Assembly: GCF_963921235.1 (NCBI RefSeq)
Contig: NC_086097.1
Span: 78,680,001-78,744,000, forward strand
Length of the DNA stretch: 64,000 bases
Reading direction: 5' to 3'
DNA from: Mobula hypostoma
Taxonomy: Eukaryota
Shown here: positions 1 through 64,000 of the stretch, in pieces
Layout: each line of letters starts with the position of its first letter
Position numbering within the stretch: position 1 is the stretch's first letter
Position numbers and translations under genes: made by a program
Notes under the pieces: model-generated
Told to the model about the DNA's origin: nothing
The model's database searches: none
Seen by the model: only the letters and a program-made list of their open reading frames with translations

Positions 1-249
1 TTAATGTTGTTCCTGGAGGAGACCTTTGTTTAAAATATCAACTTTTGACAAGATTTCAAATGATTGACTGAACAAAACAGTAAGAACTCACGTGATCTAA
101 GTTTAAGTTGCAAACTGAATCAAAACTCAAGTAAGTGACAGGAAGCTTGGTCATGGTTGCTGATTGTTTTTGTGATTCAATTCAGCTGGGCTCAGTATTC
201 AGCCCATATGTTTTTGCAAAATATAGCAATGGTATAGATGAAAATATAG

Positions 250-940
250 ATCTATAAAATCTATAGAGGATACAAAAATAGCCGACATTGAGTAAGAAAG
301 CTTTAAAATACAAGTAAATATAGATAGTCTGGTCAGTTGTGCTAAAAATGAAAGGCAACTGGAATTTAATACAGAGAATAAAGCATCTGGAGAGCTAAAA
401 CAGAGGAAAGAAATATACAATAAATGGAAGGATACTGGTTGAGGAAGAACCAAAGAATTGTGGAATACATGTCCACGATGGATAGAGTGCAAAGGGAATT
501 TACAAACAAAATGTTGTCAGATCTTGAAATTTTCAGCCATAGTGCAAGATTAGAAAAAAACTAGGATTGTTTTCTTTAAAATAGGTGAGACTGATGGGAA
601 ATTTAATGGCGGGGGCAGGGGGGAAGACTTGAGGATCCTAGATAGTATAAATAGGAAATGCAATAGCAGGATGGCCAAAGTCCAGGAGTAAAGTTTTAAA
701 AGTAATTGCTAGAAAGCATATGAAGGAAAATATTTTCATTAAACACATGGGAACTGTTAGAAATCCATTACCTGAAAGTGTGCTGGTTCTAGTAAAGTTC
801 ACCACATTCATAATGTACTTGGACGTGTGCTTGAAGAACCATGACCTGCAGACCTTTAGACCTATTACTGGGATCAATACCTTTTTCAACCAGCACTTAT
901 TTTGGAGGGAGCAATCTCCATTGTGTTGTAATTTTCTATA
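250..940 (+). mobile_element. Highly decayed CR1-like LINE 3' fragment
   Basis: Residual CR1 RT 3'-end and UTR motifs (tggaatttaatacagag, ttcattaaacacatgg...tgggaactg) resembling the better-preserved CR1 copies in this window. Confidence 0.45.
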
Positions 941-1099
941 GCAGATTTTCCAGATACCATTCAACAAATTATTTCATTTTGAAAGCTATATTCCAATACA
1001 TTATAAACAAAGTCACTTTATTTGCTGCAACTTGACAAGACTGGTTCTGCAAGAATGAGCAATATTCCAATAGATCCCAGGTTTTGTATACTCACAAAA

Positions 1100-1575
1100 G
1101 AAGGAAGCATGCACACAAGAGAAAGCACCATATACAAAAACATGCTGCAAGCAGTCCACAGTGGAATAATATCAGCATACAGGCAGCCCATTTATGTGGA
1201 CAAGAAGTGCACAATGTCAGGGCTGCACATAAATCAACTGTATGTTTTGTGCAAGCACCACACACATGCTGCAAGCAGGCTGCATTTTCAGTGCAAGTGA
1301 TATACCTGAGTAGGTTGTACACTTCCAGCAAGCATCATATACAGGCAAACTGCACCAGTGGTACCAGCACTCTTCACCAGCAGCCTGCACATTCACTGCC
1401 AACTCTGTACTCGAAGGCCACAGGTTACCCTGAAAAGGCTGCACGCCCATTACCAGCACTGTACATGGCACACTTTCATTGCAATGCCAACTCCATACAC
1501 AGGCAAGATGCCTATTTGATACCAACACTGTAAGAGGGCATGCTGTGCAACACTGAACATAAGCAAGTTGCACAG
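1100..1575. repeat. Degenerate C/A-rich tandem-like repeat
   Basis: Recurring words catgctgcaagcag (1141, 1265), catatacaggca and ccagcact; several overlapping ORFs with no recognisable product. Confidence 0.45.
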
Positions 1576-1760
1576 TCAGTGCAGTAAACGTAGTAGGAGT
1601 TATAGGTGGGGAGGTAGGGGAAAGTGTTTGGAAGTTAAAGTCAAATATAGCAGAAAAAGTAAGTAGATTTCAGCTACTCCATTATTAACTGGGTCTGCCT
1701 TGATGTGAAAGAGTGAGTAGAGTTTCTAAAATGCATCCAGGAGAGCTTTCAGAGATAGAA

Positions 1761-2760
1761 AAGTCAAGTTTATTGTCATTTAACTACATACGTGTATATG
1801 AGGTATATAATGCATACAGAAATGTCACAACGTTTCTCCGAACCAGGGTGTAAAGCGCGGAACACACGATAACTTATGAGGTAACGATAAAATCTACAGA
1901 TGAATCTCACATAAATAACAAACTAAAGTGTATTAATACTAAATATTGTAAGGTACGGAACATATTAACCAGTAGCTCTTCTAATACGATGAGGCCGGGA
2001 GTTTAGAAGCCTAATGGCCTGGGGGAAGAAACTGTTTCTCATCCCGACCGTTCTTGTTTTTATGCATGGTAGTCTCCTGTCTGATGGTAGAAAGTCAAAG
2101 AGGATGCTGGATGAATGGGCGGGATTCTTAATAATTTTAAGGACAGTGCGTATGCAGCGCTCCTGATAAATATCCCCAGTGGATGGTAGTGAGACCACTA
2201 CAGTATCCTCTCAGCCATTTTCATAGTCCTTCGTAGGGACTTCAGATCCGAAGCTCGACTGCTCCCATACCCGATGGAGATGCAACTAATCAGATGCTCT
2301 CAATGGTGCTCCTGTAAAACGTAGTTAGGATTGGGGAGGGGGGGGGGAGAGTCTTGTTTGCCTCAGCCTTCTTAGGAAGTGGAGACGCTGCTGTGCCTTC
2401 TTATGCGGGGAAGTGATATGAAGGTACCACGTGAGGTCATCCGTGATGTGAACTCCCAGGAACTTGGGGTACTTAACTCTCTCTACGTAGAAGCCATGTA
2501 TTCGCAGAGGGGAATGGTTTTTCTGCACCTTCCTGAAGTCCGCAATGATTTCCTTTGTCCTGACCACGTTCAGGCTTAAGCTGTTCTTCTCACACCAATC
2601 CACCAGCCGCTCCACTTCCTCTCTATGCTCTGGCTTGTCATCGTTTTTGATAAGGCCATCCACTGTTGTGTCATCGCAAACTTGATGACACGGTTTTAAC
2701 TAGATCCTGCGACACAGCAGCGGGCTGAGCACACAGCCTTAGGAGCGCAAGTGCTCAGCG
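1761..2760 (-). mobile_element. Rex1/Babar-type LINE, 3' part
   Basis: ORFs give REEVERLVDWCEKNSLSLNVVRTKEIIADFRK, KFLGVHITDDLTW, KKAQQRLHFLRRL and NSFFPQAIRLLN; AATAAA plus short-repeat tail near 1761. Confidence 0.85.
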
Positions 2761-3239
2761 AAAAGGAGCAGTACTCAACGAATCTCAGAGAATATAGCCA
2801 AAGTCGAGTTTACTGCCTTGTGCCTAAGTACATGAATGCACGGGCACTGACTTGCAGAGGCATCACAAGCACATAGCTTCGTATAAACATCATTCACGAG
2901 AAACGCATAAATTATACCCATTTTTTCCAAGGGAAAAAAAAGAGAACACACTAAGTCCATTTTAGTGCAAAGTGATCACAGTTGCCATAGTTTTGTCTCC
3001 GGCCAGATGATTTAAGTGTCAGTGTAAATATAAGAAAATGGGAGCAGTAGTAGCAGAATCAGGATTTAGCCCCTCAAGCCTACCCCACCAGAACACAGGA
3101 AAACCGGCATACTGCAAGCTCTAAACACAAATAGACTATCTAGTACTCTAAACCTAATATTCTCTGCAATACATGGATAGACTTCTCATGCCCTGATATT
3201 GCTGTTCTAGGTCAAACTGCGCAGGCTCTACTAGTTCCA

Positions 3240-3560
3240 TGTACCAACTGCCGTCCCTCTGTCCCTGAATCCCGCCGAGTCTCAGGCACCGCACTCGGGC
3301 ATTTAGGCAGCCTCTGGGGCGTTCATAGCAACGGCTCTGTGGGGAGGGTTGATGCAGGTGAACGGGCCCCGCATCGCCTTCCTAACTGATGGAATCATCC
3401 CTTAAGCTGTCAGTGACCTGGCCCCAAAGTCAAAAGTGGACTAAGAACGAAAACATTTTACCAGACGATCGAAAATAGATTGAAAGAAGTTGAGCTCTCG
3501 CCGCTAATGGATGCCCAGGGTCCCGGATGTGGTTGCTATTCAAACCAAAGGCAACTTTAT
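3240..3560. promoter_or_regulatory. CpG-enriched putative promoter with RFX X-box-like and ETS motifs
   Basis: Local CpG enrichment in sequence not recognisable as a repeat; GTTCATAGCAAC (3321-3332), CCGGATGT (3523-3530), GTTGCTAT (3532-3539). Confidence 0.4.
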
Positions 3561-5419
3561 TTATAGGTTTTGAACATTGTTGTTCTGATGTCGCTGTTGC
3601 ATAATTCCGATAGACTGCAACAGACATGGTCATCATTGCTGCTGCCGACAAGCTCGCCACTGTCTGCTAGATCAGGGCAGTTGGCATTTAAGGAGAAACT
3701 AGATATGCATTAGAGGAGAAAGTACAGGGTTCTTTGATTGCGATGTGAAGTCTGAAGAAGGAACATGAATGCCAAATGCTTTTCCTCCAGTGTATGTTCT
3801 GTGAGATTCCATATGATTCAACTAAATACTTGCAGCAACCTTATGAAATATAATAATGCTGCGAATTTGACAGCGTGCCAGACAAGCTTTTCACTCTATC
3901 TCGATGCATGTGACAATAATGTAATTCCGATCCTCTGCAGCAGCCAGAGATATACAAGAAACTGGCCCATATGTAATGCGCATTTCTTTAAAATAGCAAA
4001 ACTGGAGATTCTTTCCTGATAGTAGATCCACTGTTTGTTAAGAAAATAAAAACTGAAAGGCCTGTATTTATATAGCACTCCTTACAATTATTTCAGAGCA
4101 TACCAAAGTGCGTTACAACCAATAATTTAAAGCAGTGCTACTGTTGCGATTCAGGAAAAACCGAGCGTGCTTATTAAATACAGAGTGTGGCCCAGGAGCA
4201 GTCAGGAATCATTAAACAGTTTTATATTAAGATTCTTGATTTCTAAAACAAAGTCTTTATTTTCAGACATTTCTATTTTACATCCTTAAGACTTTATAAC
4301 CACCCTAATCCAACCCGATGTTCGGCATCGGATGGGAGCCAATAGGAAACTTTGCCATATTAAGTATTTTGGCGCTTGCATTGTGCTTCTATTAACAGCG
4401 GGAATAATTTAGACCTGAACAGGATGAACTTCCACACTAAAAAAGGGGATTACTCACGCTACATATCTCTTACACTTAGGGTGGTATATCAGTTAATGCT
4501 GCTATCAGACAGCTCCAGGAACCTGTGCTTGCCTCTATCATCGCAGACTGTCTCTGTAAAGGGTGCACTTTCCATCCTCGACAGCGTGTGTTTTCAAGAA
4601 ACTGTGCAAAAAGGTCCATTGACTAAGTAAATTATTGCCTAATGAAGGTAAGTGATAAAAATAAATCTAAAGAGGTATGTTGGGCATGTGAGAGGGGAAG
4701 CAAGTTGCAAAGGTGCACAGAAACAGTAAGTAGGATTGACAGGATTGCCCTTCTGAGAGTCAATAGGGATCTCATTGCTAAATGTCTTCTTTCTATTAAA
4801 TTACATACAAGATATTATACAATATTTGATTAACTGAAGTATCATCTTGCAAAATCAACCACCATCATACTTCTTATCTTGTTACAAAACAGAAACAGGA
4901 AATTATTTAACTGGTACTATAATCAGACATGAAAGGTTTCATGGTCGATATTATGGTACAATTTTTTTTATTTTTTGAGTGTAATTTCCTTCTTATTAAC
5001 AATAACAACAATAAATCAAAGAGTTGTAAGAGAAATTGAGATTTTATTATACTAAATTTCCTGCATCTAATATAGATTGGTCTCCAACTTACCACCTTAC
5101 ATTCCACTGAAACTGATTAAATTTTAATTCAAAACAAATGATTTCTTCACTAAGTATGTGTTAAAAGAAATAGTTCACTCAAACAATCACCAAGAAAAAA
5201 AAATCAAATAAGAAGCCCCCAGATTTCCTCCAGATCTTGAGTCTGTGTATAGTTTTCACATCCTTTCTGTCACTGCAAGGCTATGCCAATATCCCAAAAC
5301 CAAATTGGTTGGTAGATTAATTGACCACTGTAAGTTTCCTTAATTCATAGATAGAATCTGGGGGAGTTGGGGAGACTAAAGATAGTATTCATGTAGTCAT
5401 ATTTTCAGTAGTTTCAACA

Positions 5420-7345
5420 TAATTATGATAGGGGTGGCCCTTGGGCTGAGATTCTAAATTGGAGAAAGGCCAGTTCTGATGGCATCAGAAAAGAGCTGGC
5501 AGCTGTGGAATGAAATAGGCAAAGGGCCACATGGTAAGTGTGAGGTCTTCAAAAGTGAAATACTGAGAGTACAGAATTTGTATGCTCCTATTAAAATAAA
5601 AAGCAAGACTAACAGATTTATGGAACCTTGGTTTTTTTGAGAGATATTAAGGACCTGGTTAAGAAGAAAAATTAGGCACATATCAAGTAGAGGCAGTCCA
5701 GATCCTATGAGACACTTGGGAATATACGAGATGCAAGAGAACACAGAAGAGAAATCATGACATAACGTTGCAGCCAAGGTGAAAGAGAATCCCAATCATT
5801 ATGTTCATCTATGCATGGATCCAAAAGATACAGGGGAGTTTTTTTTTTGCATGTCTATTTACTTAGGAAACATGCACAGGGTCTACAGAACAGAGGCAAA
5901 ATAAAGTAGTAAAGGTTATAGACCATATCCAGATTACGGAAAAGATGCTTGCTACCTTGAGCCAAGTTAGGGTAGGTAAATCCCCAGAGCCTGACAAGGT
6001 GTCCCCTTGGACCTTGCAGGAGGCTAATAAAGAAATTGCAGGGGCCCTAGATGAGATATTTAAAACATCCTTAGCCACAACAAGGTGCAGAGGACTGGAG
6101 GACAACAAATGTTCCATTGTTTAAGGAAGTCTGTAAGGATAAGCTGAAAGTTATAAGCCAGTGAGCCTGACATCAGTTATGAGTGAATCATTGAAATGTA
6201 TTACAAAGGACAAGATATATACTGTAACACACAAAGTTGCTTGAATTTCCAGCATCTGCAGAATTCCTCATGTTTACGAAGATATATACTGTAAGTATTT
6301 TGATAGACAGGACATAACTAGGGGTAATCAACCTGGCTTTGTGTGTGGTAGGTCACATCTAACCATTCTTGTAGAGATTTTTGAGGAGGTTATGAGGAAC
6401 AAAAGGCACTGGACGTTGTCTACATGGACTTTAGCAAAGTCCCACATGGAAAGTTGGTCCAAATGATTGACATTCAGGATGAAGTCATAAACTAGGCTCA
6501 TGATTGGCTTAACAAGAGAATACAGAGAGGGATAGTAGATGGTTGCCTCTCTGACTGGAGCCCTGTAACTAGTAGTGTGCCGCAGGGATCAGTGCCAGGT
6601 CTGCTGTTGTTTGTCATCTCTATAAATTACTTAGGCGATAATGTGGTAAACTGGATAAGTAAATTTGTGGATGACACCAAGACTGGGGGAGTAGTGGACA
6701 GCGAGGAAGGCCAGCAAAGCTTGCAGTGTGAGCTGAACCAGCAGGTAAAATAGGCTGAAAATTATAGATGGAATTTAATGCAGGCAAGTGTGAGGAGTTG
6801 CACTTTGGGAGGGAAAAACAGTAGGATTTACACAGTGAAGGGATCTGGGAATGCAGATCCATAATTCTTTGACAGTGACACCACCGGTAGATAGAGTTGC
6901 AAAAAGAGCTTTTGGCACATTGCCCTTCATAAATCAGACTACTAAGTACAGGAGCTGGGATGTTATGTTGAATTTTTATAAGACTTTAATGAAGACAAAC
7001 TTGGAGTATTGTGTGGAATTCTGGTACCTACTGGAAAGATATCAATAAACCTGAAAGAACGTAGGGAAAACTTACAGGGCTGTTTTAGCATCATTGATTT
7101 ACAGAGTCATACAGCATGGAAATGAGCCCTTTGGCCCAACTAGTCAGTGCTGACCAAGTTCATTATCAATCCACGTACCTGCCCAAGCACCTTTTAAATG
7201 TTAATGTACCTGCCTCAACTACTTCCCATGGCAGCTTGTTCTATATACTGACCACACTCAGGTCCCACTAAAGCTCTTAATCTTACATATGTCCTTAGGT
7301 GTTGCTAGGGCTTGAGGATTTGAGTTATAGACAAAGGTTCAATAG
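5420..7345 (+). mobile_element. Decayed CR1 LINE ORF2 fragment with nested insertions
   Basis: CR1 RT-coding motifs: VYMDFSK (gtctacatggactttagcaaag), SSVPQGSV (agtagtgtgccgcagggatcag), KFVDDTK (aaatttgtggatgacaccaag), LEYCVEFW. Confidence 0.85.
6228..6278. mobile_element. 51-bp Penelope terminal fragment with 16-bp TSD
   Basis: AAGATATATACTGTAA at 6212-6227 and 6279-6294 flanks sequence matching the 12912-12968 Penelope terminus, mostly in inverted orientation. Confidence 0.8.
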
Positions 7346-7810
7346 CAATGCACACAAAAATGCTGGAGGAACACAGCAGGCCAGGCAGCATCTATGGAAA
7401 AGAGTAAACAGTCAATATTTTGGGCTGAGACCCTTCATCAGGACTGGAAAGAAAGGGGAGAAGTCTGAGTAAGAATGTAGGGGGAGGGGAGGAAGTACAA
7501 GATGGCAGGTGATAGGTGAAACCGTGACTGGGGAGAGGGTAAAGTAAAGAGCTGGGAAGTTGATTGGTGAAAAAGATAAAGGGCTGGAGAAGAGGGAATC
7601 TGATAGGAGAAGACAGAACACCATGGAAGAAAGAGAAGAGGGAGGAACACCAGAGGGAGGTGATGGGCAAGTAAAGAGACAAGGTGAGACAGGGAAACAA
7701 ATGGGGAATGGTGAAGGGGGGGGGACCAATTACTGCAAGTTCGAGAAATCGATGTTCATGCCATCAGGTTGGAGGCTAACCAGCTGGAGTATAAAGTGTT
7801 GCTCCTCCAG
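7346..7810 (-). mobile_element. Penelope 3' fragment with decayed hammerhead (7409-7446)
   Basis: Colinear with 12940-13420. Minus strand reads cagtc-CTGATGA-agggtctcagccc-AAAA-tatt-gactg, so the GAAA core is mutated. Confidence 0.85.
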
Positions 7811-8529
7811 TCAATCCTCCAGATTGACAGTCAGTATGGACATGGTGGGCTGAAGTGATCATTGCCATGATGAATCATTCTTTTACTCTATACCTATAAA
7901 GTTTTCAAAGTATTAAGAAAAAATACATTCTTATTCAAATCATCTATCAAATGTTTATTGTAGCACAGGACTACAACAAAAAAATGATGAGAGTTGACAG
8001 TTGACTCACCAGCTAAAACAGGAGAAAGAAAGTAATTGCAACAGCATTAACAAGCAGGAGAGGCAACTGGAGCTAAAACCTGCTAGAATTAAAATAACTT
8101 TTCTGCAGTTCGTGCAGCATCTGTGGAATAAGAAACAGTTAGTGTTTCAGATCTGAGACTCTTTGTCAAAAGTTGGAAAAGGAGAAAAAATAGTTTTAAG
8201 CTGCTGAGAAGGTGAGGAAGGATGGGAAGAATAAAGAAATATCTTAGATAGGAAAGGCCAAATGACGTGAACCTATTATACTTCTTTTCCTGTGCTGCGT
8301 TGCAAATAGCAGTGCTATGGGATAGGCCCTGTAGACCAAACTACACAAATCAAAAGAGAAAAACTGAGCTAAAATTATGGCAGGCAGAATCTGTCAGTTA
8401 AGATACAGATAGAAAAAAAGTCAATTATGTATAATTGGAGAATTTTATATTGAATTCAGAGTACTGCATCATGTCAGGACAGAAGACATGGTAGTATTCC
8501 TAAGCCTGCGACCACTGCTTGGTTAGAGT

Positions 8530-9618
8530 TGTCATAACGGGGATGCTGGTGGCGGACCCAAATGCAACACACAGACACTGAAGTACTAGGAACAGGACTC
8601 AGAGTGTCAAGAAAGCAAAGGAAGTGGGGAAGAAAGGACACTGGACATTGACACAGGCCCTGGATGAGACTAGGATGCAGGGCCTGGGCTAGGACATGGA
8701 CAAGAAACACAGAACCCAGACAAGGAACTAGGAACAAGGAGCCTGGACTAGTGACACAGAACTCCAGAACCAGAGCCCGGACAAGGACCCAGAACCTGGG
8801 TCTTGGTTGGGACTCGGAACTAGGATGTTGGCAAGGACAGGACGTGGCTACAGAACAGGACATAGAACTCCTGCACAGGACAAGGCACATGGACAGGACG
8901 AGAACACAAAGCCTTGACTTGGACAGAATGAGAGACTCCTGGACAGGATGAGGGAACCCCAGCACGGGGCTGGACGAGGTACTCCAGGGTTGGGTGAGGC
9001 ACATGGACAGGTTGAGAACATGATGCCTTGACTTGGTCTTGGGGAGGCAGGTAACCCAGAGCCTTGGTCTTGGGGAGGCCGGCAACCCAGAACACAGAGC
9101 CGGGACCACTCCTTGGGAACAGGACGTAGGGCCGGGTCTCATACACAGAATGCTGAACGCGATGAGACAGTTCTCAACACAAGGTAGCGGCAAACAGCCG
9201 GACCTACCTAGCAAAGGATTGGACACAGAGACAGTTCCCAACTCAAGGTAGTGGCAAACGGCCGAACCTACTTAGCGAATGCAAGGACACAAAGAGACAG
9301 TTCCAAACAATGAAAGACAGTTCCTTATCTAGTCACAGCAAGGCTCCAGTCTTGCTCCGGCAGTAGAACTTGACAGCAATACAGGCGAGATTGCAGACAA
9401 GTCTTCAGGCCAAGGCTTCGGAAGGAAAAAGAAGGGAAGGGAACAGTCCAGCAACTGAAGCTGAACCCAGGAGCTGTTTATGTAGCCAGTTCAAAATGGT
9501 AATCATGTGCCTCAATTTAGGTGCACAACAGGACAGGGGAAAACTGGAAAACCTGGAATAAGGAACGATGGACTGGACCGTGAACTGGAATGCGGACTTC
9601 GCGGGCCGGACCATGACA
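8530..9618 (-). mobile_element. Solo LTR (Gypsy-type) with internal tandem repeats
   Basis: TGTCA...TGACA termini; 5-bp TSD AGAGT (8525-8529, 9619-9623); interrupts an old Penelope remnant. Strand is inferred from similarity of its left end (gacccaaatgc) to the chromovirus LTR at 40803. Confidence 0.85.
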
Positions 9619-12600
9619 AGAGTGGGAGTGGGATATTAAATTAAAGAAGCAAGCAATCCTGTGCAGGTTCTTTGCAAAGAGATATCACAATCTCTGCAGT
9701 TCAATAAAGAAGAAACCATATCAAGGCTGCCACTACATCTTTCATCCACTGTGCTTTAATTTGTCATTGGTCTTGAATGGAGCAATTTATAAAACATTCT
9801 TATGAAGCTTAAACAAAATCTACTGTCCTATCTTCAGTAACTTTTTCCTTGGTTAATGTTTTATTCTTTGTATCTTTATAAAGTATTTCAGTATTACCTT
9901 TTATGTTGCCTGCTGATCTTTCTTATAAATATAATTTACCATTTTTTCAGTTTTTCTTGCACTTTTTTGCAAATAAACTTATATTTCTGCTGTTATTACA
10001 AACAAGGAAAATGAACCTGATTCATTTTAAATACAACTTTGCCATTCATTCGGGGAGTTCCACCTTTGGACATCTTTCCTTCACCTTTGTAGATGTGTGT
10101 CTAGTCTGTACACATTCTTTTTACTCTCTTAAAATCCTCCAATTATTGACTTACTGTTTTGCCTGCCAGTCAACCTCAGCCAAATCCCAATTCAGCTCAC
10201 TGAATATCTAAATTAATGATTGTTCAAGGAGACATTAGAAGCAGAGATTTTCCTTCAACTGGGCCACTATGAAGTCTTTGAGATGTGGATGTTCTTTTTT
10301 CCCTATTGCTAAAGGCAGTGAAAAACAGACGTGTTGGTTCTCCAAAGACAATAAAATAAATACAAGGTCCACAGCATAAATAATAAGCTGGACGTTTTTA
10401 AGACCTAAAAGCAATCATAATAAAGTATTTTAATTTGTGATCTTTGAAACGTAGCTACAAATCAAATACAACACAACCAGAGAAAAATGATACAGGCTAA
10501 AAAAATATCCAAAGTGGAACCCAATAAAAAATTGTTAGTACACACTTCATATGTTTAAATTGGATTTTTCAATTAATGACAGGGAAACAGAGATCTAACA
10601 TTCTGGCAGAACAAAAAGTCACTGTTCTTGTAATATTAAGTTAAAGTTATAATTTAATTTGATACATATTTAAAATCTTATGAAAATTTGCTGACCAGTG
10701 TACATTAAAGTGTAAAAAATATCATGCTTCTATTTCTAATTTTTTTGGGAAATACAGCTTGCAGATCACTGCCTAAAATCTGGCTGGATGCATTCTTCGA
10801 GTTGAGTAACAGTGACACATTCCAGAATTAAATTACTGATTAATGCTATTGTAAATACAGTGCCATTGGGCAATTTAGTAAGTCAGCCTTTGCATGACAT
10901 GATGATTTGAAAGTTAAGAAGCTCTCAAAAGCAGCACAAATCTTCAATAAGGAAAATATTACGATTCATTGCCCTTACGTCAGAAATTGATTGTTATAAA
11001 ACTTAAGTTGATCAATCTATTCTCTTGCAAAAATACAAATAACTAGTAAAATATTGATCTGTTAAGAAAATCACAATGACTTAAGTAAGTTTCAATACTT
11101 AAAGCACAATTTTTTTCTGTTTATCTTAAAGCAACAAAGTTGAAATGCAATCAATAGGCCTTGGTCCAACAAGATTATTTGAGAGGCATCATTTTATTTC
11201 TAAGCAGTTTTTGTTATTGAAATTTAATATTTGCCTCCACTTTGGCAATTTACATCCTATCTTATGCTGGCTTTGGTCACTTTAAACTTCTTGTAGGTTT
11301 CTTCCTTCTTAAGTGAATATTTTTCCTCAGAATAAAACTAATTGAAAAATTTGCATTAGAACACTAAACAGAGTTTATGTGACAAGAATAGAAATTAAAC
11401 TTCTTCGAACACCTTTACTTCCTTCAAGCAGAATCAACTGTAATCAGTATGTAAACGGGAAGAATTCACACGCATTCTGCAGTTTACCTTCAGAACAAAC
11501 TTCTCTTTATTACAAGCTGTTGTCAGCAAGAAAGTCACTCATATTGGAACAAATGCTCCCCAATCCAAAGTTTTCATTATTTTTATACTTCTTATATACT
11601 TCCTCCCGTCATCCGCCGCCATCCCAACCTGGCATGTGCTCTGTATACCATAGTGTGACATAACCCCTTTGCAGTGTCAAGCTTCAGTGCCTATGTGGTA
11701 GTGAGCTTTCTAGTTTCAGTGCTTTGTGTACTACGTGAGTGTGAGCAGTTCTACTTTTACCTAATATGTACAAAGGCAAGATGCTATCCTGGAGTTTATG
11801 GGATTGTTTTTAGGTTGGCAACCAGGCACATTTACTACAGTTGACTTTAACCTGCAGTTCATGGCTTGGTCTGGTTTGAACCTGCTGCAGACTTTAACTG
11901 CCTGGTACTACCCCTGTAGTGTACTCCCTTATCTCTCTACTACATAATCAATCCCCTTCTATCTCACCGCTGTGCTATAGAACCAAAAAAAAATCACTAT
12001 TCCGTACTTCACAGCACATATTGGATTGGAAGCTCTGTTGTCTGGATTTGGCACACACTTACCCTTGGGCCACACTCTCTCACCCAGCATGGTCCTTGGC
12101 ACCGTCTTCTGTGGGAGGCCATAATCCAGCTGAATGCTGTGGTACAGCAAAACTCAAGATGCCATGATAGCTTTGCCTCCAGTACGTCTTTGAAAGTTGG
12201 TGAAGCCCCATCCCAGACTCACCACCTATCAGTGAGATTCAATGTTGATGGAATTCCCTAATGTCACAAATACTCTACTATACCTAGGCATGATTAAACA
12301 CCTACAATTAAAAAATAAAGTTGCTTAAATATGAAGACGCTGGTAGGTGCACACACATAATAATTAAATTAACTGAACTGAATCAAAGAAAATGATCATC
12401 TTACCATCTGCAGACAGGAATATACACCCAAAAATTTTAATGTGGCTGCTGTTCTTTCTCCAGGCTCAGAGGGAAAATGTTTCTGGGCTGAGGATCTGAG
12501 AAACATATCTTCACAGTAAGACTACAGGTATTATCCAGGTATCCAGGATTTGGGACCAGCATTGTGGAAGGCTGCACTCCAGTTTGCCCTTGGGATTTCC

Positions 12601-13008
12601 AGGTTTCTGCCCAGGTTTCTCTCAGATCTGCCAGCTTTAAGCAGATGAACTGCCCCATTATTTCATTAGAATGATGATGGAATTTCTTTAGCATTAATGC
12701 ATATATTGACAAACAGAATGTTTTCAAGCAATAATCCCTATGTTAAAATTCAATAAAATAATTTTTTAAATGGACTTGTCAAAAGTAATGTACAATTTGC
12801 ATACTGTTTCCCAAACACTGCCCCTCTCAACCCTCCCCAAACACACCTAGTAAGTTTATCTGTAATTATTAAAATGTAATTATTTTAATAAAATAAACCA
12901 ATCCATTCTGTAAACAACAGGAATTCTGCAGATGCTGGAGATTCAAGCAACACACATCAAAGTTGCTGGTGAACGCAGCAGGCCAGGCAACATCTGTAGG
13001 AAGAGGTG

Positions 13009-13046
13009 CAGTCGACGTTTCAGGCCGAGACCCTTCGTCAGGACTA
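13009..13046 (-). ncRNA. Minimal type I hammerhead ribozyme (Penelope pLTR)
   Basis: Minus strand UAGUC-CUGACGA-agggucucggccu-GAAA-C-GUC^GACUG: intact core, stem I UAGUC/GACUG, palindromic ACGU in place of stem III. Predicted cleavage between 13014 and 13013. Confidence 0.88.
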
Positions 13047-13340
13047 ACTGAAGGAAGAGTGAGTAAGGGATTTGAAAGTTGGAGGGGGAGGGGGAGATCC
13101 AAAATGATAGGAGAAGACAGGAGGGGGAGGGATAGAGCCAAGAGCTGGACAGGTGATAGGCAAAAGGGGATACGAGAGGATCATGGGACAGGAGGTCCGG
13201 GAAGAAAGACAAGGGGGGGGGTGACCCAGAGGATGGGCAAGAGGTATATTCAGAGGGACAGAGGGAGAAAAAGGAGAGTGAGAGAAAGAATGTGTGCAAA
13301 AAAGTAAGTAACAGATGGGGTACGAGGGGGAGGTGGGGCC

Positions 13341-15688
13341 TTAGAGGAAGTTAGAGAAGTCGATGTTTATGCCATCAGGTTGGAGGCTACCCAGAAGAAA
13401 TATAAGGTGTTGTTCCTCCAACCTGAGTGTGGCTTCATCTTTACAGTAGAGGAGGCCGTGGATAGACATGTCAGAATGGGAATGGGATGTGGAATTAAAA
13501 TGTGTGGCCACTGGGAGATCCTGCTTTCTCTGGCGGACAGAGCGTAGATGTTCAGCAAAGCGGTCTCCCAGTCTGCGTCGGGTCTCGCCAATATATAAAA
13601 GGCCACATCGGGAGCACCGGACGCAGTATATCACCCCAGTCGACTCACAGGTGAAGTGTTGCCTCACCTGGAAGGACTGTTTGGGGCCCTGAATGGTGGT
13701 AAGGGAGGAAGTGTAAGGGCATGTGTAGCACTTGTTCCGCTTACACGGATAAGTGCCAGGAGGGAGATCAGTGGGGAGGGATGGGGGGGACGAATGGACA
13801 AGGGAGTTGCGTAGGGAGCAATCCCTGCGGAATGCAGAGAGAGGGGGGGAGGGAAAGATGTGCTTAGCGGTGGGATCCCATTGGAGGTGGCGGAAGTTAC
13901 GGAGAATAATATGTTGGACCCGGAGGCTGGTGGGGTGGTAGGTGAGGACCAGGGGAACCCTATTCCTAGTGGGGTGGCGGGAGGATGGAGTGAGAGCAGA
14001 TGTACGTGAAATGGGGGAGATGCGTTTAAGAGCAGAGTTGATAGTGGAGGAAGGGAAGCCCCTTTCTTTAAAAAAGGAAGACATCTCCCTCGTCCTAGAA
14101 TGAAAAGCGTCATCCTGAGAGCAGATGCGGCGGAGACGGAGGAATTGCGAGAAGGGGATGGCGTTTTTGCAAGAGACAGGGTGAGAAGAGGAATAGTCCA
14201 GATAGCTGTGAGAGTCAGTAGGCTTATAGTAGACATCAGTGGATAAGCTGTCTCCAGAGACAGAGACAGAAAGATCTAGAAAGGGGAGGGAGGTGTCGGA
14301 AATGGACCAGGTAAACTTGAGGGCAGGGTGAAAGTTGGAGGCAAAGTTAATACAGTCAGCGAGTTCTGCATGCGTGCAGGAAGCAGCGCCAATGCAGTCG
14401 TCGATGTAGCGAAGGAAAAGTGGGGGACAGATACCAGAATAGGTACGGAACATAGATTGTTCCACAAACCCAACAAAAAGGCAGGCATAGCTAGGACCCA
14501 TACGGGTGCCCATAGCTACACCTTTAGTTTGGAGGAAGTGGGAGGAGCCAAAGGAGAAATTATTAAGAGTAAGGACTAATTCCGCTAGACGGAGCAGAGT
14601 GGTGGTAGAGGGGAACTGATTAGGTCTGGAATCCAAAAAGAAGCGTAGAGCTTTGAGACCTTCCTGATGGGGGATGGAAGTATATAAGGACTGGACATCC
14701 ATGGTGAAAAAATAAAGCGGTGGGGGCCAGGGAACTTAAAATCATCGAAAAGTTTAAGAGCGTGAGAAGTGTCACGAACATAGGTCGGAAGGGATTGAAC
14801 AAGGGGTGATAAAACCGTGTCGAGGTATGCAGAAACGAGTTCGGTGGGGCAGGAGCAAGCTGAGACAATAGGTCGGCCAGGACAGGCAGGTTTGTGGATC
14901 TTGGGTAGGAGGTAGAAACGGGAAGTGCGGGGTGTGGGAACTATAAGGTTGGTAGCAGTGGATGGGAGATTCCCAGAGCGGATAGAGTCGGTAATGGTGT
15001 GGGAGACAATGGCCTGGTGCACCTTAGAGGGGTCACGATCGAGGGGTAAATAAGAGGAGGTATCCGCGAGTTGTCGCTGTGCCTCGGCAAGGTAGAGGTC
15101 AGTACGCCAGACTACAACAGCAGCCCCCTTATCGGCGGGTTTAATAATAATGTTAGGATTAGTGCGGAGGGAGTGGAGAGCAGAGCGTTCCGAAGGAGTG
15201 AGGTTGGAATGGGGACAAGGTGCGGTGAAGTCGAGACGGTTGATGTCCCGTCGGCAGTTGGCAATAAAGAGATCCAGAGCAGGCAGAAGACCAGAGCGGG
15301 GTGTCCATGAAGAAGAGGAGGGTTGAAGATGGGAGAAGGGGTCATCGGTGGGGGTGGAAGAGTCCTTGCCGAAGAAGTAGGCTCGGAGACGGAGACGGCG
15401 GAAGAAAAGTTCCGCATCATGGCGAACACGGAACTCGCTGAGGTGTGGGCGAAGGGGGACAAACGTGAGGCCCTTACTGAGAACAGAGCGTTCTGCCTCC
15501 GACAGTTGAAGGTCGGAGGGGATGGTAAAGACCCGGCACGGATGAGAGCTGGGATCAGAGCGGGGAGGGGGGAGGCTGGGGGTGTCAATGGAGAGGGGAG
15601 GGTTGGGGTGACAGGAAGATGGAGCCTCTGAGGGCCCAGGAGCTGACGGTGGGATCTGAGGGAGTCGGGAGTCACAACAGCAGCACAT
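13341..15688 (-). pseudogene. Penelope reverse transcriptase + GIY-YIG endonuclease (frameshifted near 14707-14712)
   Basis: KPADKG, YLLPKIHK, PGRPIVS, MDVQSLYTSI, GVAMGTRMGPSYA, LRYIDD, YYKPTDS, CKRNKCYTC, VIYCVRC..LYIGET. Confidence 0.93.
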
Positions 15689-16309
15689 AAAGACCCGGCC
15701 TGGAGTTCAAGGCTGGAATCTTGAGAGCTGGGATCAGAGGGGGGAGGGGGGAGGCTGGGGGTGTCAGTGGAGAGAGGAGGGTTGGGGTGAGAGGAAGATG
15801 GAGCCTCTGAGGGCCCAGGAGTTGACGGTGGGATCTGAGGAAGACGGGGCTGCGGAGTGGTGGTGGGTGAAGGGGAGACGGGAGTCACAACAGCAGCACA
15901 TAAAGACCCGGCCTGGAGTTCAAGGCTGGAGTTGCAGTTGGTGGTTGCGCAATCGCTGTGAAGGTGTCCATGGTCGTTGCTGGAGTCCGGGTTTTGAGTA
16001 TGCCCTGAGGTGTTGGAGCCGGCGAGATCAATGGCAGAGGCAATCTGAAGTTCATGCCTGCTAGCGTCGGGGCCGGCAGGCTCTGGAGTCCGTAGATGTA
16101 GGATCTTGCGATCTTTGCCTAACATGACAAAGTCAAAAAAACGGCGATCGCGGAGGATGAAATAACGGGTAGGACCATTACAGACGGCGAAGAAAGTGTC
16201 CCGAAGGTGTGGAAGGGTCTGGGATAGGGACACCAAGTACTTCCATTCTGTTCAATTTTACATACTTATTAAAGAGAGGAGTTTGGAGTTCCATTCTGGC
16301 CTCATCTAA

Positions 16310-16515
16310 AAAGAGTCTGTCCATCACCCCTGTGGAATGCATGGGTGTTTTCCGGGTCATCTGGTTTCCTCCCGCAGTCCAAAGACTACAGGGTAGGTTA
16401 ATTTGGTCATCATAAGTTGTCCTATGGGTAGGTTACAGTTAAATCACGGTTCTATGGGGTTGCAAGGCAGTGTAGCTCCAAGGGCAGGAAGGACATATTC
16501 TATGCTGTATCTCCA
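16310..16515 (+). mobile_element. V-SINE (HE1-like) fragment
   Basis: V-domain-like tccgggtcatctggtttcctcccgcagtccaaaagac followed by a CR1-type tail ctatgctgtatctc. Confidence 0.7.
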
Positions 16516-17544
16516 AGTTTTTTCCCCCCTATTTGGCATGCCAACAAAACAACCTGACCCAAAATTTCTCAAAAGTCAATGGAATTCTTATCCCAGCACG
16601 GACATAATGGACTAAAGAGCCTGTTTCTGTCCTGTGCAGCTCTATGATTCTAAAGCCACTTCCCACTGATGTTCTCCTGTGGTTATGATAAAGTTTTAGC
16701 CATTAGAATCCTACTACACTTCATAAAGGAACTCGACCTCTTCGTATTTCTTTCCAGTGTTCATAAAGCAATTTTCCCATAAAACCTTTTACAATCTCAA
16801 CTTTTCCTCATTTGTATTTATCTTCCTTCCTTTTTTACCCACAAACTACATTTCCATTGTTTCATACTTCCTGTTTCGGGTGGAATGAATTCTGAATTGT
16901 CACAAGATTAGGAATTCCCAAATAAGAATAGAAACTGGACCTTTTCTTAAGCTGAAGTCTCAACAATGACTCAGATTGATATAGCATCTTTGATCTTTTC
17001 AGAGTGTCTCAAGTCACTTCACAGGTTCATGAACAACTTTTGCCTTTCCCGAGCACATTATTGATAAATAAAAATCATTAAAATATGCAGTCATATGGCT
17101 TAATAAACTTTGTTCAAGCCTGCAAGTCAATCGCTCCAAGGAATTGAAATAAAATTAAAATTGTTTTAACATTTAAAACACAATTAAACTACAAACAACT
17201 TTAACTATGGTGCACAAATTTTTTCCGTTATATTATTTTATAATAAAAGTAACAGCCACATAATGTTATGGGATTGTTTATACACAGAGTAGTCAATCAA
17301 AATACACCTACCAAATAGACAAACAACAAGTGATAGCATTTTTTTTACTAATTGAAAGTAGTGAGCTGGTCAATGCAGTTCAAACTATTCTTTCTTTTTG
17401 GTCACATGAACAATAATATATGTACGTACCAGACAGAAACATCATACCATAGACCATTTTATGTGTGTTTTGGAAAGTGCAGAGAAAATATAAAGGTGTC
17501 ATCTATAGAGTATCAGTGCAATTTGGGGTTTGATTATGTATTGG

Positions 17545-17885
17545 TTCTATTATTGAACCAGTAATCCAGAGACCTGGGTTCATTTTGCAGACTGTACAAG
17601 TTAAAATTCCATCTTGGCAGTTCAAGAATCAGAATTCAATTTCAAAAGAGATAGAGATTTTTAAAATATTTCAATAATTGTGACCATGAAACTTGCAGCT
17701 CCCACCTGACCCATGTGTGACCTCACTCCCAAATCACTAAGGTTAAGTTTTACCTGCACTCTGAGATCTCTCAAAATACATTGAGTTGTATCAAAGAGAT
17801 AAAAATGCAATGCCCAGTGCCATATTATCAGGCCACACAGGAATGGCTAATAATTTTCAAACAAACCAGCAATGCCCTTATTCCA
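17545..17885 (+). mobile_element. Old Deu-domain-type SINE, antisense and just downstream of the GPR176 stop
   Basis: agtaatccagagacc, gaattcaat, gtgaccatgaaac and ctgcactctgaga motifs; related decayed copies at ~28040-28260 and ~63400-63650. Confidence 0.5.
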
Positions 17886-18470
17886 ACAGTACATTTTAAG
17901 GACTGATAAAATGGCTTGAGAAGTGATACTAACTAATTAGTGGAAGAATCTCATCCTTCGGTTCCAGATGAAACTGAATTACTATAAAAGAATGTGGCAT
18001 TCTGGCTGAATTTGATACTGCAGTACAAGAATCTATAGGATGGCGATAAAGCAGGGCTGATGAAATCATCCAGAAAAACTGCTACTTTCACCTTCAGATT
18101 CAAGTCAAATACAGATGAATATCAATTTTAAGTAAGATTAAGCAATCCTATACAAAATAAGAAAATAAATAACTTCTCACTTTTGAATGTCAATGGATTA
18201 AAGTATTTCCCACTCACTCTTCCATGTCAAAATATGAACTATTTGCAATTCAGATGGTGAAACAAGGAAGTTCAAATGCAAATCCTTCTGATCATTGGCC
18301 ACAGGAGCACTGCTAATTGAAGAATGAGTCTGTAGCTTGTACTTCATTTGCTTTAAAAATAGTTTGACATACAATATTGTGTAGGCAGTGCTATGTTACT
18401 GTGTGCTATAGAAACTGATAGGACTGTGTTTTCAAAACATTCTTCACTCTTGCTGGACTAAATCGAAGGA

Positions 18471-19596
18471 CTAAGAATCCACTTTGGGAAAAATGCTGAT
18501 TTTATTGTTCCTGCTAATCTTCCGCTCTGCTTTGAACTTTGGTTGCTTGTCAGCTGTCTGAATCAGTTCCTCTGGTGTGTTACCCAAGGGGGGCAAGAGC
18601 CTTTTCTTGCTGTTTCGTGTCTCGGAGAGCCACTGTGGAGGAAGTTCGAATGGGCCAAAGCCAAACTGCATTTCATACTTGTCGGAGACTGCATCTGAAT
18701 CTGGAGGTGCTGCTGTTGCTCCTGGCACTGCACCCGGATCATTGTTAACGTGTGGAGTAACTTTGGTCTCTAAAGACTGCTCCACCTCCAAACTAGCAGT
18801 AGGTATTTCTTTCTGCCGGCATTCACTAGATGCCAGCGACTTAATCTCATTTACGTCCTCCTCCTCCTCATCCGAAGGTTTGAAGATCTGCTGCTGTCCA
18901 ATATGGAACATCTCAAGCAATTGACTGCCTGACCGAACCCCAGGCTCAAGTGTGGCATCGCTGAGGGCACCAGAGTTTATGATGTTCCGTCTACTGTACC
19001 TGCGATGGAGCTGAATCATGGTCCCCACTAAGCACTTCCGGACAGACTTATTGACAGTCAGGAAGAGTAATGGGTTAGTGAGCAGAGAAACTTTGGGCAA
19101 CCAGATGGCTGTCAGCATCAAAAAGACAGAAATATCGGTGATATTAAAAATGATTCGATAAATCACAAAGACCACATAAGGAACACTGCAAACAATAAAT
19201 ACCAGCACCATAGAGAGCAGCATAGCATGTAGTTCAGCCTCCCGCTGGGAAACATACGGGATTGAAATTATGTTCTGTGGAGTTCGTAATGCAGCAATAA
19301 TTACTTTCTTCTTCTGGCTGGCACTGAGAGCTCTGCGAATCAGAATCATCACCAAGAACACCATGGCTATTGGCAGTATCACGGTGGTGACATGATATAC
19401 AATTACATAAGTCAGGTGTCCAAAAGAATGGTTCCATGAGCTGCTGCATGTAGACATGGCATAGATATCTGAAACACTAGTCACCGCGAAAACTGGAGCA
19501 CTGGCTAATACTGCATGAATCCAGATGTAGATCACCAAGTCCCTGGACTTTGTATCAGAGATCTTCCTCTCTAAAGGATATAAGACAGAGTAGTAC
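18471..19596 (-). CDS. GPR176: GPR176 terminal coding exon (ICL2 to TM7 and long C-tail)
   Basis: Acceptor ttttttaattacAG|G TAC TAC completes the DRYYSVLYPLERKISD motif with the upstream exon. Contains SQKKKVIIAALRTPQ, QREAELHA, NPLLFLTVNKSVRKC, FGFGPFELPPQWL and ends IFPKVDS-stop. Confidence 0.97.
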
Positions 19597-20529
19597 CTGT
19601 AATTAAAAAAAAGTGTGAATGCACAAGTCACCCTTGCTCACTCTCTCTACATTTAGAACATTACAGCACAGTACAGGCCATTCAGGCTACAAATTTAGTG
19701 GCATAAAATTCTTCCCAGATGCTTTCTTGATTATTTCGTGCTCATGAAATTTACTTTTATTAACTTTTCCTTATCCTAATTTTCTGCAGCATTGTTTACT
19801 AATCCTGAGCTTTGTCCTAATTATTCTACAGAACTTTCATTACTTCCTCCCAGCTAGGTCTCTGAACTCATTTGCCTTGTGCTACTTGTTACTGTGACCT
19901 CTAAAATATTTTATTCTTATTCTGTGACTTGCGTGTCAACAAACCCACCAAACTAGATTCATCAGATCTGTTCTTTCAACATAACACACCATCTGGCAGT
20001 GATAATTTCTTTCTGTTCTTATTTCTAATCAAATTGGTTCCCTTCATTAAAAATAATACCAAACACAAATCCCTTTTGAAAATAAATCATTCAACTTGGT
20101 CTTTGGAAGTTTATCTTGAAATTCACTGAATTATTTATTTTGTGACATAAAGTAGGATTAACATTAAGCTATTTACCCTCTCAGGTATATCCAGGGGTTC
20201 CCAATCTTTTTTATGACATGGACCAATACTATTAAGCAAAGGGTCCACACTGGGAGCTGCTGCTTTAATGAAATCTTAATTCCACCCAAACAAATATCAT
20301 TCTTTACAGTTCTAAAATGCCATGAGCCTTATAACCTCATAAAATCTTAATATAAATTGTCATCTTGATATCCCTCAAAAGTTTCATTTTGTATTCCCTT
20401 TTTTCATGTTTTACTACTCTTTTGTTTCTTTTGCTAGTGTTGCATCTTTCCTAGTTAGCTGTACTTCCATAATTAATTGAATGCCAAACCCTTCGCTTTA
20501 GTGTTAATTCTCTAACAACGATGGCTGTC

Positions 20530-21470
20530 ATATTTGGTCAGGAGGTTTAAACTAAAGTGGCAGAGGGATGGAAACCTACTGGCAAGGCATGAGCAGTGGA
20601 AATTAGGATTGAGACAAAGTACAGGAAGGAGAAAAACTAAAGCCAAAGACAGAGCAATCAAGGATGAAAAATAAACAGGATTACAATGCAAAATAATACT
20701 AAAATGACCAAGAGAGTCAAAGCTAAAAGCTGTGTTCTTAATGTATAGAATGTTTGTAATAAAGTGGATGGATTAATAATGCAAATGGATATGCAATAAA
20801 TGGGTCTGAAATAACTGGGTTTATGGAGACATGAGAGCAGGAGGATCAAGGATGGGAACTGAATGTTTAGGAATATTCAATACTTAGGAAGGAAGGGCAA
20901 AAAGTAAAGGAGTTGGAATTGTGTCACTGATGAAAGAAAAGATTAATATAACAGTGGGAAAGAATATCAGTTCATATAATGTGGAATCTGTAAGGTTTGA
21001 GCTAAGAAATACAAAGGATAGAAAAAGTTAGTGGGAAATATATACCTTATAGACCCTAAAACAGTAGTGAAGTTATTAGGAGCAGCATTAAGCAAGAAAT
21101 GTACATGCAATAAAAATACTACTGTAATCGTGGATGGTTAGAGACGTCATAGCTTCATTTCAGTTCATATTTCAGACCTAAGTAGCACCCCCATATAGTG
21201 GGGTAGGCTATTTAAGACTGAAATGAGGAGCAACGTTTTTGTCAAAAGAATGGCGAATCTGTGGAACTCCCCACTACAGAAGGAAGTTGAGGCCTATCTG
21301 TTGAATATATCACAGAAGGAGTTAGATATAGTACTAAAGACGAAAGAGATCAAGCAAAATGTGGAGAAAACAGGAGAATGAATTTGGATAATTAGCCAAG
21401 ATCATACTGAATGGTAAAGCAGGCCTGGATAGCTGAATGATTTATACCTTCTCTAACTTCCTTGTTTCTA
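20530..21470 (+). mobile_element. Old internally deleted CR1 LINE
   Basis: ggtttaaactaaagtggcagagggatgg (ORF1 end), endonuclease remnants, and 3' UTR gaatctgtggaactc...gaatggtaaagcaggc. Confidence 0.65.
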
Positions 21471-23736
21471 ATTTGCTTTTAGGAATACTACCTTGCTGTT
21501 ACTCGGTCTTTTTTTCTGAGAACAATTTTGCATCATAAATCTTTGTCCAACAGCTTTCAATCATTCTCATGTTCCTTGCCAAAATCTTATCCTTGGCATT
21601 AATGTTATGTTCCCTCTTTTTAATCCTAATAATGATTTTGGATACATTATGTTATTGATGATGATTACTTTTTGGAAAATATTAATAAATGTCTGTCTCA
21701 TTACCCATTAACAATTCTAGTATGACCTGCCTTCTTGTTGGTCTGGACTATATTGCTGGCACATTTGTCCCCATTTTCTTGAAGTCCATCTATATCCAAT
21801 ACATATGCTGGTTACTGTTGTTAATTCAATATGGCCATCATGCTTCAAAAAAAAGAATTATTCATTACTTTGAATTTAATAATAAACTGCCCAAGAGATT
21901 ATTTTAGGACTACAATTAAAGTTAAACAGAGCATATTGTTTAAAAAATGAAGTTGTGCCAAGTTTGCACAGTTTTGGTGAGGCAATAAGTAGTTTTTTAA
22001 CAAAGTCCAACTCATTAGCTGCAAATAACTACATACCAAATGCAAATTATTCATTTAAATTTGTTGCTTTCATTCTTGTGCTGATTCAATGTTCCTCTTC
22101 AAAATGTATATGAAAAGTGTTAAACAAAGGCTGAATTATGCCAAAACTGCAAGACACCATGATGGGAAAGCATGGTTAATCCTGTGGAAATGTGAAGATA
22201 CATCAAGTCAGATCTGATTTTGACTCTCCAAGTGTAACCTCCGTGGAGACAGATTGGTTTTGATAGATAACTGTTGAATAGAGCCAATTATTCCAAATGA
22301 TGGAAAGGCTTCCTCAGCAATAAAAAGCATCATCAAAATAACTTCAGGATGACAACAAATGTGGTCTCTATATAACTTCAGAATATTTTAACTTTAGTTC
22401 TTAAACAAGAGCTCTGTTATACAAGCTGCTCTTGAACTGCATTAAAATACTCATATGTATGTAAAAATGTTCTCAGACTTACCATCAAACCATATATAAA
22501 CAACATCTACATTAAAAACCTTCAAATTATTTAAAAGGAGCATTATTAGGAATGTTGTTCATTGCCACTAAAGTAAAGGTCCAAATAGGAAAGTAGCATT
22601 TATAATGAAAACGTCCTCTATATTAGACAACAATATTTTATGATCTTTGAACTCTTTATATTTGAACTCTTATCTCCCGAAAACCACCATGAAGACTGAT
22701 GAGAACGTGGATCATTTGGAGAGGTTGGGTGGAAGCGAGCTGGAGAAATATGTGGATATGAGTAAGTAAGTGTGGGAAAATGAGATATAAAAGACCTAAG
22801 AGTTCTATCTTTTGTCAAAGGCGGCACTTGTAGAAATTTAAAACCCTTATTGTATTGAAGTAAGTAAATTGAAGTATTACTGAAGCATGTTGTAAAGAAT
22901 TTAACTAAAACTCAGAAAATTGAAACTATAGCAACATAAGTAAAAGATAATATTCTCTTTTGCAGAAGGAAAGAAAAAAACATGGGACATTTTTATTGAT
23001 AAGAAGTAAAGTGAGCTGAGGCTAGTTGTTTGACTTGCAACTGGATCAATTATCTGCGCAAGAAGCTCAAAACTGTAATGGGCCTTATCGATTTGCTGCT
23101 GACAGTCCGACATTTAAATGGAAGCATGTCCCATATGTCCCTACGAGTGTTGTGTATTTGGTAGTTCCCGAATGGCAGATGGTAAAGCATCTGAAACTAT
23201 ATTTCAGGTGGAGTCTACTTAGCAGTGAAGCATAGGCTCGCAGAAATTTCCAAACATTATGCTGGGTAATTTTCAGGGATCAGATCAGAACCAAATCAAA
23301 TTTCTGGCTTCATGCACATCTAATGGTTTAAGCAAACTATAATTTGTATATGTGTACTTTCACTTGCCCAAGCTTTAAACAGTGAAATCCACTCTCTAAC
23401 CTGACCACCTCTCCAAGTGTGTCTCCTCATTTAAGATGTTCTTGAAAATGGTGTTTCCTTGACCAGTTTTTAACCATCTGTACTATTAATACTTCATGTA
23501 CCCTTGTATATTTACCAGAGCTTTTCCAGCTATTCCGCTGGGTTTCTCTGTCTCTATGGAGCATGCAGGACTCCTTCAATATGAAAATGATATCACCGGT
23601 TGTGATTTCAAAGTGCAAAGCTGGCCTTTACCTGTCTTGTGCTCTAGCTTTGCCTCTGGCCTAACAATATCTGAAATGCCCTCATTACAGCAGCAAGTGA
23701 AGGACGATAATTCTGGACTGGCATTCCTTACATTAT

Positions 23737-26700
23737 AGAATGGTACAACACAATACAGGCCATTTGACCCACAATGTCATGCCAACCTTTTATCCTATGC
23801 TAAAATCAATCTAATGTTTCCTGCATAATCCTCAAATTTTCTTACATTTTTTTTGTTATAAACTCTGTATGACACTTTTTGAAATTATTTGACAGAAAAG
23901 GAACGGTTGTAGACACAGCTGTGTCCTTGTACACCACAGATTCTGCAAATCTTGGAAATCCTAAGTAATACAACCAAAACGCTGGAGAAACACGAAGTCA
24001 GGCAGCATCTATGGAGAGGAATAAACACTCAACATTTGAGGCTAAGACTCTTCATCGTCAACTGTTTATTTCTCCCCATAGACGCTATTTTTCTTACATC
24101 TATGTACCTACCTTAAGAGTCTCTTAGATGTCCCTCATATCTCTACCACCACCCCCGGCAGTACGTTCCACACTCCCACCACTCACTGTGCAAAGAACCT
24201 ACCTCAGACATTCTCCTATACTTTCTTCCAATCACTTTAAAATTATGCCCTCTCATATTAGCTATCTCCACCCTCGGAAAAAGGTGCTGTCTGCCAACAC
24301 TATCAATCCCTCATCTTCTTATACACCACTAACATCTTTCACCCTCTTTCATTCCAAAGAGAAAAACCCAGATTGCTTAAACTTGCCTCATAAAACAAGC
24401 TCTCTAATCCCGGCAGCATCCTAGTAAGTCTTCTCTATCCCCTCTCTAAAGTTTCCAACATCCTTTCTATAATGAGCTGAACAGAACTGAACACAATACT
24501 CCAAGTTTAATCTAACCAGAGTTTTATAAATCTGCAACATTCCCTTGCAGCTCTCGAACTCAATCCCCCCTGACTAATTAAGACCGACACACCATTCACC
24601 TTCTTAACCATCCTATCAAATTTTGTGGCAACTTTGAGAGATCTACAGACGTGGACCCTAAAATCCTGCTGTTCCTCCATACTGTTAAGAATCCTATCAT
24701 TAACCCTGTACTCTGCCTTCAGGTTTGACTTTCTGAAGAATACTGTATCACAGTTTTCCATATTCAACTCCATCTGCCACTTACTTCTCAACCGAGCTTG
24801 CCTCCTATCAATGTCCCATTGTAACCTATGACAACCTTCTACATTGTCCGCAGCACCACTAACCTTCATGTCACCTGCAAACTTACTAACTCACCCTTGC
24901 ACCTCCTCATCCAAGTTATTGATAAAAGTCATAAAGAGCAGGGATCCCGGAAAATATCCCTGTGCAACACCACTGGCCACTGGCCACCCAGCAGAACACG
25001 CTCCATCTGCAATCACCCTCTGCCTTCTGTGGGCAAGTCAATTCTAAATCCATACAGCCAAATTTCCCTGAATCTCATGACCCCTGACTCTCTGAATGAG
25101 CCTACCATGGGGAACCTTGTCAAATGCCTCACAAAAATCCACATACACCACACCCACTGCCCTACCTCCATCAACTTGTTCTGTCATTCCCTCTGGGAAT
25201 TCAATCAGGCTCATGAGGCACAACTTGCCCTCCACAAAGACATGCTGACTATCCCTAATTGGACTATGCTTCTCCAAATGCTTGTGAAAACTTTCTCTAG
25301 GAATCCTCACCAACAGCTTGCCCACCACTGATATAAGACTCATTAGTCTATAATTCACCAGATTATCCCTATTATTTTTTTGAACAAAGGAACAACATTT
25401 GCCACCTTCCAATCTTCTGGTACTACTCTTGTGGCCAGTGAAGACTCAGACAACATCACCAAAGGTGCAGCAATCTCTTCCTTCACTTCCTGTAGTAACC
25501 TGAGGTATATTCCGTATGGCTCCAGGAACATACCTATCCTAATGCTTTTCAATAGTTCCAAGAAATTCTCTTTCTTAATGTCAACACGTTCCAGTATTTC
25601 AGCCTGTTTTATGCTATCCACACATTCGTGAACGTCCATCTCACTGGTAAATACTGAAGCAAAGTATTCATTAAGGACATCCCTACTTACTCCGACCCAG
25701 GCACATGTTTCCTCTTCTATCACTGCTTGGTCTTACCCTCACTCTAGTCATCCTCCGATTCTTCACATACATGTAGGATGCCTCAGAATTTTCCTTAATC
25801 CTACTCACCAAGGCCTTCTCATGTCTCCTTCTAGCTTTCCCACGTCCCTTCTTAAGCTCCTTCCTGGCTACCTTGTTACTCTCTAGAGCCCTGTCTGAAC
25901 CTTGCTTCCTAAACCTTAAGTAAGCTTCTTTCTTCCACTTGACTAGATGTTCCACATCTTTTGTCAACCATGGTTCCTTCACCCTGCCTCATTGGACAAA
26001 CCTATCCAAAACTCCGTGCAAGTGCTCCCTGAACAAACTCCACATTTCTGTTGTACATTTTCCCGAGTGCATCTGTTCCTAATTTATGCTCCCAGGTTCC
26101 TACCTAATAGCATCATCATTCTCTCTCTCCCATTTAAATACTTCCCCATAGCATGTGCTCCTATTCCTCTCCAAGGCTATAGTAAAGGTCAGGGAGTTGT
26201 GGTCACTGTCTCTGACATCTCGCCCACTGAGAGATCTGCTACCAGGGTTCATTGCCTAGCACCAAGTCAGTATAGCCTCTTCTCTTTTCGACATGTCTAT
26301 GTATTGTGGCAGGAATCCTTCCTGGACACACCTACCAAATTCTACCCATTTAAACCTTTTGCACTACAGAATTGCCAATCAATATTAGGGAAGTTAAAGT
26401 CACCCATGACAATATTCCTGTTATTTCTGCACCTTTCCAAAATCTGCCTCCCAATCTGTGTCTCAGTGTCTAGGTTGCTATGAGGAGTCCATAGAATACT
26501 CCCAATAGTGTGATTGCTCCCTTCCTGTTTCTGACCTCCACCCACACTGACTCAGTAGACAATCCCTCCACCATGGCCTCCCTTTCTACAGCTATGATAC
26601 TATTCCTGATTAGCAAATCCACTCCCCACCTATTTTACCTCTCTCTCCCTGAGCCTTTTGAAACATCTAAACCACAAAACATCCAGTAGCCATTCCTATA

Positions 26701-26830
26701 CTTGTGACAGCCAAGTCTCTGTAATGACTACAACATCATAGTCCCATGTATAGATCCATGCCCAAAATTCATCACCCTTGTTCCTGATACCTCTTACTTT
26801 AAAGTAGACATATTTCAATCCAGCCAACTC
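23737..26830 (-). mobile_element. CR1 LINE (endonuclease + RT, disrupted), interrupted at ~23938-24087
   Basis: ORFs give IVMGDFNFPNIDW, VPEDWKVANVVPLFKK, NYRLMSLISVVGKL, VYVDFCEAFDKVPHGRL. Confidence 0.9.
23938..24087. mobile_element. Fold-back Penelope terminal fragment (decayed hammerhead)
   Basis: agcatctatggagaggaataaaca is followed after ~35 nt by its inverted copy tgtttatttctccccatagacgct. Confidence 0.65.
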
Positions 26831-28273
26831 CATTTGTGCCTATCCACCGCCTATTCTTGAAGTGTTGGGTATGCTGGGTTTAAACTGGAGTTTGAGACTG
26901 GTATATGTATTGCCAAAGTAAAAGTATATGTAAGCAATCAATGGACATTATTGGAGCTTGGTAGGAGGTGAAAGACAAAGAAGTCAGGGTGGGAGTAACA
27001 ACGTGAATTAAAGTGACATGAAACTGGAAGCTCAGAGGGTGTCCTTGTGAATTGACCAGTGATGTACAGCAAAGTGGTAAATTGTGATACACAAAAATAC
27101 TTCTACAAATAAACTTGATGTTGCCATAAGGCCAGATCATCTTTGTAATGCCTTTATGATCTTTATTAAATGAGTAAGCTACCTCAAAGCTCAATTTTAA
27201 TGGTGAGTCTCCATTGCATTTCTTGCTTTTCAAAAACAAATCATAAAATATAACTGTTAAGAAATTACACAATGGGGAATGCATAAAAATTGCAAACTGC
27301 TGGCTTTACAAAAAAGTACAATTCAAGCAATGCAAAGCCATTGGTAAAATTCTAACTTAGGAGTGGGATTCCACAATACAATGTTATAAAAGACACCTGT
27401 TGTACTCTTAAATTCCTGCTTCAATCAAGAAATCAAACTTAAAGAACAACATTAATTTGGTGATTTAGGTTACATTGATCAGAATCTGTAGATTATTTGA
27501 TTGCAATTAGCCTGTATGACTTAAAGGGAGAGTAAGTCCCACTTTATTGCCCCACCTGGTCACCTCCTTTTCCTCTGGGGCCACTGTTGAAGCATCCAGA
27601 TGTGTTCAACCTAGCAGATATCATAGGTAACAGTGGAGAAGCCACATGACAGTGCTCCTTTGTAGATCCCACTTTACCTTCTGGTAAGTGACATTGATAC
27701 CATTACTCATGTACAGGACAAGGACCGAGGCATCCAGAAAGCAAACAGCAGCCAGCTGCAGCACCTTCCAGCTGACTCGCAGTAAAAAGTACTGATTACT
27801 TCATCCCAAGTTTCCTGTTACAGTTTTCTCCATCTTGTCAGATTCAGATGTAAAAGCTTGTAGTTCATCATTGTGTGTCAGCTAAATTCACAAATCAATT
27901 ATTTTCCCATCAAATACCGCTTCAATATGAAAGAGTAAGCAAACGTGGTTCATCCTTGCATGAGGATAAAATAGTTGTGGTTACCCCATTAAAACCAGTT
28001 ACAGAGAGGATCTAGTAAATATTCCTCAAAATGTGACCTAAATCTACTTGGGATTAAAATTAGAATTGAGCTTTAAATATATGGAAATAACAAAGAGCTA
28101 CCAATGAAAGTGACCTCATAGCTATCAGATTTGTGTAAAGTCCCAAATCATTAACTAATGTCCTTGATAAAACAAGACTTGGTCCTCCTTGTTCGGGTTT
28201 GTATGGCACTCCAGTAGTTGTTTTAATTGCCCACTGATATGGTTGAGCTGTCTCAAATCAAACCACAAATTAA

Positions 28274-28960
28274 GGAGAAGGAGAAGATGGCGGCGCGACA
28301 CAGCGCGCTCGGCCTCTTCGGTGAATGAGATCTGTAATCTGTCAAGTAGGGTACCATGCACAATTCTAGTATGATGGAGACAGACGTGAGAGTATGGAGG
28401 AACATCTGGAGAAACTTCTGAAATGCCCGCTTCGCTGCCATGGCTACTGTGTGATCCGGAATCTCCGGAGCAGAAGGCCCCGAATCCTCGGCTTTGCTTG
28501 TTTCAGCAGCTGGGGCAAGGTCGAAGGCGCTCGGCAGAGGATGGTGCTCGCGAAGCTGTATTGGAGGGGCTGGTCGGAGGCTCGAAGTTTTCGGATGGAC
28601 GAACTCAGTGTCGGCTGTGGTCAGATTCTTCCAATGCATCGGCAGCTGTCGGTGCCGGGAGGTTTATGGCAGGGAGCTTCTCTCTTTTGCCGCCTGCTAT
28701 TGGGGACTCAGGAGTCAATCGGAACTTGAGACTTTCTTTTACCGTGCCCATGGTCTGTTCTTTATCAAATTATGGTATTACTATGTAAATTATGCTGTAA
28801 CTATACAGGTATGTTATAATTATGTGGTTCTGTCAGTGTTAGTCTTTGGTTTGTCCTGTTTTTTTGTGATATCAGTCTGGAGGAACATTATATCATTTCT
28901 TAATGCATGTATGCATTTCTAAATGACAATAAACGAGAACTGAGTGTTCTCATAATCTAA
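28274..28960 (+). mobile_element. Non-autonomous non-LTR element (unnamed family), copy 1
   Basis: Colinear with 59859-60530; purine-rich head with AAGATGGCGG, AATAAA, 3' hairpin and TAATC tail. Confidence 0.8.
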
Positions 28961-28964
28961 AATG

Positions 28965-29368
28965 ATCAGGACCCCAAATCTTCCAGGTGAGACAACGCTT
29001 CACCTGCAAATCTGTTGGGGTTATTTACTATACCTGCTGCTCTTGGTGCTGCCTCCTCTGCATCAGTGATACTGAACATAGAATGGGGGATCACTTCGTC
29101 AAGCAACTTTGCTCCATACACCACAAAAGGCAGGAATACCTGATGGGAAATATACTTCGCATTCCCATTCCAACATGTGTGTCCTTGGCCTCCTTTACTA
29201 TCACAATGAGGCCCTGCTCAGATTGGAGGAACAACACCTCATATGTCATCAAGTAACCTCCAACCTGATGACATGAACATCAATTTCTCTAAATTCCAGT
29301 AATTCCCCACCCTCCCTTTCCCTCTTTTTCCATTCCCCATTCTGGTTCCTCTTTCAGCCCTTCTCTTC
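28965..29368 (+). mobile_element. Penelope GIY-YIG/3' fragment
   Basis: RQRFTCKSVGVIYYTCC matches the Penelope C-terminus encoded at 13341-13690. Confidence 0.8.
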
Positions 29369-29369
29369 T

Positions 29370-32300
29370 CAATGTCAGTGGTTCTGAATTATGTACATTT
29401 CTCCCAATTCCATCACCTAGCACGGGTCCCCACCGCCCCCAGAATTCACTATAACAGGCATTGTGAGACTGTCTGGCGCTCGGACAAGCTACCCGGTTTG
29501 GTTCTTGTGTTCCATGGGTGGAGGAACAGCAGGTGCTTATGGCTCATCCAAAGGTCCGTTGACATTATGTGAAACCAGGGGCATGGCAGTGGAGTACTCC
29601 AAATCTTAGAAACATAGAAACATAGAAAACCTACAGCACAATACAGGCCCTTTGGCTCACAAAGCTGTGCCAAACATATCCTTACCTTAGAACCACCTAG
29701 TCTCACCCATAGCCCTCTATTTTTCTAAGCTTCATGTATCCATCCATAAGTCTCTTAAAAGACCCTATCGTTTCTGCCTCCACTGCCACCGGCAGCCCAT
29801 TTCACGCACTCACCACTCTCTGCGTTAAAAAAAACTTACCCCTGACATCTCCTCTGTACCTGCTTCCAAGCACCTTAAAACTATGCTCTCTTGTGCTAGC
29901 CATTTCAGCCCTGGGAAAAAGCCTCTGACTACGCACAAGATCAATGCCTCTCATTACCTTGTACACCTCTATCAGGTCACCTCTCATCATCTTGGTGGGA
30001 TGATTTAAAGTGATCTATTTATATATGTTCAGGATTACCCCTCTTATCTATGATAAAAGTATTTTCTCCACATTCCAAAACATGGAACAGGCCATTGTAA
30101 GGGGGCCTAAGGGGATGTTGGTGTGCGTCATGGCAGATGAAAACAAACGAGGTGGAATGTAAGTCAACCAGAATCCCAAGAGTGCTGTCTGCCATGATGG
30201 GAGGTAAAAATAGATGAAAAGGATCTGAATTTACTGAGGATGGTGTGTTGCATGAATGAGGTCACTGGAGAAAAGTACTGGGAGATACGAAACAGCTTCC
30301 TTTTTCCGCAAGACAAGGTACAGCAGGCATCATAGAGTGGCACTTTCGGTCAATAGGTCTGGCTGGCCTAACGTGGGGCTCGATATTTTATGTGCCAAAC
30401 ATCAAAGAACAATTCTAGATTTACAACGTATGGACAATGCTTTCTTTGAAACTATGTACAACCTTCACACCTCCTGATTCACATCTACACCACAGACATC
30501 CAAATGAATTTTAATCAGTATTGCCTGGTCTGGGATTCACAGCTTTTAGGAACCCATTGTTCAGAGCTCCAGATTAAATCCACAATTCATTTTCAGCCAA
30601 AGTCAATTGCTAAATGTATGTGACCTAAACCCAAAAATTGCTCTAATAATTTGGAGCACTGTTGAGAGGCCAACTAGGTGGTCGTGGCATCAGGAAGGAA
30701 ATCCGTGGCACTCATAATGAGTGCCCGTGTACCAACTCTGCCACGGACAACTGCAGGTACTCCTTTGGAGCAGTTCTAAGCTCTAGGAGGACCCACGGGA
30801 GCCAATCATGCCAAAACTCATCGGTCAGGGAAGCCCTCAGAGCAGCCTTCAAGAAGCAGTGAAGCTGTTTGCGTAGACCATTGGACTGCAAGTGATGCAC
30901 TGTGGTGTGATGTAGCCTAATTCCAAGGTTCTGGGCCATCACAGCCCAGAGGTCTGAAATGAATTGGGGACCGCGGTCAGAAGAAATATCAGATGGGGTG
31001 CCAAACCAAGCAACCCAAGTACTGATGAATGCCTGAGCCACGACTGCAGCCATCGTCAGTGCTGGAGGGACGACCTCTAGCCACCTGGTGGTACGATCCA
31101 CCATGGTAAGAAGGTGCATGGAACTGCAGGGGAGGGGGGAAGAGGACCAACAAGGTACACATTGACAAACCATCGCGCAGGGACCTCTAACTGAACATGG
31201 TGGTTAATTTTTCTCTTTTGGCACCCCACACAAGCTGCAGTCCAATCACGCTGTGCCAAACAAGCTTTTAGTGCAACCATTTCCTGCGAGGCCTTCCAGC
31301 CTGGATGCAACAGTCCATCTGCAATTTGCGGGCATGGCGGGGTGAGGGCGACCAGTTGAGACATCACAATTGGAGACAAACCTCAGCTTCCCTGAACTTA
31401 ATATCAGCCAACTGCAGGCCTGTGACTGCTGTTTGGTAAGTCTGGACCCCTGGGTCAGTAACTTGGTCGGCTGCCATGCCAGCATAGTCAGACCCTATGT
31501 GCACAGCCTCAAAGGCTGGCCATGAGAGGCAATCATCCATGGCATTATTTTCTCCTTGACACATCGTCTATCAGTTGTGAACTTGGATATGTAGGCCAGG
31601 TGGCATTGCTGCCATGCAGACCAAGGGTCAGATGTTTTGGCCATCGCATCACCAGGAGTTTGTGATCAACTAACGCTGTGAATGGGGTTGGTAATAACAA
31701 CATGGGCAGCAACCACCATTGGATTTAGAGACCAGTATGGAGGGGTGAAGCCCAGAGCTATTCGACCAGCGTACAATGCCAAGTCTTGCCATCAAAGGGT
31801 GATGCTGGCAGCACACTCACTTGAGCACCCTTGTCACACCGGAAGTGCCACCTCAAAATGGTCTCCATAATGAACAGTAGATGACCCTGGCAGCTGTAAT
31901 CCACACTGTTCGCAGACGTCCGATGTCTCTGTGCACTGGCACTGTCAAAGCTGCAAGGCAATCAGCACTTCCAAAACGACTGTGGTAAAAACACAGGCCC
32001 GGCTTCATCTGTTTCGCAGCTGCAGCTGTACTTATGTTGGGAGCCTTGCTAACTGGGTTTATAGAGGTAAAGAAAGGAGAAGGAATGATGCATCTCTGCC
32101 CAACTAAGTGTAGACTATCAGCCATTTTAGCAAGCTTCCTATCGTCCTTCATGGGTGCATAATTGAGGGCTACGTGAACTTGATCAGGCATTTGCTGCAT
32201 TGAGAGCTCTTTGAAACCAGAACAAGGATGGTGATTTCCCAGGAGAGACAGCATGTGGTCCTTTTGCTCCAAAGGCTTACCATTGCCAAGGACAGCAACT

Positions 32301-32796
32301 GTTTGGCACGCTCAGATTCCAATAGTCCAAAAGACTGTAGAAGGTGAATTTTTAGTGATCGGTTTTTATCATGGTCAGCCAAGTGTTCAAGCAGACTCAC
32401 CACTCTCACAGCTGTGGAATTGCTGAGTGACACAACCACATAGTAGGATTTGGTGTCATTGGCAATGATTTCTCACAGAGCAAATTAGGCCTCAGCTTGT
32501 ACAAGCCAAGCAACAAAATTTCCCTCCCCAAGCTACAGAAGTTTCAAAGCAACTGGATTGACCTAGAGCATCAGGGTCACCACTGTAAGGTTTTCACAAA
32601 TAAAGTGAAGTGAGACGTTTTAAGGTTAATAAAACCTGTAGCATATTTTATTGAATTCAAAACCTGAACACAAAAGCCTGCTCAAAATCCTTACGTAATA
32701 ATGTCATCATGACAGACCAGCCTCTTAAAGTGAATCCCCAACTCAATGTCAGTGGTTGTGAATTATGTAAATTTCTCCCAATTACATTACCCTACA
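29370..32796 (-). mobile_element. Decayed Ty3/Gypsy element, CsRN1-like clade (RT deleted)
   Basis: 5' LTR 32584-32796; partial 3' LTR 29370-29420; PBS TGGTGACCCTGATG (32569-32582) resembling the tRNA-Trp complement; Gag CFYHSRFG..C..PC; protease CDKGAQVSVLP; integrase LTMVDRTTRW, ISSDRGPQF, HHTTVHHLQSNG. Confidence 0.85.
29606..29990 (-). mobile_element. Young CR1 3' end nested in the Gypsy
   Basis: RGDLIEVYKVMRGID...FFLTQRVV; octamer tail (TTTCTATG)n at 29606-29630. Confidence 0.9.
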
Positions 32797-33389
32797 CTAT
32801 CACTGTTTAGCATCGCATCATGTGACAACTTCAGCAAAGCCATCATGTCACACCCATCAAAGCTAGTTACTGATTTCAGCTTAAAGATTGTAACCAAAGA
32901 GCCCTAGGATTCAAGGGTGACACATATGTCCATAATGCCTTAAACAGCATAGGGATTGGCTTGAACCAAGTCAGTACTGATCGAGGGATCTTGCCAGAGG
33001 ACCCAAGACCATTTACAAAGCTTGAGTGGGAATAAGTCAAAGAATATTAAAACATCAAAAAGCTCATCCCTTGATTGTGTATGGCATATATACCTGAAAA
33101 ACACATACAAACTTTCAACTCGTCTATATCTGGTATCAAAGGTGAGAGGTTACAACAGTCTCACATGACTGGCTTTTTTTCTATTCTTTAGAGAGTACCA
33201 GAGAGAGAGATCTTCACAAATATGAAGAAATTAAAGTTAGAAATACATCTGCTTTTGAGGATTCAGTGAGTACAGGTTATAAATTGTAGTTAGTGACTAA
33301 CAAATCATTCAGAACAAAGAATTCAGGAGAAGTTTCTAAAAAAATTGGAACTTGCTTCTAGAGTTAAAAATACACGTGGACTAAGATGT

Positions 33390-34060
33390 TAACTGTCCTG
33401 TGCTATTACTGGTGGGATCATCAGTTGATCTGCCAACTGTCCTCAGGAGTTTCGGCCCACTTATGATCAAGACTCCCTCAAGGTGGTGGGCCAGCAGTGC
33501 TAAAGCACCACCTCCCACTGGTGAGCTTAAAAACTTGGCATCTGCCTCTATCAGAGTTGTCGGTCACTTCCATCCAACAGATAGTCTACTCTTCAGGTGT
33601 CTATGCAACTACTGAAGGGTTTGTAAGATATGTATACACTGTCTGACAATCTGTCCCTCTGGACATACTTGGTCCACACCCCTGCTGATCCTTTCTCTGC
33701 TGCCTCAGCTACAGCCCTGCTGGTTGACTTGATCTCTCTTCTAGTGAAGCCAAGGTCACTCAGCCACTTCTGGAGAGTGAATGCAATGAACCCACGGCAG
33801 CCTACTTTGAATGGATAGCATGAGACCTTCCACCCTCTGTCTCTGCACTCTGATCTTAATTCTGCATACTTATTAACTTGCGCTCATGGGCTTCATCGAT
33901 GTTGTCTTCCCAGGGGACTGTGAGTTCACCAAGAACCACTTCTCTACTGGTGTCAGACCATATAATTATATCTGGACGCAATGTGGTGAAAGCTTTTTGC
34001 TCCGGGAAACTGCCTTTCCCATCCAGGTCGGCCTTGACACACCAGTCATTGGCTGAAGAA
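33390..34060 (-). mobile_element. HERO/NeSL-like restriction-like-endonuclease non-LTR retrotransposon, 3' end
   Basis: LRPDIIIWSDTSREVVLGELTVPWEDNIDEAHERK, continuing after a frameshift into VGCRGF...AEAAEKGS..VW. Confidence 0.8.
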
Positions 34061-34699
34061 AATATATGTATTAAGGTGGTTATCACAGATACCTAAGATA
34101 AATCTAGAAAAGAGTACATGGAAGAACAGAATAGGGAATTATGTTGAAAGTGTTTGATTAAATTAATTGGCAAGAAGCTAATATGGGGCACTAATGTTAA
34201 CATAAAAATGCTGGGCCATGCTATATGATGTGCACATAACCATGTAACACAATTTACTTAATTGTTTTGGATTGTGGATACTTATATTGATCACTTTGTG
34301 TGAACTCTGAAGTAAATATGCAGGATTAAGATTATTATTTTCATAAAATATGCTTTATTCAGATAATATAGACTGTTGGTTTATCTTGTGCCAGTTATAA
34401 TAAATTGTTTCAGAAACCTGCCATATTGCATGAAGGTAAATGCCATGGATTCCAGGCTGCAGCATGTAGACAGCACTGAATGCAATCTCACAAAAACAGC
34501 TACACTAAGAGGGCATCTCACCTCTCCACTCTCAGTGCTGTTGCTTTGTTTCTACTCGAAACGTCAACAATTCCTTTCCTCCCATAGACGCTGCTCGAGC
34601 TGCTAAACTTCAGCACAATGTTGTTCCCAGATCGTGGCACCTGCAATCTCTTGCGTCTCACAGAAAATAATGGCTATAAGGATTGAACAGTTGATTTGA

Positions 34700-35492
34700 A
34701 ATTTTGATATGACATTCAATGCCAGTAAGACGAAAGACCTGATTGTGGACTTCAGGAAGGGTAAGACGAAGGAACGGATACCAATCCTCATAGAGGGAGA
34801 GAGTGAGCAGCTTCCACTTCCTGGGTGTCAAGATCTCCTGATCCCAACATATCGATATAGTTATAAAGAAGGCAAGTCAGCGGCTATATTTCATTAGGAG
34901 TTCGAAGAGATTTAGCATGTCAACAAATACACTCAAAAACTTCTATAGTTGTACCATGGAGAGCATTTTGACAGGTTGCGTCACTGTCTGGTATGGAGGG
35001 GCTACTGCACAGGACCAAAAATAAGCTGCAGAAGGTTGTAAATCTAGTCAGCTCCATCTTGGGTACTAGCCTACAAAGTACCCAGGATATCTTTAGGGAG
35101 TGATGTCTCAGAAAGGCAGCGTCCATTATTAAGGACCTCCAGCACCCAGGGCATGCCCTTTTCCCACTGTTGCCATCAGGTAGGAGGTACAGAAGCCTGA
35201 AGGCACACACTCAGTGACTCAGGAACAGCTTCTTCCCCTCTGCCATCCGATTCCTAAATGGACATTGAATCCTTGAACACTACCTCACTTTTTTTTGATG
35301 TTCAGTATTTCTGTTTCTGCATGTTTTTTTAAAATCTATTCAATATACGTAATTGATTTACTTGTTTATTTAGTATTATTGTTCTATTTTATTTATTTTT
35401 TTTTCTCTCTGTAGATTATGAATTGCATTGAACTGCTGCTGCTAAGTTAACAAACTTCACATGACATGCCAGTGATAATAAACCTGATTCCG
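34700..35492 (+). mobile_element. Rex1/Babar-type LINE 3' end
   Basis: FNASKTKDLIVDFRK; near-colinear with 40420-40800 plus 49573-49965; tail aataaacctgattc. Confidence 0.88.
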
Positions 35493-36161
35493 ATATGCAT
35501 TGTATTAAAATTTATGCATTCTGAACACAGAAGTATATCAAATTTATTCCCAGAAATTGCTTTTTAGAATTATATCTACTTCAACCAATCCTGATGTGCA
35601 TTCTGAATCAGACTGGTGCACTTAATCAATACCCATACTTCTTCCTTTCAAGTGTTTACAGTATCTAATTCCCTCTGAGGAGTACTGATTGAGACAGCTT
35701 CAATCATCACTAGTATAAATAATATTTGTTATAATGACCCTTAATTTTATGTTTACTTCTAACCTCAACCTCCTATTTCAAGGATTAATATGAAATTCCC
35801 AGTTTTTTCTTACCGATTCACTCAGTGGAAAAAATCTCTCAATTCTTAACACTTCCACTTTTTGTTTAACTTTCACTGCTCCAAAATCTTCCAACTAAAT
35901 CCTCACAACCCAGTATCATCTCACTAAACCACTTTGAAACTTTGCTACAACTGGAATAGTTTATCCAGCAGAGTCCCAAGCTATAAACTCCAGCTGTAAC
36001 CTCAAGACAAATTAATGTTTCTACTGGAATACAATGAACAAGCGTATTTCGTAGCTTTTGCTTCTCACAATTCAAACACTGCAAGGTGTATACGCAACAT
36101 GGAGACTAAATTGCAGAGCCCTTAACAATAGCTGTGGCAATCACATTGTGTAAATAACCCA

Positions 36162-36341
36162 ATTACGAATTGATAATGCTGTATTTGAGTTGGTTGTGAT
36201 TATGTTTACCATTTGTATGATTAGCTGCCATTAAAATAACCTCATATTGTTTGGTTGAATAGGTTCTTGTTCCATGATCTAAAAAATGAATACTAGTCAT
36301 TATCTTTTCATTTTGGCCAGTTGCTAACCCCTCTTGAATGT
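36162..36341 (+). repeat. Inverted duplicate, left arm (partner 51343-51518)
   Basis: By eye, the reverse complement of 51343-51518 except for two 2-bp indels. Confidence 0.92.
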
Positions 36342-38420
36342 CCATCAAGCACTTCTCATGTGTTAACCCTTTCATTCCCAGGATCATTCTCGTAAACCTC
36401 CTCTGGAACTTCTCTAATGACAGCACCTCATTTCTTAGAAGAGGGGCCAAAAAGTGCTCACAATACTTCCAATCTGATCGATGCCTTATAAAGCCTCAGA
36501 ATTATATCCTTGTCTTTAAATTCTAGTCCTCTCAAAATGACTGCAAACATTGCATTTGCCTTCCTTACTACTGACTCAACCAGCAAGCTAACCTTTAGGG
36601 AGATCAGCACTATGATTTTGCACTTCCGATTTCTGAATTCACCCCCCCACCATTTAGAAAATAGTCTACACATTTATTCCTTCTACCAAAGTGTGTGGCT
36701 ATATATTCCCTACACTATTCCAATTGACATTTCTTTGCCCATTCTCCTAATAAGTCCAAGTTCTTCTGCAGATTCTCTGCTTCTTCTACACTACCTGGTC
36801 CTCCAACTATCTTGGTATTGTCCACAAAGGTAGTCACAAACCTATTAACTCTGTCATCCAATTCATTGACATATAACATTAAAAGAAGCAGTCCCTACAC
36901 CAAACCCTGTGGAACTCCACTAGCTACTGACAACCAACCAGAAAATGCTCCCTTTATTCCTATCCTTTGCGCCCTGCCAGTCAACCAGTCTTCTGTCCTG
37001 TAATACAAGGATCTCTTATCTTGTTTAACAGACTCATGTGCAGCACCTTGTCAAAGGCCTTCTGAAAATTCAAGTGAACAACGAATGACTCTCCTTTGTC
37101 TAATCTGCTTGCTATTTCCTCAAAGAATTCCAATAGATCTGTCAGACAAGATTTCCTCTGAAGGAAACCATGTTGGCTTCAGCCTATTTCATCATGTGCC
37201 TCCATGTACCCTGAAACCGTACCCTTGGTAATGGATTCCAACATCTTGTCAACCACTGAAGTCAGGCTAACTGGCCTATAATTTCTGGTCTTTTGCCTCT
37301 CTTCCTTCTTAAAGAGTAGAGTGTCATTTGCAAATTTCCACTCCTCCAGGACCATCCCAGAATCTTAAAAAAATCTTTGATTTGTGAAAAATCACTATTA
37401 ATGTCTCCACAATCTCTTCAGTTACCTCTTTCAAAACTCTGGAGTGTAGTCCCTCTGGTCCACATGACAACTACCTTCAGACATCTCAGCTTCCCAAGCT
37501 CCTCCTTAGTAATAGTAAATGTACTCACCTCTGCCCCTCTGACACATTTAAATAACTGCCATGTTGCTGGTGTCTTTCACAGTGAAGACTGACATAAAAA
37601 TAATTATGGAGTTCATCTGCTATTTATATGTTCCCCATTACTGCCTCTCCAGCATTATTTTCCAGCAGACTGATATCCATTCCTGCCTCTCTTTTACTCT
37701 TTATATATCTGAAAAAAATTTTGGTTTCTCCTTTTACATTATTGGCTAGCTTACTTTCATATTTCATCTTTTCTATTATGGTTTTAGCTGCTTTCTATTG
37801 GTCTTTTAAAGTTTCCTAATCCTCTAACTTCCCATTCTTTTTTGCTAAATTGTATGTCTTCTCTTTCGCTTTTATTCTGTCCTCGACTTTCCTTGTCATC
37901 CTCACTTTAGAATGGTTCTCTTCTTTGGGATGATACAATCCCATACCTTCCAGGTTGCTTCCAGAAACTCCAATCAACACCGCTCTGTCATCATTCCTGC
38001 TAGTATCCCCTTCCAATCAACTTCAGCCAGTTCATCAGTCATGCCTCTGTAGTTCCCTTTACTTCATTGTAAGACTAATGTATCTCATTTTATCTTCCCC
38101 CCCCCCCAAACTGTAGGGTGAATTCTAACATTATGATCACTACCTCCTAAATGTTCCTTTACCATAAGCTCCCTAATTAAATCTGGTTCATTGTGCAATA
38201 CCCAATCCAGAATTGCCTTTTCCCTAATGGGCTCAGCCACAAACTGCTCTAAAAAGTCACCTTGTAAGCATTCTATAAATTCCTTCTCTTAGGATCCTGC
38301 ACCGAACTGATTTTCCCAATCTACCTCCATATTGAAATCCTCCATAACTATCATAATATTGCCCTTTTACAAGCTTTTTCTATTTACCATTGTCATTTGT
38401 ACCTCATCCTGGCTACTGTT
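36342..38420 (-). mobile_element. CR1 LINE ORF2 fragment
   Basis: LEKFQRRFTRMI, RKANAM..I.RGLEFK, ttcagaaggcctttgacaaggtg (FQKAFDKV), GDFNM endonuclease remnant. Confidence 0.85.
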
Positions 38421-39959
38421 CAATGATCCAAATGGCACAACACTCCTCTCAAATTCTCCTTTCACTTTCAGGGCAACATGGTGCACCTACAGAGCCAAAA
38501 TATAGAAACCACAGAATTGATAGGATCATGATATGAGAATATTTCACCTAGTGAAAATATGTAGAACAGGAAGCAAGGCCTCAGAATTAGGAGTGCCAAC
38601 CAAAGCCAAAGGTGGGAATTCTCTACTTCAAAAGCTGTGGGGATAGAGTTATTCAATATATTCAAGGAAGTATTTGAGAGACACTAAAATGGAAAAGGAG
38701 TCAAGGTTTATGTCAAGAGAACTGGAAAAAGTGTTGATGCCAAGATGGGATCAATCATGAATGACAGAATAGGCTGAAGGGGCTGAATGGCCTTTTCTTG
38801 CTATTTATGTTTTTAAGGATTGGGGGGGAATGCAGGAAAGAGGAGTTTGGCCAGGTTCAGCTCAGCCATGACATTATTGAATAGTTGATCAGGCATGAGG
38901 ACCCCCATGGTCATACATCGTGATTTTTATGATATTGCTATCCAATGAAGCTTTCATAAGTCTCCTCTATTTCTTCTCCTTCCACTTACCTGCCAATATA
39001 GCTCTGAGCTATGTTGGAGCTCTGTAGATATTCACTGTATGCCAACTGTTTTAGTTTCTTACCAATTAGCTCATTTAACAAAGAATAATAAATAAACTGC
39101 TACTAAACCTTGAAAAACTTATTTTAGAATAAGCTCCAGCAAGTCATTCTATGTCAAAATGGCAAATTCAAAACTGCTATTTCTTTTAAAAACTTGCAAA
39201 CATAAATTGGATTTGATAAAAACATCAAAAATGTTAATTTTGTAACCACATGATCCAAAGGGGCTACACCTCAGGCAGTTGAATCACTTGTATCTCATTA
39301 CAGATCATAAATGGAATAATATTGTCTAAGCAGGCTGACATTAATCTCCTGGTGAAAAGCAGCAGTAAAGCTGTTACCAGCTCTATAAATAAAGTCTTAT
39401 AATGTCAGCCAACTGTGGAAACCACTATACTGTCTTTGCCAGGGTGATAATGATAAACAGTTCATGACCAAGCAGATACTGCATGTAGTCAGGGGGTATC
39501 CACGTGTGCTCAGAGTTTGTGTAGATACCTGGACATGTGGGTATTTAACTTGTGCAGCTGAGCCTTGTCCTAAATCATCTTGGGTCTTCTTGGCATTGGA
39601 CCAAAACCTCACTTTCAAGACTACATGATAGTTGGTATGCAAACACTACCTCACATTGAAGGAATTCACACACAGGCATCTTACCCACCTAAGAACTGAA
39701 GTGGAAGCAAATCATCCTGGAACTGAAGAAGAAAAGTAAAATTTTATGCCATTAATTTGTGTCAATATAGATGAGTTCCTTTCTGGTGGATGCTGCATGT
39801 TCTGAAATGCTGTCATGGGAGTGGTTGTTCTACTCTTGACTCATTTAAGAACGCAGCTATAATCAAGGCTTCTGGCCAAGTGAAGCAAAGCAACAAGTTA
39901 GAGTTTTACTGGCTGTTTTATTAGTCTTTACCACATACTACAAGTTGTAGGGGTAGAAT

Positions 39960-40797
39960 TTTGCTCAATAGAAGTGCTTTTGCAAACTCAATGGTTCTTC
40001 ACACAGCCATAGACCACCTGGACAATACAAACTCCTATGTCAGGATGCTGTTCATCGACTATAGCTCTGTATTTCCCACAATCTTGATTGTTAAGTTACA
40101 GAACCTGGACTCTGTACCTGCCTCTGCAGTGGAGTCCTCGGCTTCCTAAATGGAAGACCACAATCTGTGCAGATTGGTGATAACATCTCCTCCTTGCTGA
40201 CAATCAACAATGGTGCACCTCAGGGGTGTGTGCTTAGCCCACTGTTCTACTCTCTCTATACCCATGACTGTATGGCTAGGCATAGCTCAAATACCATCTA
40301 TAAAATCGCTGATGATACAACCATTGTTGGCAGAATCTCAGATGGTGACGAGAGGGCGTACAGGAGTGAGATGTCCCAAGTAGTGGAGTGGTGTCACAGC
40401 ACCAACCTGGCACTCAACTTCAGTAAAATGAGAGTTGATTGTGGACTTCAGGAAGGGTAAGATGAAGGAACATATACCAATCTTCATAGGAGGGATCAGA
40501 AATGGAGAGAGTGAGCAGTTTCAAGTTCCTGGGTGTCGAGATCTCTGAGGACCTAACAGGATCCCAACATATCAATGCAGCTATAAAGAAGGCAAGACAG
40601 TAACTATACTTCATTAGGAGTTTGAAGAAATTTGGTATGTCAACAAAAACACTCAAAAACTTCTATAGATGTACCATGGAGAGCATTCTGACAGGCTGCA
40701 TTGCTGTCTGGTATGGGTGGGGCTACTACACAGGACCGAAAGAAGCTGCAGAGGATTGTAAATTTAGTCAGCTCCATCTTGGGTACCAGCCTACAAA
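39960..40797 (+). mobile_element. Rex1/Babar LINE, 5' part of the copy split by the chromovirus
   Basis: [38 protein letters not shown]; resumes at 49573. Confidence 0.9.
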
Positions 40798-43117
40798 GTA
40801 CCTGTCACCAGGTTTGGATAAGACCCAAGTGCGGAGTGAGAAACACTGAAGTGGATCGATAGTTCACAAAACTTTAATGCGAACAGTGTTAAAGGGAAAA
40901 TAAAACAATAAAGGCTAGGCCAAAGAGGGCCATTAACTAAAACTCTGAAACGGGAAACGAAGCCCGCATTGCAGCTGAAAAGAACATCTAAACATTAAAC
41001 AAATACCGCTAGTCTTCAGAGTCGATTTCTCAGGCAAGGCCGATGTTAGCAAAAGCAAGTCACTGCTGTGCTCTGTCCATGTCTCGACAGGCACTACGAC
41101 AACAAGTATGGAGTTCAATACTATCACGATTAAATAATTACCTGACATGTGCAAATTCACAAGCGCAATTGCCGTATTTACTGTGCTGCCGAATCCGTGA
41201 TTGTGACAGGGCCCCCCTCTCTCTGCGCAGCCCCTGAGGCGCCACAGACCTGTGTCCGCTGGAAGTCCCAGATCAGCAACTTGTCCAAAATGTCCTTTGC
41301 TGGGATCCAAACACGTTCTTCTGGGCCATACCCCTCCCAGTCCACAAGGTACTGGACATTATCACGTACCCAGCGAGATGCCAGGAGGCGGCACACGGTA
41401 TAGACAAGGGAACCATCTACCAGGGGGGGAGGAGGGGGAGGTGGGGTGACTGGGGCCAGGGGAGAGGTAGTAATGGCTTGAGCTGGTAAACATGCAATAC
41501 TGGGTGGATTTTCATTTGATGCTGGTAGATGTTATCTATAGGACACCTTGTTGACAGCCTTTTCCACTACAAACGGTCCCACATAGCGCGATGCCAATTT
41601 CTGGTTCTCGACTTTCAGGGGAAGATCCCTAGATGCCAACCAGACCGCCTCTCCTGGCTTGAATGGCCTTACCTGTTGACAAGAGTCAGTCAGCCTGTTG
41701 GGAATGCTGTTTCTGGGCACGCAGCAGAGAAGCCCTGGCTCGACTCCATGTGCGCTTGTGGTGCTGGATCATCTGTTCGGCTGCAGGAACTCCTACGTCA
41801 ATCTCCTGATCGGGGAGGAGCGGGGACTGGAATCCCTTCTGACATTCAAAGGGAGACATACCGGTGGAGGACGACTGGAGGTTATTGTGAGCGATCTCTG
41901 CCCAAACCAATTGGGAGCTCCAGAACGTGGAGTTGGAAGAAGCAAGACAGTGCAGGGTTGTATCCAACTCCTGGTTCACTCTCTCAGTCTGGCCATCAGA
42001 TTGGGAATGGAAGCCAGACGAGAGGCTGGCCGTGGCTTCTACAAGAGAGCAGAAAGCCTTCCAAAAGTGGGAGTGAACTGTGGTCCACGATCAGACACTA
42101 TGTCTTGAGGAAAACCATGGAGCCTGAACACATGTTGAACCATGAGTGTGACAGTCTCACGAGCTGATAGGAGCTTGGAGAGGGCAATGAATTGGGCAGC
42201 CTTGGAAAATAGATCCATATCGACCAAAATGGTGGTGTTTCCATTAGATGGGAGCAGACCAGTAATGAAATCTACTGAGAGGTGGGACCAGGGGCGGAGG
42301 GGCACAGGCAGTGGACATAACAGACCCGCAGGACGCTGGAGTGATGTCTTGTTCTGAGCGCAGGTGGGACAGGCAGATACAAAGTCGTGGACATCCTGGG
42401 ACATAGGCCACCAAAATTGTCTCTTTATAAACTCTTGAGTCTGTTGATTTCCTGGATGTCCAGCTAGACGGGAGGAGTGACCCCATTCCAACACTTTGGA
42501 ACGCACCACAACAGGGACAAACAGCCGATTGGGAGGTCCCCCATCCAGGCCTGGATCTGATTGTTGGGCAGCCCTCACCTCTGCCTCTATTCCCCAGTTC
42601 ACCGGAGCAGCTACACACAAGCAAGGAAGATTGGGCTCTGGATCGGCATTGTCCTCAGATCTGTCGAACTGCTGGGAGAGAGCGGTGGCCTTTGTATTCT
42701 TGCTGCCGGGACGATAAGTGAGGACGAAATTGAACCATGTGAAGAAGAGAGCCCACCGGGCTTGACGAGAGTTGAGTCTCTTAGCATCCTGAATATAGGA
42801 GACGTTCTTGCAATCTGTCCAGACCAAGAATGAATGCTTTGCCCCCTCCAGCCAGAGTGGCCATTCCTCCAGGGCCTCCTTGACAGCCAGAAGCTCCCGG
42901 TTCCCAACGTCGTAATTCCTCTCAGCTGGAGTCAAGCAATAGGAAAGAAAGGCACAAGGATGCAGCCGGCTATCCGCAGACGAGCACTGAGAGAGGACTG
43001 CTCCAATGCCCACTTTGGATGCATCCACCTCGACAATGAATGACTGAGATGTGTCTGGGTGTTGCAACAGCGGGGCAGTGGTGAAACATTGCTTTAGCTG
43101 TGAAAATCCTTTGTCGG

Positions 43118-43242
43118 CATAGTCATAGTCATAGTCATACTTTATCGATCCTGGGGGAAATTGGTTTTCGTTACAGTTGCACCATAAATAATTAAGTAGT
43201 AATAAAACCATAAATAATTAAATAGTAATATGTAAATTATGC
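43118..43242 (-). mobile_element. Short LINE 3' tail copy with (ACTATG)n
   Basis: Nearly identical to 44728-44856; directly abuts the Gypsy RT/RNase H coding sequence. Confidence 0.9.
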
Positions 43243-44727
43243 ATTGGACTGCTGCTGCTAAGTTAACAAATTTCACGACACATGCCAGTGATGATAAACT
43301 TGATTCTGGTTCTGACTCGGATTCGGATTTGTGGGCACAGCTCGACACATCTTGGATATCGGCCTTCCTTCCATGACGTCTGTCTACCCTTCTCACTTCC
43401 TTGATAAAATAGTCAATATAATTCAAGATCTCAGTTCCCTGGACATTCTCTTTTCTCCCCCATCCAACTGGGCAGAAGATACAAAAGACTGAAGCACATA
43501 TCACCAGCCTGAGGACAGCTTCTATTCCACTGTCATAAAACTATTGAACACCCCACTAGTACGATAAGAATGGACTCTTTACTTGCAATAAATAAATGAT
43601 CCATACAGTCCCAGGTCTCTTCTTCATATTTTCCCCCTGGCTCTGCAACTTATTATCTCTTGCATGCTCATCAATTCCCATGTGCTCTTTACCTACATTA
43701 AGTAGTCCATTACCAGCATGTCTTTGGAATGTGCACAGAAACCTTAGTAGTCACAGGAGAATTTCATATTCCGCACAGATAGTACTTGAGGTCAGATTTG
43801 AATCCAGACCTGAAGATGTAGGTTTGCAGCACTGATTGCTCTGCCATCAAGAAATATTCTTTGATTTTTTTAATCAATTGGTGCTGTTTTCCAATTGTAA
43901 TTGTTCCCTTTAGACTGATACATTTTTCAGCAATATCTAATTCCATTTTGAAAATTAATGGAAAATCTAATTCAGCCGTGTTTCTGGGTCATGCATTTTA
44001 GGTCATAGTAACTCTGCTCTGATTCTTCAGAAAGCTACCTTAAATCTGCATCTACTAATCTACTCACCTGCGGAAAATGCCTCAAGGTAATCCTTTGAAG
44101 CCATAACTCACAGTCAGTGGCAGCACCAGATATTTTTTCTTGCTGGTGCTACAGTGGGGCTGAATTATTCAGTGATGGTGCTGAGAGATGTACCCTATGG
44201 TAATATGTATTCGCAAGGCCAGACGCGTGACGTTCAAAAGTCCGTTTCAAGCATTATGTGCCTACTATAAATGCCTCTGTTGATTCACAAGCAACAGCAA
44301 TTGATAAATATAATATAGAAGTAAACTGTGACAGTGTCAACAGCTTCAGAGACAATCTGGGCTACACAGAGCACAAACAAACCAACAGAGCGTCCGACCC
44401 ACAGCGCACAACGTGAATCACGCACCAATCCCACAATCAGCATCAAATGCATGCTTTTCAACTGAAAAGCACAACACTAACCCACAATGTCCACTGCTAT
44501 TCGCATTACATAGACAGACAATGCCAAAAGATACACTGTTATTAAAGTCAAATAAGGCAAACAACAGATGCAAGGCTCTACCAGGAGTTGGACAAATCGT
44601 ACTCTGACCATGCAATACCTCAATGAATTCAGCTATTGAATTTAAAACGAAAATCAACAGAATCACCGCTTGGAAGTCCAAGCAAAACCAGTAGGCTTAA
44701 TAGCAGTAAATGTAATAGTTTAGGATT

Positions 44728-46143
44728 TAGTCATAGTCATTGTCATAGTCATACTTTATTGATCACAGGGGAAATTGGTTTTCGTTACAGTTGCACCATA
44801 AATAATTAAGTAGTAATAAAGCCATAAATAATTAAATAGTAATATGTAAATTATGCCAGGAAATAAGTCCAGGACCAGCCTATTGGCTCAGGGTGTCTGA
44901 CCCTCCAAGGGAGGAGTTGTAAAGTTTGATGGCCACAGGCAGGAATGACTTCCTATGACGCTCTGTGTTATATCTCGGTGCAATGAGTCTCCAGCTGAAT
45001 GTACTCCTGTGCCCAACCAGTCCATTATGTAGTGGATGGGAGACATTGTCCGAGATGGCATGTAACTTGGACAGCATCCTCTTTTCAGACACCACCGTCA
45101 GAGAGTCCAGTTCCATCCCCACAACATCACTGACCTTACGAATGAGTTTGTTGATTCTGTTGGTGTCTGCTACCCTCAGCCTGCTGCCCCAGCACACAAC
45201 AGCAAACATGATTGCACGGGCCACCACAGACTCATAGAACATCCTCAGCATCGTCCGGCAGATGTTAAAGGACCTCAGTCTCCTCGGGAAATAGAGACGG
45301 CTCTGATCCTTCTTGTAGACAGCCTCAGTGTTCTTTGACCAGTCCAGTTTATTGTCAATTCATATCCCCAGGTATTTGTAATCCTCCACCATGTCCACAC
45401 TGACCCCCTGGATGGAAACAGGGGTCACCGGTACCTTAGATCTCCTCAGGTCTACCACCAGCTCCTTAGTCTTTTTCACATTAAGCTGCAGATAATTCTG
45501 CTCACACCAAGTGACAAAGTTTCCTACCGTAGCTCTGTACTCAGCCTCATCTCCCCTGCTGATGCATCCAACTATGGCAGAGTCATCAGAAAACTTCTGA
45601 AGATGACAAGACTCTGTGCAGTAGTTGAAGTCCGAGGTGTAAATGGTGAAGAGAAAGGGAGACAAGACAGTCCCCTGTGGAGCCCCAGTGCTGCTGATCA
45701 CTCTGTCAGACACACAGTGTTGCAAGCACACGTACTGTGGTCTGCCAGTCAGGTAATCAAGAATCCATGATACCAGGGAAGCATCCACCTGCATCGCTGT
45801 CAGCTTCTCCCCCAGCAGTGCAGGGCGGATGGTGTTGAACGCACTGGGAAGTCAAAAAACATGACCCTCACAGTGCTCGCTGGCTTGTCCAGGTGGGCGT
45901 AGACACGGATCAGCAGGTAGGCGATGGCATCCTCAACTCCTAGTCGGGGCTGGTAGGTGATCTTGAGGGGATCTAAGTGTGGCCTGACCATAGGCCGGAG
46001 CAGCTCCAGAACAAGTCTCTCCAGGGTCTTCATGATGTGGGAGATCAATGCCACCGGTCTGTAGTCATTGAGGCCGCTGGGGCACGGCATCTTCGGCACA
46101 GGGACGAGGCAGGATGTCTTCCATAGCACAGGAACCCTCCGGG
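44728..46143 (-). mobile_element. Young Rex1/Babar-type LINE, 5'-truncated
   Basis: NDYRPVALISHIMKTLERLVL, GAPQGTVLSPFLFTIYTSD, QKFSDDS, LNVKKTKELVVD, SFLPVAIKLYN; (ACTATG)n tail. Confidence 0.93.
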
Positions 46144-46337
46144 TTCGTCTGTCCAATGGAATCCTGCCGATGTCTTCTTGGTGAGTGCATTAATAGGAAC
46201 CACGATAGAGCCGAAATGGCAATAAAAGTTTGCAAGCCCCATGAAGCGCCGTACCTGTTTGACTGCAGACAGTTTGGGCCACTCTGCAACTGCCTGACCT
46301 TTACTGCGGTCCATTTGAACACTGGATGAGGTACGTA

Positions 46338-46780
46338 CAGTTGAAATCAGAAGTTTACATACACCTGAGCCAAATACATTTAAACTCAGTTTTTCACAAT
46401 TCCTGACATTTAATCTTAGAAAACATTCCCTGTCTTAGGTCAGTTAGGATCACTACTTTATTTTAAGAATGTGAAATGTCAGAATAATAGTAGAGAGAAT
46501 GATTTATTTCAGCTTTTATTTCTTTCATCACTTTCCCAGTGGGTCAGAAGTTTACATACACTTTGTTAGTATTTGGTAGCATTGCCTTTAAATTTTAACT
46601 TGTGTCAAACGTTTTGGATAGCCTTCAAAAAGCTTCTCACAGTAAGTTGCTGGAATTTTGTTCCATTCCTCCAGACAGAACTGGTGTAACTGAGTCAGAT
46701 CTGTAGGCCTCCTTCCTTGCACACGCTTTTTCAGTTCTATCCACAAAACAAAGGTGTATGTAAACTTCTGATTTCAACTG
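46338..46780 (-). mobile_element. Internally deleted Tc1/mariner IR-DR transposon, Sleeping Beauty-like
   Basis: TA TSDs (46336-7, 46781-2); 29-bp perfect terminal inverted repeat CAGTTGAAATCAGAAGTTTACATACACCT; inner DR CCCAGTGGGTCAGAAGTTTACATACACT near 46535; transposase C-terminus [32 protein letters not shown]...FKGNATKY* (46566-46746). Confidence 0.95.
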
Positions 46781-49572
46781 TAATAAACCCAAAAATGACA
46801 CCTGGTCTTTATGGAATTCACATTTTTCAGGCTTGGCGTACAGGTTGTTTTCAAGAAGGAGTCTGAGTACTCTCCGGACATGCTGGACGTGCTCCTGATG
46901 AAACCGGGAATAGATGGGGATGTCATCTGAATACACAAACTGGTTCAACATGTCCCTGAGCACATCGTTAACCAAAGCCTGGAATACAGCGAGGGCATTG
47001 GCCAGACCAAAAGGCATCACCAGGTATTCATTAGATGTGTTGAAAGCCTTTTTCCACTTATCCCCTTCTCTTATGAGAATCAGATTGTAAACATTGCGCA
47101 GATCAATTTTGGAAAATATGGTTGCTCCCTGGAGATGTTCAAACGCAGACGCCAGCAAGGGAAGAGGGTAGTGGTTCTTCACAGTGATGTTGTCTAGGGG
47201 CCGATAATCGATGCAGGGATGGAGCTTGCCATCTTTCTTGTTCACAAAAAAAGAAGCCCACTCTTGCCGGTGAGGTTGACGGAGGGATAATCCCCATGCT
47301 CAATGCCTCCTTAATGTATTCCACCATGGCCACCGTTTCAGGACAAGAGAGGGAAAAGAGCCGGCCCCAGGGAGGACTATGACACAGTCGTACGGCTGGT
47401 ATGGGGGCACGGTGGTGGCCTTTCTTTTATTGAAAACCTCAATGAGATCTGAATATTCACTGGAACCCAGACTGGTCCACATCCCTTAGCTGGCACAGGA
47501 GAGGATTCATGGAACGGAGCTTGAGCTGGACCCAGACAGGTAGACAGGCATGCCAGTCCCCACTCTTGGAGTACCTTCAGAGACCAATCAATCCATGGGT
47601 TATGTCGGGATAACCAGGGGAGACCAAGTACCAGTGGCAGTTCAGGTGAATTAACCAGATAGAAAGACATTTCTTTATGATGGTTGCCTTCGAGCACCAG
47701 TTGGAGAGTTTGGGTGGAAAGGTGGATCTGGCCAGTTCCCAGAGGTTGACTGTCCAGTGCCTTGATGTTGATCTTTTCTCTTAATTCCTGAGTTGGAACT
47801 CCCATCTTTGAGCGAGAGAGATGTCCATGAGATTCCTGGCTGCACCAGAGTCGATAAGCGCCTTAAGTTCATGGGTCTGAGACCTCCACGACAAGGAACT
47901 GCAAGCATTACAGAATTAGGGAAAGCTGACTGAAGAGAGAACCGACCCTTCAGGATTACCCTCCTTGCTGACAGGCATTCTTTTTCACCGAACACTTGGA
48001 ACATGCCGCTCAGAAGTGTCCTGGATCACCACAATAGAGACAGGAACCTGTTCTCCGGCGCCGCTCTCGTTCCTCCTGAGACAGGTGCATGCACCCCACT
48101 TGCACAGGCTCCTCAGTGTCCGTGGGCTGGGTGGTGAGGGAGGGGAAGAGGGGAGGAAAGACGATAATCAGGTGGGGTGTAGGAAGTTTGAAACATTCTT
48201 TCCCTGTGCCACTCAGTCACCCGGTCGTCAGCTCAAATAGCAAGATTAATCAGGTCATCCAGACTATTCTGCTCATCCCAGATGGCGATCTCATGCTGGA
48301 CCCCTGCCTTCAGTCCAACCCATCTCCACTGCAAGGGTACGGAATTTAACTGCATAGGCTCTCACCGTTCCTCTGCCTTGGTGCAGGTCCAAGAGTCGGT
48401 GGGCAACCTCCTGACCCCATACTGGAAGATCTAAAACCCTCCCTTAACTCCACCACGAAATATCGAAACGACTGGGCTGCGGGGTATCCTTGCTCCCATA
48501 AAGCGTTGAACAGGCTGAGTGGAGGTCCATCAAGAAAATTGACCATGTACACCAGTTTTATAATCCACATCAAAATAACCAGGCTGGGCTTGGAATGTCA
48601 GCTCGCATTGGATAATAAAATTCTTGCAGCCATCAGGATCACCAGAATATCTGCCTGGTGGTGGAATACTCAGTTCTTGTATGGACACGGGTGTCTGTGG
48701 GGGTCCAAATGTGGGAGTCAGCTCTGGTCCAGGCGCGAGAGCCAGTTTTGATCCAGGAGTGGGAGCATTAGTAGCAGAGATTGTAGGGCAGCAGAAAAGG
48801 AGGACCTGCGAGATGCTGGGAGTGGGACTGAGGCGGCCTGAGTCTGCTGAATTGTGTTGGTGAGAACGTTAATGGCTGTTAACTGATGCTGGCTGTTCAC
48901 AGTAAGTTCGTGGACGGCAGCCGTGAGTGCAGAAATTGCAGACACCTGAGTCTGGTTGTCTGCTGTGAGCTGTTGAACAGTTGCAGCTAGGGACGACACC
49001 TGTTCCTCCAAGTGAGACTGGGCTTTTTGGCACGAGATTATCTACCTCATTACCTCCATAACATCACTGAGAATAGATTCCATTGCCTGTAGCCTGTACC
49101 CTACCTGACCAATGAGTCTCACAGCCAAGGTCAGCTGCTCTTGCTCTGCTGGGTTCATCTTTGTGCGTTTGAGACTTGCTGCCACAAGGTTTGGACATGG
49201 CCCAAGTGCGGAGTGACAGACACTGAAGCAAGTCGATAGTTCACAAAGCTTTAATGCGAACAGTGTTAAAGGGAAAATAAAACAACAAATGCTAGGCCGA
49301 ACAGGGCCATTAACTAAAACCCTCAGACAGGAAATGAAGCCTACACTGTGGCTGATATGAACATCTAATTATTAAACAAATACCACTAGTCTTCAGAGTC
49401 AATACAAATAACAGCGTAGCGTTGCTGTGCTCTGTCCAAGTCTCAACAGGCACTACAATGACAAGTATGGAGTTAAATGCTATCACGATTAAATAATTAG
49501 CTGACATGTGCAAATTCACAAGCGCAATTGACGTATCTACTGTGCTGCCAGATCTGTGGTTGTGACAGTACT

Positions 49573-49968
49573 CAGGACATCTTCAAGGAGCGGTGTCTCA
49601 GAAAGGTAGTGTCCATTATTAAGGGCCCCCAGCACCCAGGGCATGCCCTTTTCTCACTGTTACCATCAGGTGGGAGGTACAAAAGCCTGAAAGCACACAC
49701 TCAGTGATTCAGGAACAGCTTCTTCCCCTCTGCCATCCAATTCCTAAATGGACATTGAACCCGTGAACACTACCTCACTTTTTTTATATAAATTATTTCT
49801 GTTTTTGCACAATTTTTAATCTATACAATATACATATACTGTAATTGATTTACTTATTTATTTATTTTTTTCTATATTATGTATTGGATTGAACTGCTGC
49901 TGCTACATTAACAAATTTCATGACATATGCTGCTGATAATGGACCGGATTCTGATTCTGATTCTGATT
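49573..49968 (+). mobile_element. 3' remainder of the Rex1/Babar host LINE
   Basis: Continues ctacaaagtac|caggacatcttc across the Gypsy insertion; (GATTCT)n tail. Confidence 0.9.
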
Positions 49969-51342
49969 TTTTTAAAGTGCACGGGTGAACTTCTTCATCT
50001 TAAGTCTTCCTATGAGTGTAATTTTGTTTTAGTGTATGCATTGCCTTTACAAAGAACCAGGCAGCAACAGGTTCAGGATCAATCCACATCAGCTGCTTTT
50101 CCAAATGGGATGATTTTATTCCAATGAAAATACTAAGTATCAAATACAATAATTGATATTGCAGCAACATTAGCTTTATAGATTGCATGCTTTGGTGTCA
50201 GTTTCATCTCATTGATAAGATTTTCCTCATAGACGGCATAACTTATTGTGATTTTTCAGCCCACTGTGTACAGTCTAAGGTCCATAAAGTTTACTTTGGA
50301 GCAAAACTCAAAACTGAGTCACCTCGTACTTGTTTACAAACACTATGCTATTTGGAAGAAATTGGAGTTGTTCATATGGCCTGATTAACAAACAACTCTT
50401 ATTTACCATCATTAACCATAAATGGATTGGCTTGTTTCCCATTTATTATTTTCTATTCTGTTTGGACTGCTAGGCATACAGCCTCCACTTTCTTGTACTT
50501 AACAAAAATGACTTTGCTTTGAAGGCTATATATAAGACTGGAAATCTCCCTGTTTACCTCCAGCATAGAATTTCAAACAGTGCTTGTACTTCATCATGAC
50601 AGAGCTTAAGAAACAAAAGTGTATATATATAAATGATCCATTCCATCACCACAAAATATACAAAGGGAAAAGAACCATAAAACACTCATTTAAAACAACA
50701 AATATTTTAGGGTAATGTAATTGGCAGAAACATTCATAATTCACAGCTACCAACATTGTGTTGGGGTTCACCTTAAGAGGCTGGTCTGATGTGATGACAT
50801 AATTACGTAAAGTACTTTTACCGTACATTGTTTTCAATGTTTTGGAGTACAATGAATGAGTTGCTAGGATTTTTCTGAAACATAAAGTGCTTCAGCCAAT
50901 TTTATCTGTGAAAACCTACAATATCAAATATATCCAAAGAAGCTTCTTCATTCAAAAATTGATAAATATTTGAATCAAACTGGTAGGTCAGATAATAAAA
51001 CAAAATTGTAAATTCTTACTAGAGAGCTAGAGCTATTTTATATTCTGCCTATCTATGCTCTCATAAAGAATGACAACAACTAGTTATGGGGTGGTTGTGA
51101 GCAACGTGTATGCAGGTCCTACCCAAGGAAGTTGAATCTATAGCACAGAAAAAGGACATGCAGTCCGACTGATTAATATTGAAGCTTCTATATCACCTAC
51201 CCATTATCAGCTTATGCCATTTTTATGGCACGAAAATTAAAGTTGCTGACATAAAGCATCTACCTAGGATCCACACATCCCTTATTCCGACCCCACCTCC
51301 ATCCTCACCATGACCCCATATGTAAAGGTATCTTGCAATCAT

Positions 51343-51518
51343 ACATTCAAGAGGGGTTAGCAACTGGCCAAAATGAAAAGATAATGACTAGTATTCATTT
51401 TTTAGATCATGGAACAAGAACCTATTCAACCAAACTATGATTATTTTAATGGCAGCTAATCATACAAATGGTAAACATAATCACAACCAACTCAAATACA
51501 GCATTATCAATTCGTAAT
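51343..51518 (-). repeat. Inverted duplicate, right arm (partner 36162-36341)
   Basis: Direct sequence comparison by eye. Confidence 0.92.
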
Positions 51519-52596
51519 CATTGTTGCATATTTTTAAAATATTTACATAGCTCCACTAGCAGGTACTTAATAGAGAAAAAAATCTTTCTTTTATTTTTTG
51601 GTTTAGCCTAAAATGCCTTTTTACTGCCTATCCCATATTGCTTGAGAAGGCGCTAGTGAGCCATATTCCTGAACCACTGTGGTCCTCCTGTGAAGGAATT
51701 CCCAAGGCAGTTCCAGGATTTAGACCTAGCAACAATGATGGATTGGTGATAAATTTTCAAGTCAGAATGGACTGCAAATTGGAAGGCAAAATACAAACAG
51801 CTGGCAGTGTTCTTTGTTGCTTGCAGCCTTTGTATTTTGCAGTTTAGGTATGGGTTTGGAAAGTGTTGCCAGGGCAGGAAACTGCAGCACATTTTGTAGA
51901 CAGTACACGTGTAATGAATGTAATACCACTAGTTGCTAACAAGATTCTCAGTTGGGGCTCGTTCACTTACTCCATGACTGACAAGCAAAAGTTGAGTCCG
52001 AGAGCAGAAGCAAAACTGTAAGATTGATGGGAGAAAGGGGTAAGACAAGAAGGTAAGGAATTATATTGACTCAACTTAGAACTGGGCATACTATGCTTAA
52101 TTATTCCTTGTAACTTGTTGGAAGACATCACTCAGGGGTGTGCAGGTTTTGTCATCATTATGAAACAGTAGAACACATTCTTTCACAATGTGAAGCATAT
52201 AAGGTTGAATGCAGGCTGCACTATTATCTTTGGGGGTCGAAAGTTTTCATTTATAAACTTTACTAAGTTATGGAAGTGAATTTAATTTAATTCACAATAT
52301 TGTCTTTCATTACTTACAGTGTTTTGCGGGTAATTTAGTTTTCATTCAATAAAGAACTAGTAGGGGTTTTATTTCCCAACTCTCTACACCACACTCTAGC
52401 CCAGTTGGTGGTGGTAATGCACCTGTAAGTTGGACTGCCAACCACCATTAAATCAGAAGAAAAAGAAGAGGCAACAAATAATAAACTGGGCATCATTACT
52501 CTTATCCTGTAAACGAATAAATGAAAAATCTGAAAATCCACAAACTCCTTTGCTTGAAGAATGTTTACAGCAGACCTGTAATAAGTTGTTACCTAC

Positions 52597-52849
52597 CTGT
52601 CCAATGCAATGACTGTAAAGCTGAGGACAGTGACTGAACAGAAGACTTTGTGCAGGAATTTGATGATTTTGCAGAACAGCAGGGTATAAATCCACCAGCA
52701 GCAGTATGGATTGGCACTCAGAATGATGTCGAAAGGCACACAAACAACACTTGCACAGATTCCAGCGCAGGCCAGGTTTTTGATGAAACGATTTGTGACG
52801 GACTTGAATACTGTTGTGTGGCACGTTGACCACAATACCATTAGATTTC
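52597..52849 (-). CDS. GPR176: GPR176 (orphan class A GPCR), internal coding exon (TM1 end to TM3)
   Basis: Translates (G)NLMVLWSTCHTTVFKSVTNRFIKNLACAGICASVVCVPFDII...IALDR. Acceptor ttttgatacAG at 52851-52850; donor AG|GTAGGT at 52596. The exon is 253 bp with phase 1/phase 2 ends. Confidence 0.96.
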
Positions 52850-54248
52850 CTGTATCAAAATTAAGTAGCAGAATGGTGAGAAACATTGAGGAATAAAATG
52901 CTGCAGAGACCCTACGAGGTTTTATTTAGAAATCACACTCTTTTTAACATTGTGCTTTAAGACCTGGGCATGTAAAACAAAAATGATTAATTTTACATGT
53001 TTCACAAAAATGAAAAAGAAACAATTGAATGGATGATAAACAGAAATATAATGTCTTTAAAATTCTATGTGTATCTGAAACCAATGTTCTCCTCTGCTCT
53101 CCTGAAAATACCTGCTAATCCATTTTCCACATATTCTAATATCACCCAGTGTTCTTTAAAACTCTTCCTTTGATGTCAGTGAGTTATATTGCACTACTTG
53201 ACTATGTACAGAGTTACAGTCACAATTAACCCCCGAACAGGCTGAGGGAAAATAGTCAGAAATAGCTTTTTTTTTGTACCTTCAACACCAGGTAGAGACA
53301 TAACCTGTAACAATCTTCTCTCTTACCAAGGTTTTTTAAAAAAAGTTTTGACATGAAATATTAATTCATTTGCTCTTTCCACAGATTCTGCCCTGTTGAG
53401 AGAATCCAACATTTTTTGGCTATTATATCATATTCCTGATCTAAGTAATACTTGAGTTAAGATGACTCAAGACAAAACCAGAACTTAAAGCTAAGTAACA
53501 TGATTTATATGGGGCAGTAGCACAAGAAAGGGGTATCAAATCATGAGGGAAGTTATCTGAATTCTTTTATAAGTCAAGCATTTTAATAAATCTGCTATTC
53601 CTCGGTCTTCATATTAGCTCTGACAGTGGATAAATTTTGCAAACATAGTTCCAGTCTGTCCAAAGTTTTCTTCAGCTGACTCCAATAAATAATCAAGGTT
53701 CAAGGAGAAAAGCTGTAAGATATTGGATGACCAAGCCTAAATGAATTTGAACCTTGCACCATATTATCCTTGCAGGTGCTGGTATATGATTTTGTGGAAG
53801 CAAAATTAACAAGACAAAATTAGCCAGACTCCAGACTGAGATTTTTTCTGTATTCATTTGTTGAATGTGGAAATTCTCACTTGCCCTGTTTGAGAACTGC
53901 ATTACTGAAAAAAAAATGGTTTGTGAAGGTATTCCAACTGTATTATCCAGAAGTTTAACTTAATGACAATGACCAGCTATGCATTTCCAAGTCTGAATGG
54001 CATGGGACTTCAAAGTAATCGTGCATCTGACAGTGTTTCCACGTGTTTGTTCTTCTTGTTCTGTGAGTTTGAAAGGTGGGCATGATATTGAAGAAGCCTT
54101 GAGAAGTTCCTGCTGTGTATTTTATGCCTGATATACATTTCAACCATTGTGAAGGAGGGACTGAATGCATAATGTGGTGTAACGCCTGATTACGATTCCT
54201 ACTGCTATGATGTAGGTATTTCACTTTAGTAGTTTTCTGCAAAAGCAC

Positions 54249-55023
54249 TGCGCCCTGCTGCTAGAATGTTTTGGTTTCAGCCAAAGACAAGAAGCCCTGC
54301 TGTTCAACTTAGGAATGTTGTGTCAGCCAATCAGGATGGTGGGCTCTGCAGAAGGCTCTAGAGAGAGCAGAGCGGAGAGAGATTTGTGACTGACACTAGT
54401 CAGGTTTGAGGTCTTTAGGCGGGAGCTGTGGAGCAGGACAGAAGGGAAAATACTGCAGAATGCTGTGGAAAGGAGAGCCCCTGTTGCAAGAAGAGCTTTG
54501 TGCAGATGAATGGCTCCAAGGAGGAAGGTCAATACCCCTGACAGAGAGCCAGTTTGTTTGAGATGGACTTTGAGGGAAGTTCAGACTGTGACAGATGCTT
54601 TCATGCAGACTGTGGGTTCGGCACCATGAATAGCAGTTATACCCAGCTTTGGAAGAGACGAGCTCCAACGGTCATGTGCACGTTTAGACTGGTGTAACCA
54701 TAATTTTTTTCCTTCTTTCTTTTCTTTCACTTAATAACTGTTTGATAAAGCTGAAATTGGTAAATATACTTTTTTATAATTTGACATGGCGTACGATCTA
54801 TTATTTCTTGCTGACTGAAAATTGTGTATGGGCAGTATTTACACAGCATTCATTCAAATCAAGGTTTCTTTTATCAGGTCATTCCTGCTTGGTTGGACCC
54901 CAAATCATACCAACCCTAGACATATGTTTATGAAAGCTGGCCCCCTCACCACTGAGTCACATGGCTGTCAGTAGAGTTAGCTAATGAGCCGAGGTTGTAT
55001 ACGAGCCTGGTGAGGGGGTTACA
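54249..55023 (+). mobile_element. Probable solo LTR
   Basis: CCAAT box (agccaatcag), GA-rich tract, T-rich segment and a GGGGGTTACA 3' terminus; 5' boundary and TSD unclear. Confidence 0.45.
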
Positions 55024-55784
55024 CTGGCTAATTGAATACCAGTCGAGAGAAAAGCATTGTCCTAGATAGCACTGAGTGTTAAAAGAGGGTATTCCATTGC
55101 ACTCCTTATTTACCTCACTGGCAGTTGAAAGGCTTTGTGGAGATGACAGGGGTATCAAACCCCTAGGAATACCAGTCCCCAACTGCTGTTGAACCCAGAG
55201 TATTTGTGTGATAGGTGCAATTAAATTTCTAATCAGTAGTATCACCTGTATATTATTCATACAATATACAGGGACCGAAATCTCATTTAATGTCCAGAAG
55301 AACTGTTTGGACATGAATAAGATATGAATGTTGTTTACCGTCATCATATTCACCTCGGATACTGTTCACGTCCATGTTTTGCTACCTGTGGGAATGAGTT
55401 GATTATTATCAATGAAGTTCTGGACTTTAATACAGACATCAATGGATATCCTCAGTTCTGAGCCTAAGGGAGACATCGATTCACATCGTATACAACAATA
55501 CATATTGCAATACCAATTAACTCAAAATGTAGACCTTGATTTCATTTGTTTGTTTATAAAACTTAAAGTTGTCAATTTAATTTCTCAATCCATGTACTCT
55601 GGTTGATTTATGGTCAAAGCTGTTGTAATGTTTTAATAGCCAACATATTTTCTTTAATCACTGATGGTTTCAACTCTCATTCTGTACTCCTTTTCTAAGC
55701 ATTCTGAATATAAGTTATATTTAAACAGGAATGAAAAGAGAGAATCCTCAAAAGCGGTCAGCGGTGGAGAAAGAAATACTCAAC

Positions 55785-56900
55785 TTTGATCCTGGATTTC
55801 CTCACTTGTAGACCACAGTCAGTTTGGATTGGCAACAGCATCTCCTTCACGATCTGCATCAGCACAGGTGCACCACAAGGCTGTGTGCTTAATCCCTTAC
55901 TTTACACTAATGACTGTGTGGATAAGCACAGCTCCAATGCCATGTTCAAGTTTGCTGATTACATCACTGTCCTGGGCCAAATCAAAAGTGGTGATGAATC
56001 AGCATACAGGTGGGAGCTTGAAAATCTGGCTGAGTGGTGCCATAACAACAACCTCTCATTCAATGTCAGTAAGACCAAGGAACGATTAAAGACTTCAGGA
56101 GAGGGAAAGCAGAGGTCCATGACCCAGTCCTCATTGGAGGATCAGAGGAGGAGAGGGTTAACAAATTTAAATTCCTGGGAGTTACTATTTCAGGGGACCT
56201 GTCCTGGCCCCAGCACATAAGTGCAATTGCAAAGAAAACACAGCAGCACCTCTACTTCCTTCAGACTAGCAGAGATTCAGCAAGGCATCTAAAACTTTGA
56301 CAAACTTCTATAGGTATGTAGTGGAGAGTATATTGACTACAGCCTGGTATGGAAACACCAATGCCTTTGAATGGAAAATCCTGCAAAAAGTAGTGGATTC
56401 AGCCTAATACATCACGGGTAAAATCTCACCCCCCAACCATTGAGCACATCTACATGAAACACTGTTGTAGGAAAGCAGCATCCATTATCAGAGATACCCA
56501 CCACCCAAATCATTCTCTCTTCTCACTGCTGCCATAAGGTAGAAGGTACATGAGCCTCAGGACTCGCACCACCAAGCTCCAGAACAGTTACTACCCTTCA
56601 ACCATCAGATTCCTGAATAAAAGGGGATAACTACACTCAACTTCACTTGCCCTATCATTGAAATGTTCCCACAACCAATGATCTCACTTTCAAAGACTCT
56701 TTATCTCATTATCACCTGTTCTCATAATTTATTGCTATTTATTTATATTTGCATTTGCACAACTTGTTGTCTTCTGCACACTGGTTGATCCTGTTATAGG
56801 TACTATTCTAAGGATTTGGTGAGTATGCCCACAAGAAATGAAACTCAGGGTTGAATATGGTGACATATATGTAGTTTGATAATAAAATTTACATCAACCT
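55785..56900 (+). mobile_element. Rex1/Babar LINE 3' part
   Basis: [43 protein letters not shown] tail. Confidence 0.88.
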
Positions 56901-57292
56901 TTGAAATTTTCCTGCAATTTATAATTATCAGTCTTTAAACAAAATTATAGGCTTGAGATTATCTCATTTGTTTCACATTTCTTTCGATAATAAATGGGCT
57001 ACCAAAATTGAGGGGATGCTTTAATTCTGGATCAATTATAAGCTTTTAGGTGGCCTGCCAAACCAGTTTTGACAGTTTCAATCACTTTAGTACCGATTAT
57101 AAGATGACATCTACATTTCAGGGTTGACAAATGTGTCCACACCAATCCAAATATATGGAGTAATACTGTAACTGTGGTTATTGGGAAATAACATGACTAA
57201 ATATATTAAATAGAATCGCAACTACAGCTATTTGGTTTTGGAGTTAGCCCAGCATGTGGCATAAGGCTGAAAGTTAAAGAGGAGTCCAAAAT

Positions 57293-57436
57293 CAATGTTG
57301 CCAGTGAACGCAGCATCTCTAGGAAGAGGTACAGTCGATGTTTCAGGTCCAGACCCTTCGTCAGGACTAACTGAAGGAAGAGTTAGTCTGATGTGTGTTG
57401 CTTGAATTTCCAGCATCTGCAGAAGTTCTGTTGTTT
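57293..57436. mobile_element. 144-bp rearranged Penelope terminus with hammerhead (57332-57369, minus) and 14-bp TSD
   Basis: GAGGAGTCCAAAAT at 57279-57292 and 57437-57450; first part colinear with 12958-13060, second part the inverse of 12912-12958. Confidence 0.88.
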
Positions 57437-58619
57437 GAGGAGTCCAAAATGATATATTTCCAACAAGAGGTAAGATAGATATTGTGAATCCTTTCCTTAT
57501 TTATATTTAGACATATATTTCATAGGCGAACATAAAGTTTCAGAGAAAACAATGGCTGTCTGTAAAATGGTTTTTATCAATCTATAAAATAAAATGATAT
57601 TTAATGTCCAAAGAGACACAAGAGATTGTCGATGCTGGAGTCTGGAGCAACAAACAACAAGCTGGTTGAGCTCAGCCGTTCATACAGCACCTGTGGGAAG
57701 AGAAGAAATTGTTGCAGTTACAGGTCAAAACCCTGCATCAGGATTGAGAGCAGAAAGGCAAGATGGCCAAACCAAATAAAAGGAAGTGGCAAGAAAGGAT
57801 TGTGTGGTGATCCTTTGGCAGAGGATGGGGTGTGAGATGAAGGATGGGTAGTGTCAGGTTAAGGGGTGGATTTGGAAGACTGTGACAGGTGAATGTTAGA
57901 TGGAGGCAGAGAGATTAAGGAAAAAGAGAATAAACACAGAGGGAGTAAGGTGTGACGAGGGAATCTAAAAACAGGAGACAGGCGCTAAGGGGAGCTAAGT
58001 AGGAATGCAAAATGCTACCAGAGCTGGAGGTGAGAATTGGCAGCATTAAGGGAGAGGAGAATAACAGATGGAACTAGATTGGGCGGGGGGAATGGGGCTG
58101 TGTCAAGTGGGTGGATGGAGCCAGGAAGGAAGGGGGAAAAGCTAGGTGAAGGTGGACTGGGGAGAGGGTAGAAAAGGAGTCATGGTTTACAACTGGGAGC
58201 TCAGAATGACCACTGTGGACTGAGTAAAAGAGTTCTGCAAAACATTCACCAAGTCTGCACTTGGTCTTGCTGATGGAGAGGAAGCCACATCAGGAACACT
58301 GAATGCAGTAGACAAGGTTGGAGGAGACTTGTGTAAACTTTCGCCTCTTCTGGAAGGTCTGTTTATGTCCCTGGATGGTGGTGAGGAAGAAGGTGTAAAG
58401 GCAAGTATCACATCTATTGCAAAGGCAAGGGGCAAGTACCAGGGTTGAGGGAGAGATGGTTAAGGAGAAATGAGAGGACCATAGAGTTACAGAGGGAGAA
58501 AGGGATGGGAGGAGAAAATGTGGCTGTTGGTGAGATTTTATGGCAGACAAAGGACATGGCAAAGGATAAAATATAAATGTAAAAGGATGAAAGGTAAGGA
58601 CCAGGAGAATTTAATCTCT

Positions 58620-58921
58620 AACACAAAATAATCTGCAGATGCTGGGATCAAAGCAACACCCACAATATGCTGGAGGAACTCAGCAGGCCGGGCAGCACCA
58701 GTGGAAATGATGAGTCGACGCTTCGCGCCGGAACCCTTCGCCAGGATTGAAGAAAGAAGGTGGGGGAGGGTTAGAAGAAGGCTCATAGTTTCAGTTGAAT
58801 TATTGTTTTTTTTATTACTGGTTTTTCAACTGAAACTACGAGCCTTCTTCCAACACTCCCCCACCTTCTTTCTTCAGTCCTGGCGGGGGGTTCCGGCCCG
58901 AAGCGTCGACTCATCGTTTCC
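58620..58921. mobile_element. 302-bp fold-back Penelope mini-element with two inverted hammerhead-like motifs
   Basis: 12-bp TSD AATTTAATCTCT (58608-58619, 58922-58933); ~98-bp inverted arms 58702-58799 and 58825-58922. Confidence 0.9.
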
Positions 58922-59858
58922 AATTTAATCTCTGTTCAGTCTGGGAGGAGGCAAGTTGACAGCATAAGTACTAGTAACAGACAAGATGCAAGATCAGGCT
59001 CCTATCAGTCACAGCAGAAGGGAATCCATACTTCCTGAAAAAGAAAATGTCCGTATCCAGGAACATAAACCCTCATTTTGAGAGAAGATGCAGTGGAAAG
59101 GAAGAAACTGGGAGAAAGGAATGACATCCTTCCAAGAGTCAGGTCAGGAAGAGTTGTAGTCTAAATAGCTGTGGGAGTTAGTGAGTTTATAGTAAATATC
59201 AATGGATTGTTTGCCTCATGAATAAAGGGAAAGAAGTGTCAGAAATGCTCCATGTGAATTAGAGGACACGGTGGAAGTTGGTAGCACAAATGATAAAGTT
59301 GATGCATTCAGCACAGGGCCAGGGGGCAGCACCAATGCAGTCATCAATTAGACAGAGAGCATTTGAAACGGGGACTGTCCATGGAGCCAACAATAAGACA
59401 AGCACAGCCGGAGCCCATGTGGGTGCCCATGGCTACATCTTTGATTTTTAGAAAGTGACAGGAGTCAAAAGAGAAGTTGATTAAGGTAAAAACAAGTTCA
59501 GCCAGGCAGATGAGAATAGTGGTGGAGGGGAAACTGTTTGAATATTTGTTGTAGATAGAAACAAAAGGCTTTAAGACCTTCCTGATGGGGGATGGAGGTG
59601 TATAAAGAGGAGGCAGTGGGGGCGGGCAATCAAAGTTGTCCAAACGGTGAAAGGTATGTGAGGGGATCAAGCTGTAGGTAGGAAGGGACTGGACAAGGGG
59701 AGACAGGATGGATTCAAGGTATGAGGAGGGTCAATGCAGGCAGAAACACTGAGTATACCAAGACCATGCTGCTTGTGCAGCTTGGATAACAGACAGAAGT
59801 TGGGAGTGCTGAGATGAAGCACTATCAGGTTAGACGCTGTGAAGGAAAGATCTAACCT

Positions 59859-60530
59859 GGGGAGGGGAGGAGAATCTGGCGGTTCACAACGCAGTGTGCG
59901 CAGCCGCTCCGAAATGATGTTCTATTTGTTAAGTAGGGGCTGTGCACAATCCTGATTTGATGGAGACAGACATGAAGAAGCACGGAGGAACATCTGGAGA
60001 AACTTCTAAAAATGCCTGCTTCGCTGCCGCTGCTACTGTGCGACTGAGAATCTCTGGAGGGGAAGGCCCCAAATCCTCAGATTTGCCTATTGCCTGGTGC
60101 CGGGGTCGGGGTCAAAGTGCTCGGCAAAGATGGTGCTCGGTGTCGGAGGCTCGAAGTTTTCGGACGGACTCAGAGTCGGACTGTGGTCGGGTGCTTCCAG
60201 GATGCTGCATCGGCAAGTTTGCCACGCCGGAAGCTCATGGCAGGGAGAGTTTCTCCCTTCAACCATCTGAGTGAGATGATGGGATTTTCGAGAGACTTTG
60301 AGACTTTTTTTTACCGTGCCCATGGTCTGTTCTTCATCAAATTACGGTATTGCTTTGCACTGTTGTAACTATATGTTATAATTATGTGGGTTTTGTCAGT
60401 TTTTTTAGTCTTGGTTTGTCTTGTGTTTCTGTGATATCATTCTGGAGGAACAAATTGTATCATTTCTTAATGCATGCATTACTAAATGACAATAAAAGAG
60501 GACTGCGTGTCCTCATAATCTAATCTAATC
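59859..60530 (+). mobile_element. Non-autonomous non-LTR element (unnamed family), copy 2
   Basis: Colinear with 28274-28960; inserted into the Penelope RT; (TAATC)3 tail. Confidence 0.8.
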
Positions 60531-61679
60531 TCTGGATATAATCAAATTTATGAAGTGCGGGAGATGATGGCTTGATGTGTCAGTGGGATTGGTAAGAGAA
60601 GATATTTCGGAGAGATGTGATTTGGCCTCTGCAAGGTAGTGGTAGGCCTGTCCGTCTATAATGGCACTGCTTTGATGGCTGGTTTGTGATTGGTGCAAAG
60701 TGAATGGAGGGCTGTGTGTTTGTAGGAAGTGACGTTGGAATGGGCCAGAGGAGTGGAGAAGTCAAGGCGAGTGGTGTTACAGTGGTAATCGAAACTGAAA
60801 AGATCTTGGGGAGGGGGTGACAGTAAAAGGCCTGAATGGGGATGGCCAAGTAGAAGGGGAGTGTTGGAGACATGAGAAGGGGTCATCAGTTGGGAGTAAG
60901 GACTCCTTGCCAAAGAAATAAGTGTGGAGGCAGAAGCAAAAGAAGAGCTCCACGTCATGGCAGGCCTGGAACTTGTTGCGGTATGGACCATGCACAAAAT
61001 GAGCCCTTTGCTAAGGACTAACCACTCAGCATCAGAGAGGAAGAGGTCGGGGGATGGCAAAAACATCTAATTTTTAAATTGGTTAGAGAGGAAAACTTGA
61101 AGCTGCATAGCAATGTGGAATTTTAATGCTTTCCAAAAGATCATCGAGATTACAAAAAAGCCAATCAGATGTGAAGCCTGCTCAGAACGATGAATTTTAT
61201 CTCTAAGTTACTTACTCCTTTAAAGCAGATGGAGTGGAACTGTAGAAGTTTTCTAAATATGCAGGCACATTTCAACTTCTAATCCATAACTGCTGTCAGA
61301 CTGACTGATGAGTTTTCAGGTGATTAGGTCATTGGCATAATGCGCCACTCTATTAAAGCAAATACTTAGTTTGTATTACCTCACTGAGTCAGTGAACAGA
61401 ATTGCAAATCCACTCCCAGTTTACTACACTCTCATTCATTAACAGCTGTGATGTTGTATGTTTCAGAAAAATGCTTCAAATGTATTAAGATATGTATAGA
61501 CTACACCTTCCTCTGAATTGACTAACAAGCACAATTTAGGTTGTTGCATCTATGCAGGCATCTATTGCTTACACCAAGTAATTATGCCATGATAATCCCC
61601 ACATGTATTGTTATGGTACTATATGAATAAAATGTCTGCATTTCAGTGACATGGTTTGCTTTAGCTTTCTTCATTCTAT

Positions 61680-61905
61680 TTATTTATTGTGATACAGCAC
61701 AGAATAGGCCCTTTCCAGCCCTTCAAGCCACACCTCCCAGCAATCCCCCGACTTAATCCTCGCCTAATCATGGCCTAATATGTCCTTGGACTGTGCGGGG
61801 AAACGGGAGCAGTCGAAGGGTCAGAGGGAAAATACACAAACTCCTTACAGGCAGTGCGGGGATTGAACCCGGGTCGCTGGTAAAGCGTTGTGCTAAGCGT
61901 GCTGG
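61680..61905 (-). mobile_element. tRNA-derived SINE (V-SINE/HE1-like)
   Basis: Minus strand gcttagcacaacgc (A-box-like), gggttcaatccc (B box), V-domain-like core, CR1-type tail ctgtgctgtatc..aataaa. Confidence 0.8.
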
Positions 61906-62861
61906 CCTCACTTGTTTCACTGTCAGTGCTCAGACTTCCCAGAACTTGCTTCAGTCAGTTCCAGGAGACATATTTTTCAGCCAGGTAGTTGTGGAATAAG
62001 AGGCCCAGGCCAACATAACAAAGAGACAAAATGGATCAGAACAAGCTCTGCCCATGTAATTCCTTTTTCAGCCTTTCACAGGCAGCAGATGTCATTTCAG
62101 CTTTACCTGTCAGGGATATTATATGCTTCTGAATTCCCTTACAAAAACTATGATAAATACTTCTTATAAATATTGTATTCCCATTAAATACATCATTCAA
62201 AATATTAAAAACTTCAGATGTTTTAAATAAAACATTTAATAAACTATGCAATTTTTTTTAAAATAGTGAATCTACCTTCCCCTTCCCTGTGTTGTCACTG
62301 GGGAACATTAGGAAGCTTTTGCTCTGCCATTGATTCTCCATGGTAAGTACAATGAAAGAGCATAGCCAGGAAAAGGTTGTAAAAGCTTAGCCAGTAAGTT
62401 TGACATTTCCAAATCCAGGCATGACTCCCAGCACTTATTGGCACCTTCACCTAGAAATGCCAGCAACTCAATGCAGAATTTGAAGCATTCCCCAGCAAAG
62501 CCCAGGCCACAAGTTTTCTCGATTTTGATTTTTTTTTTAAATAGTGGTGGGTATGTGGCAATGTCATATGATGAGAAAAGGGCAGTCCAAAATTGATTTC
62601 AGTTTGCCTTGACAATACTGCAGCAAACTCAGAATAATCTTTCATGGTTGACTGAAATCTGTCCATTATCAGTTTCTTCAGAAAACCTGAGATTTGAAAT
62701 TTGACTTTTTAAAATTAATCTTTAAATAATCACTCAGGATCTTTCAGTACAGTATTCTAACTGCTGATATAAAGGTACAAGGACAGAAATCAATTATTTT
62801 CCAATAGTTATCTTTTCAGTTCAAAAAATAAGATAAACCTAGAACATAGTATGGAACTGTG

Positions 62862-63326
62862 TGTCAAGACACTGGAGCAAGGCTCCAATCGCAGACCCAG
62901 TACTGCGCACACAATGATATTAATTGAGTAACAAATCCCAAGGTGGAAACAAAGTCAGCATCAAAGTTCAGGCAGAGATCAAAACATCCAGAGAAATCCA
63001 GAAACAGGAAACAGGCAGAGTCACTATTCAGAAGGACAGAATACAAATTCAAATGCAGGAAAATTCACTGACACAATCTGGCAACAAACAGGTGAAAACA
63101 CAGGACTGAAATACACTGAGCAATAAACAGAGAGGCAGGTGATAGGTGGAGCACAGTGAGACACAGGTGGCTGCAATACAGGTAATAATGAGAAGCAGAT
63201 GAGAGACGGAATACTCAGTAATACAAGGGCTGGAGTAGAGCAGGAGTACATGGCAATACAAAACCACAGACTGACAGCTAGGGGGGATACACACAAAAAG
63301 ACAGAATTCAACTGGAGGTACTGGCA
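62862..63326 (-). mobile_element. Probable solo LTR (Gypsy-type)
   Basis: TGTCA...TGGCA termini, imperfect TSD CTGTG/CTGTA, and a left end (gcagacccagtactgcg) resembling the other LTRs in the window. Confidence 0.6.
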
Positions 63327-63864
63327 CTGTAATGGTTAGATGTTAAGAGAAGATCTGACTAATAAGATGACCTAAATTACTTCTAATTAATACTAATTTA
63401 GTGACTTACATTGTAATTAGAATTCTATCTTAAACTATTGGAAGTAAAAAATGAAATTGATCATATAACTATTAAATTGTCATTAACTAACGAGCTTTTA
63501 AAAACAAAATTTGAATCCTCCCCAGGTCTGAGTTGTATGTAACTCAGTGGTTGTCTCAACTGCCCTCTGATGTGGTTGAATTGTCTCAGGTAAAACTAGT
63601 GATGATTAATAATGCTGGTGCAGCCAACAATATTATAGTTATATCATGAGAATTTTATTTTAAATTATGTCACAAGCTCTGGATCCCAACAAAGCAACAC
63701 CTGACCCAGTGCTGGGAGATCTAGATTCTCTCAATCTCTCATTAATATGAACCCAGGAACATTACATCAGGACCTAGATAAATTTGTAATTAAATTGAAG
63801 CATAACTGTTCAGCTTTTCTCTAAAGGAGCCCATATTACAGTAAGTAGACAAATGGGATAGTAG

Positions 63865-64000
63865 TATAACCCGGCCATGGACAGTCCCAGGCCTGACTGT
63901 GAACTGAGGAGGGTTCACTTGGGGCTAGCAACCCCATCACATAAGAAACTAAATCTACAGAAATGCCAGCAGAAGCTCCAAAGACTTCATCCCTGGGAAA
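63865..64000 (+). mobile_element. Possible RTE-type LINE 5' region fragment
   Basis: gaggagggtt...ggggctagcaaccccatc motif resembling RTE 5' UTRs, from memory only. Confidence 0.3.

Follow-up and report, generated by a model that had tools for sequence, protein, structure and literature searches.

How did a 3-kb block that begins and ends in the same LINE come to lie inside the pol gene of a Gypsy retrotransposon, and where did the 1.5 kb between its two LINE parts come from? These questions were addressed in a 64-kb stretch of DNA analysed as a whole (here called the window), with the features collected in Table 1, and in contigs from four of 23 public runs: X1 and X2 (one sample, organism A), X5 (organism B) and X20 (organism G). 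The element that hosts the block is a full-length Gypsy of the chromodomain type; it has LTRs, a short TSD and the domain order RT-RNase H-integrase-chromodomain, and its LTR pair differs at 54 of 388 aligned bases (13.9%, LTR alignment). The block lies between two exons (52593-52925, 7tm_1 E 2e-12, and 18471-19637) of a minus-strand rhodopsin-family receptor gene, which we take to be GPR176.

Table 1. Coordinates of the Gypsy element and of the parts of the block within it.
Feature	Positions	Strand	Evidence and remarks
Gypsy 3' LTR (TG...CA)	40803-41208	-	Sits within an older plus-strand LINE; 5-bp TSD GTACC/GTACT
Gypsy pol downstream of the break	41181-43118	-	RNase H, integrase, chromodomain; decayed; Pfam, Ty3 match, homologue mapping
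Second LINE tail	43119-43242	-	125 bp including shared base 43118; ends in TATGAC-type repeats
TGC microhomology, 3 bp	43240-43242		Shared by the tail and the 3' end of an older LINE
Low-copy foreign DNA and old repeat debris	43243-44114		Old LINE 3' end at 43243-43333; older LINE piece at 43432-43536
Terminal piece of multi-copy repeat, cut by LINE tail	44115-44727		Depth and loose end at 44728 in X1
5'-truncated Rex1/Babar-like LINE	44728-46143	-	RT, PF09004 C-terminus, 3' UTR with AATAAA and tandem repeats; frameshifted, one stop
Gypsy gag-pol upstream of the break	46144-49179	-	RT; contains a separate Tc1-like MITE at 46338-46780
Gypsy 5' LTR	49180-49567	-	Aligned to the other LTR

Several further elements surround the block. 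The Tc1-like MITE within the same Gypsy pol is 443 bp long with a TA duplication and very high summed depth, and its terminal repeat is presumably like the Sleeping Beauty type; other Gypsy copies are without it (joints near 46328-46788 in the run contigs). Named best matches of the Gypsy (40803-49567) were mostly teleost proteins, with up to ~72% identity. Horizontal transfer of the Gypsy and of the LINE at 44728-46143 is possible, the alternative being that cartilaginous fish are under-sampled. Among viral contigs, no relatives of the Gypsy were found. An inverted pair of ~180 bp (36162-36341 and 51343-51518, 93-99% complementary, 15 kb apart) flanks the Gypsy on both sides. Farther away are an RT element with long ORFs at 13341-16251, presumably Penelope-like, pieces of a second, distinct Gypsy-like element recognised by eye at 30712-32311, and a hairpin at 58702-58922 with two 98-bp arms (92% complementary) and a 25-base spacer.

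The original prediction held that one 3-kb block splits the Gypsy reading frame, and this is true. When the two pol halves were translated and mapped separately onto the best 120 of 1,371 homologues, both found a match in 114 of them and abutted with a gap of 0 in 109 (the remaining five gave -1, +1 or +3), so nothing codon-sized was lost or duplicated. An earlier mapping onto Ty3 RT, which placed the halves contiguous within 1 residue only on a weak match (E = 1), was superseded by the homologue mapping. The predicted start at 43118 is corrected here, the block spanning 43119-46143 (3,025 bp); base 43118 is the first base of a Gypsy Ala codon and fits the tail repeat equally. At the LINE 5' end, at most 4 bases fit either side in comparisons with L001 and L005. 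The only TSD candidates around the block were two of 3 bp, both at chance level, and ZfL2-2 insertions are known to end in blunt joins as well (PMC2666801). Rfam gave 0 matches over 43000-46300.

The larger LINE part had been read as a truncated Rex LINE with its tail at 46143-44728. A truncated LINE is indeed present, broken off within the RT, with a non-LTR RT domain (RVT_1, E 3e-13), a PF09004 match and 81-82% DNA identity to metagenome contigs L001 and L002; Rex1/Babar-like serves as a working label, the original prediction having named a Rex LINE and the comparison clusters being unnamed PF09004 proteins. As given in PMC6274825, the AP endonuclease of Rex1/Babar adjoins the RT, and Rex3 would be expected to end in a GAA-GATC tail; an identity with Rex3 was rejected, the tail here being of the TATGAC type. 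A terminal core of ~45 bp is common to this LINE and the distant L001, which is no more than suggestive of a stringent LINE that needs its own 3' tail. Second codon positions of the LINE have decayed at 17 of 365, a value that is an upper bound only and gives no date for the event.

The small LINE part was claimed to be a second 125-bp copy of the same tail, and the alignment bears this out: 43118-43242 and 44732-44856 are 95.2% identical (E 1.7e-52), with 6 of 125 bases differing (95% CI 1.8-10.2%). The two tails could be two different copies, or a single tail copied twice long ago. They are the only such tails in the 64 kb, and both LINE parts are co-oriented on the minus strand, while the middle has no known sense. 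Folding of both tails, run without a shuffle control, yielded no shared structure worth citing. The claimed join of the second tail at TGC is also upheld, as loose ends at 43240 in all four runs show the usual sequence before the old LINE and thereby fix the microhomology at exactly 3 bp; the chance of a match of at least 3 bp at a random join is 5-8%.

Between the two tails lie 1,485 bp that had been described as unique DNA and old debris. That description holds for 43243-44114 but fails for the ~610 bp at 44115-44727, which by depth is a young multi-copy repeat: summed depth over 44132-44679 reaches 8,000-32,000, against 4-13 for single-copy flank contigs. Depth bounds the left edge of this repeat to 44114-44127, and the edge probably falls at 44115. 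The repeat occurs in four of four runs, has a short hairpin near its start and is unclassified; we assume its start, CAGTGG, to be hAT-like. In X1, uninterrupted copies leave a loose end at 44728 (6 records, agreement 0.96): elsewhere the repeat goes on, and here the LINE tail cuts it.

Contigs of organism A cover 43527-44130 with 0 differences (X1 and X2) and 43289-43512 with 1 difference, so the DNA there is real and low-copy. Both organism-A contigs end at exactly 44130, 16 bases into the repeat, and that of organism B reaches 44155; the stop at 44130 may point to another allele or copy in the organism A sample. The organism B contig carries the low-copy part and continues 41 bases into the repeat. 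Organism G, ~3-4% diverged from the window, has an 890-base contig on 43301-44114 with 34 differences and 12 gaps, followed by 45 unmatched letters past 44114 (placed by minus-strand record numbering, checked on X2 record 9). Judging from this one contig, organism G would lack the multi-copy repeat at that site and have a different right-hand neighbour.

The debris at 43432-43536 has 65-68% identity to other copies within the window, compared with the LTR divergence of the Gypsy, which means that some of the debris predates the Gypsy. This older debris and the different neighbour in organism G indicate that the middle is foreign, and the repeat cut by the LINE tail gives it the appearance of the 3' flank of a LINE once inserted in that repeat. 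The claim that it did not age in place thus survives, given the age of the debris and the presence of 43301-44114 with another continuation in organism G. That the middle represents a mobile element in its own right, or aged where it stands, is hardly credible and largely refuted: ~610 of its 1,485 bp do lie in a multi-copy repeat, but its ends match in inverted orientation at 9 of 30 bases, giving no TIR, a short TSD is absent, the remainder is low-copy with 43527-44130 in one low-depth contig, and ageing in place conflicts with debris that predates the Gypsy. In LINE sense the 1,485 bp have no AATAAA, a weak point in favour of a read-through transcript, with about one expected by estimate.

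No donor was found within the 64-kb window, where the middle matches old repeat pieces only and the continuation motif of the repeat has no match better than 3 mismatches in 15. None was seen among the contigs of the four runs, and organism A has a single version over 43527-44130 in both of its runs. Depth was tried as a measure of copy number and set aside, the middle/flank ratios being 1.6 and 1.3 (A), 2.4-2.6 (B) and 1.2-2.0 (G) while other low-depth pieces range from ~4 to 34. Extra divergence in organism B was likewise rejected as a sign of a donor: 20 of 889 bases differ against 6 of 841 in the flank (p = 0.01), but against 9 of 288 in two LTR/Gypsy pieces, which were picked as closest and may not be orthologues, p = 0.39. 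A joint at 43233-44861 in X1 reflects the usual LINE structure and was discarded as evidence, and the empty-site joint 43118-46144 was not among the 15 listed of 950 joints.

Among the contigs listed for the four runs, none bridges any of the four LINE junctions, and this, with the one version of the middle in organism A, would fit an assembly error in which LINE homology led the path into another locus and the second tail led it back. We consider such an error very improbable. The Gypsy halves abut exactly, the middle and the second tail share only 3 bp of homology at their join, the two tails are distinguishable by their 6 differences, and the window lies on a piece of more than 76 Mb, which suggests long-range assembly. 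The block is probably a real composite LINE insertion whose foreign portion measures 1.5 kb, and in general terms such insertions are known.

For its origin we tentatively favour, at a little less than an even chance, a single retrotransposition from read-through RNA, which involved a template switch unless the second tail was already present at the donor; the likelihoods that we give for mechanisms are matters of judgement, not computation. A source LINE elsewhere, inserted in the multi-copy repeat, would have been transcribed beyond its tail for 1.5 kb or more. At the Gypsy site, priming on a LINE tail (the end now at 43119-43242) would have started reverse transcription (TPRT), which would have copied 125 nt and then continued through the flank, the first tail and 1.4 kb of LINE before a blunt join to the upstream Gypsy end. 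After the 125 nt there may have been a template switch at TGC onto the read-through RNA, which taken by itself is rather unlikely; less likely again is that no switch occurred and that a short tail copy already stood at the donor, that is, tail-to-tail transduction. The order of events would be insertion of the Gypsy, the split from organism G, entry of the repeat into the donor, entry of the LINE into the repeat and, last, entry of the block into the Gypsy.

The RNA route is favoured because the junction at the start of the middle is that of a normal LINE 3' end cutting into a multi-copy repeat, because the LINE parts are co-oriented as in the template-switch chimeras described in PMC13174262 and PMC11702581, and because neither blunt joins nor microhomology at the 5' junction is unusual for a CR1-group LINE. 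In ZfL2-2, ~50% of 5' junctions have microhomology (PMC2666801), and double template switches have been described (PMC2104539). The route explains why the passenger is a flank of the same LINE family, but it requires a 3-kb cDNA, and such a cDNA would be rare given that summed family depth 1.4 kb from the 3' end is roughly 14% of that near the 3' end. Also against it, a surviving donor with a few percent divergence would normally be visible in organism A, where only one version was seen, even if contigs can merge variants; no TSD ties the block to one event; and a DNA-level rival predicts the same anatomy. The original prediction offered two RNA models, which are plausible, but it left out the DNA-level routes to this anatomy, namely homology-primed repair, gene conversion and circle integration.

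A close rival, somewhat less probable, is that DNA was captured in two steps. A truncated LINE would have inserted bluntly, and a later break near its 3' end would have invaded another copy of the family in a DDSA-like manner, with repair copying the tail and 1.5-kb flank of that copy and rejoining at TGC what was left of the resident tail, 125 bp; variants are gene conversion from a donor (tandem) that was already two-tailed, and integration of a small circle at the tail. The anatomy would be the same with a cDNA of only 1.4 kb, and DDSA mends a broken repeat by copying an ectopic site that contains the same repeat (PMC3276153). Templates are abundant (summed LINE depth >1e6, against ~10 for the flank, in X1), and the divergence of the two tails fits two separate copies. 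The intermediate allele, however, was not seen; the nascent strand would already have had 125 bp of homology for simple conversion, which would make rejoining on 3 bp a minority outcome; and no heterogeneity of decay along the LINE was detected at second codon positions (6/93, 1/94, 3/90 and 7/88), a comparison of low power.

It is improbable that nascent LINE cDNA jumped to genomic DNA, or that a 1.5-kb DNA fragment was tethered between two insertions that arose concurrently and were linked in trans. Templated insertions and captured fragments do occur at L1 junctions, and concurrent intermediates recombine (PMC11702581, bioRxiv 10.1101/2024.08.27.596794 and PMC13526784); a moved fragment would also suit the one version seen in organism A. 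The templated insertions of the tumour set are nevertheless typically shorter than 250 bp and lie no more than 15 bp from the site (bioRxiv 10.1101/2024.08.27.596794), and a random DNA template would rarely have a co-oriented tail of the same family, with only two in 64 kb. This route accounts poorly for the passenger being a same-family flank.

The block invites comparison with known systems. L1 3' transduction is defined by a poly(A) end and a TSD around the whole insert. As in such transduction, a truncated LINE is followed at a new site by what looks like its downstream flank, but the block ends in a second LINE tail instead of poly(A), has no TSD, belongs to a CR1-group LINE and comes from a source that was not found; L1 3' transduction is mentioned in PMC13526784. 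Template-switch or tripartite LINE chimeras (PMC2104539, PMC13174262 and PMC11702581) likewise fuse parts in the same orientation with microhomology at the inner join. The known ones, by the same sources, join distinct transcripts within a TSD, whereas in the block one LINE family stands first and last around a non-genic flank and no single TSD was seen around all parts.

DDSA (Fiston-Lavier 2007, as described in PMC3276153) resembles the block in having a repeat at its breakpoints, unique DNA taken from beside another copy of the repeat, and microhomology; it was described there for Drosophila segmental duplications, and here the template and the intermediate allele were not seen. That a tail lets a stringent LINE move a passenger RNA in trans is known from UnaL2 (PMC1636434), and a 3' tail could in the same way have let the passenger RNA here be copied. 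Unlike SINE-type mobilisation, however, the block is single-copy, has no promoter and gives no sign of further spread. For each candidate mechanism there are precedents elsewhere: chimeras formed by template switching, complex L1 insertions that captured genomic DNA, DDSA and mobilisation in trans through a tail are described in PMC4245944, PMC3276153, PMC13174262, PMC6274825, PMC11702581, bioRxiv 10.1101/2024.08.27.596794, PMC13526784, PMC1636434, PMC2666801 and PMC2104539. In a search of titles and abstract openings of the open-access literature, a weak screen, no tail-to-tail transduction by a CR1, L2 or Rex1 LINE was found.

The block looks like a one-off copying accident, a single case that is non-coding, intronic and dead. 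It is doubtful that tail-to-tail 3' transduction is recurrent, with transcripts that start in a source element, read through to a tail copy lying downstream and are retrotransposed whole by a stringent CR1-group LINE in tail-rich genomes. If it were, it would be a recurring and self-limiting way for LINEs that ignore poly(A) to move host DNA, and other insertions should carry the present flank or different ones between two tails. The site is a clean test case, since the Gypsy reading frame fixes both outer edges within a few bases. CR1-group LINEs dominate many fish, reptile and bird genomes. Should nested tail-flank-tail inserts recur with identifiable donors, CR1-group LINEs would gain a route to shuffle host DNA.

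What the first reader, a model, noticed from the sequence alone, without database searches (positions are those of the whole stretch)
46338..46780. Sleeping Beauty-like Tc1 transposon in a probable cartilaginous fish: horizontal-transfer candidate
Seen: TA-flanked element with IR-DR architecture (outer and inner DR about 200 bp apart) and a transposase C-terminus ending FKGNATKY*. Knowledge, from recall: the whole non-coding 46338-46562 stretch reads almost letter for letter like the right IR/DR of the salmonid Tc1 family from which Sleeping Beauty was rebuilt. Inference: near-identity in non-coding DNA is not expected after the chondrichthyan/teleost split. The element sits inside a Gypsy that sits inside a LINE, so it is young and embedded in host-type repeats, which argues against contamination.
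Basis: partly seen in the sequence, partly recalled or inferred. Interest (0 to 1): 0.8.

Follow-up and report, generated by a model that had tools for sequence, protein, structure and literature searches.

The report
Dead Sleeping Beauty-type transposon in ray
This is a dead, internally deleted copy of a Sleeping Beauty-type jumping gene sitting in a devil-ray genome, and its family is so close to the salmon-type element that it likely crossed between bony fishes and rays rather than being inherited, a known kind of event in a host group where I found no report of it.

Summary
Window 46338-46780 is a TA-flanked, 443-bp, internally deleted Tc1 IR/DR element. It keeps a complete right IR/DR, the last ~60 transposase codons (broken by a 2-nt deletion before KFKGNATKY*) and only a 33-nt left stub.

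Paralogous Gypsy copies show the uninterrupted site with a single TA, so it is a real insertion.

The host is a myliobatiform ray, most likely Mobula hypostoma. One dead copy elsewhere in the genome is 100% identical to a protein annotated in that species, and the host RAG1 core is 97% identical to a stingray's but 74% to a salmonid's.

The family has thousands of copies. Its per-column majority is 97.3% (coding, dS 0.04) and 96.5% (right IR/DR) identical to an intact Sleeping Beauty-type element. On a tree the ray copies form one clade, sister to the salmonid type and nested among teleost elements.

Horizontal transfer is therefore well supported. Direction, donor and date are inferred.

This copy is ordinary for its family (3.2% from the majority), and the abundant forms I examined lack a start codon.

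This scan noted the same family in at least eight other windows of this genome.

The parts
46336..46337 (.). TA, one copy of the target-site duplication
   Evidence: Six of six paralogous Gypsy copies aligned have one TA here.
46338..46565 (-). Complete right IR/DR and 3' untranslated stretch of the element (non-coding)
   Evidence: 46338-46562 is identical to L064 at 217 of 225 positions. It differs from the ray majority at 3 of 228 sites and from L064 at 11 of 228.
46347..46364 (.). Outer direct-repeat core (18 nt)
   Evidence: family D1.
46544..46561 (.). Inner direct-repeat core (18 nt), 197 nt from the outer one
   Evidence: family D1.
46566..46747 (-). Remnant of the transposase gene: stop codon and about the last 60 codons, with a 2-nt deletion after 46593 that shifts the frame
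   Evidence: Insertion 'TG' behind 46593 in other copies.
46748..46780 (-). Left-end stub: terminal inverted repeat with the outer repeat only, joined straight to the C-terminal codons (internal deletion of about 1.2 kb)
   Evidence: The junction pattern is found once in the genome.
46781..46782 (.). TA, second copy of the target-site duplication
40802..49568 (-). Host Ty3/Gypsy (chromovirus-type) copy that received the insertion. LTRs at 40802-41209 and 49179-49568. RT at 46784-47299, RNase H and integrase at 42042-43217, chromodomain at 41181-41531
43125..46144 (-). LINE fragment (RT at 45363-46189) nested in the same Gypsy
   Evidence: Gypsy paralogues run on from window 43124 to 46145. RVT_1 and ALKBH8_N hits. 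Repeat boundaries at 46142-46145 (table 7).

Best explanation
This is a dead, internally deleted 443-bp copy of a Sleeping Beauty-clade Tc1/mariner transposon, inserted at a TA inside a Gypsy retroelement of a devil-ray genome; its family likely reached the ray lineage by horizontal transfer from bony fishes or from a source shared with them.

Shown: the anatomy, the TA duplication, the host class, the size of the family, and its near-identity to the Sleeping Beauty type in coding and non-coding DNA.

Inferred:
- A transposase supplied in trans bound the direct repeats and cut and pasted either a longer parent or this short form into the TA.
- The internal deletion would be an aborted gap repair.
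- The family entered the ray lineage once and burst, since the tree is star-like.
- It then died. The abundant forms that I examined (the two-right-ended form and the form without a 5' UTR) have no start codon.
For: Anatomy.

Real insertion: 6 of 6 aligned Gypsy paralogues run on across the site with one TA.

Host:
- G000:C1:220903497-220904102 equals residues 1-202 of a protein annotated in Mobula hypostoma at 100%. The other 149 scored copies are at most 88%.
- The host RAG1 core is 97% identical to Hemitrygon akajei, 88% to Amblyraja, 86-88% to sharks and 74% to Salvelinus.

Family size: 1354 DNA candidates and 33,934 protein candidates in the first look.

Similarity. The per-column majority of 74 unique ray copies was compared with the intact element on L064. 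The L064 transposase is 99% identical to P0001; P0001 matches SB100X over the whole catalytic domain and is 93% identical to a Salmo trutta protein.
- Coding DNA: 27 of 1018 sites differ; dS 0.041 (9 synonymous changes), dN 0.023.
- Right IR/DR: 8 of 228 sites differ.
- Left IR/DR: 18 of 223 sites differ.

Tree: 9 ray frames form one clade (98/93), sister to the salmonid-type clade (100/98). Prochilodus and Coilia come next, and other teleost Tc1 elements lie outside.

Sequencing runs:
- Two coded organisms hold the element at very high depth, with L064-type letters at 46420, 46424, 46454, 46532 and 46563-46565. They have nothing on 45900-46295 and only a little on the conserved RT part to the right.
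- Four other coded organisms and a skin metagenome hold the ray letters together with host repeats.

This copy: it carries the ray state at 18 of 18 diagnostic sites and is 13 of 410 positions from the ray majority.
Against: - The nearest DNA comparator (L064) is an unnamed metagenome contig. Named bony fishes (Salmo trutta, Oncorhynchus, Coregonus) support the comparison at protein level only.
- dS rests on 9 changes.
- The 74 copies are the best-scoring hits of three searches, so their mean divergence (K2P 0.036) is a lower bound on the family's age, and the majority only approximates the founder.
- The ray clade is sister to the salmonid type, not nested inside it, so the direction is not shown.
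- The distribution among other rays, skates, sharks and chimaeras could not be mapped, because no other cartilaginous-fish genome is held and run organisms are coded.
- The left IR/DR is less similar (91.9%) than the right.
- Whether the 443-bp form itself moved is open. Its junction is unique in the genome, and the one similar short copy (L002) has its breakpoint 7 nt away.
Confidence: 0.85

Rival explanations
1. Horizontal transfer happened, but not from bony fish into the ray. Either the ray lineage was the donor to the salmonid-type lineage, or both took the element independently from a third carrier such as a parasite.
For: On the tree the ray clade is sister to the salmonid-type clade, not nested within it. 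A 2025 note reports salmonid-type Tc1 relatives in the fish parasite Anisakis (PMC12441823; I saw only the search listing and the start of the abstract).
Against: The next outgroups are all teleost or unnamed sequences (Prochilodus, Coilia, then Nothobranchius and Astyanax). The published survey finds the SB clade in 107 ray-finned fish species and one mollusc (PMC9777934, passages read). The diversity therefore lies in bony fishes.
Confidence: 0.2
2. Vertical inheritance: the element was in the common ancestor of cartilaginous and bony fishes and stayed nearly unchanged.
For: None beyond presence in both groups.
Against: dS is 0.041 and non-coding identity 96.5% between the ray majority and the Sleeping Beauty type. 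The highly conserved host RAG1 core is only 74% identical in protein between this host and a salmonid. Ray copies decay freely (mean K2P 0.036 from their majority, many stops). The tree contradicts the species tree.
Confidence: 0.02
3. Contamination or misassembly: bony-fish DNA was wrongly placed in a ray assembly.
For: The first impression of a salmonid-like sequence in a ray.
Against: The insertion has a TA duplication inside a host Gypsy with about 977 first-look candidate copies, and paralogues give the empty site. Copies are spread over many chromosomes. There are 53 diagnostic sites at which a median 95% of ray copies carry the ray state. The structural forms differ from L064's canonical layout. 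Four other coded organisms hold the ray type together with host repeats.
Confidence: 0.01
4. On the local structure only: a longer copy inserted here and was cut down in place by aborted gap repair after an excision, rather than the 443-bp form arriving as a small non-autonomous element.
For: The junction is unique in the genome (1 match, the window itself, at up to 2 mismatches). From knowledge, not tested here: Sleeping Beauty needs inner and outer repeats at both ends for efficient movement, and this copy has only the outer repeat at one end.
Against: A second short copy on another chromosome (L002, 448 bp, 93.5% alike, own TA flanks) has nearly the same breakpoint. That could mean one deletion followed by a jump.
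Confidence: 0.5

Closest known systems
Sleeping Beauty (SB10/SB100X) and the natural salmonid-type Tc1-like elements (SB clade of DD34E/Tc1)
   Same: TA target, IR/DR ends with two direct repeats about 200 nt apart, and a 340-aa DD34E transposase ending FKGNATKY. The ray majority is 97.3% identical in coding DNA and 96.5% in the right IR/DR to an intact SB-type element. It is the sister clade on the tree.
   Different: The host is a ray. There are 53 diagnostic differences from L064 in all, 16 of them amino-acid changes. The abundant forms I examined are rearranged: a two-right-ended form of about 1.62 kb with 410-438-nt inverted ends, and a form that joins the left IR/DR to codon 3. Neither has a start codon. 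This window's copy is a 443-bp deletion product.
Horizontal transfers of Tc1 elements between teleosts and lampreys (Kuraku et al. 2012, PMC3516227; search listing and start of abstract seen only)
   Same: A Tc1 element shared at high identity between bony fishes and a lineage that split from them hundreds of millions of years ago.
   Different: The other partner is a lamprey, a parasite of fishes, and I did not compare the Tc1 family involved. Here the partner is a filter-feeding ray and no vector is evident.
SB, SB-like, ZB and ZB-like survey (Jia et al. 2022, PMC9777934; abstract, section 3.5 and passages read; supplementary tables not readable)
   Same: The same clade definition and the same structure. 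The paper finds horizontal transfer common for these families.
   Different: That survey lists the SB clade in 107 Actinopterygii and one mollusc, with no cartilaginous fish; only 'ZB-like' occurs in one Chondrichthyes species. The names Mobula, Amblyraja, Callorhinchus, Rhincodon, Chiloscyllium, Scyliorhinus, Leucoraja and Pristis do not occur in the supplementary text held, which was cut when stored.
Tc1/mariner expansion in skates and rays (Nat Commun 2025, PMC12361510; passages read)
   Same: Reports Tc1/mariner at 2.30% of ray genomes and 3.28% of skate genomes, against 0.14% in sharks and 0.03% in a chimaera, with at least one burst in rays. This fits the huge family seen here.
   Different: The word 'horizontal' does not occur in that paper's main text. 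It does not tie the expansion to the Sleeping Beauty clade or to transfer.

Membership tests
Tc1/mariner IR/DR elements, Sleeping Beauty (SB) clade | TA target-site duplication | tested here: met
   TA on both sides. A single TA in 6 of 6 aligned paralogous empty sites.
Tc1/mariner IR/DR elements, Sleeping Beauty (SB) clade | Long terminal inverted repeats, each with an outer and an inner direct repeat about 200 nt apart | tested here: inconclusive
   Met at the right end (46347-46364 and 46544-46561), and met for the family (canonical copy L079 aligns to L064 over 2-1638). Not met at this copy's left end, which keeps 33 nt with the outer repeat only.
Tc1/mariner IR/DR elements, Sleeping Beauty (SB) clade | DD34E transposase with paired-like DNA-binding domain | tested here: inconclusive
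   This copy holds only about the last 60 codons, frame-shifted. Family members read through to 350 aa and their relatives carry PF01498 and PF13358. I did not check the catalytic residues one by one.
Tc1/mariner IR/DR elements, Sleeping Beauty (SB) clade | Groups with Sleeping Beauty and salmonid elements rather than with other Tc1 families | tested here: met
   Tree: the ray clade is sister to the salmonid SB-type clade (87/84 for the joint node), and that pair is separated from other teleost Tc1 elements at 100/99. The C-terminus matches SB100X at E 1.3e-20.
Horizontally transferred transposon (usual three criteria) | Element similarity far above that of host genes | tested here: met
   dS 0.041, coding identity 97.3%, and 16 amino-acid changes in 338 codons. 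The host RAG1 core is 74% identical in protein to a salmonid's. I could not compute host-gene dS because no bony-fish DNA is held.
Horizontally transferred transposon (usual three criteria) | Element tree conflicts with the species tree | tested here: met
   The ray clade is nested among teleost elements (midpoint root only).
Horizontally transferred transposon (usual three criteria) | Patchy distribution among the host's relatives | not testable with these tools
   No other cartilaginous-fish genome is held, and the organisms of the runs are coded. Only indirect support: Tc1/mariner content is 0.14% in sharks against 2.30% in rays (PMC12361510).
MITE-like non-autonomous derivative that multiplies as its own family | Many copies sharing the same internal deletion | tested here: not met
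   The junction pattern matches once, the window itself. Of the 40 places scored, only L002 besides the window's own place spans the whole 443 bp, and its breakpoint lies 7 nt away.

The most novel reading that the evidence does not exclude
A Sleeping Beauty-clade transposon crossed from bony fishes into the devil-ray lineage tens of millions of years ago. It then multiplied to thousands or tens of thousands of copies, mostly as rearranged forms without a start codon (one with two right ends). This would be the first record of this clade in a cartilaginous fish and a concrete cause of the Tc1/mariner expansion reported in rays.
Probability: 0.6. Interest if true: 0.55.

Novelty: new member of a known kind. 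Interest (0 to 1): 0.4.

Why it matters
Horizontal transfer of Tc1 elements is well known among ray-finned fishes, and between them and lampreys. In the papers I could search I found no record of the Sleeping Beauty clade in a cartilaginous fish.

If the reading holds:
- It extends the host range of the best-studied vertebrate transposon across the deepest split of jawed vertebrates.
- It gives an origin for part of the Tc1/mariner expansion in rays.
- It offers natural rearranged substrates (two right ends, or one-sided repeats) that bear on what the transposase needs at its ends.

This particular 443-bp copy is one ordinary dead member among thousands.

Tried and rejected
- Viral contigs with P0001: 9 pattern matches, none a relative.
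- PLSDB plasmids with a full ray copy, distant mode: no match.
- The look-up of sequencing runs: organisms are coded and no run holds half of the words or more. Species could therefore not be named, and the source sample was not recognised.
- Gaps in cover in the laid runs are not used as evidence on their own. I use only the pattern 'element present with L064-type letters, no cover on 45900-46295'.
- Supplementary tables of PMC9777934 were unreadable (0 rows). The Chondrichthyes species carrying 'ZB-like' is therefore unknown to me, and the tables may bear on the claim that the SB clade is unreported in cartilaginous fishes.
- Zhang et al. 2020 (PMC7070016): the main text contains none of the words cartilaginous, shark, Chondrichthyes, skate, Callorhinchus or lamprey. 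I did not open its supplements.
- Look-alikes of this stretch in other genomes of the scan: none.
- 'Gypsy inside a LINE': an RT frame lies just outside the left LTR (40095-40457, + strand), and a short LINE-like repeat lies beyond the right LTR (49885-49968). Their strands do not fit one LINE split by the Gypsy, so this stays unresolved.
- I did not search systematically for an intact autonomous copy. L079, the one canonical full-length copy examined, has a 154-aa open frame at its start.

Full report
WHAT IS THERE

Window 46338-46780 is bounded by TA on both sides. Its 31 terminal bases, TA included, are perfectly complementary (46336-46366 against 46752-46782). An 18-nt core occurs twice in direct order, at 46347-46364 and 46544-46561, 197 nt apart. 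That is the outer and inner repeat of an IR/DR end.

Read on the minus strand, 46595-46752 gives 52 residues that match residues 171-220 of Sleeping Beauty SB100X (PDB 5cr4, E 1.3e-20). A second frame then gives KFKGNATKY and a stop. The change of frame is a 2-nt deletion after 46593 relative to other copies.

Toward 46780 the coding remnant is joined directly to a 33-nt terminal stub. The element is thus a complete right end, about 60 codons, and the tip of the other end. Roughly 1.2 kb of a 1.64-kb element is missing.

IS IT A REAL INSERTION?

The right flank (46784-47299, minus strand) is a reverse-transcriptase domain and belongs to a repeat with 977 first-look candidates. In 11 paralogous copies, the sequence homologous to window 46145-46337 is followed within a few bases by the sequence homologous to 46788 onward. 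In the 6 that I aligned there is a single TA at the site, and the length fits exactly once the element and one TA are removed.

The same paralogues run on from window 43124 to 46145. The stretch 43125-46144, which carries a LINE-type RT, is therefore a second insertion in the same Gypsy. The Gypsy's LTRs are 40802-41209 and 49179-49568, 86-90% alike. What lies outside the LTRs is unresolved.

THE HOST

The window lies at C1:78680001-78744000 of a 3.48-Gb assembly in 200 pieces.

A protein search with a ray copy returned, among others, a gene model named in Mobula hypostoma whose first 202 residues are dead transposase. Exactly one place in the assembly matches those 202 residues at 100%; the other 149 scored places are at most 88%. 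Because every dead copy carries its own mutations, this ties the assembly to that species or a very near relative.

Independently, the host RAG1 core (601 aa) is 97% identical to the stingray Hemitrygon akajei, 88-89% to a skate and an electric ray, 86-88% to sharks, and 73-76% to teleosts, including 74% to Salvelinus. The host is a myliobatiform ray.

THE FAMILY IN THIS GENOME

The 443-bp query found 1354 first-look candidates, and the 40 places scored beyond the short terminal repeats are 93-96% identical. A 216-aa query found 33,934 candidates. These are lower bounds for some things and may include related families for others, so I say thousands to tens of thousands.

Three structural forms appear.

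- Two-right-ended form. In 24 of the 29 loci other than the window's own (two of them are the far ends of the same elements), a second inverted match that includes the C-terminal codons lies about 1.2 kb away. In L003 the arms are 438 nt and 97% complementary. All 150 scored matches start within the first 10 residues of the query, whose first 28 residues are the junction read-through. The 350-aa open frames of this form begin in the junction and have no methionine before about residue 100.
- Form without a 5' UTR. In 19 of 20 loci found with the N-terminal 50 residues of P0001, positions 1-223 of the L064 element are joined directly to position 394, that is, to the third codon, so the start codon is lost. 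A skin-metagenome contig shows the same junction (table 7).
- Canonical form. One locus (L079) aligns to L064 over 2-1638 at 91.8%.

Short derivatives. L002 on another chromosome is 448 bp, 93.5% identical to the window's copy over its whole length, and has its own TA flanks. Its breakpoint lies 7 nt from the window's. The window's junction occurs once in the genome.

HOW CLOSE IS IT TO SLEEPING BEAUTY?

The best protein relatives of a decayed ray copy are three unnamed 340-358-aa proteins (88-89%). Next come Salmo trutta (84%), Oncorhynchus mykiss (83%) and Coregonus (85% over 72% of the query). Other teleost Tc1 transposases are at 50-65%.

P0001 matches SB100X along the whole catalytic domain, and also matches the two DNA-binding subdomains solved separately. 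It is 93% identical to the Salmo trutta protein.

A metagenome contig (L064) carries an intact element that encodes a protein 99% identical to P0001, with both ends and TA flanks.

To remove copy-specific decay I took the per-column majority of 74 unique ray copies. There were 82 loci, and 8 were dropped as the same genomic copy fetched twice. Against L064 the majority differs as follows:

| Region | Sites differing | Identity |
|---|---|---|
| Coding | 27 of 1018 | 97.3% |
| Right IR/DR | 8 of 228 | 96.5% |
| Left IR/DR | 18 of 223 | 91.9% |

In the coding region there are 9 synonymous and 18 non-synonymous changes, giving dS 0.041, dN 0.023 and 16 amino-acid changes.

The copies differ from their majority by a mean K2P of 0.036 (0.029 without CpG sites; range 0.017-0.057). 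They are the best-scoring hits, so the family as a whole is likely somewhat older.

The window's copy is 13 of 410 positions from the majority and has the ray state at 18 of 18 diagnostic sites. It is a typical member.

TREE

Nine ray frames of 304-351 aa were analysed with 20 relatives. The ray frames form one clade (98/93) with unresolved, star-like internal structure. That clade is sister to the salmonid-type clade (100/98). The pair is joined at 87/84, with inner branches of 0.022-0.027. Prochilodus, Coilia and an unnamed sequence come next, and the whole group is split from the other teleost elements at 100/99. The root is a midpoint root only.

SEQUENCING RUNS

Organisms are coded, so this is a test of pattern, not of names.

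Two large runs of two organisms (E, F) lay 26,000-32,000 contigs on the element. They carry L064-type letters at 46420, 46424, 46454, 46532 and 46563-46565, have nothing on 45900-46295, and have only a little on the conserved RT part to the right. Their loose ends outside the element are AT-rich.

Runs of four other organisms (A-D) and a skin metagenome carry the window's letters at those sites, together with the host's LINE and Gypsy repeats.

The two sequence types thus belong to two kinds of genome.

INTERPRETATION

The following points are inferred from knowledge, not computed here. Cartilaginous and bony fishes split roughly 450 million years ago, and synonymous sites between them are saturated. 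A dS of 0.04, together with 96.5% identity in non-coding DNA and free decay of the ray copies, cannot be vertical descent. Contamination is excluded by the insertion anatomy, the copy number, the ray-specific letters and the ray-specific structural forms. Horizontal transfer is therefore well supported.

Direction into the ray is favoured because the surrounding diversity is teleost (PMC9777934), but the sister relation leaves a third-party source open.

With assumed neutral rates of about 1-3 x 10^-9 per site per year, or lower in cartilaginous fishes (recalled, not measured), 3-4% decay means some 10 to 40 or more million years. In relative terms, the copy (3.2% from the majority) is younger than the Gypsy it sits in, whose LTRs differ by 10-14%, that is 5-7% per LTR.

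HOW THIS COPY LIKELY AROSE AND WORKS

It does nothing now. It has no coding capacity and only one complete end.

Movement of the family would have needed a transposase supplied in trans by autonomous copies, which I did not look for systematically. The transposase would bind the direct repeats and paste the element into TA.

The internal deletion fits aborted gap repair, which is common in this superfamily (knowledge). Whether it happened here or before arrival is open, at about even odds.

WHAT IS KNOWN

- Jia et al. 2022 (PMC9777934; abstract, section 3.5 and passages read) list the SB clade in 107 Actinopterygii and one mollusc, and only 'ZB-like' in one Chondrichthyes species. Their tables were not readable to me.
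- A 2025 paper (PMC12361510; passages read) reports Tc1/mariner expansion in rays and skates without mentioning horizontal transfer.
- Zhang et al. 2020 (PMC7070016) does not mention cartilaginous fishes in its main text.
- Searches for horizontal transfer with Tc1 and cartilaginous, Chondrichthyes or elasmobranch terms gave no paper whose title or abstract start (all that I read of most) reports this clade in a cartilaginous fish.

I therefore rate it a new member of a known kind.

This scan's earlier notes on at least eight other windows of the same genome reach the same reading. They are not independent evidence, but I re-derived host, near-identity and the two-right-ended form myself.

Noticed in passing
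L003:1498-3123 and 23 further loci: The commonest form among the best hits has two right ends. The left IR/DR and the first 19 codons are replaced by an inverted copy of the right end including the C-terminal codons, giving 410-438-nt inverted arms and an element of about 1.62 kb with no start codon.
   Followed up: partly
L080-L098 (19 of 20 loci): A second form joins the left IR/DR (L064 element positions 1-223) directly to the third codon, deleting the 5' UTR and the start codon. The same junction stands in a skin-metagenome contig (table 7).
   Followed up: partly
G000:C1:220903497-220904102 (L061): A gene model named 'endoribonuclease LACTB2 isoform X2' in Mobula hypostoma consists of 202 residues of dead transposase plus a 40-residue LACTB2 tail. 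It is either a transposon-initiated isoform or an annotation artefact.
   Followed up: no
window 52596-52925, minus strand: Open frame with a rhodopsin-family 7TM match (PF00001, E 1.9e-12): a receptor exon or pseudogene.
   Followed up: no
window 43125-46144: LINE fragment with RT and an ALKBH8_N-type match, nested in the same Gypsy copy as the Tc1 element.
   Followed up: partly
window 14001-16000 and 24001-26000: Strong composition shifts: GC 0.54 with GC skew +0.41 in the first stretch, GC skew -0.415 in the second.
   Followed up: no
L002 (G000:C59:37606598-37607045): A second short derivative (448 bp) with nearly the same breakpoint as the window's copy, at another TA site.
   Followed up: partly
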